From the NCBI GenBank assembly GCA_000002445.1, contig CP000070.1, forward strand, positions 2,048,001 to 2,112,000: 64,000 nucleotides of DNA. Reading direction: 5' to 3'. Source of the DNA: Trypanosoma brucei. Lineage: Eukaryota. A program made the translations under genes and the position numbers. Every line of letters begins with the position of its first letter. Position 1 is the stretch's first letter. Positions 1-64,000 of the stretch are shown piece by piece. Under the pieces are notes generated by a model that saw only the letters and a list, made by a program, of their open reading frames with translations, searched no databases and was not told the DNA's origin.

Positions 1-1371
1 TTTCTTTACCGCTAGCTTCTTCTTCCCACTGCAGTTGTTGTGACTGGAGGTCCTGCGGTTCCAAACTTGCGTTCCCCAACAATTCCATTGCCACCGGAAG
101 TATAAAAATATATATCCTCCTCTGACTTGGGCGAGGTGGGCGTGATGAAACTCTGCCCGTGTCTTTCACCTAAAATACATAAAGTTGTTGGTATTTGCAA
201 AAAGAAAAAAGAAGAAAATAAGGGGGCACAAAATGAGTGCAAATGAATCGGAAACTTTATAGTGTTGGGAAAGCAACATGCTCCGACGATTAGCGCTGGT
301 GACGAACATTCAAATAAACTGCCAGACACACACGTGTAAAGCTATGGGAATGCAAACGCAGAATTACTGTATGGTCATATCTACATGATGAGTGTGCATG
401 CGTGGAAACACGACATGTATATTTATGTGTATGTTGTAAAGGTGGAAACGGGCGGAGGAGTTAGTCAGCAACGGAAAAAAAATTTGTTAACGGCGAAACT
501 GCGTCGAGCACCGAAACTTTCCCCCCTCGCTGGTAGAAAAGAGAAGGAAAAACAAAACAAAACAAAACAACAACAACACCGACGGGAGATAAACAGAAAA
601 AAAAAAGAATCAAAAACCATGAACAATAATGATGGAGGTAACAATAATAATAATAATAACTACTTTTTTTTTAAAAAAAAGAAGTGTAACAACATACGAA
701 ACTGCAACACTGCTACCGGTAGAAAAACCTGTCATGAAATGCAAGGTGGGATATGACACGAGGCGTATTTATATAAATTGGCACGTGTAGGGCTTGAACA
801 TCTTCACTTTCAAAAATATACGTGCTTCACATTACGCAAAGTGTAGAAATCGCGTAAACCTGTTCGTGTGCATATGTTGAGGAGATGCTGAAATCATTAC
901 GAATTATAAACGTACACACGCAGGCGCTAGAGAAAACGCAGAAAGAGTGAAAACAGTTGGGAGTAATGAAACAATAAAAGACACGATGAACTTCCATATC
1001 GCGGAAAAAATGTAATTCGGCAAGTGGGAAACATCCTCAAAATATAAGGCGACGCAAGCACAAGGTTGCTATAAATGGAAGGAGCTCGCGGCATTCATAC
1101 TTACAGGCGGTGACTGCCGAACAAAAAGAGGAAAAATAATAAAAAAAAAGAAAGGTAGAAATGTAGAAAGAAGAAAGGAAGGAGGGGAGAGGGAGAGGGA
1201 ACGGTCCTCACACGTGTGGGTATTAAACTTTGGTGCTCACACTTATCATGAATTTATATAGACGCACTTATCTTCCTCCTTTTCTTCATGTGAGTGGCAA
1301 CCGCATCGGCACCCGCCCCTGCTCGCCACTACTTTATTTTATTCCCTCATCCCTAATATCCTTTTGTTGTT

Positions 1372-1400
1372 ATAATAATAATAATAATTATTATTATAAA
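1372..1400. repeat. (AAT)n/(ATT)n palindromic trinucleotide microsatellite.
   Basis: Read directly: ataataataataataattattattataa. Confidence 0.85.
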
Positions 1401-1930
1401 TCTCTTCTTCCTATTTCTGTTCCTTCATCGTATTTGCCCACCTCACATTGATTTTTCTATTTTTTTCCTTTTTCGTTTTCATACCGCTTCTTATCGTAAC
1501 CCATCTCCTCTCTCTCTCACATCTCATCTCTCTCTCTTTCTGCTTGTTTGTTTTGGATCCCCTTTACCTCGCTTATTATCTAGCTTTCAAACTTTATCGT
1601 TCTTTTACTTTTCCCCCCTTTCCATTGATTTATTCATTAAACTTAACAAGAGTCACAGACAGTGAGACATGTGCAATATAATATCTGAACACGTTGTCTT
1701 TCACTTATTACCAACTCTGATGTGTTAATTCATAATATTTTCATTTTGTAATTCGCGAAGCATCGCTCCTCAACGAAGCCAAAAATTTTTTTCTTTTGTT
1801 CGTATCTTGCGCTTGTTCATTTATTTATTTTTTTTCACGCACAGGAGAAGTCGTCATGTAAACACATGAAGGATGATTAAATAAATAAATAAAGAAGCAA
1901 AGTGACGAATGGATTGGTGTGAGGCGAATA

Positions 1931-1955
1931 AACAACAACAACAACAACAACAACG
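1931..1955. repeat. (CAA)8 trinucleotide repeat in a gene-free region.
   Basis: Read directly: caacaacaacaacaacaacaacaacga. Confidence 0.9.
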
Positions 1956-3162
1956 ACACGTGGCCTACGACAGAAAATATTTGTGTGAGTTTGTAAAAAG
2001 TGAAAAACAAAACGACAAAACAGAACAATAACGACAGTGCCAACAGTGGGAACCGTTGTAATAATAACAATGATAATACGTGACTACAAGAAGATCGATA
2101 GCAAACCAGTCGTTCTCAAAGCATCGTCGAAATTAGAGAAAAGCAAAAATAAGAGAGAGTGAGATAAAGAGAGAGAGAGAGAGAGAAAAAAAAAAAAGGA
2201 AACAAACGGTTGTGCCGCAAACATTATATAAATGGAGAGGGGTGTAAAAAAAAAAATCACAGACATGTATATATTTATATAAAAAATGGGGAAGAGACAC
2301 ACACAAGGATGGATGCGGCAACAGTTAAATACGGGCACGTGAATATGAGAAGGTGAAGTGCCCACACCAACCGACTTTCATTTCATTTCATTTAATTTTT
2401 TTTATTTTACTCTCCCGTTGCCCGCAGTTGCTACGTCAGAAAACACAACGACAGCAACAACATTCAAGTGACCCACTTTGCTTGCACTTGGCTTATATAT
2501 ATATATATATTATTTTCGCTTTAGTTGTTGCCGCTGTTGCTGTTAGGCCTGCAATAGGGCCATTCGCATATCCCGCTGCAGCCGTATCCGTGTCTTCATC
2601 CAGGGAATACGTGAAGAAGGAGAATCAAACCGAACGAAAACACCAAAAGAAAAAAAAAAGAAGGTTCAATAATAAATAAGCAAGAGGTGAATGGGAGGAA
2701 AAAAGAGAAAAGGGGAGAAAATACCAACAGACAGGTGCGTGCCGACCTCATACCAGAGCGGTGGTGACAGCGTACATGCAAATGACAACTGGCTGCAGAA
2801 ACACCAGCCAAATATAATTTGGATGCGCATAACGTTGCTTCATAGTTCATATAAACACAACTTCTGTGCCACCACATTATCATTCACACGTTTCTCCACA
2901 TATTCATTTCCTTTTTCTGTCATTACTAAACCAGTCGTGGCGGTCATGCTTCCGCGCACCCGCTGTCCTCATTTACGATTATTACAATTATATTTATAAT
3001 TATTTCTTACGGTTATTCCTTTCGCCTTCGCCTTCACTTTCACTCTCACCCTCATTAGTAAACGACATATCTGCTGTAATCTACTCGTCACACGTGTCAG
3101 AGTTCCTTTTCCTCACATCAATTCCATTCTATCCGAACAATGAACTTCTCATCCATCTCTTC

Positions 3163-3201
3163 GTATATATATGTATATATATATATATATATATACACGT
3201 T
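3163..3201. repeat. (TA)n microsatellite immediately 3' of the phosphatase ORF.
   Basis: Read directly: tatatatatgtatatatatatatatatatatatac. Confidence 0.9.
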
Positions 3202-3226
3202 GCTTTTTTTTTGTCCTTTCTTTTTT

Positions 3227-6127
3227 CTAATGCGGCGAGGCGCATTCGCCAGCAAGCGCCTGCAACGCAAGTACGAAACCAATGTTAGGACTTATGTTCC
3301 TTTTCTTTCTGAGCATTTCAAATGCCCATTGATAACTTCCTGCTGTTTTTGAGCCTTCCTCCACACTCCTGCGCGCTACACAGCAACAACAGGCACAATC
3401 GGCAATGACATCACAATCGTTCTTCCCCACATTCGGCACCTCAGCACCTCCATTATTATTACTGCTGGTGCCGGGAGTTGCACTCATGGGGATGTTGTTA
3501 CTGGCATCATTTCCACATACTGCGAATGAGCTTGCCCCAACAGCAGTAGAGGGACTTCCACTACCGCTGGTGACAGCTGCTGGTGTGGTTGTGTTGACTC
3601 CTCTTCTTGGGCTAAAGCTACAGTTGCCGGCGCGGATCATTGCACCGTTTGGGGATGAGGGGTGAGTTGACGGTGGAAGCGCAGAGCCGCAACACACGGG
3701 CGCGCAACTGCCATCACGTACCGCAGGCGCACTGTGGTTCTCTGCTTCCTTTATCAACGTTGCCACTTCATCGCTGATCCGGCCCCAGCACCCGTTAGAG
3801 GAGAGAAACTCCCCGTAAAGAATAAGATACCCCAAAACGATAGTTGCGCTACGACTCACACCCTCTCGACAATGAACAAGTATACCACCGGCACCCCACG
3901 ACTGGAACATGGGCGGAAGGACGCTGTTGCTATTATGCGTAGAGGACGCTACAGGTTTGTTACTACCGCCGCAACCGTCACCAGCATTGGTGACACCATG
4001 ACAGGTGGCGGCTCCAATGTTACCATCACCCACCATTCCCTGTTCTGCACCCTTTCCAAACTTTCTGGTGCCCACCGCACCGTTCGTAGCGACTTTTGTG
4101 GCATTACTGCCGGTGCTACCCGCGGCGCATTGCGAACTATGACAACAGTTGGTGTTGCCATTCGTCGGGTGCTTGCAGAACGGGGGAGTCGTTTCCGTTC
4201 TGGTCAGCTCAAACTGCCGACGGTGCAGCTGAGTGTGAATCAGCTGTGCGAAGGATACCAGGTACCGCGCAACATCCTCATCACTGTTATCCTTCATGTG
4301 GAATTTCATGTAGTGGACGTTGCATGGGTTATTCAGCATTTCAGGGGTCACTGCACACTCCGTCGCTACGTTTATTACCAGCGAGATGCCCCGCTCAGCT
4401 AGAACCTCAGGCCTTTTGGAGTCGGCATAGGAACCAATAAACAAGCCCGACACCACCTCTGCTGCGTTGAAGCCCGTAAGGACAGCTGGCCTTGATATAA
4501 CTGAGCCGTTTTGTGGCGGGTGATCATTATCCTTCCGCAACACCTTCCTCTTTTCGCCACTGTCCATCCCCTTCTTTCGTTTGCATGGTGAGATTTGCTG
4601 AGGAGTTCGGCTTCCTCGCCCGCCGATGGTATCGGACTCTGCCCTCCACGATTTATCCATTGGTCCTGTGAGGGCTGACATCGCTGTACTCGATGGATGC
4701 CTGCTGAGGTCCAGCCGACAGGACACAGCGCTTAATGTCGTTGAAGGGCCCCGTGGAGCCGAATGTCTGTCCGTCTCATTATTCGCTGATGCCTCCGGAG
4801 ACGCGGCAGTAACGGGTGAGAAGGAGGGTGATTGCGGTAGTGTGATGAGTAAGGGATTCGCATTGGCCGCACTGAGTCGGTCCCGAATCCTCTGCCATCT
4901 ACTGTTGGAACCAACTTCTTCTCCTCCCTCAGCCCGTGCAGCCATCGTGTCCACTCCCGGCCCCTCTTCTACCATTCCTTGGCAAGGAAGACTCGGACTA
5001 AAATCCCTCCCTTCACCTAAGCCCCTGTTTATGCTCACGCTCTGCTCCTCAAAATATGAGTATTCCCTCACTAGTGGCTGCGACACATCAACTGTGGGTG
5101 ACTGGCTCACCGCCTCAGGCGTCCGGTTCCCTTCAGTGTCTTCACTTGTATCCACACCGGGGCATATGCGAGCACCGCCCCTAAGGATGTCGCTGCATCT
5201 ACCGATGCTGAATGACCGAGCCTCATCTTTGCCAACCGAGAGTGGTGGCGTCACAATATCATCAAACTTCGCCGTGCTGCGCGGTACTCCACCTCGCGTG
5301 TTGCACACCCTTCCTTCTAAGCCTCCCAGCGCTTCACAGCGCAAAGCCCCGCCGGTGCAACTTATATTCGACCTGAAGGTCCTCTCATTTGTTCCCAAGG
5401 GAGCGCGTGCCAGTGGTGACCTTGGAGTAAAGGCTGACGTCGTTCTCGTGGAAGTTAAGCCAGCTACGAGCTGACTATCCCTACTTTCTTCCTCTCCTTC
5501 AATTCTCACACTTCCCACAAATGGTCTAACATACGAAGTTGTCTTGCACGTGGCAGGGAGTGTGGTGAGGAGACCAGCGGCACGCTCCCGTTGCGTAGGA
5601 TTACTGCGGTGATCGGGGGCCCGGCTGTTAGCGTTGCTTTGCCTTTCGTCACCGGCGGCAGCAGACATTGTGATTTTCTGTGCCCCTGTTGCCAAGCTGT
5701 CTTTTTGCACCGCCAGCGGCGGCCACAAGTCTTCGTGCTCGTCTGTCAACTCCTCATCCCAATTAAAGGTTGTAGTGAGAGGCAGCGGCATGGTTTTGCT
5801 AAATTCTTCTTCCTCTTCTTGTTGCTTTTGCCGTTGCAGTGCAACCTTCGCGCGCCCCCCAGTTGTTGTTGTTGTTATTGGTGGTACATGCAGCGGCACC
5901 GAGGAGACGAGATGCGAGTCGGGTGGCAAACTGTGTACCCTCGCCCTCGGTTCAAAACGGGTTCCACCACTGCTTCTACTAGCGCGCCCAGTTGGTTCAG
6001 TAGTGGGGTGAAGGCTTGCTGTGTTGCGTCCGTCCCAATGATCCGAACTACTTCCTGGCGGCGTCTCACCACGTTCATTTTTCTTCCCTTTCTTCCCTCT
6101 TTCCCGTTTTGTTGCTTCTCTTTCCAT
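3227..6127 (-). CDS. Dual-specificity protein phosphatase-like protein (966 aa ORF). The catalytic domain carries a large Cys/Gly/Asn-rich insertion, and the flanking regions are long S/T/P-rich and low-complexity.
   Basis: Uninterrupted 966-aa ORF. It contains the CX5R active-site signature VHCREGVSRSATIVLGYL (HCxxGxxRS), preceded by the DSP-type LFIGS...ISLVINV motifs. Real start may be an internal Met. Confidence 0.6.
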   Translation of the reverse strand: MEREATKRERGKKGKKNERGETPPGSSSDHWDGRNTASLHPTTEPTGRASRSSGGTRFEPRARVHSLPPDSHLVSSVPLHVPPITTTTTGGRAKVALQRQKQQEEEEEFSKTMPLPLTTTFNWDEELTDEHEDLWPPLAVQKDSLATGAQKITMSAAAGDERQSNANSRAPDHRSNPTQRERAAGLLTTLPATCKTTSYVRPFVGSVRIEGEEESRDSQLVAGLTSTRTTSAFTPRSPLARAPLGTNERTFRSNISCTGGALRCEALGGLEGRVCNTRGGVPRSTAKFDDIVTPPLSVGKDEARSFSIGRCSDILRGGARICPGVDTSEDTEGNRTPEAVSQSPTVDVSQPLVREYSYFEEQSVSINRGLGEGRDFSPSLPCQGMVEEGPGVDTMAARAEGGEEVGSNSRWQRIRDRLSAANANPLLITLPQSPSFSPVTAASPEASANNETDRHSAPRGPSTTLSAVSCRLDLSRHPSSTAMSALTGPMDKSWRAESDTIGGRGSRTPQQISPCKRKKGMDSGEKRKVLRKDNDHPPQNGSVISRPAVLTGFNAAEVVSGLFIGSYADSKRPEVLAERGISLVINVATECAVTPEMLNNPCNVHYMKFHMKDNSDEDVARYLVSFAQLIHTQLHRRQFELTRTETTPPFCKHPTNGNTNCCHSSQCAAGSTGSNATKVATNGAVGTRKFGKGAEQGMVGDGNIGAATCHGVTNAGDGCGGSNKPVASSTHNSNSVLPPMFQSWGAGGILVHCREGVSRSATIVLGYLILYGEFLSSNGCWGRISDEVATLIKEAENHSAPAVRDGSCAPVCCGSALPPSTHPSSPNGAMIRAGNCSFSPRRGVNTTTPAAVTSGSGSPSTAVGASSFAVCGNDASNNIPMSATPGTSSNNNGGAEVPNVGKNDCDVIADCACCCCVARRSVEEGSKTAGSYQWAFEMLRKKRNISPNIGFVLALQALAGECASPH

Positions 6128-7928
6128 CTTTTTTTCCCCCGTTTTCCCGCACGTATGTATACGTGCTCAGACTATATTTGTTTCCCCCCTACTTTCCCTT
6201 TCCCTTGGATTTTACTCCTCTAAACTAAAAGCCGGCTTTCCCGTTTTTGTTGTATTTCCTTTTGCACTTCTCCCTCCACACCACAGAGATGGTGGGAGCG
6301 GTTTGAACAACTTTTTCTCACGAGAATGTACCGATGACTGATTAGAATTACCACGTATGACCGCAAGATGCATTCACGCATATATATTATATGCGGTTAC
6401 GTTTGCATGTGGTGGTAAACGGTGCATGGGTAACATAAAGGCGACACCGAACGGGAAGGGTGGCAACAAAAAGAAAGAGATAGAGGGGGAAAGAGATCAA
6501 AAATAAAGTGGTATTTTACGAGTGAAAAGACAACAATATTATCCTATGGTGATTTGTGGTGGCCGCGTTTAGCCAAGCCATCACCTAAACGTAACTGCGG
6601 TTGTATTTACTGCTAACAATTATACGAGGAATACAGGAATGGCTCGAGGGAGAGGTGTTGTGTTGTGCTGTTTTTGCTTTCCTGCGATTATTACTATCAT
6701 TTCCTTTTGTTTGTTAGTTATATATGTTTTGTTCATGATTAATATTTCTTTTTTTTTCTTTCTCCTCAGTTTCATTACCTTTTTTCGCTTACTCGTGCGT
6801 GCAAGGGAAGTGAAAAAAGAAGGGATCGCCATGAACATCATGATCACCATAATAACGAAAGGAGGAAGAGCTCGAACAGTAAAGAACGTGTTGGTGAATC
6901 CGTTCTTAATGATCATTTCCTTCCTTCCCGCTATTTCATTCCCCCCTTTCGTCCCTTTCGCAGGTATTCTTATTCTTCCCTTTATGCTAATAAATATATA
7001 TTTAAATATATTTGAATGGCATCAGTGTCACTCCTTTTTTTGTTTACACTCAGTTACACTTATTTTAGGTTTCCTTTTCTTTTCTCTCTCTCTCTTATCG
7101 CTGATTGACGTTTAAAACATGAAAGACGGGCACGGAGGGAGCAAAAATAAAGCACAAACACATACGCGCAAAGAAAAAAAAGATGAAAGTGTGAGGGGTA
7201 AAGAGGGAAAAAAAAGAGGCTGAGGAAACGGTTAAACGAAACAAAGAAAAAAAAAGGTGGGCGGATAAATGACACGCTCAACATCACCACTGCTTCCATC
7301 TGTTGCCATACCTTTTACTTACAGTAATAAGTCGTGTTACAATAATAATCATAGTAATAATAACTGTAACTGTGGTAATAACACACTGACCAAAGAAAAA
7401 AGAAGGAGATGACGAAGCTGACGAAATGTACGAGGGGAACGCGACGAGGCCAGTGTGATATACCTCCACAGCAATAATAATGATAGAAATAGTTGGAACA
7501 ATAACTGTAAGTAAAGAACAAACATGGCAAATGAAACAATACAAAAAAAAGATAAGAAACAATATAAAAGATATTTTTTAACGACCTGAAAAATGAAAAC
7601 ATTATAAAAGGAGGACGAAAAACATTTACACGTGAGTTTGTGCCCGCGTGGGTTGACGGAATCAGGGGGAAATGCAGTAACAAGTTGCTTTTGAATCACA
7701 GCACGACAAACCACGACAATTAAAATGAATGCAATACATACCGTAATAATGCTACTTCCATATCTTCCCCTATAAATTAGCGCCGCGCCGTGTTAATCGA
7801 TGGACATATGCAAAAACAAAGCACACACACGCACAAACACGGGGTCATCCATTTATATAAGTATCAATGTCTGACTGAAAGTTCATGCGCATTCATGGTC
7901 CCTGGTGAGCCAGGAGAGTGAGAATAAA

Positions 7929-7950
7929 ACCTACCTACCTACCTACCTAC

Positions 7951-8008
<58 letters not shown>
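7929..8008. repeat. Compound microsatellite: (CCTA)n about 6 copies followed by (AC)n about 27 copies.
   Basis: The sequence reads cctacctacctacctacctacctac then acacac... to about 8007. Confidence 0.95.
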
Positions 8009-8013
<5 letters not shown>

Positions 8014-8392
8014 ATTCACATATTAATATATATATATACATATATAAATGCACGGAAATATAGGGATTGATAGACAAGCAGAATCGTGCTGTCGTTACTT
8101 GACTGACTCAAGACCAATGGAAAGTAAGATGAAGCGGAGGATCTTCCCTCCCTTTCCTTCTGCATCCCCTCCAGTCTCCACATTTTCACTTCACTCTTCA
8201 TTCATTTTCCTCTTCTCAGCCTCTTACTTCTTCCTCCCCTTTAACCTTCTTTTCCCATGTTTTCTTTTCCACTCGCATCCCCATTCCCCCTTCAGCTTCC
8301 TTTTTCTTCCTTCTTAAATATTCCCTTTTACCTCTCCTTTTCCCTTTTCGTTAGTTTCACATCTCCATTTCAAAAGTTTGTGCCGTGTTTGA

Positions 8393-10567
8393 TTATCGGT
8401 AGTCCCTGTAGTGATCAGGTTTACGCCGCTTCGCTCCTACACCTCTTTCACCCCTTTGCCATGGCAGTCCTTTTTCTGCTGGTGGCTGCTGCTGCTGCTC
8501 ATCCGACACTGCGATCGCGGATGCGTGCTGTATTTTGCTTCGTACCGTGCGCGAGAACCATTTATTTGAGCCTGTGTTGGAGGCATCAGTGCCGCTACTA
8601 CCATTAACAACAACGATATCGTTGGTGTTGTTATTATTATGGTTTTCACTGACGTTACCCCTACGTTGTTGCTTCACTGCTGAGCCAGTTGTACCGTTTC
8701 CTACTGAAGTCCCACTAGCGTAGCGATGGCCGTTATTAACGCCGTTACCAACGGTGTCACAACTTACACCGGCGCCTCCAACACTACCGGTCACAGAGGT
8801 CTTTAAATCTTTCTTGAATGGATCCACACAACTTTGCCCATTGGTGTGGTCGAAGTTGTGAGGGCGTGGCGCGGAAGAGGAAGAGCCATCAACAACGTAT
8901 TGACCTTTTGTAGTAACCAGCGAGCCTCCATCCATGCGGACGGAATTTCCAAATGACGAGAAGCCATTAGCTACGGTACCCGACGCCCCCACCATTGTCG
9001 CGCATGCCGATGCCGCAGTAACAGAGCTTGAAGCTGCTGCGGCAGCTACGCTGTGGTCAGTGCCAAGTTCTCGACTGTTACGATTGGCAATGCCAAACTG
9101 CTGCTGCTGTTGTTGTTGTTGCTGACGGAAGTCTACCTTCTTGTCCATACAAGCCTCTCCACTCCTGTTGATCATCACTGGTGTGGTCATCTGGTACATT
9201 TGGCGACCGTATATGGTAGGCACCAATACAGCAGAACAGCCATAACCGTTAATCCCGTTGCTCTCCGAAAGGTAAAACTGGCGGCTCCTTTCTCGAATTC
9301 GGTTCAGGAAAATCCGATCGCTCTGTTCCATGCGCTGGGCCCGTCGTGCGAGGTTTGACTCGAGCCCACATTTCCAGGGACGGAGGTGTTCAGCCCAAAA
9401 GCGGGCCCCAAACTCCCGTAGCGCTACCTCGTTCTGTGCGCTAACGTCCTCTCCAACGCAGTCATTGTTGCTGCTGACCTCCACTTCGGCAAGTTCCTTA
9501 ACGAGCCGCCTCATGAGTCTCGCTAGCGTTTCATAGTCCTCGTCATCTATCCACAGATCCCACCCTAGCACTGAACAGAAGCGCAGCTCGAGTTTGTTCA
9601 TCTCCGATAGTTTAATACCACCAAGAAAACTATAATACCTATTGTCGAAGAACCGATCTTCACGCATCTTAGCACTGAGCATAGCGCTGGTGATCATGAG
9701 GCGGTGCACGTTATAGTACGTAACGGGGTGGGAAATGGTAAAAGAATACTTGAGCAGCATAATGAGGCTTACCAGAAGCGTCTCCCCACTGAAGGAACCC
9801 CTCAACCTGAAGCGCTGGGTATAGGCAGCTATTGACGTCCCAGGAATCGAGGAGGAATGGAAATCTGTTGTGAGAAGCGGCTCCGATGAGTTTTCCTCGC
9901 ATAAGCTCTCCAAGAAAAGCACGAGGCCCCTGCATACTGTGTCCAGTTCAATTGGAAGCGTCACAGCTCTCTTCTCTCCATCAGCATTATCATCCCCGTT
10001 GACAACACCATTACTATCGTGGCCATCAGCAGGACGGCCATCACCATCTGGTGCAATAAACCCACTGCCTTTCGTCGTGTCACGTCCCCCCGCAACTTCG
10101 TTGTTTTCGTGGCCACACTTTTGCCCCAGTTCATCTCGTGCTTCCTCCTCTTGCCCACACGAAGGAGATAATCCGTTCACTGCACCCCTCTCATCCACAG
10201 CACCACTAGCGGCACTTGTGTCGCTGTTGTTGTTGTTTTTAACCCCTTTGTTGCACACCACTTCGGTGTTATTACGATTGTCGTCGCTACTACCTATAAG
10301 GGCTACGTGCCTACCTTTATCATCATTACCATTGCTCGTGCAGCTACTACAATTTGAATTAATGTGGGCGACTGTTGTGACATCGTGAGCAGTCCCTGTC
10401 CTTGCTCGTTTTACCTTTTTATGCATTTCATGATTACGATGGTAATCACATGCATCGTCCTCGCCGTCGTTATCATTGATATTGTCCAGCATGTCGGTGT
10501 GTATGTTGTCTCGCTGTGGCGAAAGGGGCTTCCACGAATTAGAAACACCACAGGCGTGTGGATTCAT
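8393..10567 (-). CDS. PHO80-like (CYC2-family) cyclin, 724 aa, with long N-terminal extension and a poly-Q tract.
   Basis: 724-aa ORF. It carries a cyclin-box segment typical of the PHO80 family (RLMITSAMLSAKMREDRFFDNRYYSFLGGIKLSEMNKLELRFCSVLGWDLWI). There is a Q9 run encoded by (CAG/CAA)n. Confidence 0.6.
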   Translation of the reverse strand: MNPHACGVSNSWKPLSPQRDNIHTDMLDNINDNDGEDDACDYHRNHEMHKKVKRARTGTAHDVTTVAHINSNCSSCTSNGNDDKGRHVALIGSSDDNRNNTEVVCNKGVKNNNNSDTSAASGAVDERGAVNGLSPSCGQEEEARDELGQKCGHENNEVAGGRDTTKGSGFIAPDGDGRPADGHDSNGVVNGDDNADGEKRAVTLPIELDTVCRGLVLFLESLCEENSSEPLLTTDFHSSSIPGTSIAAYTQRFRLRGSFSGETLLVSLIMLLKYSFTISHPVTYYNVHRLMITSAMLSAKMREDRFFDNRYYSFLGGIKLSEMNKLELRFCSVLGWDLWIDDEDYETLARLMRRLVKELAEVEVSSNNDCVGEDVSAQNEVALREFGARFWAEHLRPWKCGLESNLARRAQRMEQSDRIFLNRIRERSRQFYLSESNGINGYGCSAVLVPTIYGRQMYQMTTPVMINRSGEACMDKKVDFRQQQQQQQQQFGIANRNSRELGTDHSVAAAAASSSVTAASACATMVGASGTVANGFSSFGNSVRMDGGSLVTTKGQYVVDGSSSSAPRPHNFDHTNGQSCVDPFKKDLKTSVTGSVGGAGVSCDTVGNGVNNGHRYASGTSVGNGTTGSAVKQQRRGNVSENHNNNNTNDIVVVNGSSGTDASNTGSNKWFSRTVRSKIQHASAIAVSDEQQQQPPAEKGLPWQRGERGVGAKRRKPDHYRDYR
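9097..9124 (-). repeat. Coding (CAG/CAA)n trinucleotide repeat, the poly-Q of the cyclin.
   Basis: The + strand reads ctgctgctgctgttgttgttgttgttgctg. It translates on the minus strand to QQQQQQQQQ. Confidence 0.9.
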
Positions 10568-11248
10568 ACCGGCGGCAGCGCTGACAGCGTCCTAAGCGGG
10601 AATGTCGCAACAGGCTGAACAGAAAACACTAGTTTGCGTAAGCCCGTCCACTCGGTCCCCTTCTCTCTCTTTTTTTTTTAAATCTTAAAAAGAGAATAAT
10701 TCCTACTATCTTCTCCCCCTTACCTATCACAGCGTCTCCTGAGTCAGGGCCTCTACCGTGTCTTACTTTATTACAAACTCAACTTATTCACCTACAACCC
10801 AAATGACACTACCACCGCAACTTTCCTTTATTTTTCAAAAGCTTTCCTTATTTATAATATTTGCTACCGTGTTCACTAGTTACTACGCTCCCGCGCTTGA
10901 GCGACTGCAAGTCCTGCGTATCCCGATCACCCCTTAAGCGAGTGCTAGAGAAGGAACCGAGGAAAATAAATATTTGTGAATTTGTACACACACAAGTGCA
11001 GACGGACGTAAGGACAAGACCGGATATGTTGGCGTGTAGTGGCAAAAAAAATAAATAAATAAAAATAATGAAACCCACCCGTCCCATCTTGTTACGGCCG
11101 GAGTGGACGTTACCCTTGTGACAGTGACGCGCGCAACAAATGGAAACACAAACCGTGCTGCACTATGAAGAGAAGAGGAAGCATACCGCGATCCGTCCCC
11201 CCTTTTCCCAATGGGGAAAAGGTGTGAGAATTGAGTGGATGGAAAACG

Positions 11249-11320
11249 TGGACGAGTAGGGGATCAAACCCTAGGCCTTCCGTATGCGAAACGGATGCTC
11301 TACCACTGAGCTACACGCCC
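11249..11320 (-). tRNA. tRNA-Ala (anticodon CGC), 72 nt without CCA, with two non-canonical positions (U6•U67 mismatch and U56 in the T-loop).
   Basis: The minus-strand sequence GGGCGTG-TA-GCTC-AGTGGTA-GAGC-A-TCCGT-TTCGCAT-ACGGA-AGGCC-TAGGG-TTTGATC-CCCTA-CTCGTCC-A folds as a cloverleaf. The A box TAGCTCAGTGG is canonical. The anticodon loop has U33-CGC-A37. The G3:U70 alanine identity pair and the A73 discriminator are present. The B box reads GGTTTGATCC rather than GGTTCGATCC. Confidence 0.7.
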
Positions 11321-12752
11321 CGTAGTGCAATCGGTGCGCTGCATTCGTTTACCGTTGCGTGGCTACAAGCCATAACCGCCACAAGCCACAACATAAAGTG
11401 CGGGGGAGACACAACCGATGCTATCCATCATTACCACCTCCATTCCTTCCCCACCCATCTTGGTTTTGCACACGTGGCTTCTACGGAAGGCTTTTCCACC
11501 ACATATACGGCTGCATTTGCATCGAAAGCATGCGTTGTTGGGTACCAGGCAGCTGCGTATTCTCCAGTTAGTAATGCAATTTCACAAACTCCCACGGAAC
11601 AAGAAGACAACAAGGTATTCGCGCCGGTCCTGTAATGTGTCTCCACTGCTCAAATGGCGTCTCACACATGACCCAGTGCAATCGTGTGCACATGAACAAC
11701 TGGTGTCAATCAGATATTCAGAAGGAAAAATCAAGAGGCCCCGCTTCAGGGGTTGGTAAATAATATTTTTCATAAGGATGTCTCGCAACTCTCGGACTGT
11801 GTGGCGCGGCTGCGGCGTAGAGGAACAGTCATGCATGCAGGACAATCAGCTACGGGAATGAATACCTCCTCTACGGGTGCTGGCAAGCATCTTACTGATA
11901 GGACAAACATGCGTGGAACACATTCAGCTACCATCCTTTTGAGGTAAGCAAGCGACATACAAGGAAACTTTACCCGTGAGTTTGTAGTGATCCACTGCAC
12001 TGTTGGTGCCCTATTTTTGACTCTTCTTTGTTTTGTAGTCCCCTCTATCGTGGACACACCTTGCTTTCCACTCAACAACTACGGTGTATCTACCGCAGTG
12101 GCGGCGCAGCACACATCAACCAAAGAATCAGAGAGAAGAGAATGTGTGACAGTAGTGAATGTGGAATGAAGGGGAAGTTTGACAACAACAACAGTGAAAT
12201 ATTACACATGTAAAACAGTTTGCGAGTAGCCCTGTTGTGGAAAGAAAAGAGGGTACACCGCCCCACACAACACGATATGTCAGCACGCAGTGCAACGGGG
12301 AGGGGAATCCGAATAGCACTACAACGGAAGCACATCACGTGCAATGACAAATATCATCCTTGATGAAACAGGTGACGGTAACATCTCCTCACTTTTCCAT
12401 AGGAGTACTGTCTCGTTTACTCATCTTCCACTTGCTCACTTCGATATTAAGATGTGTGAGAAAACCAACCCAACCCAAGGGCAGCATTTCAGTCTCCTTC
12501 ACAATGACTGTCCATCCCACATCACGCCGCTTTTCCATCCCGAAGTCCGGAAGATCTCCGTTACTTCGTAGTGCTTATTGTGCCAACTCCTCACCACCGC
12601 AACAGATAATGTGTAAAACGATGCCAAGGAAGAACCAACAGAGGTGTAGCGAAGTAAATTGACACACCCAAGCACAAACATATAGCAATTAGGATCAGCT
12701 GACGGTATGGCAAACCAAGGGACCATGGCTGCCACCAACACACGTCAACTCG

Positions 12753-14963
12753 TTACCAACCGTGACGATTCTTAGCGGACTCGAGCACCACGACAGGCGT
12801 ACGCACTGTGTGGATCTTCGGCGGTATCGGCATGTGGTCGCAGACAATCTCCTTGCAGTCAGTGAGTGTGCATGGGACACCGATTATATCATCCAAGCGT
12901 ATTGAGCCACACCGTTCCAGCAGTAACTTCCCAATGGCCTTTTGGGACGCCAGCTTCTTGAGGCCCTCCGCTGCAATAGGGATGGCGCAGAGTCTCAGAA
13001 CGCAAGACCGGATGGCACTTTTGTCGGCACTGATTTTTTCGAGTAACTCGCAGTCACTCAAACTCAACTCCTCGAGAGTCTTTATGGCAAATACAGGATC
13101 AACGTGTGTCAAGTGCTTGGCGTTTCTCACACATAGCGACCGCAGTGCTTCACACCGCGAGAGGTCTTCAATTTCCTTATTCCCCACGAAGGGACCCTCG
13201 AGTATCAACTTGCTGAGCTCCGGCAGCGAGGCGATGGCAGCAAATTCGGAGACGCTGCGCAGCCCACAAATATACAATTCCCTCAGTTTCTTCGGCGATG
13301 CCAACTTCGATACGTTCAGCTCCCCACCACAGTACCAGAGTCGAAGGCACGTGAGATTCGTGGCCGACTCACAAATGGTTTCCAATGTGGTGGTGGAAGC
13401 AGACCCGCTACACAACCCGAGGGTCTCCAATGGAGATCTCCGCCCGGGGAACACCACCTCGGGTGAGTCATCCAAAAACAGCCTGCGTAGATTCCGCAGG
13501 GATGCGATGTCCTTAGAAGTCTTTTTACTGAGTGTCGAGCAGAATCGCAGGTCGACTTCGCTCAGGGATGTGCTGTACAGCTTTCCCACACATTCATCAG
13601 TCACCGCAGTAGCCCGCAATAGGAGCTTCTCCAGCGGTGGCGCACAGTCCACAGGGCCAACAATTCTTGCACGACTGCATAGGCTGAGGTCCAACACCTT
13701 CAGCGACCTCAGGTTGGTCAATGGGCTTATGTCAACAATTTCCTTGTTCCCGCTGAGGATCACCTCCTCGAGCGTAGTGAATGCTGATAGTGCCTTCACA
13801 TCGGCATCCGTTACGCCGCTATTCGTCAGGCGCAACACACGAAGTAACGGCAGCTCGGTTCCCCACTCGAACGTAGAACGAACACCCACATTGTCAAGAC
13901 ATAACTCCACCAATTTCTTGCAGTTTTTCAGTGAGATCTTGCTATGCACCGCCGAGCAATCCCCAAGCCGCAGCACCTTTAACGACACACAATCATGAAA
14001 ATACTCGACAAGTCCATTGCCAACGATAAGGGAGGTTCCGGTAATAACCAATCGTCTGAGAATTGGCCACGTCAGTGTGTCAGTGAAGGCATTCATGTTG
14101 GGACAGTTCTCAATGGTGATGCTATCGAGAAACAGGGCATTCCCTAAGAATTTGGCATCCTGTAACATCGAGATATTCTTCATTACAATCTCACGCAGTT
14201 TCTCAAGGGACTCCACACCTTTCTCCCATTCGTTATCCAGCCGTGTACCATGCAGGATAAGCGTTTGGAGGCAGGGGAATTTACCGATACACGACATGTT
14301 GGCTACAGCACCCGGCCCGATTTCCAACAGGTATAACCCTTGATTGTTGAGTAGCTCGAGGTCCAGGCGTCCACAACACCGTCGGAGGCGCAATTCTCCC
14401 ACATCGCCCTTTAGTGATGAGAGTTCTTTCAGATTAAACCCCGGGTCGTCGACAACAATCACGTCTGCGGGGTCATCACATTCAAGTGGTGCGTTCTTAT
14501 CGCAGTTTATAACTGCCTTCCACGTGACTGGTCGTCTCCGATATTCATCATACTCTTCCCGCAGCTTTTCGTGTTCCGCTGCCACCATATGGACATGATT
14601 GCGCAGTTCTGCGACCTCCTCCCGCAGCTTCTCCACATCTTCATTGGTTACCATTTGTTCCTCACCTTCAGAGCGGCTTCGCTTCGCCATCGCGCCTCCC
14701 CCTTTGCCTTTTGTATTTTTGGTGAGGGAAAGAGTGTGGATTGTGTAAAAAGGTGGAAAGGGCGATTTGAGTGACGTAAGAAAGGAAGGCTTGGGGAAGA
14801 AGTGGAGCTGCACACCCAGCGACTTTGGACAATACAAACGGGTGTAACACTGTGCTGAGAATGCTTTCACCTTCTCTCTGCTTAACTCTCCCCATGCATT
14901 TGGCCGTGAGCACCAGATATCCCTTCGGATGCTGAGAATGGCCTCTGAGGAACTGTGCACCAC
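12753..14963 (-). CDS. Leucine-rich repeat protein with N-terminal coiled coil and ESAG8-type LRRs (LRRP1-like), 736 aa.
   Basis: 736-aa ORF. The N-terminal heptad region is VEKLREEVAELRNHVHMVAAEHEKLREEYDEYRR. It is followed by about 20 repeats of the L..L.L..C..I.D.S.L type, for example LEELSLSDCELLEKISADKSAI and LRVLRLGDCSAVHSKISL. Confidence 0.7.
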   Translation of the reverse strand: MVHSSSEAILSIRRDIWCSRPNAWGELSREKVKAFSAQCYTRLYCPKSLGVQLHFFPKPSFLTSLKSPFPPFYTIHTLSLTKNTKGKGGGAMAKRSRSEGEEQMVTNEDVEKLREEVAELRNHVHMVAAEHEKLREEYDEYRRRPVTWKAVINCDKNAPLECDDPADVIVVDDPGFNLKELSSLKGDVGELRLRRCCGRLDLELLNNQGLYLLEIGPGAVANMSCIGKFPCLQTLILHGTRLDNEWEKGVESLEKLREIVMKNISMLQDAKFLGNALFLDSITIENCPNMNAFTDTLTWPILRRLVITGTSLIVGNGLVEYFHDCVSLKVLRLGDCSAVHSKISLKNCKKLVELCLDNVGVRSTFEWGTELPLLRVLRLTNSGVTDADVKALSAFTTLEEVILSGNKEIVDISPLTNLRSLKVLDLSLCSRARIVGPVDCAPPLEKLLLRATAVTDECVGKLYSTSLSEVDLRFCSTLSKKTSKDIASLRNLRRLFLDDSPEVVFPGRRSPLETLGLCSGSASTTTLETICESATNLTCLRLWYCGGELNVSKLASPKKLRELYICGLRSVSEFAAIASLPELSKLILEGPFVGNKEIEDLSRCEALRSLCVRNAKHLTHVDPVFAIKTLEELSLSDCELLEKISADKSAIRSCVLRLCAIPIAAEGLKKLASQKAIGKLLLERCGSIRLDDIIGVPCTLTDCKEIVCDHMPIPPKIHTVRTPVVVLESAKNRHGW

Positions 14964-15714
14964 TTCTTGGCAAGCGTAGATTCCACCGGAAGTTATTTAG
15001 TGGTTGCGCAAAAATAGGATTGGCGAATGTTTCCGTAGATTGATGCTTTGTTCCCCAGATCTTTCTCTAGTATAAAGTATGTTGAGCACTTACAAATTCG
15101 TACGTTATGTCAAAACCTTCTCATATTTGGTAATTCAGGAGCTTTTTACAAAAAATCTCATTTACCAACACTGTTTTGCATTTTGCAGAGAAGGCAAATA
15201 ACCGCAAAAAATTCTACGCAGACCACATGAGCTTTGGTGGGGCGTAATTTGTACATGTAAAACGTGTACATGGAGTTTACAGTTGTTAAACACATGCACT
15301 GGAAAGCCTCAAACAATAGGAGCAGCAGTAACAAGTAGACGTGCTTGTAATGATGGATGAAAAAGATGTGCTTGTAGCGGAGTGTTGCCGCCCAGTAAAG
15401 CAAGTACCGCCCAAAGATTAATGACCCCCCTTCCCCGAAGATACCGGTGTCGTTACCGCCAAGCGAACCAGTTAAAGCAAAAACAAAAAAAACACAAAAA
15501 AGCGAAGTAAGGCGTACATGCTTACGCTTGTAAAGGGATATAATACATAAAAAATGTAAAAAAGAAGTATGGTAAGTTAAAGGAGGCGGGGGGGGGGAGA
15601 GGGAAAGGAACAAAGGACTGGGTAAATCGTTGTCGTAACAGCTTCTTGTGGTAACTGAGGGCGGGATAACTCAAGAAAAGCAACCTTTTAAAAACTCATC
15701 GGGGTATCTCTGCA

Positions 15715-18700
15715 TTACACTCCGACACTGCCGGGCCGTGTTCGCCGGAACTTTGGCTGCGACAGGCGCTCCGACAAGCAGCGCTGCGCCTCTACGGCTT
15801 TGGGCCCGTGCGGTATCTCTCGGATTAGGACATACGGCCTGCCTTGCTCGTCCAGCTTTACCTCCTCTAAAACCACTACGGAGGTTGACGATGTGTCCTC
15901 ATTCCTTTTCCCCTCCTGTGATATTGTCCGCCTTATACTCCGGCGGCGCAGTAGAGGGGAATCTCCTGTATCCTGCCGCCCTGAACAGCTAAACGCTCGT
16001 GTTGGCTGCCACGTTGATTTTCTTCTCGCCGACGTGGACGAAAGCTCCCTTAGTAGCAGCCTTGTCACATCTGCCGTGCGACGGGTGCCACCGCATGAGC
16101 TTACGCTCATACTGCGCGCAGGATCCGTTCTTTTCGATGGCGTTGGACCCGTTCGATCCCGCCGCCGGTCGTGGGCAGCGCTGAAGTTGGAAGCATGTGG
16201 TGCCCGAACATTCCTAACCGGAGTATTGGACCCGGCGCTTGATGAGCTGCGAGGCCTAAACGCCCAGCGGAGGTCTACTACGGGAATGGCAACGCCGCCC
16301 ACATTTCGCTCGGTGGTGGCTGCTGAGGGATCACTGCCTTCCGGCCCGGTCTTTCTAGAGGTTCCTGTCGGCGCGTCATCCATCCACGAGGCTGAGGTGG
16401 ACAGAGAGCCGGGCACGCGACCACTAATACGCTCATCGCTCACGTGGAGCTTTTCAGCACATTGTCTACGCGAGCGTTGCGATTCTTCCTTACTAGGTGA
16501 CCTGCAAGTTTCCCGTTGTGTCTCGAAAACTGACGGCTTGCACGGAGAAACGTTTGTGGAAAGTTTCTTGTCGGGGGGCACTGTGGAAGATATGCATCCA
16601 TCTGCGTCGATGACCCTCGCTGGTGCCTTCAGGTTACGGTCTCGTTTCAAACCGTCAGCATCTGATGGGGCTGCAGCCATGCCGGCTGGTGTTCTGCGTC
16701 TCTCCGCGCTACTATGACCACTCTCAGCTGCACGGGTTCCCCTTCCCTTGCGTGTCGAGTCCCGTGTCTCATCTTTGGGCTCGGCAGATAGTCTCCGTTC
16801 TTGCATTTGGCTCGCCTTTCGCTGGCTCAGATTTTTATGCAGGTCAGCTGCACCGTCGCCGCGGGCGTGGCTACGTCTACGTGCCATATGGCTGCACCTG
16901 TGCGTGCAGGTTGAGCGGCAACAGCAACAACTGGGTGAGCGGTCGAATGTGTGTGACGCGCGACGTGGGCGGTCTGCCCGGCCCGAATCACTGGAGCGAC
17001 ACCGGTCGCTCGTGTAGTTGTCTCTGGTGCTCATTGAGCGCGAGGACCTCCTTCTTCCACCACTGACGTACCCCATCGAAGACGGAGGAGGAGCACCGGG
17101 CAACAGGAAGTCCAAACAACCTCTGCCGTGCCTCCACGGGGACCTCCTTTCTTCCCCTTCGTGCATGTATCCGGTGCAACGGCCGCCGTGGAGTGCTCGC
17201 CTGGTCGGCGTCCTCATGCAGGTTAAGCGAGAGGACTTGTGCCTACGCGATTCTTCCATCTCTTGCTTAAGCAGAAAGTACAACTTGTACACGTCTGTTG
17301 CACGGAATATAGAGGATGGCGAAGAGGAACGATCGTTATGGGAGGCACCACGGCTACGCCCATGCGCTTTAGTCCTACGTTGCCCCCTGTCGGTGTAACC
17401 GTGCGTGTGGCCTGGCTGATGCCCACCATGCTTGTCTGGTGAAGTTCCCCCCTTGTCACATTTATCTCCCGAATATGATTCCACGGATGCATCGCTGTCG
17501 GTGTCACTGTCTTCTTCCTCTTCCCTCTCGTCTTCGCTGCTGTCGGGTTGCGGTGGCCTCCGTTTCTTATTCTGCCCTACACGGCAATCAACCAATTTGG
17601 AAGCTGAAGGCTTACGCCGTGGCGAAGGTTTCTTCACCGGACTCGAAGTGTCCTTTTCCCTTTCCTTAGTACGACCGCGACTGTGACGATCGTTGGCTCC
17701 TACTGGTGTGGCTCTTTTGCCCGAGCTGGACGGACTGCGATTTGGTTCCCTGCAGTTCGTTGCCGTGCTCTTTACTTCCCGTAGGACCTCCTCACCTCGT
17801 TCGGACGCTATTTCACCGTGGTGGGAACGTGGGGGATGCGTGGACCGCTTATCCTCTCCCCGCGTGCCGCCGTGTTCTCGCTCATCTGTGGCATGTTTTC
17901 TATTCGGTTCGGGACTCTTGGCCTTCTGAATTTCTCGGATTACCCTTCCCGCCCCCGCTCTAGAGGTGTTGACAGTGGGTGACACATCATTACTTACTGT
18001 CTCTTTCTTTTGAAAAGAAGTTACACCACTTCCCGTTGTGGATGCCCCTGTGCCAACACCACTTTTAACCACGGGCTGGGGTGGTGTTGGAGTTTCTTTG
18101 GGGGTGACGGCAGGGGAGGGGATGCGTTCCTTAGTAGGCTGAGTTTCTTCGTGCTTCGTTTTCATTGGGGCGGTGCCCTTTACTGGCGCCGCATGATTTG
18201 CGAAAGGTGCGGGGGTTTCCAAACTTTTGGCCTCAGCTGGAGCTTCTTTGACAACAGGTTCAACATTATCAGCACGTCTCGGTGCCTGCGTTGCGCTACT
18301 TTCCTGATTTCGACCAGTCATACCGCGGCGATCGTCTGACTTTTTTACTTTCTCCGTGGTCGTCGGGATCTCTACTGTTGCCCGCTTCTTGGCCTTCGCG
18401 TCTACCTCCTCGGAGTCCGAATCTGAATCGGAGTTACGGGGGCGGGGCACCGGCATGGACATGATGGGTTTCAGCTGCGCGTTGCGGTTGCGCTGATTAC
18501 CAATACCAACAGCACTGAGTCCGTCACTGCTGCTGCTGTCATCATCTAAAGCTCTTGTTGTAGATAAAGAGGCTGTCGCTCCCTCATCCTTCTGCCTCCT
18601 TTTGTTCGTTTGGTTTTTCTCGTGAGAGGCGGACTGGATCTCCCGGGAGGAAACGGGGTTGGATCTTCGTTTCCCACTGGAACAAGGTGTGTCGGCTGCC

Positions 18701-19671
18701 GGCAGTGTCCTGCTCTGCGTCATGTCAGCAGTATGACGCAAAGGCGATGCCCCACCCGTGCCACCGCTTCCACTTTGCATGACCCTTTGCCTAAAGGGTG
18801 TTGCATTAGCAGATTGAGAGTGTTTCGTAGGATCGACATAACTTGTTCCTGGTGTGGCGTTCGCCAGCATGTTTGAGCGGAACCGCTGCTCGGGGTCCGC
18901 TACAGGCTGTTGTAGCATCGTGTTGTGATTTCGTGCCGCCGGCGCTGATGCCTCTTCTTGTTGCTGCTGTTGCTCCGCATTCCCCTTTTTGTTTCCCTTC
19001 TTGAACACATTAAATATCCCCTTCACGGATCCCCATACTCCCTTTGAACTTGACTTCTTTGAAGCGGATGATTCTGTTGGAGCAGACTCCTGCTCCACTT
19101 TGTCTTCGGTGGTATTTGTGGTGGATGGGGGTGGTGCAACGGGACCGTGAGCAGCGGATCCCTGCTGGGGTTGTAAAGGCATAGTTTGACGCTGGTTGTT
19201 TATGTAAGGGTACAAATGCGTGTTCTGGTGCAGTGGAGGCTGCGAAGCAGGAATCATACCACCTGGGTGCATCAAAATGCCGCTCCTGGAAAGAGGTGCC
19301 GGAGCCCCCGGGTTGTAAGGTTGGACCTGAGACGGGTCCTGCCTGAAAGTCATTGGTCGCATTTGGGGTTGACAGAAGCGTGGGTCCATTCCCTCAGCAA
19401 CTCTAAGTGGGGATTGCTGACTAACGAGCCTTGGGTCTCCTCGCGACAAGTGCCGGACGTTTGGGGCCATTCCCCCGGGACCAACTAACATATAATTCCC
19501 TGGCGGTGGTTGCCCTGGTGGTGCCTGACCAGCGGCCAACCCACCCCGCGGTTGCGCATTCGCTGTTCCATACCCGTGCTGCATCTGCACGGGCACACTT
19601 CCTGGGGGAGCGGAGCCCAACATGTCGGTAAGTGACAGCTCCTTATCCCTTTCCGCCTTCTTTTTTCCCAT
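15715..19671 (-). CDS. Large low-complexity hypothetical protein (1318 aa). The N-terminus is P/Q/G-rich, the body is S/R/P/T-rich with RS-like stretches, and there is a Cys-rich segment.
   Basis: A single 3.96-kb ORF on the same strand as its neighbours. It contains RS-like runs (RRRSSRSMSTRDNYTSDRCRSSDSGRADRPRR) and a CCCCRSTCTHRCSH Cys cluster. No recognisable catalytic motif. Confidence 0.5.
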   Translation of the reverse strand: MGKKKAERDKELSLTDMLGSAPPGSVPVQMQHGYGTANAQPRGGLAAGQAPPGQPPPGNYMLVGPGGMAPNVRHLSRGDPRLVSQQSPLRVAEGMDPRFCQPQMRPMTFRQDPSQVQPYNPGAPAPLSRSGILMHPGGMIPASQPPLHQNTHLYPYINNQRQTMPLQPQQGSAAHGPVAPPPSTTNTTEDKVEQESAPTESSASKKSSSKGVWGSVKGIFNVFKKGNKKGNAEQQQQQEEASAPAARNHNTMLQQPVADPEQRFRSNMLANATPGTSYVDPTKHSQSANATPFRQRVMQSGSGGTGGASPLRHTADMTQSRTLPAADTPCSSGKRRSNPVSSREIQSASHEKNQTNKRRQKDEGATASLSTTRALDDDSSSSDGLSAVGIGNQRNRNAQLKPIMSMPVPRPRNSDSDSDSEEVDAKAKKRATVEIPTTTEKVKKSDDRRGMTGRNQESSATQAPRRADNVEPVVKEAPAEAKSLETPAPFANHAAPVKGTAPMKTKHEETQPTKERIPSPAVTPKETPTPPQPVVKSGVGTGASTTGSGVTSFQKKETVSNDVSPTVNTSRAGAGRVIREIQKAKSPEPNRKHATDEREHGGTRGEDKRSTHPPRSHHGEIASERGEEVLREVKSTATNCREPNRSPSSSGKRATPVGANDRHSRGRTKEREKDTSSPVKKPSPRRKPSASKLVDCRVGQNKKRRPPQPDSSEDEREEEEDSDTDSDASVESYSGDKCDKGGTSPDKHGGHQPGHTHGYTDRGQRRTKAHGRSRGASHNDRSSSPSSIFRATDVYKLYFLLKQEMEESRRHKSSRLTCMRTPTRRALHGGRCTGYMHEGEERRSPWRHGRGCLDFLLPGAPPPSSMGYVSGGRRRSSRSMSTRDNYTSDRCRSSDSGRADRPRRASHTFDRSPSCCCCRSTCTHRCSHMARRRSHARGDGAADLHKNLSQRKASQMQERRLSAEPKDETRDSTRKGRGTRAAESGHSSAERRRTPAGMAAAPSDADGLKRDRNLKAPARVIDADGCISSTVPPDKKLSTNVSPCKPSVFETQRETCRSPSKEESQRSRRQCAEKLHVSDERISGRVPGSLSTSASWMDDAPTGTSRKTGPEGSDPSAATTERNVGGVAIPVVDLRWAFRPRSSSSAGSNTPVRNVRAPHASNFSAAHDRRRDRTGPTPSKRTDPARSMSVSSCGGTRRTADVTRLLLRELSSTSARRKSTWQPTRAFSCSGRQDTGDSPLLRRRSIRRTISQEGKRNEDTSSTSVVVLEEVKLDEQGRPYVLIREIPHGPKAVEAQRCLSERLSQPKFRRTRPGSVGV

Positions 19672-20787
19672 TAAGGAGGCGGCGGAAGAAACCGGAAGAA
19701 AATCGCCCTAAAAGGATTCCCGGCTCTTCCTAGCTCCTCGTATTCCTGGCTTGCACTTCGTATATATTTGTATAAATCTATATCTCTCAGTATAAACAAT
19801 TATGTATATGTGTGTCTATCTATAGTTTACTTTCCTTCTCTGCCTCAGCCTTCCCCCTGGCTGCAGAAGGCTCGAAACAGGTTTACTTAATATATATGTT
19901 TGCAGTGAAGGGTAAAGTGGGAAGAGGGTTAATGTAGAAATGGAAAGGAGGGTGTTTGACTGAACGCCAAACTACTTTCCACGCACACCTCTAAGTAGCA
20001 GAGGAGGAGGGTGTGCAAAAACAAACACACACACACACGCAGAAAAAGGAAGCGGGAAATGGGCCGATACGGTCATTTTTTTTTTCAAAATTAACTTGCT
20101 TATTGCTTCTTAGTTTGTAACTAAAGAAGATGTCTGGGGCGGGGATGGCAACATATAGCCACTCGAATTGTGCAAAGGTTGGCGCGGGGGCGCCCTCTTA
20201 CGCTATACACTTCATTTTTACCTCCTTCATTTTCTGAAGAATTCTGTGCGTAAGGTACAACAAATATCAACATTCAGTTTCTATCGAAACCAACTCAACG
20301 TATGCCTGAAAAAAAAAATATCTATGCGTTCTAACCCCCATACAAATGTCAAAACAAAAAAAAAACACACGTACGGGGCCATGTTTCTATGGCACATATA
20401 TGATAGGAGAACAAAGAAAGCCATTGCTGTCTGCGTCACCCCATTCCACTCCCTCTTTTTCTCCACTCAGCAGCATGCCCTGTGGCGCGGGGGAATGATA
20501 TCTGCTGCGTAAAGATTCTACATTCCTTTCCCTTTCCTCCCTTTCGGCGGCCGCATCAGCTGTTCGGTCGTCACACGTCGTGGAGTGTGTTTGCTCCCAC
20601 CCTCACCAGACAATTGCCGTTTTGTAAGCGGCACCTGGACCGGCCATCTTGTACCATATCCCATCTCCCAATGGAGTACTACGTGATGTCTCGCCATATG
20701 CTTCCCCACTCTCTGACGCTTAAAACGGCGCCACGTATCGGCATGCGTGCGTCATGTGCCACACTTTGGACATTTGTTCGCGACCGC

Positions 20788-23700
20788 TCAAGCAGCACGC
20801 ATAGATTTGGGGAATCTGAAGGCCGGACCACCGTGGGTCTCGGTAGGGTACGGGTGGTAATATTCACCGGGACCCACGCCATTGCCTGCTTCAAACTCAG
20901 CGAAGCGATCGGCAGAAGCGAATGTGAAGGCAAGTACGGTGGGTCTTGCGTCAACGGGGTGGTGATATTCACCGGGACCGGGTGCGTCCTCCTGGGCAGA
21001 TTCCAGCGTCATAGAGCGTGGCCCCCTGCCGAAGGTAAATGCGGGGCCGGGTTTTAAGACGACTGGGCCACCTGTTAGATATGCCCCCGGTCCTGGAACA
21101 TCTTCTGCTCTGCACTGCACCTCCCGCTCCGCTGCCCCAAACGGTACGGCCTTTTGGTTTAGTGTGGAAGGGATAACGTACGCTGCAGGCCCGGGTGTTG
21201 CGTTCACCCGCACTTCAAATACGGCTGTCGAATCAACGGTGGGCAATGGACCGAAGGAAACTGCACGAGTTGTTTCGGTAGGTCGTGGACAATAGGCACC
21301 GGGGCCAGGGACATCTTCCGTTTGGCGGCCATCGCCGTACGTTGGTTTCCCTTTCAGAGTGAAGGCGGGACCTGAATGGCATTGCTGCATGTATCGATCC
21401 GTGTCGTAACTTCCGGGCCCAGGTAAACCATCACTGTTCTCGGCAGCGCCCGATGGCTTCCCCTTCACCGTAAAAGCTGGTCCCGGTTTAAACTGTTCTG
21501 CGTAGCTGCTTACGTTGTAGCTTCCGGGACCGGGGACGTCGGCGTCGACCCCGTCGCTGGTCACTTGTTTTCCTTTGAGCGTGAAGGCAGGGCCCGACTG
21601 AAATTGTTCCGTATAGCGGCTAACGTCGTAGCTACCGGGGCCAGGTACATCGGCGCTACCTTCAACTTGGGATGCTTTTCCTTTCAAAGTAAAGGCTGGG
21701 CCCGCCTGACACAGTTCCATGTAGCGATTGATATCGTAACTGCCAGGTCCCGGAGCATCAATACCATTCTCGCCATTATACGTGGCCTTGCCCTTTAGGG
21801 TAAACGACGGCCCTGCGTGGTGTTGTTCGAGGTAACGATTCGGATCGTAGCTCCCCGGACCTGGAGCGTCAGCTTCGTTGTCGTTTTGCGCTGATTTTCC
21901 CTTCAAAGTAAATGAAACCCCCGACTGACACTGCTTCAAATATCGATTCACATCGTAGCTTCCCGGCCCAGGAACGTCGCCATCGGCACTGTTACTGTTA
22001 AACGCATCCCTCCCTCGGAGAGTGAAGGCAGGACCCGCTTGACACCGCTCCAAGTACTGACTGGCATCATAGCTTCCAGGACCAGGGATATCAGGCCCCT
22101 TCTGCCCAGTGTCGCTTGGTTTCCCCCTTAACGTGAATGAAGGACCTGCCTGAGACTGTTCCATACAGCGATTGATATCATAACTGCCAGGTCCCGGAGC
22201 ATCAATACCATTCTCGCCATTATACGTGGCCTTGCCCTTTAGGGTAAACGACGGCCCTGCGTGGTGTTGTTCGAGGTAACGATTCGGATCGTAGCTCCCC
22301 GGACCTGGAACGTCAGCTTCGCTGTCATTGCCATTACACGCACCTTTTCCTCGAAGTGTGAACGCGGGTCCTGACTGAAACTGCTCCAAGTATCGGTTCG
22401 CATCATAACTACCGGGGCCGGGAATGCCAGCACTGTTTTCGTCAACGCAGGTTGGTTTTCCCTTCAACGAGAAGGCGGGGCCCATTTGGCACCTTTCCAA
22501 GTAGCTACTCGCGTCATAGCTTCCGGGACCGGGGACGTCAGCATCATGTCCGCCGACGGGGGCTGCTTTCCCTCTCAATGAGACCGACGGGCCGGCTTGG
22601 CATTGTTCGAGATAGCGATTTGGGTCGTAGCTTCCCGGACCAGGAACATCACCATTGCCACTGCTGCCGTTAAATGTACTTTTCCCTCGAAGAGTAAACG
22701 CACGACCCGCCCTACTTTCATCTATGTAGCGACTTGCATCGTAGCTCCCAGGACCAGGAAGGTCACCACCGTTTTCATTCTGTCCTGGTTTACTTTTAAG
22801 AGTGAATGCGGGCCCAGCTTGATATGCGTTCAGGTAACGGTTCGTATCGTAGCTACCGGGCCCCGGTACATCGGCATCTACCGTGGGGGCTTTCATGCGC
22901 TCTTCAGCACCAAAGGAATAGGTGTTGCCCGCTGTGGTGTTCCAGGTAGAGGGGATATCATAATCACCAGGTCCAGGACGCGATGAAGCATCATTCAGCT
23001 CTGCCGGCGAATGGCGCGGTGCCTGTGGGAACGACACACCATCCTTCGTACCTCTGGCCTCTGCGGGACTGTACGACGCCGGACCTGGACTCTCTCCCAC
23101 TGCGCCACCGCTGAGCCCAGGGAAGCGCTCGCTCGTGAAACGCATCGCTACGCCACCGTCCACAATACTCCCAAGCCCTCCACTGCTGACCTCGTAGTGA
23201 CCTGGTCCTGGCTGTTCTCTGAGATCGTTATTGTTGGCACCAACCCCTGTGGCAACACGGGGCGCTCGACCAATAAAGGGCCCTGAGGTCCGTTGCGCCG
23301 ATTGAATGCTGTATGCACCGGGCCCAGGTCCTTCGGTTTGGGCAGCTTGGCCATCTGGGAACCGCGCAGCCTTGACAAATGAAGTGGCCCCGCTCCCACC
23401 ATCGACCGCAGGAAATGCGGGCTGCACCGAGTACGTGCCAGGGCCTGGAAGTTCGGCTTTTTGCATATCAACCGCCATGCGATCCTGGGCAGCAGCCCGT
23501 CCGATGGAATACGCTATCCCCTCACGGTTTTCCACCCTTAGGTCGTAAGAACCTGGCCCTGGGGCATCTTCAATGCCACCCGTGTTTGCTACGTCCCTTT
23601 GTGCGGTGCCAAAAATAACGGAAGGTGTATCCGTCGGCAGCGCAGGGTTGTAGTGTCCAGGTCCCGGATGGTTTTGTCCACTGAGGTTGTTCAAACCTCC

Positions 23701-26700
23701 GCTTGTTTGGCGCGGCCCAATACCAAAGAGAGCTGCTGTTGCCGTTAGTGAGGGTTCTTGTGGGCTATATGTTCCTGGTCCGGGCCCATCCGTTCCTAGA
23801 GTGAGCGAAGCGTTTCTTCCTCCCATGGGGAAAGAGTATGCTTGGGAAGAGTCCCATTGCGGATGGTGGGGCATGTACTGCCCGGGTCCAGGGGCTTCGT
23901 CCTCCCCTCTCTCGGTTGCAAAGCGAGGACTTATGGGAAAGGCGGAAACAACGGCTCGGCGATGAGATAAATCTTCCCCAGTGTAGTCGTACTGCCCAGG
24001 CCCAGGGACGTCGCTTCCCTCAAGACTGGGCGCCTCCCGGGTAGCTGTGGGGAAGCGATAGACAGGTGCCGTCGGTGACGTTGTACGCGACGCCCCAACA
24101 TTATACGTTCCTGGTCCCGGCCCTTCCTCATGGTTCAAAGAACCCAAGGCACGTGGTTCGACACCGAACCGTGTGCCTGTAGCTGTGAGTGTGGGGATGG
24201 TGACATCGTAGGCTCCGGGGCCGGGTGTGGTTCCATCGTTCTCGGTAGCATCCTGTGGCATGCGAGGTTCCACTCCAAAAGAGTAGGCTGCTCCACCTAC
24301 CTTGGTGCTTAGGTCCTCCGGATGATATTGGCCAGGCCCGGGAAGAAGTGCGTGTTCTCGTTCCTTCAGATCGAGGACACGTGGCCCCCTGCTGAACACA
24401 GGAACACCAGCAGCCGCTGTGAGGGTTCCACGATCTTCTATTGAATAGTATCCAGGTCCCGGAGTGACGTCGTTGTCACCACCTGCAGCAGCCCCCGCAA
24501 CATTGTCGAACCGGGGTGCTGTTGTGAAGGAGACCGGACCGACTGGTGACGCGCCTCCAGTGGTCGGGTCTAACGAATACGCTCCGGGTCCCGGGATGCT
24601 CCAACTGTCTTCATGAGACTGTAGACGAGGTGCCATGCCAATTATGGCGGAGCGCGCACAAGAGGCCTTGCTATCGTGGGGATTGTAGTGACCCGGACCA
24701 ACCGCCAACTCGCCGTGCCGCTCCTCCTGTATTCGTCCATCCGCGGCGCTACCGAACGTGGTGTGAAAGGTGTGCGGGACGGGAAGGATAACTTCGTATG
24801 ATCCTGGACCGACACCGGGTCGCATAAGCGCTTCACGCTCTTCTGGTGATGTCGGGTGTTGCGGCGACGAACCAAAGACTACACCTGGGATCGTGCGTCC
24901 ATGTGGGTCTTTTGGAGCATACGCCCCAGGACCAGGGACAGCCTCTGCGGGATCAGCCCGCTGGGACGGTTTGCCACAAGATATGCCGAAGTTCACGACA
25001 TTAGTTGGGGTTGGGCTCTGCCGAGTGTCATATGCTCCAGGACCCGGTACCTCATTAAGTGTATCGGCAGCAAACCTGGGACCGGCGCTCCACACTGCCC
25101 CCGATGCAGGACCTTTAGGCACTTGGGGATCGTATGAACCTGGTCCAATCCCGTCGTTGCCATCGTGGTTCCCCACGGAGTGGTCGATGGTTAAAAGGCG
25201 TGGCTCTGTGCCAAACACTGCCGCCCCCCTGTACTCCGGAGGTCTCTCTATTGTGTAGGCCCCTGGTCCTGGGACATCTTGACGATCTTTTTCCCCACCG
25301 CTAGTCTGAAACCTTGCAGCTTCACCAATCACAACGGCCCGGGTGTTCGGCATCGGATCTTGTGGATCGTATTCTCCGGGTCCGGGAACTGACACACTGG
25401 GCTCTGGGCCGTCAAGTTTCTGACCGATTGAAAAAGACGGGCTATTCTTCGGCATGGCGATCTCGTACGCACCCGGGCCTGGTTTTTTTGCAGCTTCATC
25501 CTCGTTGAATGGTAATTCTCGTGGGGCACTTCCGAAGACAGCGGCACGGCCCCTCGTTCCCACATCCCCACAATCAGCATCGTAGTGTCCTGGTCCGGGG
25601 GTGGCCACCACACCGGCAGCCCCTTCAGCACCCGGTTCGCTACTCTCCGCAAATCGCGGTGCGGCGGCATTTAATAGAGGCGACACGACCCGTGGCTCCT
25701 GTACAGTGGTAAGTGCTGTGTAAGTGCCTGGCCCCGGCACATCAGCACAGCAGTCGAAGCCAAGCGTTGATACTCGTTGTGCGGTACCCATGATGGCAGA
25801 CCGCACGGGACTGGTCTGTCTCTCTGTCTCGTAAGTTCCCGGTCCGGGGAGCGTCTCAGCAACTTTCGTCCCTTCGTGCAGCACACGCGGCGCTGTAGGG
25901 AATAAGGGCGCAGAGGAATGCGAATGTTTTAGCTCATATGTGGAAACACTGTACTCACCAGGTCCTGGGGTAGGATGGGGCTCGAGAGGTGCCGAGGGCG
26001 ACTCCGACACAAGCCACCGTGGACCGGTAGACATTTGTGGCAATTCGTAGTGGCCGGGACCAGGCGTTGTATCCACCCGCTCTGCTGGTCGGCGTCCCAT
26101 AAGGTAGGCTGGACCACTTTCCCTCCTGACGGGTTCATATGCCCCAGGTCCAGGTACTTCATGAGGGGAAGTGCGCTCCTTGCTCCACGGAGATCCACCA
26201 CGTCTTACGTTCGTTATCACGGCACTGCGACCACTGACGGCTGTGCACCTGTCGCTTGGCACAGAAGCGGTATCGTACGTGCCTGGACCTGGTACGTTCG
26301 CTGGTTCAGAAGGTGGTGAAGAAGTGAGTGGCACTCGTCCATAACGTAGTAACTTCGCACGACCAAATGAGAAAGCAGGAGGGCTCCTCCGCCGCGCGTC
26401 GGAGAGTGTCGCGGCTTCTGGGTGATATTCGCCAGGTCCTGGTATGAGCACCGCCTCCTTTGTGGGAAGTATAGAAAGCTGACGACGACTACTCGATAGG
26501 GTGCGGGCACTTTTCTTTGATGAGGTTTCTGTCATACTCTTTTCCTTGACGTCGTACGCTCCGGGCCCGGGAAAATTATTGACAGCATGCAACTTTCGTT
26601 CTGCCCGTCCAATTAGCACCCCCCCAGTGGCCGTTTTCCCGGGGGACAATGCAGACATACCTAATTCACCAGACACATCGTACGCCCCAGGACCCGGTGA

Positions 26701-27975
26701 CACCCCCGCCGAGGCACCATCAACTCGTTTTGTTGGTTTCAAGTATGAAGGCACGCTGCCATGTACGTCTGAGTCTCCCACTGCCCGCTGACCGCTTCGG
26801 ACTTCCTCCTCACTTCTGCCGCGCCTTCGTTGACTGGAGCGGTGCTTCGGATGTGTATTAGTGTCAGATGTGTCTACAGCGAAAATAGTGCACCGAGGTG
26901 AAATTCCGAATACGGCACCCCGATTGGAGAGCCGTCCTACAAGCCGCGGCGACACCACCGAGGGAGATTTCTGAAAACTATCATGTGCCTTTGTCGCACC
27001 GCTTTTTTTGTTGCTATTTTTCTTTGTGCTGCTGCCGCAAGGTTGAGCAGCCTCACTGCCGGAGTTGCTGCGGCTGCTGGTGTGATCGTCATTGTCCCCC
27101 TCTGTACACACTGTTCTCAGTGACTGACAAGGGCAGTCGGACGCGTGAGCCGCGGGATTCTTCGGTGCGTCGATATCAGGCATTTGCTTCCAATAACACT
27201 GACAGAGTATTTCCATTTGTCTCTTGAGTAGCTCATTCTTCTCCGCCTTCTGTTCCACCACCTCAACCCCCGTGTGATGTGGACCGCTTGTGTGACTTTT
27301 CTTACTATGCCCAGCTTCAGCACCCCGTCCGCGGTAGCAGTCCCCACTGTCGTTATTGCTGTCATCCGCAATGAAGTACGATCCGGGCCCTGGTGACGTA
27401 TCTTTTCGTATCGGTTCAGACATCCCCTTCCGACCACTTCCGAATGTAGATGGGGGGAAGCGATGCTGTGAACTTCTAGTGACCGTAGCAGCATTAACCA
27501 CCCGACCAGTCGGAGTGCTATAAGGTATCTTCACTTTCTCCGCTGATGCCTCATGAGGCCGACGGCACTTTGTAGCAGCCAACTGGGAGTTGTGACGACG
27601 AACGTGCTGGCATCCGGAAGACGCCTTGGGGCCCATGGACGTGCACTCGTGAGCACACGAGCACCCACATTGAGATGCGCAAGTCTCTGCAGCTTCGTCA
27701 GGCTCCTTCGTCTCCGTTGCTGGAAGTGCGCATCTTGTCTCTGGTTTTGGTGGTGCCGCTGATGCGCAAGAGGACGCAGCCTGCGTACCTCGCTGCTTGA
27801 AGTGGTGAGCTGCCCCGCGCGTGGGAGCCCCTTTTCTGGCTGCAGCCGCTTCCTTCTCCATTATCATATCGACGGAGGCCAAAATACTCGCGTACATAAC
27901 ATCTACTTGCGCTTGGACATCGTTCACATCGACATCATTCTCCTTCACTAGCGACAACTTACTGTACGTATCCAT
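20788..27975 (-). CDS. Giant sperm-tail PG-rich repeat (STPGR/SHIPPO-like) protein, 2395 aa. It has more than 60 PGPG[SAET]Y motifs and a regular C-terminal tandem array.
   Basis: 7.2-kb ORF. The motif [VIL]PGPG.Y recurs throughout (FPGPGAYDV, IPGPGEYHP, VPGPGTYDT ...). The C-terminal third has about 14 near-identical ~38-aa units: DVPGPGSYDxNRYLEQxQAGPAFTLKGK + ~10 aa. Confidence 0.8.
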   Translation of the reverse strand: MDTYSKLSLVKENDVDVNDVQAQVDVMYASILASVDMIMEKEAAAARKGAPTRGAAHHFKQRGTQAASSCASAAPPKPETRCALPATETKEPDEAAETCASQCGCSCAHECTSMGPKASSGCQHVRRHNSQLAATKCRRPHEASAEKVKIPYSTPTGRVVNAATVTRSSQHRFPPSTFGSGRKGMSEPIRKDTSPGPGSYFIADDSNNDSGDCYRGRGAEAGHSKKSHTSGPHHTGVEVVEQKAEKNELLKRQMEILCQCYWKQMPDIDAPKNPAAHASDCPCQSLRTVCTEGDNDDHTSSRSNSGSEAAQPCGSSTKKNSNKKSGATKAHDSFQKSPSVVSPRLVGRLSNRGAVFGISPRCTIFAVDTSDTNTHPKHRSSQRRRGRSEEEVRSGQRAVGDSDVHGSVPSYLKPTKRVDGASAGVSPGPGAYDVSGELGMSALSPGKTATGGVLIGRAERKLHAVNNFPGPGAYDVKEKSMTETSSKKSARTLSSSRRQLSILPTKEAVLIPGPGEYHPEAATLSDARRRSPPAFSFGRAKLLRYGRVPLTSSPPSEPANVPGPGTYDTASVPSDRCTAVSGRSAVITNVRRGGSPWSKERTSPHEVPGPGAYEPVRRESGPAYLMGRRPAERVDTTPGPGHYELPQMSTGPRWLVSESPSAPLEPHPTPGPGEYSVSTYELKHSHSSAPLFPTAPRVLHEGTKVAETLPGPGTYETERQTSPVRSAIMGTAQRVSTLGFDCCADVPGPGTYTALTTVQEPRVVSPLLNAAAPRFAESSEPGAEGAAGVVATPGPGHYDADCGDVGTRGRAAVFGSAPRELPFNEDEAAKKPGPGAYEIAMPKNSPSFSIGQKLDGPEPSVSVPGPGEYDPQDPMPNTRAVVIGEAARFQTSGGEKDRQDVPGPGAYTIERPPEYRGAAVFGTEPRLLTIDHSVGNHDGNDGIGPGSYDPQVPKGPASGAVWSAGPRFAADTLNEVPGPGAYDTRQSPTPTNVVNFGISCGKPSQRADPAEAVPGPGAYAPKDPHGRTIPGVVFGSSPQHPTSPEEREALMRPGVGPGSYEVILPVPHTFHTTFGSAADGRIQEERHGELAVGPGHYNPHDSKASCARSAIIGMAPRLQSHEDSWSIPGPGAYSLDPTTGGASPVGPVSFTTAPRFDNVAGAAAGGDNDVTPGPGYYSIEDRGTLTAAAGVPVFSRGPRVLDLKEREHALLPGPGQYHPEDLSTKVGGAAYSFGVEPRMPQDATENDGTTPGPGAYDVTIPTLTATGTRFGVEPRALGSLNHEEGPGPGTYNVGASRTTSPTAPVYRFPTATREAPSLEGSDVPGPGQYDYTGEDLSHRRAVVSAFPISPRFATERGEDEAPGPGQYMPHHPQWDSSQAYSFPMGGRNASLTLGTDGPGPGTYSPQEPSLTATAALFGIGPRQTSGGLNNLSGQNHPGPGHYNPALPTDTPSVIFGTAQRDVANTGGIEDAPGPGSYDLRVENREGIAYSIGRAAAQDRMAVDMQKAELPGPGTYSVQPAFPAVDGGSGATSFVKAARFPDGQAAQTEGPGPGAYSIQSAQRTSGPFIGRAPRVATGVGANNNDLREQPGPGHYEVSSGGLGSIVDGGVAMRFTSERFPGLSGGAVGESPGPASYSPAEARGTKDGVSFPQAPRHSPAELNDASSRPGPGDYDIPSTWNTTAGNTYSFGAEERMKAPTVDADVPGPGSYDTNRYLNAYQAGPAFTLKSKPGQNENGGDLPGPGSYDASRYIDESRAGRAFTLRGKSTFNGSSGNGDVPGPGSYDPNRYLEQCQAGPSVSLRGKAAPVGGHDADVPGPGSYDASSYLERCQMGPAFSLKGKPTCVDENSAGIPGPGSYDANRYLEQFQSGPAFTLRGKGACNGNDSEADVPGPGSYDPNRYLEQHHAGPSFTLKGKATYNGENGIDAPGPGSYDINRCMEQSQAGPSFTLRGKPSDTGQKGPDIPGPGSYDASQYLERCQAGPAFTLRGRDAFNSNSADGDVPGPGSYDVNRYLKQCQSGVSFTLKGKSAQNDNEADAPGPGSYDPNRYLEQHHAGPSFTLKGKATYNGENGIDAPGPGSYDINRYMELCQAGPAFTLKGKASQVEGSADVPGPGSYDVSRYTEQFQSGPAFTLKGKQVTSDGVDADVPGPGSYNVSSYAEQFKPGPAFTVKGKPSGAAENSDGLPGPGSYDTDRYMQQCHSGPAFTLKGKPTYGDGRQTEDVPGPGAYCPRPTETTRAVSFGPLPTVDSTAVFEVRVNATPGPAAYVIPSTLNQKAVPFGAAEREVQCRAEDVPGPGAYLTGGPVVLKPGPAFTFGRGPRSMTLESAQEDAPGPGEYHHPVDARPTVLAFTFASADRFAEFEAGNGVGPGEYYHPYPTETHGGPAFRFPKSMRAA
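21310..22880 (-). repeat. Intragenic tandem array of ~114-bp units (about 14 copies) encoding the STPGR repeats. It includes a ~98%-identical ~150-bp duplication (≈21721-21880 vs ≈22161-22320).
   Basis: Nucleotide strings such as cgattgatatc[g/a]taactgccaggtcccggagcatcaataccattctcgccattatacgtggccttgccctttagggtaaacgacggccctgcgtggtgttgttcgaggtaacgattcggatcgtagctccccggacctgga recur about 440 bp apart. The encoded peptide repeat is seen directly. Confidence 0.8.
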
Positions 27976-28514
27976 ACAAATGTCCCTGCGTGATAGTGTG
28001 AATTATTGAAAAAGATAAAGGCAACAATGTAGCAATCAGTGGTTTTAGGGGAAACGGTACTTGCACGCGCAGCGACGCACGGAAGGTGGTGGGGACAAAC
28101 AAACAAGTGCCGCCCCTACAATAATAGTAATAATAACGATAATAATAGCGGTAATATAGGGGGTAATAACAGATTCCAAGGAAACGTACGCTCAAAATTC
28201 AGAAGGTGCTTTGGTCTGCAAGCAGTAACTCACCGTGGATTAATACACACGGTTTCATACTAGCAACTCAAGAAAAGCACCTGCACTTGCACATGCATGA
28301 AAAATAGAAATAAAAAAAAATTAAAGTAATTTGAGAAAATAAGCAACCGTAACCGTAAATAATGAAACTACTGCACCGTCTCAAATAATTCATTCGTACC
28401 GAACCCTCCTAAGAGAAAAAAAAAACGTACGACGCAAACACATCCCTCTCAGAACCATTCCTTCCCTGCGTTAATCCGCGTCGTTTCCCCTCCTTTTCCC
28501 CACGTCTGCTTGCT

Positions 28515-30605
28515 TCACAGTCCGTATATACGGGACTTGCGCGGGGCGTCTATCACGAAGGAAAAATCAACTCTTCGTGACTCTCCAGGCTTAAGAACAA
28601 CTTCGATGTTCACCTCTCCTTCCGTCTCGAAGCCCCGTCTCTTTTCCTCGTCGTCAACTGCGTAATTTGCAGGCTCAATGAGCTGCACGACGAGCTCTTC
28701 GTCATCCGACTTGGGTATGTGTTCCCGCAACGTTAGCGTCACAGTCTCCATCGGCTTTTTGTTTGTGAGCGTAGTGGTGTAGGAGTACGTGACGCGACTC
28801 CTTCCGTTGGATCCGGGGAGACTGAATCCGAGAAATTTATCAGCATCATCGTGCTTTTTGGTGAGGAAATCCCTGCGAACCTCGATGCTGGGGTCCACGC
28901 CAAAGTAAATTCTCAGCTTCTCCCCGGGTGGGGTGCGTTCAAGCATGGAATTGGCGACAAAATCACCATCGAGCTGCACAGATGCTTTACCGGCAAGTAT
29001 CAGTAACGCACCCTCACTGTCGTTTGTCCCTTCGTTCGTGCACGTTGCCGTAGCATAAGCAGCTTCCGATACACCGGGTACAGTAACATAATTCACCTCC
29101 GCCTCCCAGCGGCGGGTGGCGATGGGGACTCGAAGCTCCGTCTGTGCGTCCACGGCAGATCGAGTCAAGGCCCGGATTGAGTAGCGACCCGGCAATGTGA
29201 AGTTCATCACACCTCCGGGTCCATCTTCGTTGCCAGCCACATTCCAAGGTTCATCCGGTAGCTCTTGCTCGTCATCGCTACTGTCGCTGCTTTCACCCGA
29301 AGCGTCACCGAAGGGCCCAGCGGGTTTGCCCTCCTTAGCATTACCAGTACTGGAGGTGCCACACGAATTTACTCCGGAGACTTCTAGCCGCCATGGCTTA
29401 AGTTTGGCCCCCCTTCCGGCATGACGCCGTGGTGCCGCTGAAGAAAGTGTAAGGGCCACATCATCGAAGTCCTCCACGCCGCCAGAGACAACAGCATTGT
29501 ACTGAAGTGTTACCTCACGTTTTTGGCTGTCTAGGGCAACTTCATACTCACACCGCCAGGAGGCATCGTGCGAAATATACAACACAAACACCGTCGACTC
29601 TAATATCCTTTCCATTGTTCTCACCACAATACAGCAAAAGCGATGACGACCCGCGGAAGCCGATGACTCTCTCGTACTTGTTGCCTCCACGTCTGGTATA
29701 TCTAACCACCGCAGAGCAGTGTTGCGTTCTCCCTCAACTTCAAAGATACGGCGGTTCATTAGTTCGATTTGACGTTCAATATCCATCTCCTCCTTCTCCA
29801 GCTGCGTGTCCTCACTCTGCAGCCGCCGCTTCTCTTTGAGGTACTGTCGTGTCCGTTCCTCCACGCCGTCAATCTGCATCTTCCAAAAATCTGTCACCAG
29901 GGCGTCAGCGAGTTCATCGGTGAGGGGGCCGCACGCGCGGTCGAATAAATTCGTGGCTATATCTACCCCGTGGTTCAGTTCCTCCTGCTGAAGTTTGTTC
30001 ACAGCCCGTTTCCTTACCACCCGCTCTAACTTCGCCTCCATGGTACGGAGATCCTTTTTCACATTCAGCGCATCCTCGGCAACACCTTCGTGGCTGCCGT
30101 CCGTGGCGGGATCCTCTTCAATGTTCTCGAAGAACACCCCACAGACGAGAACGCGCTCGCTAGTGTACGCATCGAAGCGAACCTGCACCGAGTCTTGATC
30201 AAATGACGGGGGCATAGCGAAGTAAATGTGCACCTCCCTTCCCTCCACTTCTTCTTCTTCCAAGTCTTCCTTGTTTTTTTCATTAACCAGGCGCCGTTGT
30301 GGTTCTACAACTCCACTGGGGTAACTTCCTGCATCTGTTTCCACCTTGACACTACTATTACTACTGTCCCTGGTATTGGCAGTGACGTCACGAACACTCA
30401 TTTGGTCCACAACGTCCGTGGAGGCAACCGGGGTATTCGCTGGCGTGCGGGGAGAAGTGTTTATGGTGTCGTCGAATGGCAGCTTTATCTTCGCGTAGCG
30501 CCGTACATGTGCCTGTCCCTTGTACATCGTGACTGCGTCCACCTTGGAGGCCGTGCGAATAATATCCGCACTCCAGTTGCCATTACCACTTGGCAGGGAT
30601 GACAT
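28515..30605 (-). CDS. Conserved hypothetical protein, DUF4140/DUF4139 (MuiA-like) architecture with a central coiled coil, 696 aa.
   Basis: 696-aa ORF. The N-terminal segment VTMYKGQAHVRRYAKIKLPFDD resembles the DUF4140 V.VY...A.V.R pattern. There is a central heptad region (LEKEEMDIERQIELMNRRIFEVEGER). The C-terminal RVTYSYTTTLTNKKPMETVTLTLREHIPKSDDEELVV resembles DUF4139. Assignment is from memory of the family pattern. Confidence 0.45.
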   Translation of the reverse strand: MSSLPSGNGNWSADIIRTASKVDAVTMYKGQAHVRRYAKIKLPFDDTINTSPRTPANTPVASTDVVDQMSVRDVTANTRDSSNSSVKVETDAGSYPSGVVEPQRRLVNEKNKEDLEEEEVEGREVHIYFAMPPSFDQDSVQVRFDAYTSERVLVCGVFFENIEEDPATDGSHEGVAEDALNVKKDLRTMEAKLERVVRKRAVNKLQQEELNHGVDIATNLFDRACGPLTDELADALVTDFWKMQIDGVEERTRQYLKEKRRLQSEDTQLEKEEMDIERQIELMNRRIFEVEGERNTALRWLDIPDVEATSTRESSASAGRHRFCCIVVRTMERILESTVFVLYISHDASWRCEYEVALDSQKREVTLQYNAVVSGGVEDFDDVALTLSSAAPRRHAGRGAKLKPWRLEVSGVNSCGTSSTGNAKEGKPAGPFGDASGESSDSSDDEQELPDEPWNVAGNEDGPGGVMNFTLPGRYSIRALTRSAVDAQTELRVPIATRRWEAEVNYVTVPGVSEAAYATATCTNEGTNDSEGALLILAGKASVQLDGDFVANSMLERTPPGEKLRIYFGVDPSIEVRRDFLTKKHDDADKFLGFSLPGSNGRSRVTYSYTTTLTNKKPMETVTLTLREHIPKSDDEELVVQLIEPANYAVDDEEKRRGFETEGEVNIEVVLKPGESRRVDFSFVIDAPRKSRIYGL

Positions 30606-31832
30606 TTGTATGGAATGACGACACGGGATAATATCAAAAATAACGGACGATATTACGCGTATATGTTTGTTTGCATCCTAATAGCGTTTTCCGTTTATTA
30701 ACGGGTTTGCAAACGGTGACCGGTAAGTGGTGGGGAAAGGAGAAATGCAAAAGAAAAAAGAAGCGATTGTGGTAAAAAACTCACACACACCAAATGTATA
30801 CACAAACGTATATATACGCGGTGTGTGTGTGTGGGGAATGCACAGGGAAGTTCTTGTATATTTTTCGGTTACAGGGAATCACTACGGGTCCTGCGCCGGA
30901 TCTTCGCCTTGCATATCTCCCCTTTCTTTCTTTCTCCCTCTCTTGATATGCACATGCTACCGATATCACTGACTGAATCAAGTGAGAGCTCCCCCCAATC
31001 CCGGGAAGATTTCCTCCCTTTTGTGGGTAACGCGTTCACGCATCATCCTAACCTCAAGCCTTCCAACACGGTTATATTTGCAGGCAGTATGATCTCCATC
31101 GGTTCCTCACAAGCCGTGATCTGCATTATTCTCCCGTTCACACACCTCCTCGCTTTTGCCACAAAGACTGCTGTTTCGTTACTGCATTCAATAGTTACCG
31201 CCTCACGACATCATTCCAATAACCAACACCTTACCGTCCAATTGCGGTTGCTGCCCTTTCGAACCTCTTCGTGTATGTGGAGGCGCATGAACACTTCCCC
31301 CCCCCCCCAACAACAACAGAACAACAAAGACAGCACACATGTACACGTTTGTGTCTCACGCACGTGCGCTCTCCACCACATCACATATTTGCCAAGTTAT
31401 GCATACAAGTTTGTATTCGCGCTTGCGGCAAGACATACAGGCCAGGCGGGCAAGGGGGAGGGGAGCTACAGTACTGTGTGATTTTACGCTACGAAAACAT
31501 GGAATTGGCTGACCATTAACTTGCAAAAACAGAGAAAAAACGATTGCAACCGAACGCATAAGGCGCAAGAGACCGAGCATGCTGCAGACGGCATAAAAAT
31601 AAATCATATCCAGTACACTAGGCAAAAAAGACATACAATACACGAACCAATTCACTGACTGCCACAATGACACTTTCACTCCAATGTACACCCAGAAACG
31701 TAATTCTCCCTTTCCATTCGTTCTTCCCCTATCTAGCTCCCTATTTGTTTTTCTATGAAAATGTTCATGTATGAGTTTTTTCTATCGTTATCGCAATTGT
31801 GCATAGAACGACCGTGCAGCAACATAACTTTG

Positions 31833-34571
31833 CTATTGTTCGTGAGAGGCAGGCACCGCCGAAGTTACGACTTCACCGCCCCTCGACGCAGTTCCCCTTA
31901 GAGCCGTCTCTGCAGGAGTTTCATATAGCGATTTCTTCTCTAACCGTACGAGTAACTGACTGCTCTTCACACCAGTTAGAAGTTCTAACAACCACAGCTC
32001 CGAAGGTGTGGACCGACAAGCGGAGCATGAGGGCCGCATTTTGGTCGAAAGGTCAGCGAGGACTTCTCGCAACTCTTCATCGTTCATCACTTCACTGGGG
32101 AACTGCTGTCCGGCGAGGTAGAAGTGCTTCTTGAAGTGCTCCCATGAAAAATTCTCTTCCGAACTACAGGGCAACTTGGGTGGATTGTTTAAGTGATTAA
32201 ACGCGTTATCTAAAGTCTTGAGACTGTTCATAAACTCCGGAATGTTTTTTGGTGGGGGCAGCCGCGGGGGTGTCGCCGACCGCGAACCACAGGTCGCACG
32301 CTCCTCGTCAGCCATTTTTTTCACTGGAGTGCGGTTACCGGTTTCCGATCCATCGCCTTCCGCGTGTTGTTGCTGTTGTACAGGAGTGTGTTTCAGTGAC
32401 CTTTGCTGGGAGGTTTGATCTAATTGATATTGCTGTAGTTGCTGCATGGGGGCTGCTTGCTGCCTTGCTCCACCGCTAGTGCCCTTACTGGAGGAGTTAT
32501 TACGCACCCTTCCAATGTTTTGTTGCCCTCTTTTTGTATTCTTTAAATACTCTCGCCGCTTCTCTGCTAGCTGCACGTAGGAGCCACCACCAGATCGAAC
32601 GACATTGCTTTCTTTGTTCACCTGACTCGCGCCATCCGTGTCTTTCTTTGGCCCAATCGACCACTTTGGTCGAGGCTTTCTTCGGCCCACCGGTGGTGCC
32701 TGCCCACTTCCATTGCCACCTTTGCTATCGCCTGGTTCACCGTCTCTCCGGCAGTTGCATTGTTTATTACCGGTGCAATTGCAGTATGGACACAGTGATA
32801 TGGATTGAGGGGAGAAAGCACCGGAAGGGTCAGTGTTCGCATCCTCCGTTTGTCCTGCGCCGGCCGCCCGCCATGTCTGATCCCTTTCGTCGTGCATTTC
32901 ACTTTCGCTCGCTGGCTTCTGTCGTTCTTTGAGTGTTTCATCAGTTACATCATCTCCGACAAGAGTGTCAGACACATCCCGTCGAGCATCTCCCGAGTTT
33001 TTCCCTTCGTCATACGCGGCCTGTGCTGACGGTTGGGGAAGCACGCCTGTCGCGAATGAGTCCTGCTCCTCGTTGGGGATTGTGGAGAAGCAATCTGTTT
33101 CCGTATCATCCACGCCACCATCGTCATTTCCCTTTAAACCAATATCCCTTTCGGACCGCAAGGACCCCCTTTCTTGGGCTCGGGTGGTTGCACCCCGCTC
33201 GGCAATTTTGTTTACGGTGACTTTGCCAATATTCTTTTCCGCTTCCTTTGTAATTCCATCTGGTTTCATCCCATCATGTTTGGAACGCGATACCTTCGGT
33301 TCACCTTTGCGATCTTTCCCGTTGCTGTTGGCTGTGGTGCCTTCGTTATCTGAGTGTTCACCTCCGCATTTCCGCCCCTGGGGGGTTGTTTCATCGTGTT
33401 CGTGTTTCAGCGAACAGCCGGCTTTGCCATTCTTCCCCCTTTCTCCTTCTGCTACCGCTGCATTCAAGGCAACGGCTCTCTCTGCCTTTCCACTGGCTGC
33501 GATGGGGGCGCCACCGCCCGCAGTCCTTAGTTCTTTTGAATTATTCTTTCCCACGACATTGCGGGTGCCGCAACATGAAAACAAGCCCTTTATACGTTTG
33601 AAAAATCCTCCTTTTTTCTTTTCTTTGGCCGTCTGCTTCACTTGCTTAGCTTCCGGAGCCGCACGGGCGGCTGAGGGATGCACCGGAATAGCAGGTTGGT
33701 CACAGACTTGCTCGGGATTCACCGCTCCTGCTTCTTCTGGTTGTGGAAACGATGCATCGCATTTCTTTTCTCTTTTAAGCTGCGCATCCGCCCCTTTTTC
33801 TGCTGGTGCCGATGCAGGTCCTTCCACGCTTGCCTTGGGGGGCGGGCTCGTACTAGCAGTCATTGCATTATTACCGTTACTGTGAACCTGTTGTTCAGCA
33901 TTATTGTTTCCACTCCTGTTACTATTGGCAACGCTAAGGCTATTGTTTCCCCTTTCAATATCCCTGTGCTTGGCATTGCCTGAGGGAATGGGGAGGAAGC
34001 GGGGAGACCGGGCGGGGTTCAGCGCGTTTACCTTATCGGCTATCATGGAGTGGTTATGCGGACGAGAGATCCCAGCCAAATCGGTATCGCTTTCCGTCTC
34101 ATATTCCCTACCATCACCTCTTTTCAGTTCCCCAGAACTCTCCCTCTTAAGATCCTTCACAACCTTCACCTCCTGGCCCCTGAGGCGTTCTCCTGTTCCT
34201 TCGGGGTCATCAACATCGGTCATTTGCTCCACCGTTTCAGCTGTCACCCAACTCATACTTTGCTCTTCATTTTGATCACTGGCTGGTATTTCTAGACCGA
34301 CGTTTCGCTGCAGCATCAGTCGCACATCTTGTTGCATCTCTTCGCTGGTCGCATCGCCTGAGCTACTCGAACGAGGGACAGATAGAGCCGATACACAGGG
34401 CCTATACAGAGCACCTCCAGCTGCCATCACGTCGTCGCTAGTGTTGCATGCTACCGCATTCGTATTGGCCGCTGGGTTAGGGACCTCGCGAAGGCTGTGA
34501 CATTCTTCCTCCTCGGCTGCTTCATTCCCCTCAGTGTCCACCTCAAAGAATATAGACGAACTGGTGCTCAT
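31833..34571 (-). CDS. Hypothetical protein, 912 aa, largely low-complexity (S/N/G/E/K-rich). It has a basic KKGGFFKRIKGLFSCCG segment and a small Cys cluster (CPYCNCTGNKQCNC).
   Basis: A single 2.7-kb ORF co-oriented with its neighbours. No catalytic motifs recognised. Confidence 0.5.
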   Translation of the reverse strand: MSTSSSIFFEVDTEGNEAAEEEECHSLREVPNPAANTNAVACNTSDDVMAAGGALYRPCVSALSVPRSSSSGDATSEEMQQDVRLMLQRNVGLEIPASDQNEEQSMSWVTAETVEQMTDVDDPEGTGERLRGQEVKVVKDLKRESSGELKRGDGREYETESDTDLAGISRPHNHSMIADKVNALNPARSPRFLPIPSGNAKHRDIERGNNSLSVANSNRSGNNNAEQQVHSNGNNAMTASTSPPPKASVEGPASAPAEKGADAQLKREKKCDASFPQPEEAGAVNPEQVCDQPAIPVHPSAARAAPEAKQVKQTAKEKKKGGFFKRIKGLFSCCGTRNVVGKNNSKELRTAGGGAPIAASGKAERAVALNAAVAEGERGKNGKAGCSLKHEHDETTPQGRKCGGEHSDNEGTTANSNGKDRKGEPKVSRSKHDGMKPDGITKEAEKNIGKVTVNKIAERGATTRAQERGSLRSERDIGLKGNDDGGVDDTETDCFSTIPNEEQDSFATGVLPQPSAQAAYDEGKNSGDARRDVSDTLVGDDVTDETLKERQKPASESEMHDERDQTWRAAGAGQTEDANTDPSGAFSPQSISLCPYCNCTGNKQCNCRRDGEPGDSKGGNGSGQAPPVGRRKPRPKWSIGPKKDTDGASQVNKESNVVRSGGGSYVQLAEKRREYLKNTKRGQQNIGRVRNNSSSKGTSGGARQQAAPMQQLQQYQLDQTSQQRSLKHTPVQQQQHAEGDGSETGNRTPVKKMADEERATCGSRSATPPRLPPPKNIPEFMNSLKTLDNAFNHLNNPPKLPCSSEENFSWEHFKKHFYLAGQQFPSEVMNDEELREVLADLSTKMRPSCSACRSTPSELWLLELLTGVKSSQLLVRLEKKSLYETPAETALRGTASRGGEVVTSAVPASHEQ

Positions 34572-35472
34572 TCGAAGAGATGAGTGACGGGTTTAGAGAC
34601 TAAGGGCACAGCAAGTTTTCAGGCCACAAATCCCTTCTCTTCGCCTACACTGCGAAATGATTTATTGAGGGGTCTTGCGACTGCACTCCACCTACACAGA
34701 TAGCCCTGTGACTTCCTCCTTATATATATATATATATGTATTTTAGTACGCGTGCGTGTCGTATTACTCTGCTGCTGTCTTCCTCTCTTCTTCGTGTAGT
34801 TGATGATTAAAACTACTATGTTCCTGTTGCCGTTGGCCCTACAGGGTCGTTACTTGCTTAAGCCCCTAGTTACTCGCTCACTTCCTACTTCTGGTGCCCT
34901 CCTCACTTTTCTGTTTCTCTTTCTAGGGACTCGCACCGTACCGCTTATGACAAAAAAAAACAAAACAAAACAATCCCAAGGGAATCGAGGAAATAAACGT
35001 ACAGGAGAGTAGGTAGTATGTGTGCGTCATTGGAAATGAAGCTACAAACGTGTGATCACAAATATTTCACCAAAAGCGGCTGTGGTGATTGGAGAGGACT
35101 TTTGCTGCGTATAAAATGTTTGCACGTCTGATTATGGTCACGACGTAGTAGTCACGGAAAACGATGTTAATTGCCACCCCCGTAGGCTTTACTCCCCCAT
35201 GCAACAGGGGCGCGGGTGTCGTGCCGGTGACTCGTAACAAACTTGACACGCGGATTCAGTCGATATACGTGCGACTAGTAAGGCTTATGCGGGAGATGGT
35301 TCACTATGCAATTTATACCACTGTACTGATGCATGTATTACCGCGGTTACTATTCTTCAGCTCCGCGTAGTCGCCTTTGCGGCCGCACTCAGTCAGTAGC
35401 AAAGATATGCAGGTAACACACTCTCCGCATGTGGGTTTGAAATCCCGCTTTTCCCTTTGCAAGATCCAACCA

Positions 35473-36450
35473 TCAGAAGCGATTCCATCGGACGAGACTT
35501 CCCGTGCTAAATCTCGGGCTCCGCACGGGCGGTTTCCCCTGCTCATCTGCTTTCTTATACCCCACACTGATAATAACGGGCACGGTGTAGCGCTCCGGCA
35601 AGCCCACAACCTCCCTAACTTTCGCTTCATCGAAACCTTCAAGAATTGCCGTATCCAATCCAGCAGCTGTGGCGGCGTAAATAAATGTTGTGGCGGGGAT
35701 CATTGCCTGCTTCCACGCGTAACCTTGCATTGTTGTGGGCACTGACAGCAATGGCGTCCCGGTGGCGTTGCTATACCAGGAGGAGATGCATGACTTTGCC
35801 TTTGCCATTGACCCAAACGGACCCCCGTGGAGATGATAGTACACCAACCGCAAATATGCAGCACCGTAGAGTGGATGATAGTAACCACTGTTGAGACCTA
35901 GTTCCAGTGCTGCAGGGGCCCTCCACTCGGGCTCCATGTCACCAGCAAACACTACAGTGACAGGGGCTTCACGGGGTTGCGGCTGGTCGAGCGCTGCATG
36001 CGATAAAGCACCCCGTTGCGATGTCTCATGTACGACAATGGCAACCCATGGCTGCAGGTTGAAAGCGGTGGGTGCCCGCGTAGTGGCCTCCAGCAGGCGC
36101 GCGATAAGAGTGTGGTCGACGGGACGTGAGCTGTCGAACCGCTTGCTGGAGTGACGTCTTTCCACAACACGTATAAATGCATCAAGTGACTTGCGCGATG
36201 CCTTTGAATAATATGTGGGTGGGATCCTATCTGGTTCCCTCGGCACCTCCTGTGCGGTGGCGGCGATGCTGGACCTCAGGAAAGTGAAAAACCGGGATAT
36301 GCCCGAGCCCCACGTCTCGTAGGGTGAGGTGCTATTCTGTGAATTAGTGGCAGACAAGGCGGCACCTGCATTCCACTTCCAGTATGAACGGAGGGATTTT
36401 ATGACGCCCTGCCAACGGCAGCGGCTCACGTTCATCTCGAGAGGGGACAA
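35473..36450 (-). CDS. Bacterial-type nitroreductase family protein (type I NTR-like), 325 aa, with a basic N-terminal presequence.
   Basis: The nitroreductase-fold signature RRHSSKRFDSSRPVDHTLIARLLEATTRAPTAFNLQPWVAIVVHETSQRGALS matches the R.S.R.F...P(V/I)....l..il.aa..APS..N.QPW.f.vv pattern. The N-terminus MNVSRCRWQGVIKSLRSYWKW is Arg/Trp-rich and resembles a mitochondrial targeting peptide. Confidence 0.75.
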   Translation of the reverse strand: MSPLEMNVSRCRWQGVIKSLRSYWKWNAGAALSATNSQNSTSPYETWGSGISRFFTFLRSSIAATAQEVPREPDRIPPTYYSKASRKSLDAFIRVVERRHSSKRFDSSRPVDHTLIARLLEATTRAPTAFNLQPWVAIVVHETSQRGALSHAALDQPQPREAPVTVVFAGDMEPEWRAPAALELGLNSGYYHPLYGAAYLRLVYYHLHGGPFGSMAKAKSCISSWYSNATGTPLLSVPTTMQGYAWKQAMIPATTFIYAATAAGLDTAILEGFDEAKVREVVGLPERYTVPVIISVGYKKADEQGKPPVRSPRFSTGSLVRWNRF

Positions 36451-37379
36451 AGCCTCTCTCCTATGCTACCTCCTTTTTCCTTCCTTTTAGTGGTTCTATT
36501 CTTTCTTGATGATTATCGTAGAGCGTACAAAGCAGCAAGAGCGGGGGTAAGAAGGAAAGGTCCAACGGGTCGCATCGCAACTTCAGCTGCTGATATATGA
36601 ATCCCGTGTAACACACCAGCACGCTTGAAATAATGGAAAATGCGCAGGGGAACGGAAGTGTCCGATAACAAGCAACGTTATCGCTATAATCAAAGTACGA
36701 ATGAAGGGGTGAGACGGCAAAAAGGATACACAGGGATAGCGACACGTGATTCCCCCCCAAAAAAAAAGAAAAGGGAAAACACCGAAAATATCGTAACATC
36801 TACCTTTGGCTCCTTATTAATCCCTTTTCTCTTTTTGTACACTGCGTACTTTCACCTCGGTGCAATTTTTGCGCTCACCCCTGTACACTGTTGTCCCTTC
36901 CTCAAAAACAGCAAAAGAGAAACAACGCGTCAATAAATGCCCCCACGTTTCAATAAAGTGGGAATAAGGTGAGGTTAACGTACATACACATGACAATACA
37001 TTACAGACATTTACATTCTTCATAAACGCCCTGTATTCAACGGCACATTGATGAGTCAACAAAAAGACTCCAACTGCGGTACAGGTCCTTACGCGACAGC
37101 CATAAAGGAATGCAACGAACACCACAAGTAACACACCACCACTGACCTCTAAAAAAGGGGGGGAAGGGGAAGGAATGTAACACAAGCAAGGAAAAAACTC
37201 GTGCTTGTGATGCAGTAGACAATGCGTGAGAAGCGACTCTGAGGGGAGGGAACGGAAAGGGTGGGGAATGCTAAGAGACAAACAACAGTATATTACAACC
37301 GTTCTCTCAACCAATAAAGGCAATGGCACTCACAACGACGATTGGCTGAAACAACCTGAAGTCTATTCGTCGCTGCAGC

Positions 37380-39533
37380 TTACTCCTTGAGGCCCCGGGC
37401 TAACATAGGATGCTGTCCAGAGAAGAAGACGACCGATCTCCTGTCCGGTTTGGGCCGTCCGTAGAAACCAATGGATTCACAGCGGTGGCTCGTGGCTTTG
37501 CAGCCCTCGTACACTGTTCGACCGGAGGGACCGCTGCCAGCATATCCACCAGCTGATGGCGTTGCGCAGTCCCTCCCGCTGTGTGGCCTAATCGTGGCTC
37601 TCGATGTGTGTGACCACTCTGGCCCACTTCCCTTCTTCTCCTTGAGGGGCAACCGTCCAGGGCGTCCACGGGAAACACTGCTTTTACCAGTGGTAAGCCG
37701 GCACGGTTCCATTTCGTAGCCTGCTTCGTTTGTGAGTTGTTCATGCTTGCAGTGGTAGTGCAACACATTGGCATAAGGGACGATATCAGCTCGAGCGTCA
37801 CACCAGCAAGCGCGCAGGCGGCATGGCGGCCCAGTAACAGTCTTCCATATGGTCTTCGAACGGGGGGCCTCGCTGAGCGGCGCGAGAACGAGGCGATCAA
37901 AACCATTCGTTAACTCCTTCCTAGGTAGTACACTACTCTTGCTGTTCGCTGTGGTTCGTCCCGTTTCTTCCATTCGATGCTCCCCACTGGCTGGGCTTTT
38001 GTCTCTTCTTGCCTCCGTGTTGGAGAGCATGGAATGAGACGCCGATGAGCCACCTTCCACTGGACTTAACAGCAATCCTGGAAAGAAGGTGGCACTTTGT
38101 CGCTTGCGCTCTGCATAAGGGGGCATCGGCCGGAGACAACTCAGAGGTGCTGCTACGGGGGCGACAGAACCGTTTCTTGAGGCGTCCTTACCGCGCAGTG
38201 GGGGACGAAAGAAACCAAACCCTCCGTCTCTGTTGCCCGCTCCCGTTTCGATTTCCTCTTGCTTCTCTTCTCCTTCTGTCCCCTGCTCCCGTTCTCCATC
38301 TTCATCTCGATCTTCCTCTTCTTGTGGTCCCTGTGTCCCATTGTCACTCTTACTCTTGTCAGCACTGTCACATTCCTCCTGGTGTGATAAATCCGTTGCT
38401 TCCCCTCCGCATGTATCACACGACGCATCGCGGTAGCGCCGTGCAACCTCTAGCATCTCGTCGGTGTTTTTTGCCTCTTGATAAGCCCTCTCCCGTTCCT
38501 CCCGCAGCTCATCTACATAACGAGCACACCGCGGCTTCAGTATAGCCTCCACTTCTTGCACAAGGTCGGTTGGAAAAGGTGGGCGGCCGGCTAGGTCATG
38601 GCACAGCATTTCATTGCGAAGCAACGCGCGCGCGTGGCCGGCCGGATCCTCGGCCTTATCTGGCACCGCTTCCACTGGCTTCAATTCTTTGAGTCGGGCG
38701 AAGGTATTCATGTCATACGGCCCATCAAACATAACTACGGCAAGTTGCCTGTTAACACGTAGAACGTCAATCAGCTGTTGCAAGAATCCGCCAGTAAGGT
38801 AATTGCAATCCAGGTTGAGCTGGCGGAGGCGAGTGTTCACACGAAGGCCACGAAGCAGCGGCTCCACATCATCATCGTAGAGCTCATTGTTGTACAGCGA
38901 CAGGGCGCGAAGGGGTGGGTCCGTCTCAAGGAACTCTGCAAGTCGCTCGCAACCCACCCGACCAGCGCGGTTCCCAGCAAAGTTCAGAGACAACAGGTTA
39001 GGAGGAAGAAAACCACCGGGGAAACCATTGTCATCATGCGCGCCGTTATGTGGGGCTTTCCCGAGGAGCGCCTCAATAGAGACGTGTGTGAGGGCGTTGT
39101 AGGAAATGTTAAGCGAACGCAAACCCGGGCTATTGGCAAGCGTCTGCAGTACCGCTTCGTGCCCAGAGATAAGTCCCGCATCGCCCATATAATGATTGGG
39201 AATGTGGACCTCTTCTAATGGCTTTGCAGTGGTATCGGTAAGGAAGCTTGGGGGAAGGAAACGCAAACTTCCCCTGTACACACCACTCCCCAGCAGCGTG
39301 CACGACCCCTTGCTGACCGGTCGACATTTTGTTTCTTCCCATTGCGTTGGTGTGCCACTGTTCGCTACGGTTGGAAGGGACCCTTCAAATTTTACCGCTC
39401 CCTGTGAAGACCGTAGCTCAGAGCAGGATTGAAGCTTTCTCAAAGTAGCAAGTAGCTCCTCATAATTTGTGCATACAAACACATGCTCTTCACCTACCTT
39501 GCCCAGTAATTCACGGCTCTGTCCAATACCCAT
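37380..39533 (-). CDS. RNI-like (ribonuclease-inhibitor type) leucine-rich repeat protein, 717 aa, with an acidic E/D-rich C-terminal half.
   Basis: There are ~28-aa LRRs of the RNI class (LRALSLYNNELYDDDVEPLLRGLRVNTRLRQLNLDCNYLTGGFLQQLIDVL, LRSLNISYNALTHVSIEALLG). An acidic region follows, with a CDTCGGE Cys pair. Confidence 0.65.
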   Translation of the reverse strand: MGIGQSRELLGKVGEEHVFVCTNYEELLATLRKLQSCSELRSSQGAVKFEGSLPTVANSGTPTQWEETKCRPVSKGSCTLLGSGVYRGSLRFLPPSFLTDTTAKPLEEVHIPNHYMGDAGLISGHEAVLQTLANSPGLRSLNISYNALTHVSIEALLGKAPHNGAHDDNGFPGGFLPPNLLSLNFAGNRAGRVGCERLAEFLETDPPLRALSLYNNELYDDDVEPLLRGLRVNTRLRQLNLDCNYLTGGFLQQLIDVLRVNRQLAVVMFDGPYDMNTFARLKELKPVEAVPDKAEDPAGHARALLRNEMLCHDLAGRPPFPTDLVQEVEAILKPRCARYVDELREERERAYQEAKNTDEMLEVARRYRDASCDTCGGEATDLSHQEECDSADKSKSDNGTQGPQEEEDRDEDGEREQGTEGEEKQEEIETGAGNRDGGFGFFRPPLRGKDASRNGSVAPVAAPLSCLRPMPPYAERKRQSATFFPGLLLSPVEGGSSASHSMLSNTEARRDKSPASGEHRMEETGRTTANSKSSVLPRKELTNGFDRLVLAPLSEAPRSKTIWKTVTGPPCRLRACWCDARADIVPYANVLHYHCKHEQLTNEAGYEMEPCRLTTGKSSVSRGRPGRLPLKEKKGSGPEWSHTSRATIRPHSGRDCATPSAGGYAGSGPSGRTVYEGCKATSHRCESIGFYGRPKPDRRSVVFFSGQHPMLARGLKE

Positions 39534-40431
39534 CTTCCACTAAAACCTCGCTGAATGTTGATGTGAGCGTGTGTGCTACGTTGGGATAAAGAGACTGTGA
39601 ACTAATTGAATTTTCTTCCTGTTTCTCCTCACAGGCACCTTACAGTGTCTTTGTGGGAAAGAATTCTCTCTGGCTCCTTCACAGCTTCCCTCCACTTGGC
39701 GGGTGGTTGATAAGCCGAAGTATGTTTGTTGGTCACCGTGACCAACTTGTACTACCTTAATCACCCGCGAGACGAAAACACGCCAAAAAATATATGTAAT
39801 TCACGTGTGTGCAGACTTTTTTCCCCTTGCCGTCGCCGACAGCGTCAGTCACTGCCCGACACTCTGTGAGACAGAGAAAATAAACGTGAAAACAGAAACG
39901 GAAAGAAAGAAGCGAAGGTAACAATATATACATGTATATATATATATACACTTACATACATAATGGGGGGGGGAGACATGGTAACAACAACTGTACAACC
40001 CCCGACAGTCACTCAAGAGCAAGAATACATTGACACACGCTTGCTCACAGTCACACATCACTGATGGAAGAATAGGAGGAAAGGAGTGTAGGAGAAACAA
40101 CTCGTGGCGACATCTCGTCCCCGCCGACGTCTCACCCCTGGTAAAGATATCTTCTTCGGTAAACGACTCCTTTTCCACTTGCGCATGTGGGCATACGTTG
40201 GGAGGGGCCGTGCAGGGGAAGGGGTCATAGGATCAACGTATTTACATTGTTTGTGTATGTGTTAAGTTTCATTTTCCTCTCCCACTTACTTATCCCTTTC
40301 ATTATTCAGCTCTTCTCACATTCTGCCGATATTCTACACATGCATGTAAAGAGCACAAAACAACGATCCTTTCCACCCTCCGGGGTTCCCTTCTCACCCC
40401 TTTTAGTCGACCATATTGTACAGTGTCGGCA

Positions 40432-43400
40432 CTACGCTCTGCAATCCCCCCGCGACGGTGTGTTAATCGCTGAAGGTTCCGCCGTAAGCATGCACGCCGT
40501 CACTGTGGAATCGCACGGAATGGATGAGCTGCTGCTGCATCGCAGAACGGTGACCCCCTGGGGTTCGAGAGGGTTAAGTTGTTTGTGAGTCTTCCGTTGC
40601 TTCAACAAACTGGTTAAAAATTTGGCTACCCGACACCGCCCAAGTTCTGCAGCAAGAACCAAGGGCGTCCGACCCATTCCATCATAAACATTGAGGTAGT
40701 CCCATACTGTCTCCACATGGTTCTCGCGACAACCCTCGTCCCGCAGCACGCAAGTGACCTTGCTGTAGTGTGTGCCGCGGTGGTGTGTCAAAATTCGCTG
40801 CGTGATAGGAACTACACGAGGGTCCTCCACTGTGGTCGAGGCGCCCCGGAGTGTGCAAGGCGCATATACGTTCACATTCCTTAAAAGCGCCCGAAGACAA
40901 GCTTCACTGTCTGCTGTTACCGCATAATGCAGGGGCAGGGAACCACGTGCATCGAGGAAGAAGGCACAGTTACCCGTATCGTGGTTGAGGAGCTCTGTTA
41001 CAGCGTCTGCGAACCCGGAGGCGCAGGCATCGTGTATGGGCAAGCGACCCATTGCATCCACCTGAAGCACCAGTGTCTGCGCGAGGGTGCAGCTCAACAC
41101 ATCGCGAATGTGAGGCAGCAGCTCCTGTTGTACCACAGGGTCGCTGTGACTACACAAGTGGTGAAGTGCCGTACGAACTTGCTTGTCGGTGCAAAGCAAG
41201 TGGTGAATACCCACCGTGAGGACAGGTGGCTGGTTCCCTTCGCTGTCCAGGGAACTAACGCTGTATTCACAGCAACTGTTGGCGGCACCAGCGGTAGTTC
41301 CGGTTGTGCCGGCCAGGTTGATATTCACCCCCTCACTCATCGCATTCTGACCCGCGTTGAAGACCTCGTCATCTACATCGGAGGTCGCGGAGACGCTACT
41401 CGCGTCACGTTCGGCCGATTTCTGTTGTTTCTGCTGATTCGCTCGCGCCGAACTTTGCGTCCGAGCCCCTGCCTTGCCCTGCCGCCCCCCACGGCGATTT
41501 CGTGGCGTGTTAACGCTCTTTTTGGGGCGGTCGCCTAGTCGCTGCTGTGAAGAAATGCTATGACGCGACCGCGACTGCATGGAGAGATTCAACACACTAA
41601 CAGGATGGTTGTGGTTAGGTGGTGTGTGAGAGCTGACTGTTGTGTTGTTACTGTTATCATGGTTTCCAAAACGACCGCGGCTGCGCCGCGCAGTGTACGC
41701 CCCAAGCCGTCTTCCACTTCTGCTGTCCTGTCTTTGGTGTAGGAGTAAATCCACCATATCGGCCCTACCCCGTCGTGCCGCGATAATCAAGGGCGTCTCC
41801 AGTGTGTGCCCACTCTGAACCTCTACAGTAGCCTTGAAGCTCAGCAACTCTCGTACCATGTCAACAGCGACGGGAAGAGTGGACTGTGTAGCGAGGAAGA
41901 GCGGAGTTTGCTCTATGTCGTCCACCTCATTGGGATCCGCGTAGTATTCCAGTAAAACCTGGAGCATCGGCAGCATCCCCTGCGCCACAGTGCGGTGCAA
42001 GAGTGTTCCCCCGCTTGGCATCCCACTGGCATGCCGGACGCAAGCAACACCAAGGTTCAACAGTAGCCGCGCTGCCTCTACGTCGTGTGTTTCGCGGACA
42101 GCCATCTCAAGCGCTGTGAAACCTAACGCGGTATCTCGTGCTTCCACGTCAAGGGAGTGTGCCACGGTGTCGCCGGCGACTGGTTCACTGGAGGCTGCAG
42201 GTTGCCGATACCTTCGACGGAAACCGGATCCCGTGCGGTGCTGCCTGCGTTTGGTCGCCGGTGCTTGGCTGTGTGGGGACAGCACGCTGGTATCCGCGTT
42301 CGACACCACAGCTGCGCTCTCTGAATGGTGCAGCAGTATTTCCACAACATCTAACTGCCGTGCCAGCACCGCGAGATGCAAAGCCGTTCGACCCGCATGA
42401 TCTGTCTTCGAAGGTTGAGCGGCATTTAGACTGTAACTGCCTGCGCCAGCATTACTGTTGCCACTCGTACTGTTGAGAAGTAACCTCACAACAGAGGTAT
42501 TGCCGTACATGGCAGCGTAGTGAAGTGGTGTGCGACCGCAGCAATCCTGTACATTGATATCATACCTCTTCTCCGGGTTCACATTGATATGCGAAAGAAG
42601 CAGCTCCATTACGCTCGGGTGGAGTGCTATGGCGCCGTAGTGCAGCGCACAGGCCCCTTGCGCGTCTTGCACCATGGGGTCTACCCTATAATCTACAATA
42701 AACCGCCGAATTAACTCCGGATGATGAGCCACAATGGCATGCATAAGTGGCGTCATCCGCCCGACTTGCTGTACGGTCGGAAGTAGTTGATCAGAGCGAG
42801 AATTTCCCAATTGTCTAGACGGTGTCGATTGATTTGTCTGTGTCGTGGAGGCTGCTGCAGCCGGGGACGCTGCAGACAAGCCAACATCATCCCTAGACGT
42901 TCCGGGGGATGTCGGCAAGCTAGGCACGAGAGAACCCTTCTTGAAGTCCGGCAACAACCAAGGGGAAGAGGTAGCCCCCACTTCATACTGATGAGTGACC
43001 ATCGTGGTACGCTTATTCTCTGCGGAGCGCCGTATCAACCTGTTAGAGTCTATAGGAGCCAAGTTACCATGTACATTAGCCTCGCGATCACACAGCGTTT
43101 GTATCAGTTCCCATGTAGAACAGTTCCCAGGTAGAAAGTGCCACCATGCATCGGCGTCCCTTGGAACACCTGGGCAGTCCGTATCTGCAGCATTCCCCGC
43201 AGCGGTGGACGGCTTTGGATGCCTTGATGCACTTCCTGCCGTAGATGTTGTTTGAGGTGCTAAGATATAATTCTTTACTGCTGGTCCGGGAAGCGAAGCG
43301 AGACGCACCGCATCCAGTGGGCGCACCGCATCGCGAATACCGTGCTCACCATTGCACCCTTGTCCATAGCAAATCAGTGAAACGAGCGCCGACTCCCCCA

Positions 43401-44385
43401 ATGCATTTTCCGCGTCGATGGAGAGCCCACGTGCCAGTAGTAGGTCTAGTACAACCGGGTGCGCCACCGCGTAGTGTATGAGCGTGTAGCGACCATCCAT
43501 AGAAACATGCCACAGGTCATCACCGGCATCGAGAAGAATTTCTACAAGTTCTTTATCGCCCTGCGAACAAGCACGTGCAAGCAGCGTTTGATTGGCGTTC
43601 ACCAAACGGTGAAACGTACATGGCGCGCCATAGTACAGGAGCAACTCAACTGCTGCTGCATCCTTGCGTCTCAGGGCGATGTCCATAGCTGTCCATCCAT
43701 TCACTGAGGACCGTGCATTGAAGTCAATTAATACCCCGTCGAGATGCGGGTTCACATCGGACAGGATACCCAGTTGTTGTATAAAAGGAAGTTCAACCGG
43801 CAACCTAGACGCTTTTCTGGCACCACGTTTGCTTGTTACAGGTGACAAACTTCTTCCCCAATTATTTGGGGGATACGCAGATGACGATGCTGTGTTCGAT
43901 TTCCCAAGGCTACCACCGCTGCACTGAGCAGCCATTCCTAGCAGCGCGGGGTCCATTCGACACACCCGCCTAATAAAGGAAACAGGAAGGGGTCGTGGTT
44001 CTCCCACGAGGGCAAGCACTTGCAACAGCAGCGGCAGCTGACCCATTTGAAGAATCAAATGTAATATCGTACCCTCCTCAACTGTATCTGATGTTTCGTC
44101 CCTGTCCCGCATCGGCACCCGTTGTGAGACATCCGCCCCCCGTTCCACAAGCCACTTCATGGTGGCCACACATTCCGCATTACAGAGGCCGCGAAGTAGT
44201 AGCGCAATGAGCGGCGGTACGGGGGTTTGATGGAAGGGAACGGGCTCAGGTGCTGACGGATCCGCACCGTTGCACACTACCTTGTCGGCCTCCGAAATGT
44301 CGTTTTGTAGACAGGCTCGCATCAATTGACTGTTCCATGTGTTATTTGGGTCCTCTACCATACGTGGCCTAGGTCTGGGTGGCAT
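40432..44385 (-). CDS. Large ankyrin-repeat protein, 1317 aa.
   Basis: There are multiple 33-aa ankyrin repeats. Examples are GWTAMDIALRRKDAAAVELLLYYGA, GRTPLHYAAMYGNTSVVRLLLN, GRTALHLAVLARQLDVVEILLHH and GRTPLVLAAELGRCRVAKFL. Confidence 0.75.
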   Translation of the reverse strand: MPPRPRPRMVEDPNNTWNSQLMRACLQNDISEADKVVCNGADPSAPEPVPFHQTPVPPLIALLLRGLCNAECVATMKWLVERGADVSQRVPMRDRDETSDTVEEGTILHLILQMGQLPLLLQVLALVGEPRPLPVSFIRRVCRMDPALLGMAAQCSGGSLGKSNTASSSAYPPNNWGRSLSPVTSKRGARKASRLPVELPFIQQLGILSDVNPHLDGVLIDFNARSSVNGWTAMDIALRRKDAAAVELLLYYGAPCTFHRLVNANQTLLARACSQGDKELVEILLDAGDDLWHVSMDGRYTLIHYAVAHPVVLDLLLARGLSIDAENALGESALVSLICYGQGCNGEHGIRDAVRPLDAVRLASLPGPAVKNYILAPQTTSTAGSASRHPKPSTAAGNAADTDCPGVPRDADAWWHFLPGNCSTWELIQTLCDREANVHGNLAPIDSNRLIRRSAENKRTTMVTHQYEVGATSSPWLLPDFKKGSLVPSLPTSPGTSRDDVGLSAASPAAAASTTQTNQSTPSRQLGNSRSDQLLPTVQQVGRMTPLMHAIVAHHPELIRRFIVDYRVDPMVQDAQGACALHYGAIALHPSVMELLLSHINVNPEKRYDINVQDCCGRTPLHYAAMYGNTSVVRLLLNSTSGNSNAGAGSYSLNAAQPSKTDHAGRTALHLAVLARQLDVVEILLHHSESAAVVSNADTSVLSPHSQAPATKRRQHRTGSGFRRRYRQPAASSEPVAGDTVAHSLDVEARDTALGFTALEMAVRETHDVEAARLLLNLGVACVRHASGMPSGGTLLHRTVAQGMLPMLQVLLEYYADPNEVDDIEQTPLFLATQSTLPVAVDMVRELLSFKATVEVQSGHTLETPLIIAARRGRADMVDLLLHQRQDSRSGRRLGAYTARRSRGRFGNHDNSNNTTVSSHTPPNHNHPVSVLNLSMQSRSRHSISSQQRLGDRPKKSVNTPRNRRGGRQGKAGARTQSSARANQQKQQKSAERDASSVSATSDVDDEVFNAGQNAMSEGVNINLAGTTGTTAGAANSCCEYSVSSLDSEGNQPPVLTVGIHHLLCTDKQVRTALHHLCSHSDPVVQQELLPHIRDVLSCTLAQTLVLQVDAMGRLPIHDACASGFADAVTELLNHDTGNCAFFLDARGSLPLHYAVTADSEACLRALLRNVNVYAPCTLRGASTTVEDPRVVPITQRILTHHRGTHYSKVTCVLRDEGCRENHVETVWDYLNVYDGMGRTPLVLAAELGRCRVAKFLTSLLKQRKTHKQLNPLEPQGVTVLRCSSSSSIPCDSTVTACMLTAEPSAINTPSRGDCRA

Positions 44386-45413
44386 CTTGCTATATATATA
44401 TATCTATCTACTTACCTGTCAATGTTTCTGGTAATGAGTATACTGCTTTCAACAGTATCAATCCCCTCTTCTTTGTTTCTTTTTTTTTTTCTTGTTGCGA
44501 TCTATCTACTCCGTTATTCTCTCTTTCCCCCCTTATTCTCCTTCTCCCAAGCTTCTGCCTCCTCACCAGTTTCTGACTGTGTCTCCGAACACGTCTTGTC
44601 AGACTGTAAGGGTTTGTTTGCTTGAGGAAGAGAGGGAGAAGCTAAATTCGCTTCCAGTGGTAGTAACAGCTCCAGCAGCAACGGAGATGAGAAACACTTT
44701 ACGATCCTCCACCTTTTGGATATTTTATAGTTGCGTCTCAGCACGCGCCTGTGCAATGCCCTACTGACGGCCACAGTGTCGAAGACCTGAGGGGGAATAC
44801 TCGTTTCCTCACCAATCCCTTTCAGGACTCTGTTGTGTACACTCGTGCAATACATGTATGCGTACGTGGACAATGAGAGATGGGTGAAAAGGAAAGGGGA
44901 AGAAAAAGTTGTGGGCGCAGCAGCCAAGAACGGGGAGCGATACGAAAGTAGAAGAAAAAACAGACTCATGCGTAGCCAGTAGCGTAACTGCATACCTCTG
45001 TAAGCTCACCTGCCCTAGCAAAAGGATCGGACATAGGCACGTATGCAGAGTGCTTACTTGCGTGCTGTCCAGTACTTTAATTGGTGTCGTGCACATTTTA
45101 CACCCCTCCCCCGCAAAAAAAAAAGGAAAGCGTTGGTAAGTTCGCACTGTCACTGGCACTGAAAATAATAGTGGTGTACGGGGAGGAAAGTAAGAAGGGA
45201 CAGAGGTGAAGACTAAAGCGAAACGGAATGAAGGGTTAGCCGACATTTGAGACGTTTCTCCTCCAACCGCATTGAAGGCACCAAGTAAGTATACATAAAT
45301 ATATATGTATAAAAATAAATATGGTTTAACCCCACTGTACGTGCATACCGTTTGAACTCATACCTAATACTCAAGGCGTCCCCGGGAGTGGAGTGCAGAA
45401 ACTTCTATCTTAG

Positions 45414-48400
45414 CTATTGAGGGGGGTCCAGCTGTAATCTGAGAGCATCGCGAGCCTTGTACAGCTCCGCCAACTGCTTGTCAGCAGCTGGATCACCTGT
45501 CGATCGATACTCAGGTGCATATGGATTCGGTGCATCAAGCCCCGCCCCTCCCGCGCTAATTCCAGAGGTAACTCCGTAGCCGTTCCCATTATTGTCGTTA
45601 ATGGCACCGCTGCTTGAACCACCAGTCCAGCCATTCCGGAGTGCCGACCCGCCGAGAGGGACCATGGTGGATGGTTGACCCAACCTGTTATTTGGTGTGC
45701 TCTGCTGCGACAGTGTGGCAGGGACGGAGTGGTGCAACCGGCCGCACTCCGTGTCACTAGAAGCCCTCGTGTGGGTGGGCGCACTTCCCAAGCCACCGGT
45801 GTGAAGAAGACCGCCACGTAACTGCATGCCGCCATCACAACCCCACGATCGTCTCGAAGACAGTCCCTCCCGCAACGGTGGTAAGTCCGGCATCGACGCC
45901 GAAGCTGGTTTCTGTTCACCTAGTTGCTGTTTCGACTGCATTTGCTCCTGTAAGAAGTTGAGACGAGGCTTAAAACATGTTGGCCGCCCTGGCGACGCTG
46001 CCGCAGCCGTTGGTGGTGCTTTTTCTGTCGGGGGCGGTATTGTTGCTGTCGTCACCGCCGCCGTTGTAGTGGGATTAACCTGTGGGGTGGCAATGTTGTT
46101 GCTCATTGTTGTGGTATTGCTAGCAATGCTAACACCGTTACTGCTACCACTGCTGTCAGCATTCTTATAGCCCCCTGCTTTGACGGCCATGATAAGCTGC
46201 TTCTGCCTAATTTGAAGCCAATCCTCAAAGTCTTTTGTCAGTTGCTCTTGAGCGCGCTTCATGAAGAGATGCATGGCATCAATAGACTCTTTCTGCTGCC
46301 GCAATGAGGCTGCAAGATCATTATATGACGTTTTATGTGCTGCCAATTCCTCCAACGCGTTACGCTCCGCCTCGTCCACTTCCTCCACTCCCTGCAAAAC
46401 TCTTTCCGCACGCAGCCGCTGGATGCAGCCCTTCAGTTTCCGGATCTGGTCGACTACTTCATTCAACTGTCGTGCTGTAGTCTTACACGTCTCGTAGCGA
46501 GCCTTAAGTTCCTGCTTGTTGGACTCCATTTGTGCACACTGGCGATAGGAGCGACTGAATGCTTCGAAAGCAGTGGCGCGGTCCTGAAGCAACTCCGCGT
46601 CCGTAAGGGAAGAAAGATCATATACCTCGTTAAGCTGTTGTTGTTTCTCGAAGAACTCATCCACCGCTGTGACTTCGGCTGGTGCGAGGCGCTCACAGGC
46701 CATGCGACGAAGCGCCTGTGGTGAGTCCTGACCGTCATATCTGATGCTGCCGGCGTTGCTTGAGTGACCCGCCTCAACCACGTTCATACCGTGGGGCTGC
46801 TGAGCAGCAGCGGCGCTAGCGTACATGTGAGCTCCATTTGATGGGTGGCCCAGGGGCTTCTGAAACGGTGCTGCATGGCCCCCCTCTACTGATCCTCCGG
46901 TTCCGGGTGCAGTCTTAGTGCGACTTGCGTAGTTACTACTTTCACCATCGTCTGCTCCCGTCTGGGTTTCAGCATTATACTTTGCCCTGTGCACCTTCTG
47001 CAGCGCGTCGAAGAGCATGTTCATTTCATTTTCCTTCTGCTTCACACAAAGTTCAAGAGCGTCCACACGGGAACGGTACATATCAAGCTGTTGTTGTTGC
47101 TGTTCACTGAGTCCTCCACTGCTACCTGCGCCACAGCCGCCAACCCTGACACCTGCACCCCCTTCCGCCAACATGCGTTTCAACACATCAAAACAATAAT
47201 AAATGCGGGCCAAATCGCCGTCGAATCCCTCAAGTTTTGCATTCCCATCTGTGGCGGCGATGAACCGTTTCACCATTTCTTCACATCGCAGCTTTTCATC
47301 ATCACTCAGGTCACGGTCAGGTGCGCCCCCACCGTCTTTGGTATAGAAGGCTAACCGGTCACGCATCTGCTGCAGTTCCGCCTTCAGTTTGCGCACCAAG
47401 ACGTGTGGGTCCACTTCTTCATTGACATGCGCATCTTGCTTGATGAGAGCCACGCGCTGTGCAAAACGGCATGTGCTAATCGTCTCGGGTAGTTGATCCA
47501 CAGCAGGATGGGCGGTGGCCAACATACTAGTTTTGCAGTTTGGTCCTAATGAATCCCGTAACACCATCGTCATGAAGGAGTTACGGAAGGGAACGTGCTC
47601 ACGTCGACCATTGGCCTGCTCACTAAGCGCCATAATGACCTGCTCGAGGTAGTGCAACGAAAGGTTAATATATTTGGCTTCTGTGAGCACTGTCCCGCTA
47701 ACGCCCGTTTTCGCCACCCGTTCACTACCGGCCAAATCTACGAAGTGAAGCTTGGAGCGGCGCACTACCGACGCTCCATGTGGTCTTGCTTCCAGGTAGA
47801 TGGTAAAAACGCAGTGCGAGCGGGACGACGTTTTGTTCATGGGCGTCTCACAGTAAAGCCGATTTGTATCGCCGAGGAACAACAGGTTCAGCGCGTCTTT
47901 TGGGGTTGCGGCGGAGTGCTGCGCTAAACCACGGAGTGCCACCTCATCGCTATCACTTCCGCCATCGTGAATAGTCACCACAGGGAGGTCCTCCAACTTT
48001 CGCGCGTCGTGGCCGCGATTGAGGAGGTCTTGTCCCTTATCATTGTATATCTGCAGGTAAGAGATGGCTACGCTGTACGTCCCCTCCTGTTGCTGCCGCC
48101 GCGCAATTTCCTCATATAACAGGGCCAGCGCACGCGGGATGATACCTCGGTCCTCGTAACTCTCCGCGCCACCCGTAATGCTATGCGTTTTGCCACTACC
48201 CGTTTGACCGTAGGCAAAAACGGTGCTGTTGTAGCCATCGAGTGCGGCTAACACGCAGTCTTTTGCCACGGTGTTGAACACATCCGCCTGCGTAGCATTG
48301 GGCTCAAAGGCGCGGCGGAATGTGAAGGTAAAATCCTCTCGAGTGTTGTTTACCACATCTGCGTCTGTCCGCCGGTCCACGTGGAAGCGGACGGTGGAGT

Positions 48401-48539
48401 GTTCAAAGGTATGCTCCACGGAGTAGTTTTGCGTGTCATCAGCACCCCGTACAGAACCAACACCGTTAAGGGGACGCGGAAGACCCTTCGCGGCCGGACG
48501 GATGCGGAGGAACACGCGAATACCCTCCGACTTCCCCAT
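45414..48539 (-). CDS. Kinesin-like motor protein with N-terminal motor domain and long coiled-coil/low-complexity tail, 1041 aa.
   Basis: The P-loop FAYGQTGSGKTHSI, switch I NKTSSRSHCVF, switch II VDLAGSERVAKTG and neck-region motifs all lie in the first ~370 aa. The ORF begins at 48539. Confidence 0.85.
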   Translation of the reverse strand: MGKSEGIRVFLRIRPAAKGLPRPLNGVGSVRGADDTQNYSVEHTFEHSTVRFHVDRRTDADVVNNTREDFTFTFRRAFEPNATQADVFNTVAKDCVLAALDGYNSTVFAYGQTGSGKTHSITGGAESYEDRGIIPRALALLYEEIARRQQQEGTYSVAISYLQIYNDKGQDLLNRGHDARKLEDLPVVTIHDGGSDSDEVALRGLAQHSAATPKDALNLLFLGDTNRLYCETPMNKTSSRSHCVFTIYLEARPHGASVVRRSKLHFVDLAGSERVAKTGVSGTVLTEAKYINLSLHYLEQVIMALSEQANGRREHVPFRNSFMTMVLRDSLGPNCKTSMLATAHPAVDQLPETISTCRFAQRVALIKQDAHVNEEVDPHVLVRKLKAELQQMRDRLAFYTKDGGGAPDRDLSDDEKLRCEEMVKRFIAATDGNAKLEGFDGDLARIYYCFDVLKRMLAEGGAGVRVGGCGAGSSGGLSEQQQQQLDMYRSRVDALELCVKQKENEMNMLFDALQKVHRAKYNAETQTGADDGESSNYASRTKTAPGTGGSVEGGHAAPFQKPLGHPSNGAHMYASAAAAQQPHGMNVVEAGHSSNAGSIRYDGQDSPQALRRMACERLAPAEVTAVDEFFEKQQQLNEVYDLSSLTDAELLQDRATAFEAFSRSYRQCAQMESNKQELKARYETCKTTARQLNEVVDQIRKLKGCIQRLRAERVLQGVEEVDEAERNALEELAAHKTSYNDLAASLRQQKESIDAMHLFMKRAQEQLTKDFEDWLQIRQKQLIMAVKAGGYKNADSSGSSNGVSIASNTTTMSNNIATPQVNPTTTAAVTTATIPPPTEKAPPTAAAASPGRPTCFKPRLNFLQEQMQSKQQLGEQKPASASMPDLPPLREGLSSRRSWGCDGGMQLRGGLLHTGGLGSAPTHTRASSDTECGRLHHSVPATLSQQSTPNNRLGQPSTMVPLGGSALRNGWTGGSSSGAINDNNGNGYGVTSGISAGGAGLDAPNPYAPEYRSTGDPAADKQLAELYKARDALRLQLDPPQ

Positions 48540-50060
48540 TACGAATCAAAGAAAGATAATGGGGATTAGCGGTAGGGTTTTCTTTTGTTTTTTTTTCTTT
48601 TCCGACACTGAGCGAGTAGACTAGAGAGGGCGAGGGAAAGAGAGGTAGCGGGGAAAAACTCTTAGCGCTAGGCTGTGCGCAGCGGACCCTGCCAATATAC
48701 ACAAAAATATATAAGAAATACTTCCTAGGTTCACTATCGCGTTTCGCTTTGTTTCTAGTATCCTGTACGACTACTAAATACACGCGTATGTTTATGTGTG
48801 TTGTTATGTCACAAAAGGAAGAGAACGGGGAAAAGAAAAGCAGACAAAGAGGGCATTTAAATAAATAAATATATCTCTTTATTCGCTAGCAAATGATAAG
48901 ATATTGCACTGGTACATGCAGACGCAGCCCACAGACCATTACCGCCATCAAGTGCTCAAAACACACATGTAGTCGCACAATCACTTCACCTCTTTAAAGG
49001 AGACGCCACCTCAGTAACTTCCTTCTTCGCAGCTTCCTCATCATCATCATCATCATCATTCATTTGCTGCTGCACCCACTTCACCTCTACCAACAGGTTG
49101 AGTCATTTATTTCATATATTATTAGTTCCCCTAATGCACACAGGTACACAAAAGCTCATTGAGTGTTTCCTTCTTTTCCCTTGACGCCACGGTACCCGCC
49201 ATTTATGTCCACCAGCATCACGTGGGAGTCGAGGGTAAAATAATTATTGACGCCCAGTACGAAATAATGAATGTGAACGTGTTTTCGAGTTTAAACATTT
49301 GGCCCTACAACGGTTAGTAAGATAAACATTTTTCTTCCTAAAGGAAAAAAACCAAAATACAAAACAATAAGGTACAAGGAGGAAGCATAGTGATTACCAG
49401 TTAAGGTCACGGCAATATTACTTTGACTTCCGGTTATTACGCAGTAATCGCTTTCTTCTTTTTCACCATTCATGTGTGTCTGTGGTCCCGACGCAAAAAG
49501 AAAAAAAAGTAGAGTATATTCATAGCAAAGCAGGTAGAGATGCGAGAAATTAAACAATACCGTGCGGTATAATAAGAATCGTGAGCAACGGTAAAAGAAA
49601 AAAAACAAAGGCGAAAAATAGACGACGACGACGACAAAATGATGGGCCATGATAGGAATAGGGTTAAGCAAAAACAACAACAACGACAGTGACATCTCGC
49701 CTGAAAGAGTAGAAGTATCCGCGCAGCATTTATTCTAATCGCACCAAACGCAGGAAAGAAAAACTAGCGGGTGGTGCGGATGTCCACAGAGAACAACACC
49801 AATTTCAACTAAATGCAGACGTAGAAGAAATCTCACATGCTTCCTACCCTATAACAAGTTTTAGGTATTTTTGTGCAGGGTCTCACACCCTCACCCCTCA
49901 ACCACGTTCATTTTTCGCTTGACAATGTACCACATCTATGTGTTTTTCGTGGCGAAAAAAAAGAAAAGAAAAAAAAAGGATCACAAGTTCGGAGAAATAT
50001 TTCCCATGAACGGCCAAATAACACTTGAGACATACAAACCCGCGGCAGTTGCAAGGCCCA

Positions 50061-52427
50061 TTAAGACTTCAGGAAGCTTCGTTGGATACTCTCAAGCATT
50101 TTCATTTGCTCAATCGTACTCGAGATGACATCTTCTAACATCTCCCCGCTGTCGCACAGCTCCTCTAGAGGTTGGGTTTGTGGGTCACTTCCTTCATGCT
50201 TGTCAGAAGCGGCCACAGCAATTAATGGCGTGGCCGGTGGCGTCTTTCCGGTGCTGCGCAATGAGGTTTGAGTAGCGTTAAGTGGGGTTTGGGCGCTTAT
50301 GCTTCCCACCACCCGCAGGGCTCCGGATTCACTTACGCTACGCTGACTTTCCGCCGCCGGTGCAGCAGTGAAGGGTGAAGGCGCTGGGCGTCTCGGGCGC
50401 ATTGGAGAGCCCGTAAGAGTACCCAGCCGTGAGAGTGGCGTTGGACTTTGCGAAACAGACCGTTGTTGCTGTTGCTGTTGTTGTTGTTGCACCTCGGGTT
50501 TCTGTTGAAAAAGTTGCAATCCCTTCAAATTCTCTAGTACCTGTTGTTGCTGTAGTACTTGTAACTGCTCCAGCTGCTGAAGTGCTTCCGGTAAAGGCAA
50601 CTCTTGCTGCGGCGGCTCAATTTCTTGTGACTGTGTTTGCTCCTTACCATGTCCTTCAAGCGAAGCAGATCCACCACTTGGGTTGCCGCTGTTCTCTTCT
50701 GCTTCCTCCTCGGTTACCTTCTGCGTGTTACTTTCGTCGTGATCCATGTAAATGGGCATCGACGGATGTAGGAAGGAAAGTGGCACATCATCGCGCAGCA
50801 TCACACTACCAAGATATAAAACTTGCTGCGCAGCGCTCACTCCCAGCTGCTTCTCCACCTGCATTTTAATGTAACGCACAGTGTAATGACCGAGATTTGC
50901 ACTCGGTACTGCCACTTGGAGCGATACTGAGTTAATTTGATCACTGCTAGTCTTGGATTCATTCACTACTTCTTTCTTTCCCGCGTCAGCACGGTCAACG
51001 CCGTTCTCCCCACTGGTTGTGCCTTCACCCGCGACCACCTTTGGCTTATTACTTTTTCCGGTGATGGTAAAGGTCGTCGTTTCCACTGCCACATCCAATG
51101 AGTCCGTTGAAACAGAAGGAACCTTGGATGGGGATGTTATTCCCTCATCCTCGCTTACATCCACCATCGGCGCCGCTACCTCTACCCACGTCAGTGCAGG
51201 AGAGGGAACATGCACTCTGTACGTCTTGATAAAGTTGCATATCTCATCATTCAGTGTTCCGCGCCGGGAGGAGGACGTTCGGGTGCGCTCTCTGTTTCGC
51301 GTTGCTGCTTCTATGGTTGCGACATCCAAATCAGCCCTGGGCTTCCTTGAACGGCGCACTGGATCGCGCGTTTCATAACTTTTCGTGGTATCCTTCACCT
51401 CATGGTGCCGAGGCACGGCGGCGCAGGACTCGGAGGCTGTAAGTTTTTTTCTATGATTCCCTGAAGTGGACCTGTGCTTTGCGCTAGTGGCACGCCTGGC
51501 CGAAGCCATCTTTTCTGCAGCAGCGTTGTAGAGCACCTTTAATGCGTCATTCAGTGCTTGTTTCTCCTTTCCACGTTCTCGCCCACTCTGTTTGTCGGCA
51601 GAGTGCACTCGTTCTCTATGCCGTCGCTTTTGCGAGTGATGACGCTGCTGTTGCTGTTCCATCAGGCGGCGCTGCTGGCGATGACTGTTATAATAACCAG
51701 ACTCCACTTCAGCAGTAGTGGACGACCGAAGCGGCGATGGGGCGAGCACCTCTCCCAAGGCGAAACGCCGCTTTAATGCATTCCTCTCGCGATTTCCAAC
51801 ATCAGAAGGGCTGCCACAACTGGCAGGCCAACCGTCCATCGTTCCGTATGGGCTTCCGCTGATGTAGCTAACATCGTTGTCCAAGCAAATTGCAACGTCG
51901 TTGTTGTCATTGCCCGCCGTGACATGTAAATTGCCGCTGCCATCACTGTTAGTCTCTCTGTTGGTACCGCTATCGTGATTTTTTACCAGCCCCTTGTTGT
52001 TCTCTATGACACTAGGGGTTTCATCACTGCACACTACCATGTTGGTGCTGTCGACATTACCGTCCCCAATGTTATTCTCCCCATCGGTGTTCATATGGCA
52101 ACCAGTGACACTCGTGTCACATTCACGTGAATCATCGCGGCGGTGAACCACACGGCGAACGAGAGGAGGTGCGGAAGGCGGTGGCGAGCGATTAACTTCC
52201 GCACCGGACAATAACCCGTTTACAGGAGGGCAGCGCCAGGGTGGTTTCCCAGCCTGCAACACCGAACGTACACGAAGACTCAAATGCTTCAAATCAACAT
52301 CCGAACATCGATTTTCGGAACCGTCGCTTCCCAACGTCGGCGAATGCTCGCTGGAATGCGGGATCGATGAAACGAAGAGAGAGGGCGACGTCAGAGGGAT
52401 CAAAGGGGGTTCCGCACCGACATGCAT
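50061..52427 (-). CDS. Hypothetical Q-rich protein, 788 aa, with a possible ubiquitin-like fold segment and a (CAA/CAG)n-encoded poly-Q.
   Basis: 788-aa ORF. There is a Q9 run (QQQQQQQQQRSVSQSP). The segment YTVRYIKMQVEKQLGVSAAQQVLYLGSVMLRDDVPLSFL resembles a UBL beta-grasp consensus, which is weak evidence. Confidence 0.5.
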   Translation of the reverse strand: MHVGAEPPLIPLTSPSLFVSSIPHSSEHSPTLGSDGSENRCSDVDLKHLSLRVRSVLQAGKPPWRCPPVNGLLSGAEVNRSPPPSAPPLVRRVVHRRDDSRECDTSVTGCHMNTDGENNIGDGNVDSTNMVVCSDETPSVIENNKGLVKNHDSGTNRETNSDGSGNLHVTAGNDNNDVAICLDNDVSYISGSPYGTMDGWPASCGSPSDVGNRERNALKRRFALGEVLAPSPLRSSTTAEVESGYYNSHRQQRRLMEQQQQRHHSQKRRHRERVHSADKQSGRERGKEKQALNDALKVLYNAAAEKMASARRATSAKHRSTSGNHRKKLTASESCAAVPRHHEVKDTTKSYETRDPVRRSRKPRADLDVATIEAATRNRERTRTSSSRRGTLNDEICNFIKTYRVHVPSPALTWVEVAAPMVDVSEDEGITSPSKVPSVSTDSLDVAVETTTFTITGKSNKPKVVAGEGTTSGENGVDRADAGKKEVVNESKTSSDQINSVSLQVAVPSANLGHYTVRYIKMQVEKQLGVSAAQQVLYLGSVMLRDDVPLSFLHPSMPIYMDHDESNTQKVTEEEAEENSGNPSGGSASLEGHGKEQTQSQEIEPPQQELPLPEALQQLEQLQVLQQQQVLENLKGLQLFQQKPEVQQQQQQQQQRSVSQSPTPLSRLGTLTGSPMRPRRPAPSPFTAAPAAESQRSVSESGALRVVGSISAQTPLNATQTSLRSTGKTPPATPLIAVAASDKHEGSDPQTQPLEELCDSGEMLEDVISSTIEQMKMLESIQRSFLKS

Positions 52428-52480
52428 TCGGTATGGTACGTATCTATGTACTTATATCAACACTGTTGCCTAAATAAGTG

Positions 52481-52516
<36 letters not shown>

Positions 52517-52517
52517 A
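52481..52517. repeat. (AT)13(GT)6 microsatellite.
   Basis: Read directly: atatatatatatatatatatatatatgtgtgtgtgtgt. Confidence 0.95.
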
Positions 52518-53046
52518 TACGTTTGCGCTTATGCGCCTGTGAGCGTCACTTCTAATCTATTTAGGGGCTATAAGAGTAGAGAGACGGTAAAATGCAGCTG
52601 TCCTGGGTGAGTGAAAGGGAGAAAGCAATCAGATAACAATATTTTCTTTTATTGTTAGGAGAAAAAAAAAACCCGCAATATCCGGCCGGATTGCCGCTTG
52701 CGCTGCCATGCTTTAGTGTTTCCTTCCTCTTCCACTTGACGAGATCGTCCCCCTAGTCTGATACGCAAACTCGACTTTCCCATCTCTTCATCTCTACATG
52801 CCAACCTCACGTCAAGTCCGTACACGTATATCGGAAAAACGCGTTGAGTTCCCTCTCCCTCTCCCTCTCCCAATCCAATGCCGGTATAGGCGCAACAGGG
52901 GTGTTGAAGGCAAACGACAGCTCCATGCCACATGTCAACGTGAAGAAGATCCCAGAAAAGCACATGTATACAAGCACCTCATTGTTTTTTTAAAAAGCGC
53001 CGCCACTCCCCCCCCCCCAAAGAAAATGAATAAATTAGCACGGAAA

Positions 53047-55002
53047 CTACGTTGTTTCAATCGTCTGCGACACCAGAAAATTATATTTCGACGCCAGCGT
53101 ACTCCAACAGCGGCTGCCGATCACATCACCATCGGACCACGAGGAGCACAGCTGCTTCAACCACGACAAAAGCAACAGACCAATCATGCAGACGGCGTCT
53201 CGATCCTCTTTCCTCAAGTCCATAACATCAGCGGAAACGGCTGTGGTCGATATCCGGGCCTGCACATGCAGGTGTGCGGTATGGTCAGTACCCATCGGTA
53301 GAATTCCTTCCGTCCCCTCCACTCCGGGGGGTTTCTCTTCATTTTTGTCAGCGTCCAATGCTTTAACCACCTGCAGTGATCCATATTGCCGAACCGTGTT
53401 GAGCGCCACAAGCAACGTGGCTTCAATAAGTGTGGGCATGATTTTCTCTACAGCACGGTTAAGTGCACGCACACTATGGCTGGCGGCTGTAGGCGTTATA
53501 ACCGCTGTGTTGGGTAATGGCATTAATGGCAGCGGTCCACGTGCCGAAGTGTTTGCAAGTACGGAAGCGGGAGGCACAAGTGAAGGGTCCGCACTCGTTC
53601 CCCTACTATTATTCCCACTGCCCGCTGGCTTATTTGCGCCCCCGCCTTGATGACCACCGTGTGATGCCACCATATTGGCCACATCTTCATCTAACAGCGG
53701 GTGTGCCCCACCGTTCCTTCCAATATCATTCAGCGTAAAAAGGTATGACAAGCACATGCAGCAGCGGGCGGCAGCGAGAAAAGCAGGGTTTCTACATGAA
53801 TTTCCACCGCTACTGCAACTCCCTGTCCTCGCAGCGACCGTGGTGTTGGTATTGCCGTTCCCCCTTGCTGCGTCGGCAGATGCGTAGGCTAGCCGTACGA
53901 CTTCATCAAGGATAAAGCTCATCAAGTGCAGTGCGGCCTTTTGGTGCTCAACTGCGAATACCATGCGCTCCGCTATGCGTTCACCATTCAGCAACGACGC
54001 AGCTAACTTACCTATACGTTCCTCCAGTGTCATCCCACAACAGGTGGCAGAGGATCCAGCAGTCGATGATGACGAAGGGGGAGCCGTAGTCGTAGTAGTA
54101 GAAGTAGTCGCCACTCCTCCCAGTTCTTCCACAATGTGGTCCATTGAGAGCAGTTTCTCCCACTTCTCCACTTCCTCTTTCCCCAGCGCTACAAAGTAGG
54201 TGCCCTCGGATACGCACATCCGCGAGAGCCACAAGGCCGACGGCTGCGGACGCGCCGCGCCGACTGCAGAGGCGTTCGAACTCCGTCCACTACCGTCTGT
54301 GGGCTTACCTTTCGTTTCACGAGGCCCTCCGGTGCAGGCACCAAGGAGGCACTCTGGCCCACTCGATATCGGCGGCGGTGGGATCCATGCGTAGGCATCT
54401 TTCCCCCGCTCAATCTGAAACGGCTCCGTTCGCCATTTTAACAACGTATCGCCTTGTAACAACGAGTACAGTCGCCAGCGGTAGTACAACTGCTGTGGAT
54501 CCTTCCACGTGCCACGCAGAAAGGCAAAGTGATGGTTGTTCGCCTCCCGTCGCATAATTTCCTCCTCCGCCGTTGGACCGCCTTGCACGATGTAAAATGC
54601 AACAAGATCGATGAAGGCTGCGACATCGACGGGAAGGTCGGACGGTACCTGCAGACACGGTGCGGAGGCTGCGATGACGTATTGCGGCTCGTCACCACTT
54701 CGGCCACTGTGATATGAACGGCCGCTATCGGAGTCACGATAGCGGTGGTAACTGCCGTGATGATAATGCCGATTGTGGCTGCCCTTCGGACTAGTCGAGC
54801 GCTCCCGCTTAGCGCCGGCACTGTTGCTCCCACCCCTGCTACCACTGTAGCCGTAGCCGTAGCTGTAGCTGTGATCACTGTTTGGCATGGGCTGATGAGG
54901 GAAACTGCTATAATGTTTGTCCCACTGTAAAGGTAGCCAAATACGTGTGTGCCTGTAATTGGCTTGATAATTTCCTTGCGCCGCGGTGTTTGCAGAGCGC
55001 AA
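53047..55002 (-). CDS. SURP-module protein (SF3a1/SWAP-like putative splicing factor), 651 aa.
   Basis: The SURP/SWAP motif is IDLVAFYIVQGGPTAEEEIMRREANNHHFAFLRGTWKDPQQLYYRWRL. This matches the tA.fVa.nG..fE..l......F.FL.....y..YY pattern. Confidence 0.55.
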   Translation of the reverse strand: MRSANTAAQGNYQANYRHTRIWLPLQWDKHYSSFPHQPMPNSDHSYSYGYGYSGSRGGSNSAGAKRERSTSPKGSHNRHYHHGSYHRYRDSDSGRSYHSGRSGDEPQYVIAASAPCLQVPSDLPVDVAAFIDLVAFYIVQGGPTAEEEIMRREANNHHFAFLRGTWKDPQQLYYRWRLYSLLQGDTLLKWRTEPFQIERGKDAYAWIPPPPISSGPECLLGACTGGPRETKGKPTDGSGRSSNASAVGAARPQPSALWLSRMCVSEGTYFVALGKEEVEKWEKLLSMDHIVEELGGVATTSTTTTTAPPSSSSTAGSSATCCGMTLEERIGKLAASLLNGERIAERMVFAVEHQKAALHLMSFILDEVVRLAYASADAARGNGNTNTTVAARTGSCSSGGNSCRNPAFLAAARCCMCLSYLFTLNDIGRNGGAHPLLDEDVANMVASHGGHQGGGANKPAGSGNNSRGTSADPSLVPPASVLANTSARGPLPLMPLPNTAVITPTAASHSVRALNRAVEKIMPTLIEATLLVALNTVRQYGSLQVVKALDADKNEEKPPGVEGTEGILPMGTDHTAHLHVQARISTTAVSADVMDLRKEDRDAVCMIGLLLLSWLKQLCSSWSDGDVIGSRCWSTLASKYNFLVSQTIETT

Positions 55003-55602
55003 CGCCTCCCAGGATCTTCGAACCGCGGTGGAGTGAACAACTAGGACTGGTCTAGTTGGTTCCCTTAACTGGCTCGTTAAGTTTGCAATAGAGTTTTATG
55101 GAGCGGTTAAACTTACAACCCTATCTGCAGTGAGCACTTATCGTTTCGATAGATTCACAGGTGCAAGCATTCCCGTAGTTCGTGTTCACAACCGGAAAAG
55201 AAGGGTAAATCAACAGGAAGAAAGAAACAGCAGTGACCTAACGAAGTGACGGCATCAGTAGCGTGTTACGAAGCGAAGCTACCGTGCTGGGACAGCCACA
55301 GACACGTGGTCACATATGTGTTAACAGATATTCAAACGCAAACACGGGAACACTCAATCCGTTTCACCCATGCGATCGGAACGGCAAATGCGGATGCCAA
55401 CGGCGGCTGACGAATCAGAACGAAACCAACAGCAGCACTAAGAGCATTGACAACAAAGGCGCCCCCGCGCCTTCGGTAATGCAAAATCTGATAAGCATTG
55501 TGCCTTTTGTCATTGGATTCCACCAAGGCTCAAGAAAAAAAAAAGCACCTCCCCCCCTTCACCCGAAATGCACTGAAGTAACCACAGGAGTGGCAAGCAC
55601 CC

Positions 55603-58600
55603 CTACAATCGAAGGCGGTCAATATCCTCCTGCTTGAACTCCACGCGGCAGCGAAGAACACGGCGTTTCTCATCCGGCGTAAGCTCGTTGCCACCGTATA
55701 TGAACCCCCCGCCTTGAAACGCCTTCTGGTCCTGTTTCTGCTCCGCCTCGCGTGGGTGATCCAAAAGTAGCAGCGCTGTCATGTCCATCAATTGAATGAA
55801 AGGCTCCCGCAGCTGTTCCTCATGCGCTCGACCAGTAAAGAAGGTGCGGAATGTCCGCACCTCACGGTCCACCTGAAGTGCGCCATAGGCGCTGATGGAC
55901 TTGCGGAGAAGCAACGAACGCGCCACCGATACGACACGCTTGACAAGGGCCAGTAGCAGCAAGTCGAAGGAGCGTGGGTCAAGATAGGTATCAAAGTGTG
56001 CTAAAGCAGCATCTGCTGCGGCGATGAACGCTTGCACCCATGGGTCGCTTAGTTCATATTGATAAAACACATCCTCTGTCATTTCGTAAGAGAGTGTGGC
56101 AAATGGTTCGATATGCCGCGCGAGGTGCGCCTGATAACACCGTTCCGCATAGTCCTCTAGCTTTTGTTGTATTCCTGTGGATAACTCACGGGCAGTGCCG
56201 TCCATATCATCAGCTTGTTCCGAGAAGCGTAGCACATCCTTTCCACTGAATTGCGAGCGCGAAAGCTGCCGCAACTCGTCTGCAAAGCGACGTATATATG
56301 TGATCGTACACTGTGTTGCCGCTGTCCAGCGCAGAATGCGAGTTGGGACAGTATACAGGTAGTTGTGTCCTTGCTGCTGCTGTGCCCGCTGTTGGTGCAC
56401 TGTTTGAAGTTTTTGGAGCTGTGTGGTGTGGGGCAGTGCAGTATACCTGTTCAGAGTGGGGATTAGTTGGGACTGGACAAGTTCTCCGCAGGCAATGAAA
56501 ACCGCCGAAATAATTTGCGTGGACTTTGTGTTCACCGCCCGATGCAAGGATATACGGAGAAAGTAGAAGACATCGTCTGGAAGTGTGATCGGCGCCAACT
56601 GTTGACTACTGGTGGAACTAAGAAAGTCTTCATCGATCACGGCAATCCCTGAGTTGTTCCCAGCACCACTTACGCTACTGTTCACAAGGGCACCAACCAT
56701 ACCACTGGCATCATTGCCACCGGTGTTGGCACTGCTTCCCGATGTTGTGGAATTATATATGGCCGCAGCCAATCCGGTCATCAAAGTTGCTGCTGCCTTG
56801 TTTGAGGTTGTGGATCCGTACCCCACCTGTTGCTTCGTGCTGTTATTGCCTGCAGTTACGGCAGCCGTAGTTGAAGGCATTGGGTGTTCGTGGCTGCTGG
56901 CATTAATGGCGTCTAACTGTATCTGCAGTACTTGGTGGAACGCGGCTTCAAAGTAATGCGTCTGAAGGGGAACAAAAATGGCAAGTATCTCTTGCACAGC
57001 AGTCATGAGAGGGTTATCCCGCGAGGACCACAGGGAGTCTGCCGACTGATTCATACCATCGTTTTGTTCTCGTGCTCCTCCCTCCTTCTCTCGCACCCGC
57101 TGAGTACACTCCTGCTGCTTGGACTGAGCAAAGGTCCAGTAAAGATGGTAGCAAGATACGAGATGGGACATCTCCTCCAATATTTGATCTGTACGACGCG
57201 GATCCAGTGTTGTACCGCGACTTTGAAGGGCACGGGGTTGACGCGGTGAGGTGACAGCACTCCTGCCACTGTTATCATTACTTTCCCCACGAGGTGACGG
57301 AGAGTTATTCGTACAGTCTACCGCCTGCAGTACCTCCTGTCGCTTCTTCAGGAAGTCTTTTAGCACAGGCACACATTGACTTGTTGACCGGCTGTGTAGC
57401 TCCGTCAGAAGCAAGAGAAGTCCAGCATCCCCAAACGTTTCGAGAACAAACTCCTCCTCATTTTCGAAGGTTGCTACCACCAAGTCAAGCCCCGCAGAGA
57501 CCAACGCTAAATGGCTCATGCCCGCTTCATTTGGGTCATCGATCTTTCGCAGTTCACGCTCAACCATCTTATTAAGTGCGACAATGGTATGTTCGCACAT
57601 CCACGAGCAGTACATGCAACAACACTCGTCGCGAAACCCGAGAAGCGTAAGCAGCCGCACAGTGTCCATTATTGTCTGCTTGTCGTTGACAACCTTTGCT
57701 GAGTAGAACCTCTTCATGAGTTTTTCGCGAACCGTCTGCCGGGCATTTACGATAATGCGATCCACCTCATCGTCAACCTCCCCGCGATTAGCGGTGACGT
57801 CGTTATCATTGTGTGCGGCTCTTCCACCGTATTCATCGCAACCACTGGAGCCCTTTTTCCAAGTACCCTTCCTCCTCATTTTTGCAGCTGCCTTTACCCG
57901 CGGTTCAGCCGCTGTTTCGTGGCCTCCAGCAGTCGATGAGGTGGAGGCGAGGACACCGCCCTCATCACCTATTCCCTGCGTTTGAAGCGTTTCCCCAACG
58001 GTTACTGCCGACACTGTCTCTTTTCTTTCTTCCATTTGTTCATCGGATGATAATTTCACCGCCGGCTGCACTTCTTCCTCTTCCTCCTCCTCCTCCTCCA
58101 CGCCGCTCACCACTTCCTCACCGTGTTCATCCTCTCCCTCCTCTTCACGTAGCAGAATGCGAGCTGACACACTGCGGCCACCCAATTTTCCGCTTGCCTC
58201 TTCGTACTTACGTATCAACTGCACAGCACTCTCCAATTCATCGCGATCGATCATGGTTTGCACCGCTATAACCGACCGTCTCATCTCCTGCAGGGAGTCC
58301 GCAACCATTCGCGCGGCCCGCACGCGGCTAAGAAGGAAGTCTAACTGCTTTACCCGTCTGGAACTTGACTCCGCCAAAGAGGCACTTATAGCGATGTGTC
58401 GTGCGAGCCCAGCCCCGCGATCGGCAAACTGCGGAAGCAGACCATACGAGACAGCTTTGATTTCCTCGATACTGGATGAGAGGCTTCCGCCATCGGCTAT
58501 AACACTGCGTGCGATATCCTGTGCAATGTGCTGGCGCTGCTCTGTGAGTTTTGCTACGCGCCGGAGCAAAAACTCCACGCGGTCATCAAGCGAATTCCAC

Positions 58601-58674
58601 ACCTGCTGGCTTTGCTGTTGTGGATGGGATTGGGATTGATATTGCTCCATCTGAAAAGACAGAACGACAACCAA
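55603..58674 (-). CDS. Conserved oligomeric Golgi complex subunit 4 (COG4)-like protein, 1023 aa, with an acidic E-rich insertion.
   Basis: The N-terminal segment RVKQLDFLLSRVRAARMVADSLQEMRRSVIAVQTMIDRDELESAVQLIRKYEEA resembles the conserved COG4 N-terminal region (Q.RV..tL.R......c...v..A...eDyE.AA..i..y). Assignment is by recollection only. Confidence 0.4.
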   Translation of the reverse strand: MVVVLSFQMEQYQSQSHPQQQSQQVWNSLDDRVEFLLRRVAKLTEQRQHIAQDIARSVIADGGSLSSSIEEIKAVSYGLLPQFADRGAGLARHIAISASLAESSSRRVKQLDFLLSRVRAARMVADSLQEMRRSVIAVQTMIDRDELESAVQLIRKYEEASGKLGGRSVSARILLREEEGEDEHGEEVVSGVEEEEEEEEEVQPAVKLSSDEQMEERKETVSAVTVGETLQTQGIGDEGGVLASTSSTAGGHETAAEPRVKAAAKMRRKGTWKKGSSGCDEYGGRAAHNDNDVTANRGEVDDEVDRIIVNARQTVREKLMKRFYSAKVVNDKQTIMDTVRLLTLLGFRDECCCMYCSWMCEHTIVALNKMVERELRKIDDPNEAGMSHLALVSAGLDLVVATFENEEEFVLETFGDAGLLLLLTELHSRSTSQCVPVLKDFLKKRQEVLQAVDCTNNSPSPRGESNDNSGRSAVTSPRQPRALQSRGTTLDPRRTDQILEEMSHLVSCYHLYWTFAQSKQQECTQRVREKEGGAREQNDGMNQSADSLWSSRDNPLMTAVQEILAIFVPLQTHYFEAAFHQVLQIQLDAINASSHEHPMPSTTAAVTAGNNSTKQQVGYGSTTSNKAAATLMTGLAAAIYNSTTSGSSANTGGNDASGMVGALVNSSVSGAGNNSGIAVIDEDFLSSTSSQQLAPITLPDDVFYFLRISLHRAVNTKSTQIISAVFIACGELVQSQLIPTLNRYTALPHTTQLQKLQTVHQQRAQQQQGHNYLYTVPTRILRWTAATQCTITYIRRFADELRQLSRSQFSGKDVLRFSEQADDMDGTARELSTGIQQKLEDYAERCYQAHLARHIEPFATLSYEMTEDVFYQYELSDPWVQAFIAAADAALAHFDTYLDPRSFDLLLLALVKRVVSVARSLLLRKSISAYGALQVDREVRTFRTFFTGRAHEEQLREPFIQLMDMTALLLLDHPREAEQKQDQKAFQGGGFIYGGNELTPDEKRRVLRCRVEFKQEDIDRLRL

Positions 58675-59200
58675 CCTTCTTTAACTGTACCCCCTCCCCC
58701 GTTTTAATCGGTGCTCCTCTGAGTTTCTTCTTATGCTCGTAGGGTAGTACACGTAGCCGGACGTCCCCCGGTTTTCCCCCTTCCTACTAAGTTAGTGACG
58801 CAAAGCGATTGAAGGCATGAAGGGTGGAGTGAGAAAAACCATAGGAGCAAATAAAAGAAAATGCAATGATGGAAATATATGCAACGAGGGGGCGAGCAAA
58901 AAAAGTCAACTGTGTGCGCCACGCTCATAGTGCAAAAACCACATGACACCCCTATATACGCATCCTTCTTCTCCATTACTTTTCTTCCTTTTGATAAGAA
59001 TGGTCAGAGGGAGGCGGTACGCATCAGGTTTCGGAAGCGCGGAGCGTAAGTACACCCACCATCAAAGTACTAAAATATGGTACCTTCTGCGGCATATTGC
59101 CCGAAAAGAGTTCCGCACCCGCACCCGCACAGACGGGCGCACCCCGCTTTCCCTCTCCTTTTAGACAAAGACCAGCTGGAAGAGGGAAAACGGTAATACG

Positions 59201-62200
59201 TTAAGTTGTGATGGTGCCATGCGGGGAGCGCTGAGCACACGCCTGCATGAGGGCTGCGAGCACGGAAGGAATCTGAATCTGACGGCACTTTTGCTGTTGG
59301 ATGATGTCGGAGCCGATCGCGGGTGTTGTGCAGTTTGCCTCAGCACAGCTTACGAGAAAAGCCCAGAGCGGCTGTAACACCGCCTCATCAGATTGAAACA
59401 GACTCCGCGCGTGGTTCGTAGCTTGCTTTCCCTCCGTGCGCTGCCGTGTCAGCGATTCCTCACCTTTTGCCCTCCCATTGCGTCCATACGGTCGGCCCTG
59501 GTCACCCCCGCCATCAACATTGCCATCTTCATCACTGTCGTTATATTCTCCATCGTCTTGTTGCAATTCCGGGAACAGATCTTCGGTGTCCGCGTCCGCT
59601 CTCGATCCTGTCAGCTCACACCGGTCCCGTTTCTGCGCCCGGGATTTTTCAGAGGACCATGTGTCAGTCACTGGTGACGCATTTCCCAGCACAAAATCGT
59701 TACCACCACCGCTGCGTTGCTTATTCGTCCCGTCCCCACCGATACTGAAGCCACTTTTATCGCCTTTACGGGAAAGGTGTTGCTGTGCCCTCTGAACAAG
59801 TGCTGACGGAAGCGCTACAAGGGACACCGCCACGCCACTTGCACCTGCGCGACCTGTACGCCCCACACGATGGATATACCTCTGTACCGCCCCCTCTTCA
59901 CCGTCACTTCGACTGGCATTATCACTGCTCAAAGCTTGAACTACGGAGGGCATATCGTAATTTATCACCAACATGACGTTTGGCACGTCCAGACCGCGGG
60001 CTAACAAGTCGGTTGTGATCAATACCCGCCGCCCCCCGCTTCGAAAAGCGTCGACGAGACGCTGCCGCTGCACCTGCGACTGCTCTGAGTGGACGATTGC
60101 CACGGAGCGCAGATTGTCAAAAGGCGATGAGGACTGGCCATGCCGAGGCAACCGCTGAGTCTTGTGTGCCTGAAGTGCTTTCGGTGTCTCACCAACGAGG
60201 GTTTCCAGTGGGAAGGTGTCCGCCAAATTCATGAGCCGTGAAGCCTCAGCACTCAACTCGTTACCTAGGGCATCGCACGTCCGTTTCTCATTGGCAAACA
60301 CCACAATGGGTGGCGTGGCGTACACCAAGTAATTAACAAGACGGGAAAACTTTACAGGGTGTACCAATGGGTTCCTACGCCTCTCACTTACCTGTGGTCC
60401 CCCTTTCCCATTTTTCTTACCTTCCGTTGCCGGAGCTTTTCTTCCATCATCTCCTTTCACTTCCTTATTTCCCTCTTTGTCATGGAACTCCACCGTCGAC
60501 GACGTATCCGGGTCACTCGGCACCACTTCAAACGCTTGCACGATGGTGGAGCAGCTGTGCGGCACACGCACCACGACGTATCCATCGAGTGAAAAATACT
60601 TATTTGCAATCCCCTCGCACACACTACCAAGTGTTGCGGTGAACATGAGAGTTTGCCGCGGCCGCGGACAACGCTCTAACACAGCAATAAGACTCTGTTG
60701 TTGCTGCTGTTCAATGAGCATGCGATCCGCCTCATCCATCACAACGATGCCTACACTTCCAAGTGCCAATAGACGCTGCAGTAGCAATGCCTCGAGCTGT
60801 CCCACAGTTCCGATCACAACATGAGCCCCGGCTAGTAGTTCCTCGTACTGTGCATCTGCCCGCTCGCCCCCAACAATCTTCACAACACGTATTTCATCCA
60901 GTGCATTATATGGTGGGTCGTTGCTCCGCTTCCCTTCAGTGGAAGGCACGACAACGGGGCGCTCGTGCTGCAGCAGCGACTTCATTTCGTTGTCTGGAAT
61001 TCCGCTCACCAACTGTTGTGCCTCTCGCGTTATTTGATCAGCCAACTCACGCGTGGGAACCACCACGAGCGCCAGCGGACCCTGGGATGCAAATCGATCC
61101 TCGTCACATTTCCTAAAAGCGCTGCTGTTACCACCGTCGTCACCTGTCTTCCCGCTGCGGTCACCTTTGAGCCGCGACGGGGGAGACACAATTGTCGCGA
61201 GCAATGGAATGAGGTAAGCAGCTGTTTTCCCGCTTCCCGTCTCAGCTACAGCAAGTACATCGATCCGTCCGCTTCCCAATGGTGGGGATGCGTCAACATC
61301 GACACCAGAAGGTGCCAGGGCTACCGGGACGCACTGCGACTGAATGGGTGTTGGCAGAAGGAATCGCCGAGCCACCACCGTACCAAGTGCCAAAGGCAGA
61401 CGGGCTTCCTCCCAGCAGCGTATGGGTTGTAATGCTTCACCGCTGAAAGCGGTGGCTAAAGAATTTCTAGCACCAGCACCACCGCTGTTGTTGATATTGC
61501 CAGTGACGGAGGAACCGTGGCGGCGGCGAGCCACAACTTCTATGCGAATGCCTATCTGTTGACGGAAGACGTCCCACCCAGTAGATGTCATCGCCTTTAG
61601 TGGTCGTTTGCTCCAATGCAAACCGACTTGTACTTCTTGACGGAACATGTTTTCTTCGGTACTCCCTTTACTAACGGTGTTGCTGCCGCTGCTGCTGCTG
61701 CAGTGGCGTTCCTCGCCATAACCTCCGTGAATGGCTGTCGGCACCGAGGAAGTAATTGTTTTACCACTCATTCCAGTGCCTGACTGCAGCTGGGATTGCT
61801 GCTGTCGACGAAGTTTGCGAAGAAGAAGAGGGTCACGCGGAATTACACCCCTACGCGCCGCTGCTGCCGGTACGCCTGCGGTTTCCAGCAGTGTTGTCGA
61901 TACCTTTACGGCAGGTGTCGCATTTGTCCCCGCCACGGCAGATGTTTTTCCCTCGTTATTCCTTCCTTCGCGGCCAATATTGTGAGGATGCGGCCCGTCA
62001 CCATCGTTGCTCTTACGGGCAGCCTCTTCTCGTGCGTAGTTAACCACTGCCCTGTAAATGGCTGAGTTCTCAATGACTGAAGGAGGCATTAATGAATTTT
62101 GTGAGTGTTTTCCCTCCCCGCATCCGAGTGCGACAGGAAGAAGTTGCTTCTCCACCAGGTGAAGGAATGCTATATTTACATCACCTGTTGGACCGTCGTA

Positions 62201-62314
62201 CGACCTGACTGCAGGACTGGCGCCGCCAGTATTATTGTTGCATGCGTTCATGCCGCTTGTTTTATTTTTTCTTGTGCTTGGGCTTGTGCGGAGGGTTGAT
62301 AACGGGATTAACAA
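59201..62314 (-). CDS. DEAD-box ATP-dependent RNA helicase with long N- and C-terminal extensions, 1037 aa.
   Basis: Motifs in order: Q/I region LPTPIQSQCVP, AETGSGKTAAYLIPLL (I), VVVPTRELADQI (Ia), VVMDEADRML (II, DEAD), MFTATL (III), TDLLARGLDVPNV (V) and YIHRVGRTGRAG (VI). Confidence 0.85.
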   Translation of the reverse strand: MLIPLSTLRTSPSTRKNKTSGMNACNNNTGGASPAVRSYDGPTGDVNIAFLHLVEKQLLPVALGCGEGKHSQNSLMPPSVIENSAIYRAVVNYAREEAARKSNDGDGPHPHNIGREGRNNEGKTSAVAGTNATPAVKVSTTLLETAGVPAAAARRGVIPRDPLLLRKLRRQQQSQLQSGTGMSGKTITSSVPTAIHGGYGEERHCSSSSGSNTVSKGSTEENMFRQEVQVGLHWSKRPLKAMTSTGWDVFRQQIGIRIEVVARRRHGSSVTGNINNSGGAGARNSLATAFSGEALQPIRCWEEARLPLALGTVVARRFLLPTPIQSQCVPVALAPSGVDVDASPPLGSGRIDVLAVAETGSGKTAAYLIPLLATIVSPPSRLKGDRSGKTGDDGGNSSAFRKCDEDRFASQGPLALVVVPTRELADQITREAQQLVSGIPDNEMKSLLQHERPVVVPSTEGKRSNDPPYNALDEIRVVKIVGGERADAQYEELLAGAHVVIGTVGQLEALLLQRLLALGSVGIVVMDEADRMLIEQQQQQSLIAVLERCPRPRQTLMFTATLGSVCEGIANKYFSLDGYVVVRVPHSCSTIVQAFEVVPSDPDTSSTVEFHDKEGNKEVKGDDGRKAPATEGKKNGKGGPQVSERRRNPLVHPVKFSRLVNYLVYATPPIVVFANEKRTCDALGNELSAEASRLMNLADTFPLETLVGETPKALQAHKTQRLPRHGQSSSPFDNLRSVAIVHSEQSQVQRQRLVDAFRSGGRRVLITTDLLARGLDVPNVMLVINYDMPSVVQALSSDNASRSDGEEGAVQRYIHRVGRTGRAGASGVAVSLVALPSALVQRAQQHLSRKGDKSGFSIGGDGTNKQRSGGGNDFVLGNASPVTDTWSSEKSRAQKRDRCELTGSRADADTEDLFPELQQDDGEYNDSDEDGNVDGGGDQGRPYGRNGRAKGEESLTRQRTEGKQATNHARSLFQSDEAVLQPLWAFLVSCAEANCTTPAIGSDIIQQQKCRQIQIPSVLAALMQACAQRSPHGTITT

Positions 62315-64000
62315 AAAAAAAAAGAAAGAGCAACCATATCACAGCGCACTAACAAGACAAACATCCCGAAAGAGAAAATGTGTGAAACACGTTTAGCGGG
62401 CCACAGTTCAGTTCCACTGCAATGGCAGTGTGGAAAGTGGTCAAGACATTCAGGTAAGGCAGGAGGAGTGTAGGTGGAAGAAGAAGAAGTGAATGTCAAC
62501 AAACAGGGGCAATTAACGAACAACTGAACTGAAAGAAGAAATGAAAAAAAAAAATGCGTACCTTCCAGTCCGCTCACGGAACTGCCATTAGGAAGCAGAC
62601 AAAAATCAAAAAAGGAAACAACCACCCGAAGACACACACACACACAAAAGATGTCATTTCCCACCAAACAAACGGCCCTTTTCTCGTGTGACGGCTGGAG
62701 TTGCACGACCCTTTGACCGAAGTGGGAGTGCAGAGCCGCTAAACATGCGCAGGTGACGGCGGACCGTCTGCTTACCCACTTGATAATATGTATATCATGT
62801 ACCCTCTTCATTCCCTTGTAATAAATAATATCAAAAATAATAATAATATAAAACAAGAAACGCTGAATATTCCTTATTTTTTTTCCTCTTTCGCTGCGCT
62901 TCCCACAGCACGAGGAAAGCAAGAGAGAAATAAAGCGTACCAACAACAACAACAAAAAGCCCTTTTGCATCGAGCCGGTCGGAGGCGCCAGCAGCAACTT
63001 ATTTTCCCTCTTCCTCTTCCTCTTCTTACGATCTCGCCTCTGTGCTAGCCACCGCCCATTCCCTTTTGCGAAAAAAGAAAAACAATTATCGTTTGCCCAC
63101 TTTGCTTATCACATTTTTTTTTTTGCTTCCCCAACCTCTTCCACAATTTTGGCTGCTTCGTTTTCGTTCCCTCTGCTGTAACCAGAGAAGAGGGAAACAA
63201 ATACACAAATAATAACAGTTAAACGCCCGCATGCCATAATCAAGCCATATACAAACCAGTCACGGGTGAAGAAAAAGGTAGACAAACGACAACATCTTCA
63301 CATGACCAGTGACATTTAGGAGCACCAGCAGAACAAAGAGAAAAAGGTTAAAATTGACATAAATACAAAAAAAAAACTACAACAACAAAAAACAGCACAA
63401 CACCAACACCAAAGAAGGGGAAGGGGAAGGGTAGCAATGTGGAAAGAGTCCCAATAGACACGCCCGTAATATAAAGCAGGAAGACGGTCCACAATGCAGA
63501 TGTGCGGCTATCGCATATATATATATATATATGTAATGCATACATCTACACATACATATGTCGGAAGAATGTAAGCAAAGTTGGAAGATATAGGGTAGAA
63601 AGACCGCTTCCAGGCTGTCAGCCACTAGTTTATGCACATGCACACGCAGCAAATTTTCAGAGAGAAGGTAGAAACCCGTTGATGAGGGGCTAAACGTGTT
63701 AGGGTAACGGAAGATCACGCCAAGTGTCGTAAAGCGCTGAAAGAAAAAATAAGAATCTGGAGCTTTACAGTTCAAAGTGGTCCCAGCCTACTTTTAATAT
63801 GCCGCAACCGACCGTCACGGTCGAGTTTCCACAACATCACCACCATCCATAAACTCTCCGTTTTTTTCTTTGCTTCTTGTTACCCGCTCCTTTTCTTATT
63901 CTTCTCATCATATCGGTTTGAATTCCCAACACATCCCCCTTTGACGCCATGTAAGTTATTTCTTTTTTTTATACTTCAAGCACCCGCGTCTCTCCCCCCT

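Follow-up and report, generated by a model that had tools for sequence, protein, structure and literature searches.

A tRNA-Ala(CGC) gene with an intact cloverleaf and an altered B box

The window analyzed here, a 64-kb stretch of Trypanosoma brucei chromosome 7, contains one tRNA gene. ARAGORN called a single tRNA-Ala with the anticodon CGC at 11248-11320 on the minus strand, and cmscan aligned 11249-11320 of the same strand with Rfam family RF00005 over model positions 1-71 of 71, at a score of 63.2 bits against a gathering score of 29 (E = 2.4e-11). This match is far beyond chance. A first-pass annotation of the window, made from the letters alone, had described a convincing tRNA-Ala(CGC) cloverleaf and proposed Infernal scoring as a check; the score and the ARAGORN call both bear the description out.

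The 72-nt gene (11249..11320, minus strand; chr7 2059249..2059320, complement) is Tb927.7.7175, also named Tb07_tRNA_Ala_3. Its coordinates, strand and 3' flank equal those given for Tb07_tRNA_Ala_3 in Additional files 1 and 2 of PMC2695483; the flank begins CGTTTTCCATCC, and the Additional file 2 entry, CGTTTTCCATCCACTCAATTCTCACACCTTTTCC, agrees fully with the window. Because coordinates and flank agree, the window must start at chr7 2,048,001. We checked the resulting offset of 2,048,000 separately: with the published 3'-UTR lengths of 739 nt for Tb927.7.7160 and 230 nt for Tb927.7.7190, the poly(A) sites of these two genes fit the window ORF stop codons at 3227 and 15715 exactly.

Written as RNA, the tRNA reads GGGCGUGUAGCUCAGUGGUAGAGCAUCCGUUUCGCAUACGGAAGGCCUAGGGUUUGAUCCCCUACUCGUCCA. 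The cmscan alignment and pair list give the acceptor pairs as G1-C72, G2-C71, G3•U70, C4-G69, G5-C68, U6•U67 and G7-C66, with U6•U67 (U6 at 11315 and U67 at 11255) as the sole non-standard pair. The two elements of alanine identity, the G3:U70 wobble pair and the A73 discriminator, are present together with U33 and A37, as the first-pass annotation had listed them. Set against the functional paralog on chromosome 11 described below, neither the cloverleaf nor the identity elements show the disruption that would mark a pseudogene or relic. The minimum-free-energy fold of the chromosome 7 tRNA is not a cloverleaf, and the same is true of the chromosome 11 copy and of variants repaired in silico. 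The fold therefore carries no weight for or against the chromosome 7 copy.

Two features of a type-2 Pol III gene are in place, a consensus A box and a run of at least four T near the 3' end. The A box, TAGCTCAGTGG (tRNA positions 8-19; 11303..11313, minus strand), follows the pattern TRGCNNAGTGG with 0 mismatches and is as canonical as first described. Directly 3' of the tRNA stands CGTTTT, whose T4 run (11243..11246, minus strand) is of the Pol III terminator type and starts 2 nt past A73; a backup T4 run follows 22 nt further on (11217-11220), and the gene is entered as '4 / 4 / 22' in Additional file 2 of PMC2695483. A B box of the form GGTTCGANNCC, with its central C (tRNA C56), is what the gene lacks. 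The T loop reads UUUGAUC, which puts a U at position 56 (window 11266), and the B box GGTTTGATCCC (11260..11270, minus strand) has 1 mismatch to GGTTCGANNCC, at box position 5 (tRNA 56), where a T stands in place of the conserved C. The U56 and degenerate B box reported from the letters alone are thus real.

Two further sequence elements were noted near these motifs. An imperfect hairpin lies about 22 nt downstream of the tRNA (11196-11227), with 14-nt arms that are 86% complementary and a 4-nt loop; its core is CCTTTTCCC/GGGAAAAGG, and the backup T4 run falls within it. At 24155-24165 on the plus strand, inside a 2395-aa ORF, the B-box consensus occurs exactly, as GGTTCGACACC. This is no evidence for an extra TFIIIC site: matches at 1 mismatch or fewer number 10 in the window, below the 14 expected.

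The tRNA is flanked by two protein-coding genes. Upstream is an ORF for a leucine-rich-repeat protein (LRRP; 12753..14963, minus strand; ORF list and Pfam LRR), by order Tb927.7.7180. Downstream is a CYC2-like cyclin (8393..10567, minus strand; Pfam Cyclin), by order Tb927.7.7170, which matches the T. brucei TREU927 protein of this name at 100% identity and whose start codon is 681 nt beyond the tRNA 3' end. The tRNA itself occupies an ORF-free gap of 2185 bp (10568-12752). Every one of the long ORFs in the window that are not nested in a larger ORF (16/16) is on the minus strand, as is the tRNA, and the tRNA is therefore co-directional with its neighbors. This agrees with the earlier placement of the gene, made with the strand unstated, between two co-oriented protein genes of a Pol II unit.

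Two substitutions separate the gene from its chromosome 11 paralog

Neither Tb927.7.7175 nor its B-box deviation is new: the literature and TriTrypDB have carried both since 2009. Padilla-Mejia et al. 2009 (PMC2695483) identified Tb07_tRNA_Ala_3 with Tb927.7.7175, gave its anticodon as CGC and counted it as a gene, not a pseudogene. As the one isodecoder of T. brucei they named it TbtRNA-Ala.01, which shares 97% identity with Tb11_tRNA_Ala_1. They also recorded the T at Box B position 5 of Tb07_tRNA_Ala_3, the sole gene listed with a change at this position in their survey of Tritryp tRNA genes. In their judgment the Box B change 'strongly supports' differential control of the isodecoders by Pol III. 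The paper is inconsistent about the changed position, naming both 5 and 10; the sequence shows 5 (tRNA C56) to be right. In the text of the searched literature we found no mention of the gene ID Tb927.7.7175 or of the tRNA sequence, no T. brucei tRNA sequencing that resolves the two isodecoders, and no paper linking the later ChIP-seq and transcript maps to Tb927.7.7175.

We took the chromosome 11 locus from T. b. gambiense and from a second T. brucei-group assembly by way of the COX subunit X protein Tb11.01.4702; this protein is printed in Kolev et al. 2010 (PMC2936537) and its gene lies between two chromosome 11 tRNA clusters. On alignment, 70/72 nt of the two tRNA-Ala(CGC) genes are identical, and only G26A (A26 at 11296, minus strand) and C56T differ. 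The copies can be told apart by GAGCA and GGGUUUGAUCCCC on chromosome 7 versus GAGCG and GGGUUCGAUCCCC on chromosome 11. The Rfam score is 65.5 bits for the chromosome 11 copy and 63.2 bits for the chromosome 7 copy. The flanks of the two copies are unrelated beyond 1-2 nt on each side and the 72-nt body alone is common to them. The chromosome 7 sequence shows no difference between T. b. brucei, T. b. gambiense, T. equiperdum and a fourth assembly.

All the stems of the chromosome 7 tRNA are identical to those of the chromosome 11 gene, U6•U67 included. Because the mismatch is found in both copies, it is normal for the lineage and not a defect of the chromosome 7 copy. The first-pass annotation was right that the mismatch exists but not in regarding it as aberrant for a functional tRNA, for the chromosome 11 paralog carries it and yet binds Pol III factors. 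The comparison with another tRNA-Ala copy, which that annotation had proposed, leaves U56 as specific to chromosome 7, shows the mismatch to be common to both genes and adds G26A, which had gone unnoticed. We had also taken U6•U67 for the second published isodecoder difference and for a sign of decay; the chromosome 11 sequence refuted this, as the second difference is G26A and the U•U is common.

Base frequencies, and these only, were taken from 38 environmental eukaryote-type tRNA-Ala(CGC) genes, none of them evidently kinetoplastid, which were collected by a degenerate scan of metagenomes with N at the tested positions. G26 occurs in 38/38 of these genes and C56 in 37/38, and for this reason we consider A26 and U56 of the chromosome 7 copy to be derived, the polarity at position 26 resting on this environmental sample and not on a trypanosome outgroup. 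The lone gene with T56 is also without G3:U70; this gene (L028) is probably a pseudogene. Position 6:67 is non-Watson-Crick in 10/38 of the environmental genes, and a weak 6:67 pair may, judging from these sequences, be recurrent in tRNA-Ala(CGC). In these 10/38 the mismatch (A•C, U•C or U•U) falls exactly at 6:67 and the remaining acceptor stem is paired. An exact 39-mer scan of metagenome contigs returned 0 matches.

The gene lies in a segment that looks lineage-specific

The order of genes at the locus in T. brucei is 1318-aa gene, LRRP, tRNA, cyclin and DSP phosphatase. In T. cruzi, T. rangeli and T. conorhini it is 1300-aa gene, cyclin and phosphatase, the orthology of the 1300-aa gene being confirmed. 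ARAGORN and Rfam found no tRNA in the syntenic interval of these three species, and the LRRP gene is missing from the same interval. The segment that carries the LRRP gene and the tRNA (within 10568-15714) looks, from this comparison of sequences, like a lineage-specific insertion. Both Ala(CGC) genes of T. cruzi adjoin Arg(CCG), as does the chromosome 11 gene of T. brucei. Because the syntenic interval has no tRNA and the Ala(CGC)-Arg(CCG) pairing recurs in T. cruzi, we regard chromosome 11 as the ancestral locus and chromosome 7 as the derived copy. A homolog search with the 1318-aa neighbor returned its own cluster only, and neither the T. vivax COX-X contig nor one Logan contig contains a tRNA.

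Several details of the two regions were recorded alongside. The 1300-aa gene and the cyclin are adjacent in T. cruzi, T. rangeli and T. conorhini, with gaps of 0.9-1.7 kb. On chromosome 7 of T. b. gambiense, another annotated LRR ORF, of 362 aa and truncated by the end of the extracted locus (1-462 of that locus), lies about 1.1 kb upstream of the 743-aa LRRP (1578-3809 of that locus); at the corresponding place TREU927 has a 151-aa ORF (15158-15613), followed about 0.75 kb upstream by the 1318-aa gene. This discrepancy may be one of copy number or of annotation. At the chromosome 11 locus (L047), the COX-subunit-X gene is present twice (10001-10351 and 15392-15742), about 5.4 kb apart, and the COX-X interval is bracketed by tRNA clusters at 173-565 and 18091-18426, each with a tRNA-Phe(GAA). 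The arrangement suggests a segmental duplication around the ancestral chromosome 11 Ala(CGC) locus.

Short repeats are also found close to the chromosome 7 tRNA. A direct repeat matching at 12/14 positions stands at 11078-11091 and 11449-11462, with about 0.7 expected by chance on our estimate. A perfect 9-nt complement joins the 5' end of the tRNA (positions 2-10, 11311-11319) to 11031-11039, with about 0.7 expected in the 600-nt region. We do not read the short repeats flanking the tRNA as target-site duplications, as by this estimate they are at the level of chance. The stretch 11031-11039 is the extreme 3' end of the transcript Tb7.NT.107 (described below), near its poly(A) site, and the 9-nt complement is probably meaningless.

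Pol III factors are absent from the gene and Pol II reads through it in published maps

Occupancy of the two copies can be compared in the ChIP-seq data of Staneva et al. 2021 (PMC8559703), obtained in bloodstream-form Lister 427, where Pol III genes, and termination regions overlapping such genes, carry eight marker factors including TBP. In that work 53/69 tRNA genes bind all eight factors, 11 bind some and 5 bind none. Table S8 lists the tRNA-Ala cgc at Chr7_core 2057285-2057357 as 'no' for a termination region and 'no' for all eight factors, TBP included, each 'no' being a peak-overlap call in bloodstream-form Lister 427; Pol III itself (RPC1) is not tabulated gene by gene. Four more genes of the table are 'no/no': the two tRNA-Sec genes, which Pol II transcribes, and two copies in subtelomeres. 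The chromosome 11 Ala-cgc gene, on the other hand, lies in sTTR_8 and is 'yes' for all eight factors. The Lister 427 ortholog is presumed to carry the same bases, since the copies of TREU927, T. b. gambiense and T. equiperdum and that of a fourth assembly all agree.

Transcription across the site was mapped in procyclic cells by Kolev et al. 2010 (PMC2936537). In their Table S14, derived from 5'-triphosphate RNA-seq, a single minus-strand Pol II unit extends from Tb927.7.7460 to Tb927.7.6890 and spans the chromosome 7 tRNA; the other chromosome 7 tRNA loci and both chromosome 11 clusters start units labelled 'next to tRNA'. Their Table S7 further lists Tb7.NT.107, a 1051-nt transcript of the minus strand running from 12089 to 11038 (chr7 2060089->2059038), at 4.39 RNAs/cell in procyclics. 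It belongs to a class of novel transcripts defined as trans-spliced and polyadenylated. We found that Tb7.NT.107 contains the tRNA in sense, 769 nt from the transcript 5' end, and that an AG (12091-12090) with a preceding pyrimidine tract lies just upstream of that 5' end.

From the continuous unit and Tb7.NT.107 together it follows that Pol II reads through the tRNA and that the 'gene-free' 2 kb around it is transcribed and processed. The first-pass annotation had spoken of about 2 kb of gene-free DNA, a description that holds for ORFs (2185 bp) but not for transcripts. It had also put the gene forward as a candidate site of Pol II pausing or termination and of chromatin-mark deposition; for the chromosome 7 copy this proposal is contradicted by Table S8 of PMC8559703 and by the maps of PMC2936537. 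TREU927 is the strain of the window; the loss of binding and the read-through were observed in two others, Lister 427 and YTat 1.1.

One explanation is that C56T lowers TFIIIC binding short of abolishing it and leaves a weakly or conditionally active Pol III gene, so that the two isodecoders are differentially regulated, as proposed in PMC2695483. Its authors argued for such control, and the A box and T4 terminator are intact. The ChIP calls are thresholded, binding at several single tRNA genes is limited to TBP, or to TBP and PHD2, and the factor ChIP comes from one life-cycle stage only. However, Pol II is uninterrupted at the tRNA in procyclics too, so that two life stages and two methods agree, and we consider continued use of the gene by Pol III to be improbable.

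A second explanation is that the sequence serves as a tRNA-like element, either with its A and B boxes acting as the promoter of a neighboring small-RNA gene or as an RNase P signal that shapes Tb7.NT.107. In published work, trypanosome U-snRNA and 7SL genes are described as needing an upstream divergent tRNA or tRNA-like A and B boxes, and the chromosome 7 tRNA does lie inside a longer Pol II transcript. Nevertheless, Pol III factors are absent from it in Table S8 of PMC8559703 and the sequence reproduces a bona fide tRNA almost exactly. An Rfam search of 10400-12900 (E <= 1) found no companion small RNA (snRNA, 7SL or other family) save for one chance-level match, and it ruled out the candidate that we had considered, a gene for a small RNA on the other strand some 100 bp upstream. 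As no companion small-RNA gene is present, we give a promoter or processing element very little credence.

The gene is probably a duplicate disabled for Pol III

The explanation that we favor, and consider reasonably likely, is that the chromosome 7 tRNA is a lineage-specific duplicate of the chromosome 11 gene that is disabled for Pol III and travels as a passive part of a Pol II transcript. TFIIIC has its high-affinity site in the B box. The central bases of this box are read base-specifically by Tau138, and mutation of the B box essentially abolishes TFIIIC binding. C56G abolishes TFIIIC-dependent targeting in Dictyostelium, and T. brucei possesses a TFIIIC with a Tau138 ortholog. C56T changes one of these base-specifically read positions, the central cytosine, in the duplicate, and TFIIIC, with Tau138 as the subunit that binds this box, would no longer bind the chromosome 7 copy stably. 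TFIIIB/TBP and Pol III would then not be recruited. With no Pol III complex, no roadblock, boundary chromatin or nucleosome-free boundary would be expected to form at the tRNA, and Pol II would not stop there; the tRNA would remain a sense passenger in Tb7.NT.107 between the LRRP and cyclin mRNAs. We infer in this way that C56T is the cause of the lost factor binding, and we would expect little or no mature tRNA from the chromosome 7 copy. The copy is probably silent in function as far as Pol III is concerned, a spare that is probably decaying, and the cellular tRNA-Ala(CGC) probably comes from the chromosome 11 gene.

Several observations speak against a Pol III-disabled duplicate. C56T, whose effect on the TFIIIC of trypanosomes is presumed, differs from the classic C56G change. 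The A box, T-run, G3:U70, A73 and anticodon loop of the chromosome 7 tRNA are all intact, and A26 and G19•U56 are tolerable in principle. In addition, the sharing of a 72-nt body between copies with unrelated flanks is compatible, as far as the sequences go, with long-term selection or gene conversion preserving the chromosome 7 copy.

The intact body of the gene also raises the possibility that the tRNA is expressed by Pol II, like tRNA-Sec: having lost its Pol III promoter, it would be excised from the transcript by RNase P and 3' processing to give a functional isodecoder of low abundance. Aeby et al. 2010 (PMC2943599) showed by experiment that T. brucei tRNA-Sec is made by Pol II and that placement in a polycistron suffices for expression, and they noted that the tRNA-Sec genes, 'unlike all other tRNAs', lie in ordinary intergenic regions of a polycistron. 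This statement of uniqueness is contradicted by the chromosome 7 Ala(CGC) locus. The chromosome 7 tRNA is in sense in an intergenic region of ordinary size (2185 bp versus 1640 and 833 bp for tRNA-Sec), its B box is deficient (C56T), it is free of boundary chromatin and Pol III factors, with a 'no/no' row like those of both tRNA-Sec genes, and a spliced-leader-containing transcript covers its 5' flank. The locus thus shows every contextual feature by which tRNA-Sec was characterized in PMC2943599. Moreover, its identity elements and cloverleaf are intact, and the U•U is tolerated in the active chromosome 11 paralog.

On the other side, a mature product of the chromosome 7 gene is hypothetical. 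U56 turns the near-universal G19-C56 elbow pair into a wobble pair and weakens the elbow, and the RNA could for this reason be unstable or poorly processed. The chromosome 11 gene already supplies tRNA-Ala(CGC), and there is no evident need for a second source. We therefore regard expression by Pol II as unlikely, if the main competitor of the Pol III-disabled duplicate.

Significance and relation to known systems

Two near-identical tRNA genes here show opposite behavior: the chromosome 11 gene is bound by the factors and bounds Pol II units, while the chromosome 7 gene is unbound and read through. The pair offers a ready-made natural control for the termination of polycistronic Pol II transcription by tRNA genes in trypanosomes. 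If the chromosome 7 copy is indeed a knock-out and the chromosome 11 gene its factor-bound twin, it would be the assembled Pol III complex, and not the tDNA sequence, that stops Pol II and seeds boundary chromatin. The copy is also a candidate for the second case of a tRNA delivered by Pol II. We think there is only a slim chance that it is an overlooked second Pol II-made tRNA, released from Tb7.NT.107; even otherwise it may be a natural single-base knock-out of the B box. The value of the analysis is modest in that it links scattered published data and the gene itself is not a new discovery. What it adds is that the U•U is lineage-normal, that G26A and C56T are the true copy-specific changes, that the locus is a derived insertion, and that a role in termination is contradicted by the published maps.

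The closest relative of the gene is Tb11_tRNA_Ala_1 on chromosome 11, which resembles it in the anticodon CGC, G3:U70, A73, the A box and U6•U67. It differs in having G26, the consensus B-box C56 and a T6 terminator (T4 on chromosome 7), and it sits in an Ala-Arg-Phe cluster at a Pol II termination region while the chromosome 7 copy does not. The system described by Padilla-Mejia et al. (PMC2695483), isodecoder genes with variation in their promoter boxes, is the same one, since the chromosome 7 copy is among their own examples. They proposed differential regulation by Pol III in 2009, whereas the later ChIP-seq and transcript maps point to a complete loss of Pol III use.

The tRNA-Sec genes of T. 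brucei (PMC2943599) are like the chromosome 7 copy in lying in sense in an intergenic region of a polycistron, in their non-consensus B box, in the absence of Pol III and termination-region factors and in the spliced-leader RNA over the 5' flank. They differ in that they are without a consensus A box and are the only source of their tRNA, and their dependence on Pol II has been shown experimentally; the chromosome 7 copy has a perfect A box and an active Pol III paralog, and is known here from sequence and published maps.

Finally, tRNA genes are known as Pol II roadblocks and termination regions in trypanosomatids (Marchetti 1998 and Siegel 2009, as cited in PMC8559703; Staneva et al. 2021, PMC8559703; Kolev et al. 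2010, PMC2936537). The setting of the chromosome 7 copy is the same, a tRNA between Pol II-transcribed genes. It is nevertheless an exception to the roadblock tRNA genes, as in the published maps the site is free of termination regions and of bound factors, and no transcription start lies downstream of it.

What the first reader, a model, noticed from the sequence alone, without database searches (positions are those of the whole stretch)
20788..27975. Giant STPGR (sperm-tail PG-rich repeat) protein with an evolutionarily young, near-perfect tandem array
The 2395-aa ORF is built almost entirely of PGPG[SAET]Y motifs, the hallmark of the SHIPPO/ODF3/STPGR family, which is axoneme-associated in other eukaryotes. 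The C-terminal third (≈21310-22880) contains about 14 units of ~38 aa. These are so similar that whole stretches are duplicated at over 98% nucleotide identity (≈21721-21880 and ≈22161-22320). Both copies encode PNRYLEQHHAGPSFTLKGKATYNGENGIDAPGPGSYDINR. This implies recent unequal crossing-over of a ~440-bp higher-order unit about four repeats long. Such arrays are usually copy-number polymorphic and are often collapsed in assemblies, so the true protein may be larger. In a trypanosomatid the product is a strong flagellar/cytoskeletal candidate.
Basis: partly seen in the sequence, partly recalled or inferred. Interest (0 to 1): 0.55.

Follow-up and report, generated by a model that had tools for sequence, protein, structure and literature searches.

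The report
Giant flagellar PG-repeat protein, old array

Summary
The ORF (20788-27975, minus strand, 2395 aa) is real. It is 100% identical to T. brucei TREU927 XP_846340.1, inferred to be Tb927.7.7200. Pfam PF07004 hits at E = 3e-135. There are 53 PGPGxY-type motifs, 52 of them contiguous at about 38-aa spacing.

The family call and the flagellar guess hold. Tb927.7.7200 is listed in a published DRC1-APEX2 axoneme proximity proteome and in earlier flagellar proteomes.

The "young, near-perfect array" claim does not hold. The 14 units average 62.6% nucleotide identity, third codon positions are 37% identical (near saturation), and TRF finds no array. Only one stretch is near-identical: 21714-21882 against 22158-22326 (164/169, offset 444). 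Its edges are sharp, and the rest of the supposed 444-bp unit is at background identity.

TREU927, T. b. gambiense and T. equiperdum all have a 7188-nt CDS. Four of seven variants near the patch switch to the paralogue's base. This fits short-tract gene conversion, not unequal crossing-over, and gives no sign of copy-number variation.

The array comes from amplification of one ancestral unit: one copy in T. vivax, T. cruzi, T. grayi and T. theileri, six in T. congolense, 14 in T. brucei.

Likely function, by analogy with Tetrahymena STPG1A: a filamentous microtubule-lattice binder about 0.4 µm long. Low novelty.

The parts
20788..27975 (-). Complete CDS including the stop codon: a 2395-aa giant STPGR protein. 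It equals T. brucei TREU927 XP_846340.1 / UniProt Q57XU0 and is inferred to be Tb927.7.7200.
   Evidence: ORF and translation. 100% identity to P0001. PF07004 E = 3e-135. Gene ID inferred from the TrypTag primer anchor for Tb927.7.7190 at 15757-15797 and from gene order up to the kinesin Tb927.7.7260.
26698..27975 (-). N-terminal region, aa 1-426. It is non-repetitive and low in complexity, with one isolated PGPGSY motif at aa 195-200 (window 27376-27393).
   Evidence: Motif map. Pfam reports only SHIPPO-rpt for the protein and the motif map shows no repeat units here apart from the isolated one.
20791..26697 (-). 52 contiguous STPGR units (aa 427-2395), each PGPGxY followed by a spacer of about 32 aa. 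Median spacing is 37-38 aa.
   Evidence: Motif positions and spacings. Pfam SHIPPO-rpt matches in 14 stretches.
21310..22866 (-). Sub-array of 14 related units (aa 1704-2222) with consensus PGPGSYDxxRYxExxQxGPAFTLKGK plus a variable linker of 9-12 aa. It is a lineage-specific amplification of one ancestral unit.
   Evidence: Unit list. Identity matrices: 62.6% nt and 57% aa. Codon-position identities 68/74/37%. Orthologues carry 1 unit (T. vivax, T. cruzi, T. grayi, T. theileri, T. melophagium, T. conorhini) or 6 units (T. congolense).
22158..22326 (-). Near-identical patch, copy A (CDS nt 5650-5818). It covers the end of unit 5, all of unit 6 and the start of unit 7 of the sub-array.
   Evidence: 164/169 identical to copy B at offset 444, with sharp edges.
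21714..21882 (-). Near-identical patch, copy B (CDS nt 6094-6262). It covers the end of unit 9, all of unit 10 and the start of unit 11.
   Evidence: Same alignment. The patch is present in T. b. gambiense and T. equiperdum, with tract-edge variants that switch to the paralogue's state.

Best explanation
The locus is the annotated T. brucei gene inferred to be Tb927.7.7200. It encodes a 2395-aa protein made of one isolated and 52 contiguous sperm-tail PG-rich (STPGR/SHIPPO) units.

Function (inferred by analogy). Cryo-EM of Tetrahymena STPG1A showed that each P-G-P-G-x-Y motif docks in the wedge between two protofilaments. The roughly 40-aa spacer carries the chain 8 nm on to the next tubulin dimer. 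By that model this protein would be an extended, non-globular filament lying along a flagellar microtubule, with a footprint of about 52 x 8 nm = 0.4 µm. It would act as a lattice staple or spacer rather than an enzyme.

History of the C-terminal array (shown). The 14 units arose by amplifying a single ancestral unit in the T. brucei / T. congolense lineage after the split from T. vivax. The amplification is old: synonymous sites are near saturation. The protein sequence is kept by purifying selection.

The near-identical DNA (shown in part). It is a single patch of about 170 nt between two units four positions apart. The most likely origin is short-tract intragenic gene conversion that is still shifting its edges among T. 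brucei subspecies. It is not a recent unequal crossover, and copy number is the same in the three available assemblies.
For: Family:
- PF07004 E = 3e-135.
- 53 motifs with median spacing 37-38 aa.

Identity:
- 100% match to XP_846340.1.
- The TrypTag primer for Tb927.7.7190 maps to the 3' end of the neighbouring ORF.
- Gene order fits Tb927.7.7240 (LRRP) and Tb927.7.7260 (kinesin).

Flagellar association:
- Tb927.7.7200 is in Table S1B of PMC8141408, i.e. in the DRC1-APEX2 detergent-pellet proximity proteome and in earlier flagellum proteomes.

Mechanism template:
- Kubo et al. [quoted passage not shown]
- AlphaFold2 on aa 1667-2065 gives no confident fold (mean pLDDT 46.5). This is compatible with a chain that is ordered only when bound.

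Old array:
- 62.6% nt identity between units.
- Codon-position identities 68/74/37%, and identical residues share a codon in 37.5% of cases.
- TRF finds nothing.

Amplification of one unit:
- Six other Trypanosoma orthologues have a single unit between conserved flanking units.
- T. congolense has 6 and T. brucei 14.
- The last T. brucei unit is closest to the single-copy units of the other species.

Gene conversion:
- 164/169 identity with abrupt edges.
- No lag-4 signal elsewhere in the array (p = 0.53).
- 4 of 7 inter-strain variants in the patch zones are switches to the paralogue's base (CDS 5796, 5819, 5822, 6093), P about 2e-5.
- CDS length is identical in three assemblies.
Against: - Microtubule binding, the 8-nm register and the exact location (which doublet, inside or outside, axoneme or other flagellar microtubules) were not observed for this protein. 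They rest on analogy and on proximity proteomics. About a quarter of the proteins in that proteome do not show a flagellar TrypTag localisation (PMC8141408).
- No TrypTag localisation for this gene could be retrieved, because the stored supplement is truncated.
- The protein is not among solved-structure chains. The only PDB hit is a different 476-aa STPGR protein, 9y6s_4F, at E = 6e-15.
- The direction of the paralogue-directed variants is unknown because there is no outgroup. Positions 5819 and 5822 are probably one event.
- DAL972 may not be a fully independent assembly (from memory, it was scaffolded on TREU927). None of the three assemblies is known to me to be long-read.
Confidence: 0.72

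Rival explanations
1. The array is evolutionarily young and was generated or extended by recent unequal crossing-over of a ~440-bp four-unit higher-order repeat. It would therefore be copy-number polymorphic and possibly collapsed in the assembly.
For: Two stretches 444 nt apart (exactly four units) are 97% identical. T. congolense carries two amino-acid-identical copies of a three-unit block, so block duplication does occur in this gene family.
Against: - Only 169 of the 444 nt are similar; the remaining ~275 nt are at the 58-70% background.
- There is no lag-4 excess once the converted pairs are excluded (p = 0.53).
- Synonymous sites are near saturation across the array.
- TRF finds no array.
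- Three assemblies have the same 7188-nt CDS.
- A 169-nt repeat is too short to collapse Sanger reads (inference).
Confidence: 0.06
2. The protein is a microtubule-lattice binder of a structure other than the axonemal doublets. Candidates are the subpellicular corset, the FAZ microtubule quartet, the basal body, or an extra-axonemal structure analogous to the outer dense fibres, where mammalian ODF3/SHIPPO1 was first described (that is, the paraflagellar rod).
For: T. brucei has other giant repetitive MAPs with 38-aa units (MARP-1) on subpellicular microtubules (PMC2289396). About 25% of DRC1p-proteome proteins lack a flagellar TrypTag annotation. No localisation image was retrieved for this gene.
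Against: The gene is listed among proteins found both in the DRC1-APEX2 proximity proteome and in earlier flagellum proteomes. STPGR proteins resolved structurally so far sit on ciliary doublets.
Confidence: 0.2
3. The near-identical patch is an assembly or consensus artefact of the reference genome.
For: Repeats can be mis-joined in assemblies.
Against: The same patch is present at the same position in T. b. gambiense DAL972 and T. equiperdum OVI. Each carries private substitutions inside or beside the patch (CDS 5760/6204, 5790, 5796, 5819, 5822, 6093).
Confidence: 0.02

Closest known systems
Tetrahymena STPG1A / STPG2 and ODF3L proteins (Kubo et al. 2023, PMC10105768)
   Same: Same Pfam repeat (PF07004). 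Same P-G-P-G-x-Y motif with ~40-aa spacers, which that cryo-EM study showed to be a microtubule-binding motif with an 8-nm register in the inter-protofilament wedge of ciliary doublets. Also flagellum-associated.
   Different: Those proteins carry 5-12 motifs and span 48-96 nm. This one carries 52 contiguous motifs, about 416 nm if the same register applies. No structure or localisation exists for it. Whether any segment passes into the lumen, as in STPG1A and STPG2, is unknown.
Mammalian ODF3/SHIPPO1 (CIMAP1) family
   Same: It is the founding member of the STPGR repeat family and a sperm-tail protein (named from the Pfam description, and from my own knowledge).
   Different: These are small proteins (a few hundred residues, from my own knowledge) originally assigned to outer dense fibres. 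One-to-one orthology was not tested here and is unlikely given the size and architecture.
Giant STPGR orthologues in other Euglenozoa (T. congolense, T. cruzi, T. vivax, Leishmania, Phytomonas, Diplonema, Rhynchopus)
   Same: Proteins of 1700-3400 aa with 33-63 PG motifs at 33-48-aa median spacing (one outlier at 62 aa), all PF07004 only. The flanking units align unit for unit within Trypanosoma.
   Different: T. brucei has 14 copies of one particular unit, where the other Trypanosoma have 1 and T. congolense has 6.
T. brucei MARP-1/MARP-2 (Hemphill et al. 1992, PMC2289396)
   Same: High-molecular-weight trypanosome MAPs built of tandem 38-aa units that are themselves the microtubule-binding motif. 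Same unit length and the same 'one unit per lattice repeat' logic.
   Different: These decorate subpellicular rather than flagellar microtubules. From my own knowledge the repeat sequence is unrelated and the units are nearly identical to one another; neither point was tested here.
PDB 9y6s chain 4F, 'Sperm-tail PG-rich repeat' (476 aa)
   Same: The only solved-structure chain with significant sequence similarity (E = 5.9e-15), aligned over query aa 1927-2340 through shared PGPGxY units.
   Different: It is a different and much shorter protein. The similarity is confined to repeat motifs. The tool did not report its organism or its position in the structure.

Membership tests
STPGR / SHIPPO-rpt (Pfam PF07004) | Significant match to the PF07004 HMM above the gathering score | tested here: met
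   431.8 bits against a cut-off of 20, E = 3.1e-135, 14 reported stretches.
STPGR / SHIPPO-rpt (Pfam PF07004) | Repeated P-G-P-G-x-Y motif separated by spacers of about 40 aa (Kubo et al. 2023) | tested here: met
   53 motifs, 52 contiguous, median spacing 37-38 aa, interquartile range 36-39. The motif definition comes from PMC10105768.
STPGR / SHIPPO-rpt (Pfam PF07004) | Association with cilium or flagellum microtubules | not testable with these tools
   Indirect support only. Tb927.7.7200 is in Table S1B of PMC8141408, which lists DRC1-APEX2 proximity proteins also found in earlier flagellum proteomes. No localisation or binding data were retrieved.
Young tandem array or higher-order repeat made by unequal crossing-over | Units near-identical at the DNA level across the array | tested here: not met
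   Mean identity 62.6% nt. Only 1 of 91 unit pairs is identical. TRF returns 0 rows. Third codon positions are 37% identical.
Young tandem array or higher-order repeat made by unequal crossing-over | Similarity extends over the whole higher-order unit (444 nt), with periodic lag-4 excess | tested here: not met
   Identity is confined to 169 nt with abrupt edges. The lag-4 mean is 0.595 against a permutation mean of 0.596, p = 0.53, after removing the converted pairs.
Young tandem array or higher-order repeat made by unequal crossing-over | Copy-number differences among isolates | tested here: not met
   TREU927, DAL972 and T. equiperdum OVI all have a 7188-nt CDS and 2395 aa. Caveat: only three assemblies, and none is confirmed to be long-read.
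Intragenic (ectopic) gene conversion tract | A short patch of near-identity with sharp boundaries inside otherwise diverged paralogous units | tested here: met
   164/169 identity, a 129-nt exact run, and flanks at background identity.
Intragenic (ectopic) gene conversion tract | Population or strain variants that switch to the paralogue's state at tract edges | tested here: met
   gambiense copy A at 5819 A>T and 5822 C>G (aa QS>LC). equiperdum copy A at 5796 T>C. gambiense copy B at 6093 C>T. All four equal the other copy's base: 4 of 7 variants, P about 2e-5. Polarity is unresolved.
MARP-type repetitive MAPs of trypanosomes | Sequence homology to the MARP 38-aa repeat | not tested
   Only the unit length (about 38 aa) and the microtubule-binding logic were compared, from the abstract of PMC2289396. 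No MARP sequence was compared. This is treated as a functional analogy, not as membership.

The most novel reading that the evidence does not exclude
The protein may be a lattice-bound length standard for a flagellar microtubule, with a length that differs between lineages. Amplifying one 8-nm module adds 13 modules (about 104 nm, roughly one 96-nm axonemal repeat) in T. brucei and 5 modules (about 40 nm) in T. congolense, relative to the single-unit state in other trypanosomes. Purifying selection on all 14 diverged units would imply that the added length is functional. It would make this a natural allelic series for testing how STPGR filaments set or read out axonemal periodicity.
Probability: 0.1. 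Interest if true: 0.5.

Novelty: already known. Interest (0 to 1): 0.2.

Why it matters
Mostly this clears up a misreading. The gene is a known, annotated STPGR protein that has already been detected in T. brucei flagellar proteomes. Its repeat array is not a young, unstable satellite-like array.

The modest new points are three:
- One particular STPGR unit was amplified from 1 to 6 to 14 copies in the T. congolense and T. brucei lineages, and the copies are maintained by selection.
- A clear footprint of short-tract gene conversion is still shifting among T. brucei subspecies.
- If the published 8-nm-per-unit rule applies, this is a microtubule-bound filament about 0.4 µm long. That would make it one of the longest candidate lattice staples in a genetically tractable flagellate, and a reasonable target for tagging and cryo-ET.

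Tried and rejected
- Tandem Repeats Finder on 20000-28500 and on the whole window found no array in the gene.
- The higher-order (lag-4) periodicity test was negative after excluding the converted pairs.
- A look-up of the TREU927 protein in the contig index returned nothing. T. congolense DNA was also not on record, so nucleotide identity of its 2 x 3-unit duplication could not be checked.
- Literature searches for Q57XU0, STPGR or SHIPPO with trypanosomes, Tb927.7.7200 and its neighbours, and Leishmania chromosome-5 IDs found no main-text discussion of this gene.
- The stored TrypTag supplement (PMC9981465) is truncated and has no row for Tb927.7.7200. It did give the primer that anchors Tb927.7.7190.
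- The supplements of Beneke et al. 2019 (L. mexicana flagellar proteome) are truncated, and no orthologue row was found.
- AlphaFold2 single-sequence prediction of aa 1667-2065 gave mean pLDDT 46.5. That is too low for a fold search, so none was run.
- The bacterial promoter/terminator scan does not apply to a trypanosome polycistron and was ignored.
- The assembly-artefact explanation for the patch was rejected because the patch recurs, with private variants, in two other assemblies.
Full report
**1. Observation**

The window holds an ATG-initiated ORF at 20788..27975 on the minus strand, 2395 aa. It carries 53 PGPGxY-type motifs. One is isolated at aa 195-200. The other 52 run contiguously from aa 427 to the C-terminus with a median spacing of 37-38 aa. 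Pfam SHIPPO-rpt / 'Sperm-tail PG-rich repeat' (PF07004) matches at 431.8 bits, E = 3.1e-135, against a gathering score of 20.

Between aa 1704 and 2222 (window 21310-22866) there are exactly 14 units of 36-38 aa. Their shared consensus is PGPGSYDxxRYxExxQxGPAFTLKGK followed by a variable linker. So the ORF, the motif content, the number of units and the duplicated peptide are all real.

**2. The array is not near-perfect**

- Tandem Repeats Finder returns nothing for this region.
- The repeat finder puts the 91-nt unit cores at 62-71% identity.
- An all-against-all comparison of the 14 units gives a mean of 62.6% nucleotide and 57% amino-acid identity.
- Only one pair, the 6th and 10th units at aa 1890 and 2038, is identical.
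- The near-identical DNA is one stretch: 21714-21882 against 22158-22326, 164/169 identical, with a 129-nt exact run at 21737-21865 = 22181-22309.
As printed those coordinates give 32/160; at offset 444 they give 155/160.
- Against the 62% background, the chance probability of the patch is about 8e-28.
- Identity collapses to background immediately on both sides.

**3. Age of the array**

On a codon alignment of the 14 units, with the identical pair excluded, identity by codon position is 68%, 74% and 37%. Columns with the same amino acid use the same codon only 37.5% of the time. Synonymous sites are therefore close to saturation, while first and second positions are conserved.

That pattern marks old duplicates held by purifying selection. 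A young array would not look like this. After removing the pairs touched by the patch, no four-unit periodicity remains: the lag-4 mean is 0.595 against a permutation mean of 0.596, p = 0.53. A recent unequal crossover of a 444-bp block would have made all 444 nt similar. Only 169 nt are.

**4. What the patch is**

The protein is 100% identical to T. brucei brucei TREU927 XP_846340.1 / Q57XU0. Its 90% cluster also contains the T. b. gambiense DAL972 and T. equiperdum OVI proteins, and all three are 2395 aa. I retrieved the DNA of the other two as L001 and L002. Both CDSs are 7188 nt, with 42 and 5 substitutions respectively and no indels.

The patch is present in all three assemblies. Seven inter-strain variants fall in the two patch zones. 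Four of them switch to the base carried by the other copy:

- gambiense copy A, CDS 5819 A>T and 5822 C>G. This turns EQSQ into ELCQ, as in copy B.
- equiperdum copy A, CDS 5796 T>C.
- gambiense copy B, CDS 6093 C>T.

The chance probability is about 2e-5, or about 1e-4 to 1e-3 if 5819 and 5822 count as one event. Sharp edges plus paralogue-directed variants at the tract edges fit short-tract intragenic gene conversion, probably recurrent. Polarity cannot be assigned without an outgroup.

An assembly artefact is excluded because the patch recurs with private substitutions. Equal CDS length in three assemblies argues against copy-number polymorphism. The only near-identical stretch is 169 nt, so collapse is unlikely (inference).

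**5. Origin of the array**

The orthologues were split into units and compared.

| Species | Units of this type |
|---|---|
| T. vivax, T. grayi, T. cruzi, T. theileri, T. melophagium, T. conorhini | 1 |
| T. congolense IL3000 | 6 (two amino-acid-identical copies of a three-unit block) |
| T. brucei | 14 |

In the single-unit species the unit sits between the same conserved neighbours: upstream PGPGEYSIPS..., downstream PGPGAYCPRPVET... The last T. brucei unit (aa 2185, ...GKPTYGDG...) is the one most similar to those single-copy units. There is no one-to-one orthology between T. brucei and T. congolense units. The two expansions may therefore be independent or may have been homogenised.

The array is thus a lineage-specific amplification of one STPGR unit in the T. 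brucei / T. congolense branch. It is 'young' only on the scale of the genus.

Giant proteins with 33-63 PG motifs also occur in Leishmaniinae, Phytomonas and diplonemids. The protein as a whole is therefore ancient in Euglenozoa.

**6. Gene identity and published evidence**

The C-terminal tagging primer listed by TrypTag for Tb927.7.7190 maps exactly to 15757-15797 (minus strand). That is the 3' end of the neighbouring 1318-aa ORF. Counting genes rightwards gives:

| Gene ID | Window ORF (start) | Product |
|---|---|---|
| Tb927.7.7200 | 20788 | this ORF |
| Tb927.7.7210 | 28515 | DUF4139 protein |
| Tb927.7.7220 | 31833 | no Pfam hit |
| Tb927.7.7230 | 35473 | nitroreductase-family protein |
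| Tb927.7.7240 | 37380 | weak LRR hits; named LRRP in PMC8141408 |
| Tb927.7.7250 | 40432 | ankyrin-repeat protein |
| Tb927.7.7260 | 45414 | KIF9-type kinesin; named 'kinesin, putative' in PMC8141408 |

From memory, Tb927.7.7230 is the type I nitroreductase, which fits.

Tb927.7.7200 ('hypothetical protein, conserved') appears in Supplemental Table S1B of Vélez-Ramírez et al. 2021 (PMC8141408). That table lists proteins of the DRC1-APEX2 detergent-pellet proximity proteome that were also found in earlier flagellum proteomes. No main-text discussion of the gene was found. The TrypTag localisation could not be retrieved because the stored file is truncated.

**7. Likely mechanism**

Kubo et al. 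2023 (PMC10105768) resolved Tetrahymena STPG1A and STPG2 on native doublet microtubules. P-G-P-G-x-Y is a microtubule-binding motif that sits in the wedge between protofilaments. The roughly 40-aa spacers act as 8-nm spacers, so consecutive motifs bind consecutive tubulin dimers. On that basis ODF3L proteins with 12 motifs were proposed to span 96 nm.

The T. brucei protein has the same motif at the same spacing, 52 times in a row. The inferred model is an extended filament along one inter-protofilament groove of a flagellar microtubule, with a footprint of about 416 nm. The 13 extra units add about 104 nm relative to the single-unit ancestor.

What is shown: the motif, the spacing, the family membership and the proteomic association. 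What is inferred: binding, register, location and role as a lattice staple or spacer.

Two further results bear on this. An AlphaFold2 single-sequence model of aa 1667-2065 has mean pLDDT 46.5. That is compatible with a chain lacking an autonomous fold but proves nothing. The protein itself is not in the PDB; the only hit is a different 476-aa STPGR chain, 9y6s_4F, at E = 5.9e-15.

The main rival is binding to other microtubule sets or to an extra-axonemal structure. T. brucei MARP-1 shows that tandem 38-aa units also serve as the microtubule-binding motif on subpellicular microtubules (PMC2289396).

**8. Verdict**

| Claim | Verdict |
|---|---|
| Observation | partly confirmed |
| Family and flagellar interpretation | supported |
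| 'Young, near-perfect, unequal crossover, polymorphic or collapsed' | not supported |

The gene is already annotated as an STPGR protein in public databases and is already in flagellar proteomes. The residual new points are the 1 to 6 to 14 unit amplification under purifying selection and a gene-conversion patch that varies among subspecies. These are incremental. Interest is low, about 0.2.

Noticed in passing
window 35473-36450 (-): A 325-aa ORF with a strong Pfam Nitroreductase hit (E = 2.7e-25). By gene order it is Tb927.7.7230. From memory that is the type I nitroreductase that activates nifurtimox, benznidazole and fexinidazole. It lies three genes from the STPGR gene.
   Followed up: partly
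window 11248-11320 (-): A single tRNA-Ala (anticodon CGC) lies between the PHO80-type cyclin gene (8393-10567) and the LRR gene (12753-14963), on the same strand as the surrounding Pol II polycistron. ARAGORN and Rfam (63.2 bits) agree.
   Followed up: partly
window 15715-48539 (-): Five of eight consecutive genes are listed in the DRC1-APEX2 flagellar proximity proteome of PMC8141408: Tb927.7.7190, 7200, 7240, 7250 and 7260. The last of these, by gene order, is the KIF9-type kinesin ORF at 45414-48539. This may be a local cluster of flagellar genes in one polycistron. Enrichment was not tested statistically.
   Followed up: no
T. congolense orthologue P0002, aa 1672-1781 and 1782-1891: Two amino-acid-identical copies of a three-unit (110-aa) block. 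Its DNA was not on record.
   Followed up: partly
window 7953-8013: A nearly perfect (AC)30 dinucleotide microsatellite in the intergenic region downstream of the cyclin gene (TRF score 115).
   Followed up: no
window 1-64000: Every ORF of at least 200 aa that had a Pfam hit lies on the minus strand. GC skew is negative in nearly every 2-kb bin (30 of 32). This suggests the window sits within a single directional polycistronic unit near the right end of chromosome 7; the gambiense locus is at 2.11 of 2.22 Mb.
   Followed up: no
window 20482-21057 (+) and 24770-25258 (+): ORFs of 191 and 162 aa with GTG starts lie antisense to the STPGR CDS. They are most likely by-products of the repetitive, GC-rich coding strand rather than genes.
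   Followed up: no

What the first reader, a model, noticed from the sequence alone, without database searches (positions are those of the whole stretch)
35473..36450. Bacterial-type nitroreductase in a eukaryotic gene cluster, a candidate type I NTR (nitro-drug activating enzyme)
The ORF carries the near-canonical nitroreductase-fold N-terminal signature (RRHSSKRFD...APTAFNLQPWVAIVV). It is preceded by an Arg/Trp-rich presequence compatible with mitochondrial import. Trypanosomatids possess a single bacterial-like type I nitroreductase that activates nifurtimox, benznidazole and fexinidazole, and loss of it confers drug resistance. If this is that orthologue, the locus is pharmacologically important. 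The gene is also a classic candidate for ancient horizontal acquisition from bacteria.
Basis: partly seen in the sequence, partly recalled or inferred. Interest (0 to 1): 0.5.

Follow-up and report, generated by a model that had tools for sequence, protein, structure and literature searches.

The report
Known Trypanosoma brucei nitroreductase gene (TbNTR)

Summary
The ORF is real and the reading is correct. The true coding sequence is 35473..36435 (-), 320 aa from the first ATG.

Identity:
- The protein is 100% identical over its full length to XP_846343.1/Q57XU3, "nitroreductase, putative", T. brucei TREU927.
- Four published TbNTR knockout primers match the window exactly and abut the ATG and the stop codon.
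- Eight published SNP coordinates place the window at Tb927_07_v4 2,048,001-2,112,000.
- The gene is therefore Tb927.7.7230 (TbNTR).

Family:
- It matches Pfam PF00881 (E 2.7e-25).
- It keeps the FMN-contact residues R94, S96, K98, Q151, G267 and F268.
- The catalytic domain folds confidently (pLDDT >90) onto NfsB/NOX-type nitroreductases.
- It is not an NfsB or NfsA equivalog.

N-terminus and origin:
- An 85-residue basic, Trp-rich extension (+5 charge, no acidic residue in the first 30) fits the published mitochondrial location.
- Bacterial ancestry is plausible but old and unresolved. The best bacterial relatives are at most about 42% identical, and mitochondrion-bearing protists such as Naegleria carry equally close copies.

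Verdict: already known; low novelty.

The parts
35473..36435 (-). TbNTR (Tb927.7.7230) coding sequence, 320 codons plus the TGA stop at 35473..35475.
   Evidence: ORF. First ATG at 36435. 100% identity and coverage to XP_846343.1. Knockout primers abut both ends. Published SNP codons D261, D69 and I57 map correctly.
36436..36450 (-). 15 nt between the table-11 TTG and the real ATG. This is 5' UTR, not coding.
   Evidence: The published 5'UTR targeting fragment ends at 36436. The annotated protein is 320 aa. A 325-aa version exists only as an unnamed machine-called protein in Logan assemblies.
36181..36435 (-). N-terminal extension, residues 1-85, absent from bacterial nitroreductases. It includes the mitochondrial targeting region.
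   Evidence: Residues 1-30 have K+R = 5 and D+E = 0. The AF2 model shows helix 4-29 and a disordered stretch 30-63. Bacterial homologues start at the RRxxxxF motif. Mitochondrial location is published (Wilkinson 2008, as cited in PMC5656836 and PMC5452488).
36349..36426 (-). Predicted basic, Trp-rich helix, residues 4-29. It contains the motif GVIKSLRSYWKWN, which recurs across trypanosomatid NTRs.
   Evidence: AF2 secondary structure. N-termini of the orthologues listed. The hydrophobic moment of 0.40 is not above shuffles.
35557..36162 (-). Nitroreductase (PF00881) catalytic domain, residues 92-293 in 320-aa numbering.
   Evidence: Pfam hit at residues 97-298 of the 325-aa translation. AF2 pLDDT is above 90 from about residue 80 to 320. 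Foldseek finds YdfN, NOX and NfsB structures with probability 1.00.
36142..36156 (-). R94-H-S96-S-K98, the FMN phosphate-binding motif. It aligns with R10-H-S12-T-K14 of E. coli NfsB.
   Evidence: BLASTP alignment with genuine MG1655 NfsB. Residues mapped from the published T. rangeli list. R94 is invariant in 38 homologues.
35983..35985 (-). Q151, an invariant flavin-contacting glutamine.
   Evidence: Invariant column. Corresponds to T. rangeli Q131.
35629..35640 (-). E266-G267-F268-D269 loop, which contacts the flavin ring. It aligns with E165-G166-F167-D168 of NfsB.
   Evidence: Sequence read directly. BLASTP alignment. G267 is invariant. Maps to T. rangeli G247/F248.
35512..35514 (-). R308, an invariant C-terminal arginine. 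Its role as a partner of the FMN phosphate is inferred.
   Evidence: Invariant in 38 homologues. The role is inferred by analogy with K205/R207 of NfsB (own knowledge) and was not tested.
36436..36903 (-). 5' flank and UTR used as the published TbNTR targeting fragment. It holds two polypyrimidine tracts (36759..36779 and about 36541..36560), each followed by an AG (36685 and 36506), which are candidate trans-splice acceptors.
   Evidence: Exact primer matches. Tract scan. Splice-site use is inferred and was not tested.
34998..35472 (-). 3' flank and UTR used as the published TbNTR targeting fragment.
   Evidence: Exact primer matches at 35447..35472 and 34998..35022.

Best explanation
The ORF is Tb927.7.7230, the single-copy Trypanosoma brucei type I nitroreductase gene (TbNTR), on chromosome 7 inside a long one-directional polycistronic gene array.

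Shown here:
- It encodes a 320-aa protein with an 85-residue basic N-terminal extension followed by an FMN-type nitroreductase-fold domain.
- The domain keeps the FMN-contact residues.

Taken from the literature:
- The protein is imported into the single mitochondrion and binds FMN.
- It uses NADH for oxygen-insensitive two-electron reductions of quinones and nitroheterocycles.
- It converts nifurtimox to a toxic open-chain nitrile and benznidazole to glyoxal-forming intermediates, and it activates fexinidazole.
- Losing one allele or halving expression gives about 2-fold cross-resistance.
- The gene is essential.

Inferred: its physiological role is probably a mitochondrial NADH:ubiquinone-type oxidoreductase.
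For: Identity:
- 100% identity and coverage to XP_846343.1/Q57XU3, on a 2.2-Mb contig.
- Four NTR knockout primers from Wyllie et al. (PMC4743696 supplement) match exactly. They end at 36436 and start at 35472, flush with the ATG and the stop.
- Eight SNP positions on Tb927_07_v4 map to the right codons with a single offset of 2,048,000.
- The published V106I variant fits V106.
- PMC5656836 names Tb927.7.7230 as TbNTR.

Family:
- PF00881, E 2.7e-25.
- PDB sequence hits to NOX 1nox (1.9e-19) and to NfsB-type enzymes.
- AF2 model with pLDDT 85.6, and above 90 in the domain.
- Foldseek to 3bem, 1nox, 2b67 and NfsB, with TM 0.75-0.88 normalised by target length.
- RHSSK aligns with RHSTK and EGFD with EGFD of genuine E. 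coli NfsB.
- R94, S96, K98, Q151, G267 and F268 correspond to the published FMN residues.

Orthologues are found in all trypanosomatids sampled, and the kinetoplastid clade has 99% bootstrap support.

Eukaryotic setting:
- All 15 large ORFs are on one strand. They include kinesin, ankyrin, COG4, a DEAD helicase and a cyclin.
- The window is 99.1% identical over 21 kb to a second T. brucei-group assembly.

Function comes from papers: PMC3075655, PMC4743696, PMC4045206, PMC5452488.
Against: Nothing contradicts the identification. Limits:
- Enzyme activity, FMN binding, localisation and essentiality were not tested here and rest on the literature.
- The primary paper (Wilkinson 2008, PMC2278226) is not in the held library, so it is cited only through later papers.
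- The amphipathicity of the N-terminal helix is not statistically distinctive: 857 of 2000 shuffles reach the same hydrophobic moment.
- The protein fails the equivalog cutoffs for NfsB (52.8 against 227 bits) and NfsA (19.5 against 223 bits). 'Bacterial-like' therefore means superfamily and fold, not orthology to the classic E. coli enzymes.
Confidence: 0.98

Rival explanations
1. The protein belongs to another branch of the nitroreductase-fold superfamily with a different chemistry, such as BluB, FbiB C-terminal domain, iodotyrosine deiodinase or RutE malonic semialdehyde reductase, and is not a nitro/quinone reductase.
For: Weak NCBIfam hits to RutE (55.7 bits), BluB (43.8 bits) and FbiB (17-19 bits). 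Weak PDB hits to BluB and iodotyrosine deiodinase.
Against: All of these lie far below their curated cutoffs (152, 150 and 250-304 bits). The best sequence and fold matches are NOX-, YdfN- and NfsB-type NAD(P)H:flavin/nitro reductases. Published enzymology shows NADH-dependent nifurtimox and benznidazole reduction by recombinant TbNTR.
Confidence: 0.01
2. The ORF is bacterial contamination or a very recent bacterial insertion in the assembly, not a resident eukaryotic gene.
For: It belongs to a mostly bacterial protein family, and it can be read as an ORF with a TTG start under the bacterial code.
Against: It is embedded co-directionally between eukaryotic genes. The same locus is 99.1% identical over 21 kb in another T. 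brucei-group assembly. Orthologues exist in all trypanosomatids sampled. It carries an 85-aa eukaryote-type extension. The best bacterial homologue is only about 38-42% identical.
Confidence: 0.005
3. On origin only: the gene was not acquired by trypanosomatids from bacteria. It belongs to an older eukaryotic, mitochondrion-targeted nitroreductase lineage shared with Heterolobosea and other protists. That lineage was either gained once early or derives from the mitochondrial ancestor.
For: Naegleria gruberi (39% identity, with an N-terminal extension) and several unnamed proteins are as close as any bacterial protein. The unnamed proteins lie in eukaryote-like gene contexts: XRN_N, Pkinase, EAP30, CLC+CBS and ankyrin. 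In the NJ tree they lie between the kinetoplastids and the bacteria.
Against: The split of eukaryote-like against bacterial sequences has only 55% bootstrap support. The likely bacterial P0038, with overlapping tightly packed genes, groups with the Naegleria set at 82%, and Pythium falls among the bacteria. The tree is distance-based with sparse sampling, and the taxonomic assignment of the unnamed contigs is inferred from neighbouring genes only.
Confidence: 0.35

Closest known systems
TbNTR, Trypanosoma brucei type I nitroreductase (Tb927.7.7230; XP_846343.1; UniProt Q57XU3)
   Same: Identical protein of 320 aa, with the same chromosomal position and flanks.
   Different: Nothing.
TcNTR (T. 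cruzi) and LmNTR/LdNTR (Leishmania) type I nitroreductases
   Same: Orthologues with 54% (T. cruzi) and 57-58% (Leishmania) identity. They share the domain, the FMN residues, the ending ...SPRF..[IV]RW.K[FY] and an N-terminal extension.
   Different: The N-terminal extensions differ in length and sequence. Leishmania has an additional roughly 43-residue MLRRS.RLLL... leader ahead of the conserved W-N motif. S96 is T and F268 is I in L. major.
Thermus thermophilus NADH oxidase (PDB 1NOX), B. subtilis YdfN (3BEM) and S. pneumoniae nitroreductase (2B67)
   Same: These are the closest solved structures by sequence (1nox, E 1.9e-19) and by fold (3bem TM 0.87, 1nox 0.78, 2b67 0.83, normalised by target length).
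   Different: Identity is only 21-26%. They have no N-terminal extension. TbNTR has about 30 extra residues in the central helical region, roughly residues 175-245, which HMMER leaves unaligned. The roughly 250-aa bacterial relatives and the protist homologues share this region.
E. coli NfsB (group B oxygen-insensitive nitroreductase)
   Same: Same fold. The RHS(S/T)K and EGFD FMN motifs align. 24% identity, E 3e-10.
   Different: TbNTR is not an equivalog: NF008275 scores 52.8 bits against a cutoff of 227. TbNTR uses NADH (literature). NfsB is cytosolic and lacks the extension.
E. coli NfsA (group A nitroreductase)
   Same: Same superfamily only.
   Different: There is no significant pairwise similarity: BLASTP E 0.12, and NF008033 scores 19.5 bits against 223.

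Membership tests
Nitroreductase superfamily (Pfam PF00881) | Sequence match above the curated gathering score. | tested here: met
   89.9 bits against a cutoff of 23.5, E 2.7e-25, covering profile positions 2-167 of 167.
Nitroreductase superfamily (Pfam PF00881) | Alpha+beta nitroreductase fold. | tested here: met
   The AF2 domain has pLDDT above 90. Foldseek gives 200 PDB hits at E<=0.001, and all 50 listed are nitroreductase-fold enzymes. TM normalised by target length is 0.75-0.88.
Nitroreductase superfamily (Pfam PF00881) | Conserved FMN-contact residues: the R-x-S-x-K/R phosphate motif, a Q/N at the flavin, and the E-G-F loop. | tested here: met
   R94, S96, K98, Q151, G267 and F268.
Nitroreductase superfamily (Pfam PF00881) | Homodimer with FMN bound at the interface. 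| not tested
   Only a monomer was modelled. FMN binding is reported in the literature.
Trypanosomatid type I NTR (TbNTR/TcNTR/LmNTR orthologue group) | Sequence identity or orthology with the characterised gene. | tested here: met
   100% identity to XP_846343.1. The next best hits are the NTRs of other trypanosomatids. The kinetoplastid clade has 99% bootstrap support.
Trypanosomatid type I NTR (TbNTR/TcNTR/LmNTR orthologue group) | Genomic locus Tb927.7.7230 on chromosome 7. | tested here: met
   Knockout primers and SNP coordinates from PMC4743696 map exactly. Neighbours fit the published order of 7190-7260.
Trypanosomatid type I NTR (TbNTR/TcNTR/LmNTR orthologue group) | N-terminal mitochondrial targeting extension and mitochondrial location. 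| tested here: inconclusive
   The extension is present, basic and free of acidic residues, and a helix is predicted. The hydrophobic moment is not above shuffles, and no targeting predictor was available. Localisation is published.
Trypanosomatid type I NTR (TbNTR/TcNTR/LmNTR orthologue group) | NADH-dependent, oxygen-insensitive two-electron reduction of nifurtimox and benznidazole, with gene dosage controlling drug sensitivity. | not testable with these tools
   Published for this gene: PMC3075655, PMC4743696, PMC5656836.
Trypanosomatid type I NTR (TbNTR/TcNTR/LmNTR orthologue group) | Single copy per haploid genome. | tested here: met
   There is no second copy in the window (tblastn). Only one T. 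brucei cluster appears among 139 homologues. The whole genome was not scanned; published Southern blot and WGS data agree.
NfsB equivalog (NCBIfam NF008275) | Score above the curated equivalog cutoff. | tested here: not met
   52.8 bits against 227. 24% identity to MG1655 NfsB.
NfsA equivalog (NCBIfam NF008033) | Score above the curated equivalog cutoff. | tested here: not met
   19.5 bits against 223. BLASTP E 0.12.

The most novel reading that the evidence does not exclude
Two modest readings remain open.

(a) The Trp-rich helix in the N-terminal extension may not be just a disposable import signal. In T. brucei it reads G10-VIKSLRSYWKWN-22. It recurs as GLWxS[LV]xxYWxW[NK] across Trypanosoma and as GFLATLRHLVAWN in Leishmania, where it lies behind a separate canonical leader. 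It could be a retained functional element, for example a membrane-surface anchor that positions the enzyme for ubiquinone reduction.

(b) The enzyme may belong to a wider lineage of mitochondrion-targeted nitroreductases shared with Naegleria and other free-living protists. In that case its acquisition predates trypanosomatids, and it is not 'trypanosome-specific'.
Probability: 0.25. Interest if true: 0.3.

Novelty: already known. Interest (0 to 1): 0.08.

Why it matters
The locus is pharmacologically important, but this is established knowledge. TbNTR is the activator of nifurtimox, benznidazole and fexinidazole, and its dosage is the main known determinant of nitro-drug cross-resistance in trypanosomes. 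The scan rediscovered it correctly from raw sequence, which validates the first-stage reading but adds no new biology.

Minor points of residual interest:
- The PDB copy searched holds no solved structure of any trypanosomatid NTR. The best sequence hit is T. thermophilus NOX.
- The physiological substrate and the evolutionary origin remain open.

Tried and rejected
- Wilkinson 2008 (PMC2278226) and Voak 2013 (PMC3789948) are not held. Their findings are cited through later papers.
- A Biopython bootstrap tree timed out. It was replaced by an own NJ implementation with 500 bootstraps.
- The search for related loci with the 38-sequence alignment failed because it had no conserved stretch. It was repeated with an 8-sequence alignment.
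- Cluster look-ups for the nearest non-kinetoplastid proteins returned no organism names. Their eukaryotic or bacterial nature was therefore judged only from neighbouring genes.
- The hydrophobic-moment test of the presequence helix was not significant.
- The literature search for a published HGT analysis of the trypanosome NTR found nothing specific.
- Considered and rejected: NfsA or NfsB orthology; BluB, FbiB, RutE or iodotyrosine deiodinase identity; contamination; a paralogue in the window.

Full report
**Observation.** A minus-strand ORF runs from 36450 to 35473. The ORF listing uses the bacterial code, so the ORF begins at a TTG and has 325 codons. The first ATG is 15 nt further in, at 36435, and gives 320 aa. 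The signal is far above chance. Pfam PF00881 (Nitroreductase) scores 89.9 bits against a gathering score of 23.5, E 2.7e-25, and covers the whole profile. Sixty distinct PDB sequences match, led by Thermus thermophilus NADH oxidase 1NOX (E 1.9e-19), a pneumococcal nitroreductase (2B67) and NfsB-type enzymes.

**Identity of the window and the gene.** The 320-aa protein is 100% identical over its full length to 'nitroreductase, putative [Trypanosoma brucei brucei TREU927]' (AAZ12784.1, XP_846343.1, UniProt Q57XU3), carried on a 2,205,233-bp contig. Near-identical members occur in T. b. gambiense and T. equiperdum. The supplement of Wyllie et al. (PMC4743696) gives two independent links.

- The four primers used to build the TbNTR single-knockout construct all match the window exactly and once each.
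  - The 5' flank runs 36903..36436 and ends one base before the ATG.
  - The 3' flank runs 35472..34998 and starts one base after the TGA.
- Eight SNP positions given on Tb927_07_v4 fall in exactly the stated codons of the window's ORFs when 2,048,000 is subtracted. They lie in Tb927.7.7200.7220.7230 and .7240. Three are in the NTR gene: D261, D69 and I57.

The window is therefore Tb927_07_v4 2,048,001-2,112,000 in chromosome orientation, and the ORF is Tb927.7.7230. PMC5656836 names that gene explicitly as the type I nitroreductase TbNTR. The published V106I variant also fits V106 of the 320-aa numbering. A second T. brucei-group assembly (GCA_003543875.1) is 99.1% identical over 21 kb around the gene, with an identical CDS.

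**Setting.** All 15 large ORFs of the window lie on the minus strand, as expected for a trypanosomatid polycistronic unit. They encode typical eukaryotic proteins:
- a dual-specificity phosphatase
- a cyclin
- an LRR protein
- a 2395-aa SHIPPO-repeat protein
- a DUF4139 protein
- an ankyrin-repeat protein
- the kinesin KIF9B
- a Surp-module protein
- COG4
- a DEAD-box helicase

There is no second nitroreductase in the window. Only one T. brucei cluster appears among the 139 database homologues. Contamination or a recent insertion is excluded.

**Anatomy of the protein.** Residues 1-85 form an extension that bacterial homologues lack. The first 30 residues hold 3 Arg, 2 Lys, 3 Trp and no acidic residue. 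AlphaFold2, run with a 38-sequence alignment, predicts a helix at residues 4-29 with moderate confidence and a disordered linker at 30-63. From about residue 80 to 320 it predicts a very confident (pLDDT >90) alpha+beta domain. Foldseek places that domain among solved nitroreductases: B. subtilis YdfN 3BEM, 1NOX, 2B67, and E. coli, Enterobacter and Vibrio NfsB. TM-scores are 0.75-0.88 normalised by target length.

Against genuine E. coli MG1655 NfsB, fetched from the genome record, the protein is 24% identical (E 3e-10). R94-H-S96-S-K98 aligns with R10-H-S12-T-K14, and E266-G-F-D269 aligns with E165-G-F-D168. The FMN-contact residues listed for the T. rangeli enzyme (R74, S76, R78, Q131, G247, F248; PMC5452488) map to R94, S96, K98, Q151, G267 and F268. 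R94, Q151, G267 and R308 are invariant across 38 homologues.

The protein is not an NfsB or NfsA equivalog. NF008275 scores 52.8 bits against a cutoff of 227, and NF008033 scores 19.5 against 223. BLASTP against NfsA is not significant. The central helical region, about residues 175-245, is roughly 30 residues longer than in 1NOX. It is shared with the protist homologues and the roughly 250-aa bacterial relatives.

**Mechanism.** The fold, the FMN motifs and the extension are shown here. The rest comes from the literature on this very gene.
- TbNTR is a mitochondrial, FMN-containing, NADH-dependent, oxygen-insensitive type I nitroreductase.
- It reduces quinones and nitroheterocycles by two-electron steps.
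- Nifurtimox is converted to an unsaturated open-chain nitrile, and benznidazole ultimately to glyoxal.
- Over-expression makes bloodstream T. brucei about 10-fold hypersensitive.
- Resistant lines selected in the laboratory lost one copy of the locus, or lost downstream sequence that halves its transcription.
- The gene is essential. Its physiological role is thought to be linked to ubiquinone.

Sources for these points are. The in-silico evidence for mitochondrial targeting is only 'compatible'. The helix's hydrophobic moment (0.40) is reached by 857 of 2000 shuffles, and no dedicated predictor was available.

**Origin.** The family is overwhelmingly bacterial, so a bacterial ancestry is reasonable, but the data here do not resolve it.
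- The best named bacterial or archaeal genome hits are a Bdellovibrionales MAG (37%) and a Methylomirabilota MAG (40%). Desulfobacterales and Acidobacteriota follow at about 30%.
- Unnamed proteins in bacterial-type gene contexts reach 38-42%.
- Equally close are Naegleria gruberi (39%) and several unnamed proteins that carry N-terminal extensions or lie in eukaryote-like gene contexts: XRN_N, a protein kinase, EAP30, a CLC channel and ankyrin.
- In a distance tree the kinetoplastid clade is solid (99%). The split of eukaryote-like from bacterial sequences has only 55% support. One probable bacterial protein groups with the Naegleria set, and Pythium falls among the bacteria.

Recent transfer is excluded. 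Whether there was one early acquisition, several acquisitions, or descent from the mitochondrial ancestor is open.

**Comparison with the known, and verdict.** This is not a relative of a known system but the known gene itself. Novelty is nil.

Residual curiosities:
- A Trp-rich motif in the N-terminal extension is conserved across trypanosomatids.
- Protist homologues outside Kinetoplastida exist.
- No solved trypanosomatid NTR structure is in the PDB copy searched.

Noticed in passing
window 36370..36408 (-), residues 10-22 of TbNTR; also P0002, P0004, P0006, P0007, P0010, P0013, P0016, P0028, P0030: The N-terminal extension is not uniformly variable. A Trp-rich motif recurs near the N-terminus of most Trypanosoma NTRs (T. 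brucei GVIKSLRSYWKWN, T. cruzi GLWESLFLYWRWN, T. rangeli GLWDSVQSYWHWK). In Leishmania it appears as GFLATLRHLVAWN about 45 residues in, behind a separate MLRRS.RLLL leader. Sequence conservation of this kind is unusual for a mere import signal.
   Followed up: partly
P0039 (Naegleria gruberi), P0040, P0042, P0047, P0050 (L089), P0036 (L002), P0037 (L003): Non-kinetoplastid eukaryotes carry homologues 34-43% identical to TbNTR. Several have presequence-like N-termini, and two (P0047, P0050) have long C-terminal extensions. This is at odds with the common description of the enzyme as trypanosomatid-specific among eukaryotes.
   Followed up: partly
window about 17,600 and about 56,500: The published start points of the hemizygous deletions in drug-resistant T. 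brucei lines map into this window. The nifurtimox-resistant lines start near chr7 2,065,600, inside the 1318-aa ORF 15715..19671 (Tb927.7.7190, 'partially lost'). The fexinidazole-resistant lines start near 2,104,500, inside the COG4 gene 55603..58674.
   Followed up: partly
window 11248..11320 (-): A tRNA-Ala(CGC) gene (Rfam 63.2 bits; ARAGORN) sits inside the RNA polymerase II polycistronic array, between the cyclin gene (8393..10567) and the LRR gene (12753..14963), on the same strand.
   Followed up: no
window 20788..27975 (-): A 2395-aa ORF (Tb927.7.7200 by SNP mapping) built largely of SHIPPO / sperm-tail PG-rich repeats (PF07004, E 3e-135). It is presumably a flagellar protein. Tandem Repeats Finder sees no DNA-level tandem array, so the repeats are diverged.
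   Followed up: no
window 7953..8013: An (AC)30 dinucleotide microsatellite lies in a low-GC intergenic stretch (GC 0.40 for 6001..8000).
   Followed up: no
window 37380..39533 (-): The 717-aa ORF immediately upstream of NTR (Tb927.7.7240, annotated as a leucine-rich repeat protein in the paper's table) gives no Pfam hit at E<=0.001. In the other T. brucei-group assembly the gene caller called only a 450-aa product at this place.
   Followed up: no
window 36541..36560 and 36759..36779 (-): Two polypyrimidine tracts lie upstream of the NTR ATG, each followed by an AG (36506 and 36685). They are candidate trans-splice acceptor sites that would give 5' UTRs of about 69 or about 248 nt.
   Followed up: no
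PDB search: No trypanosomatid NTR structure is present in the PDB copy searched. The closest solved sequence is T. thermophilus NOX (26% identity in the Foldseek alignment), although the enzyme is a drug-activation determinant.
   Followed up: no
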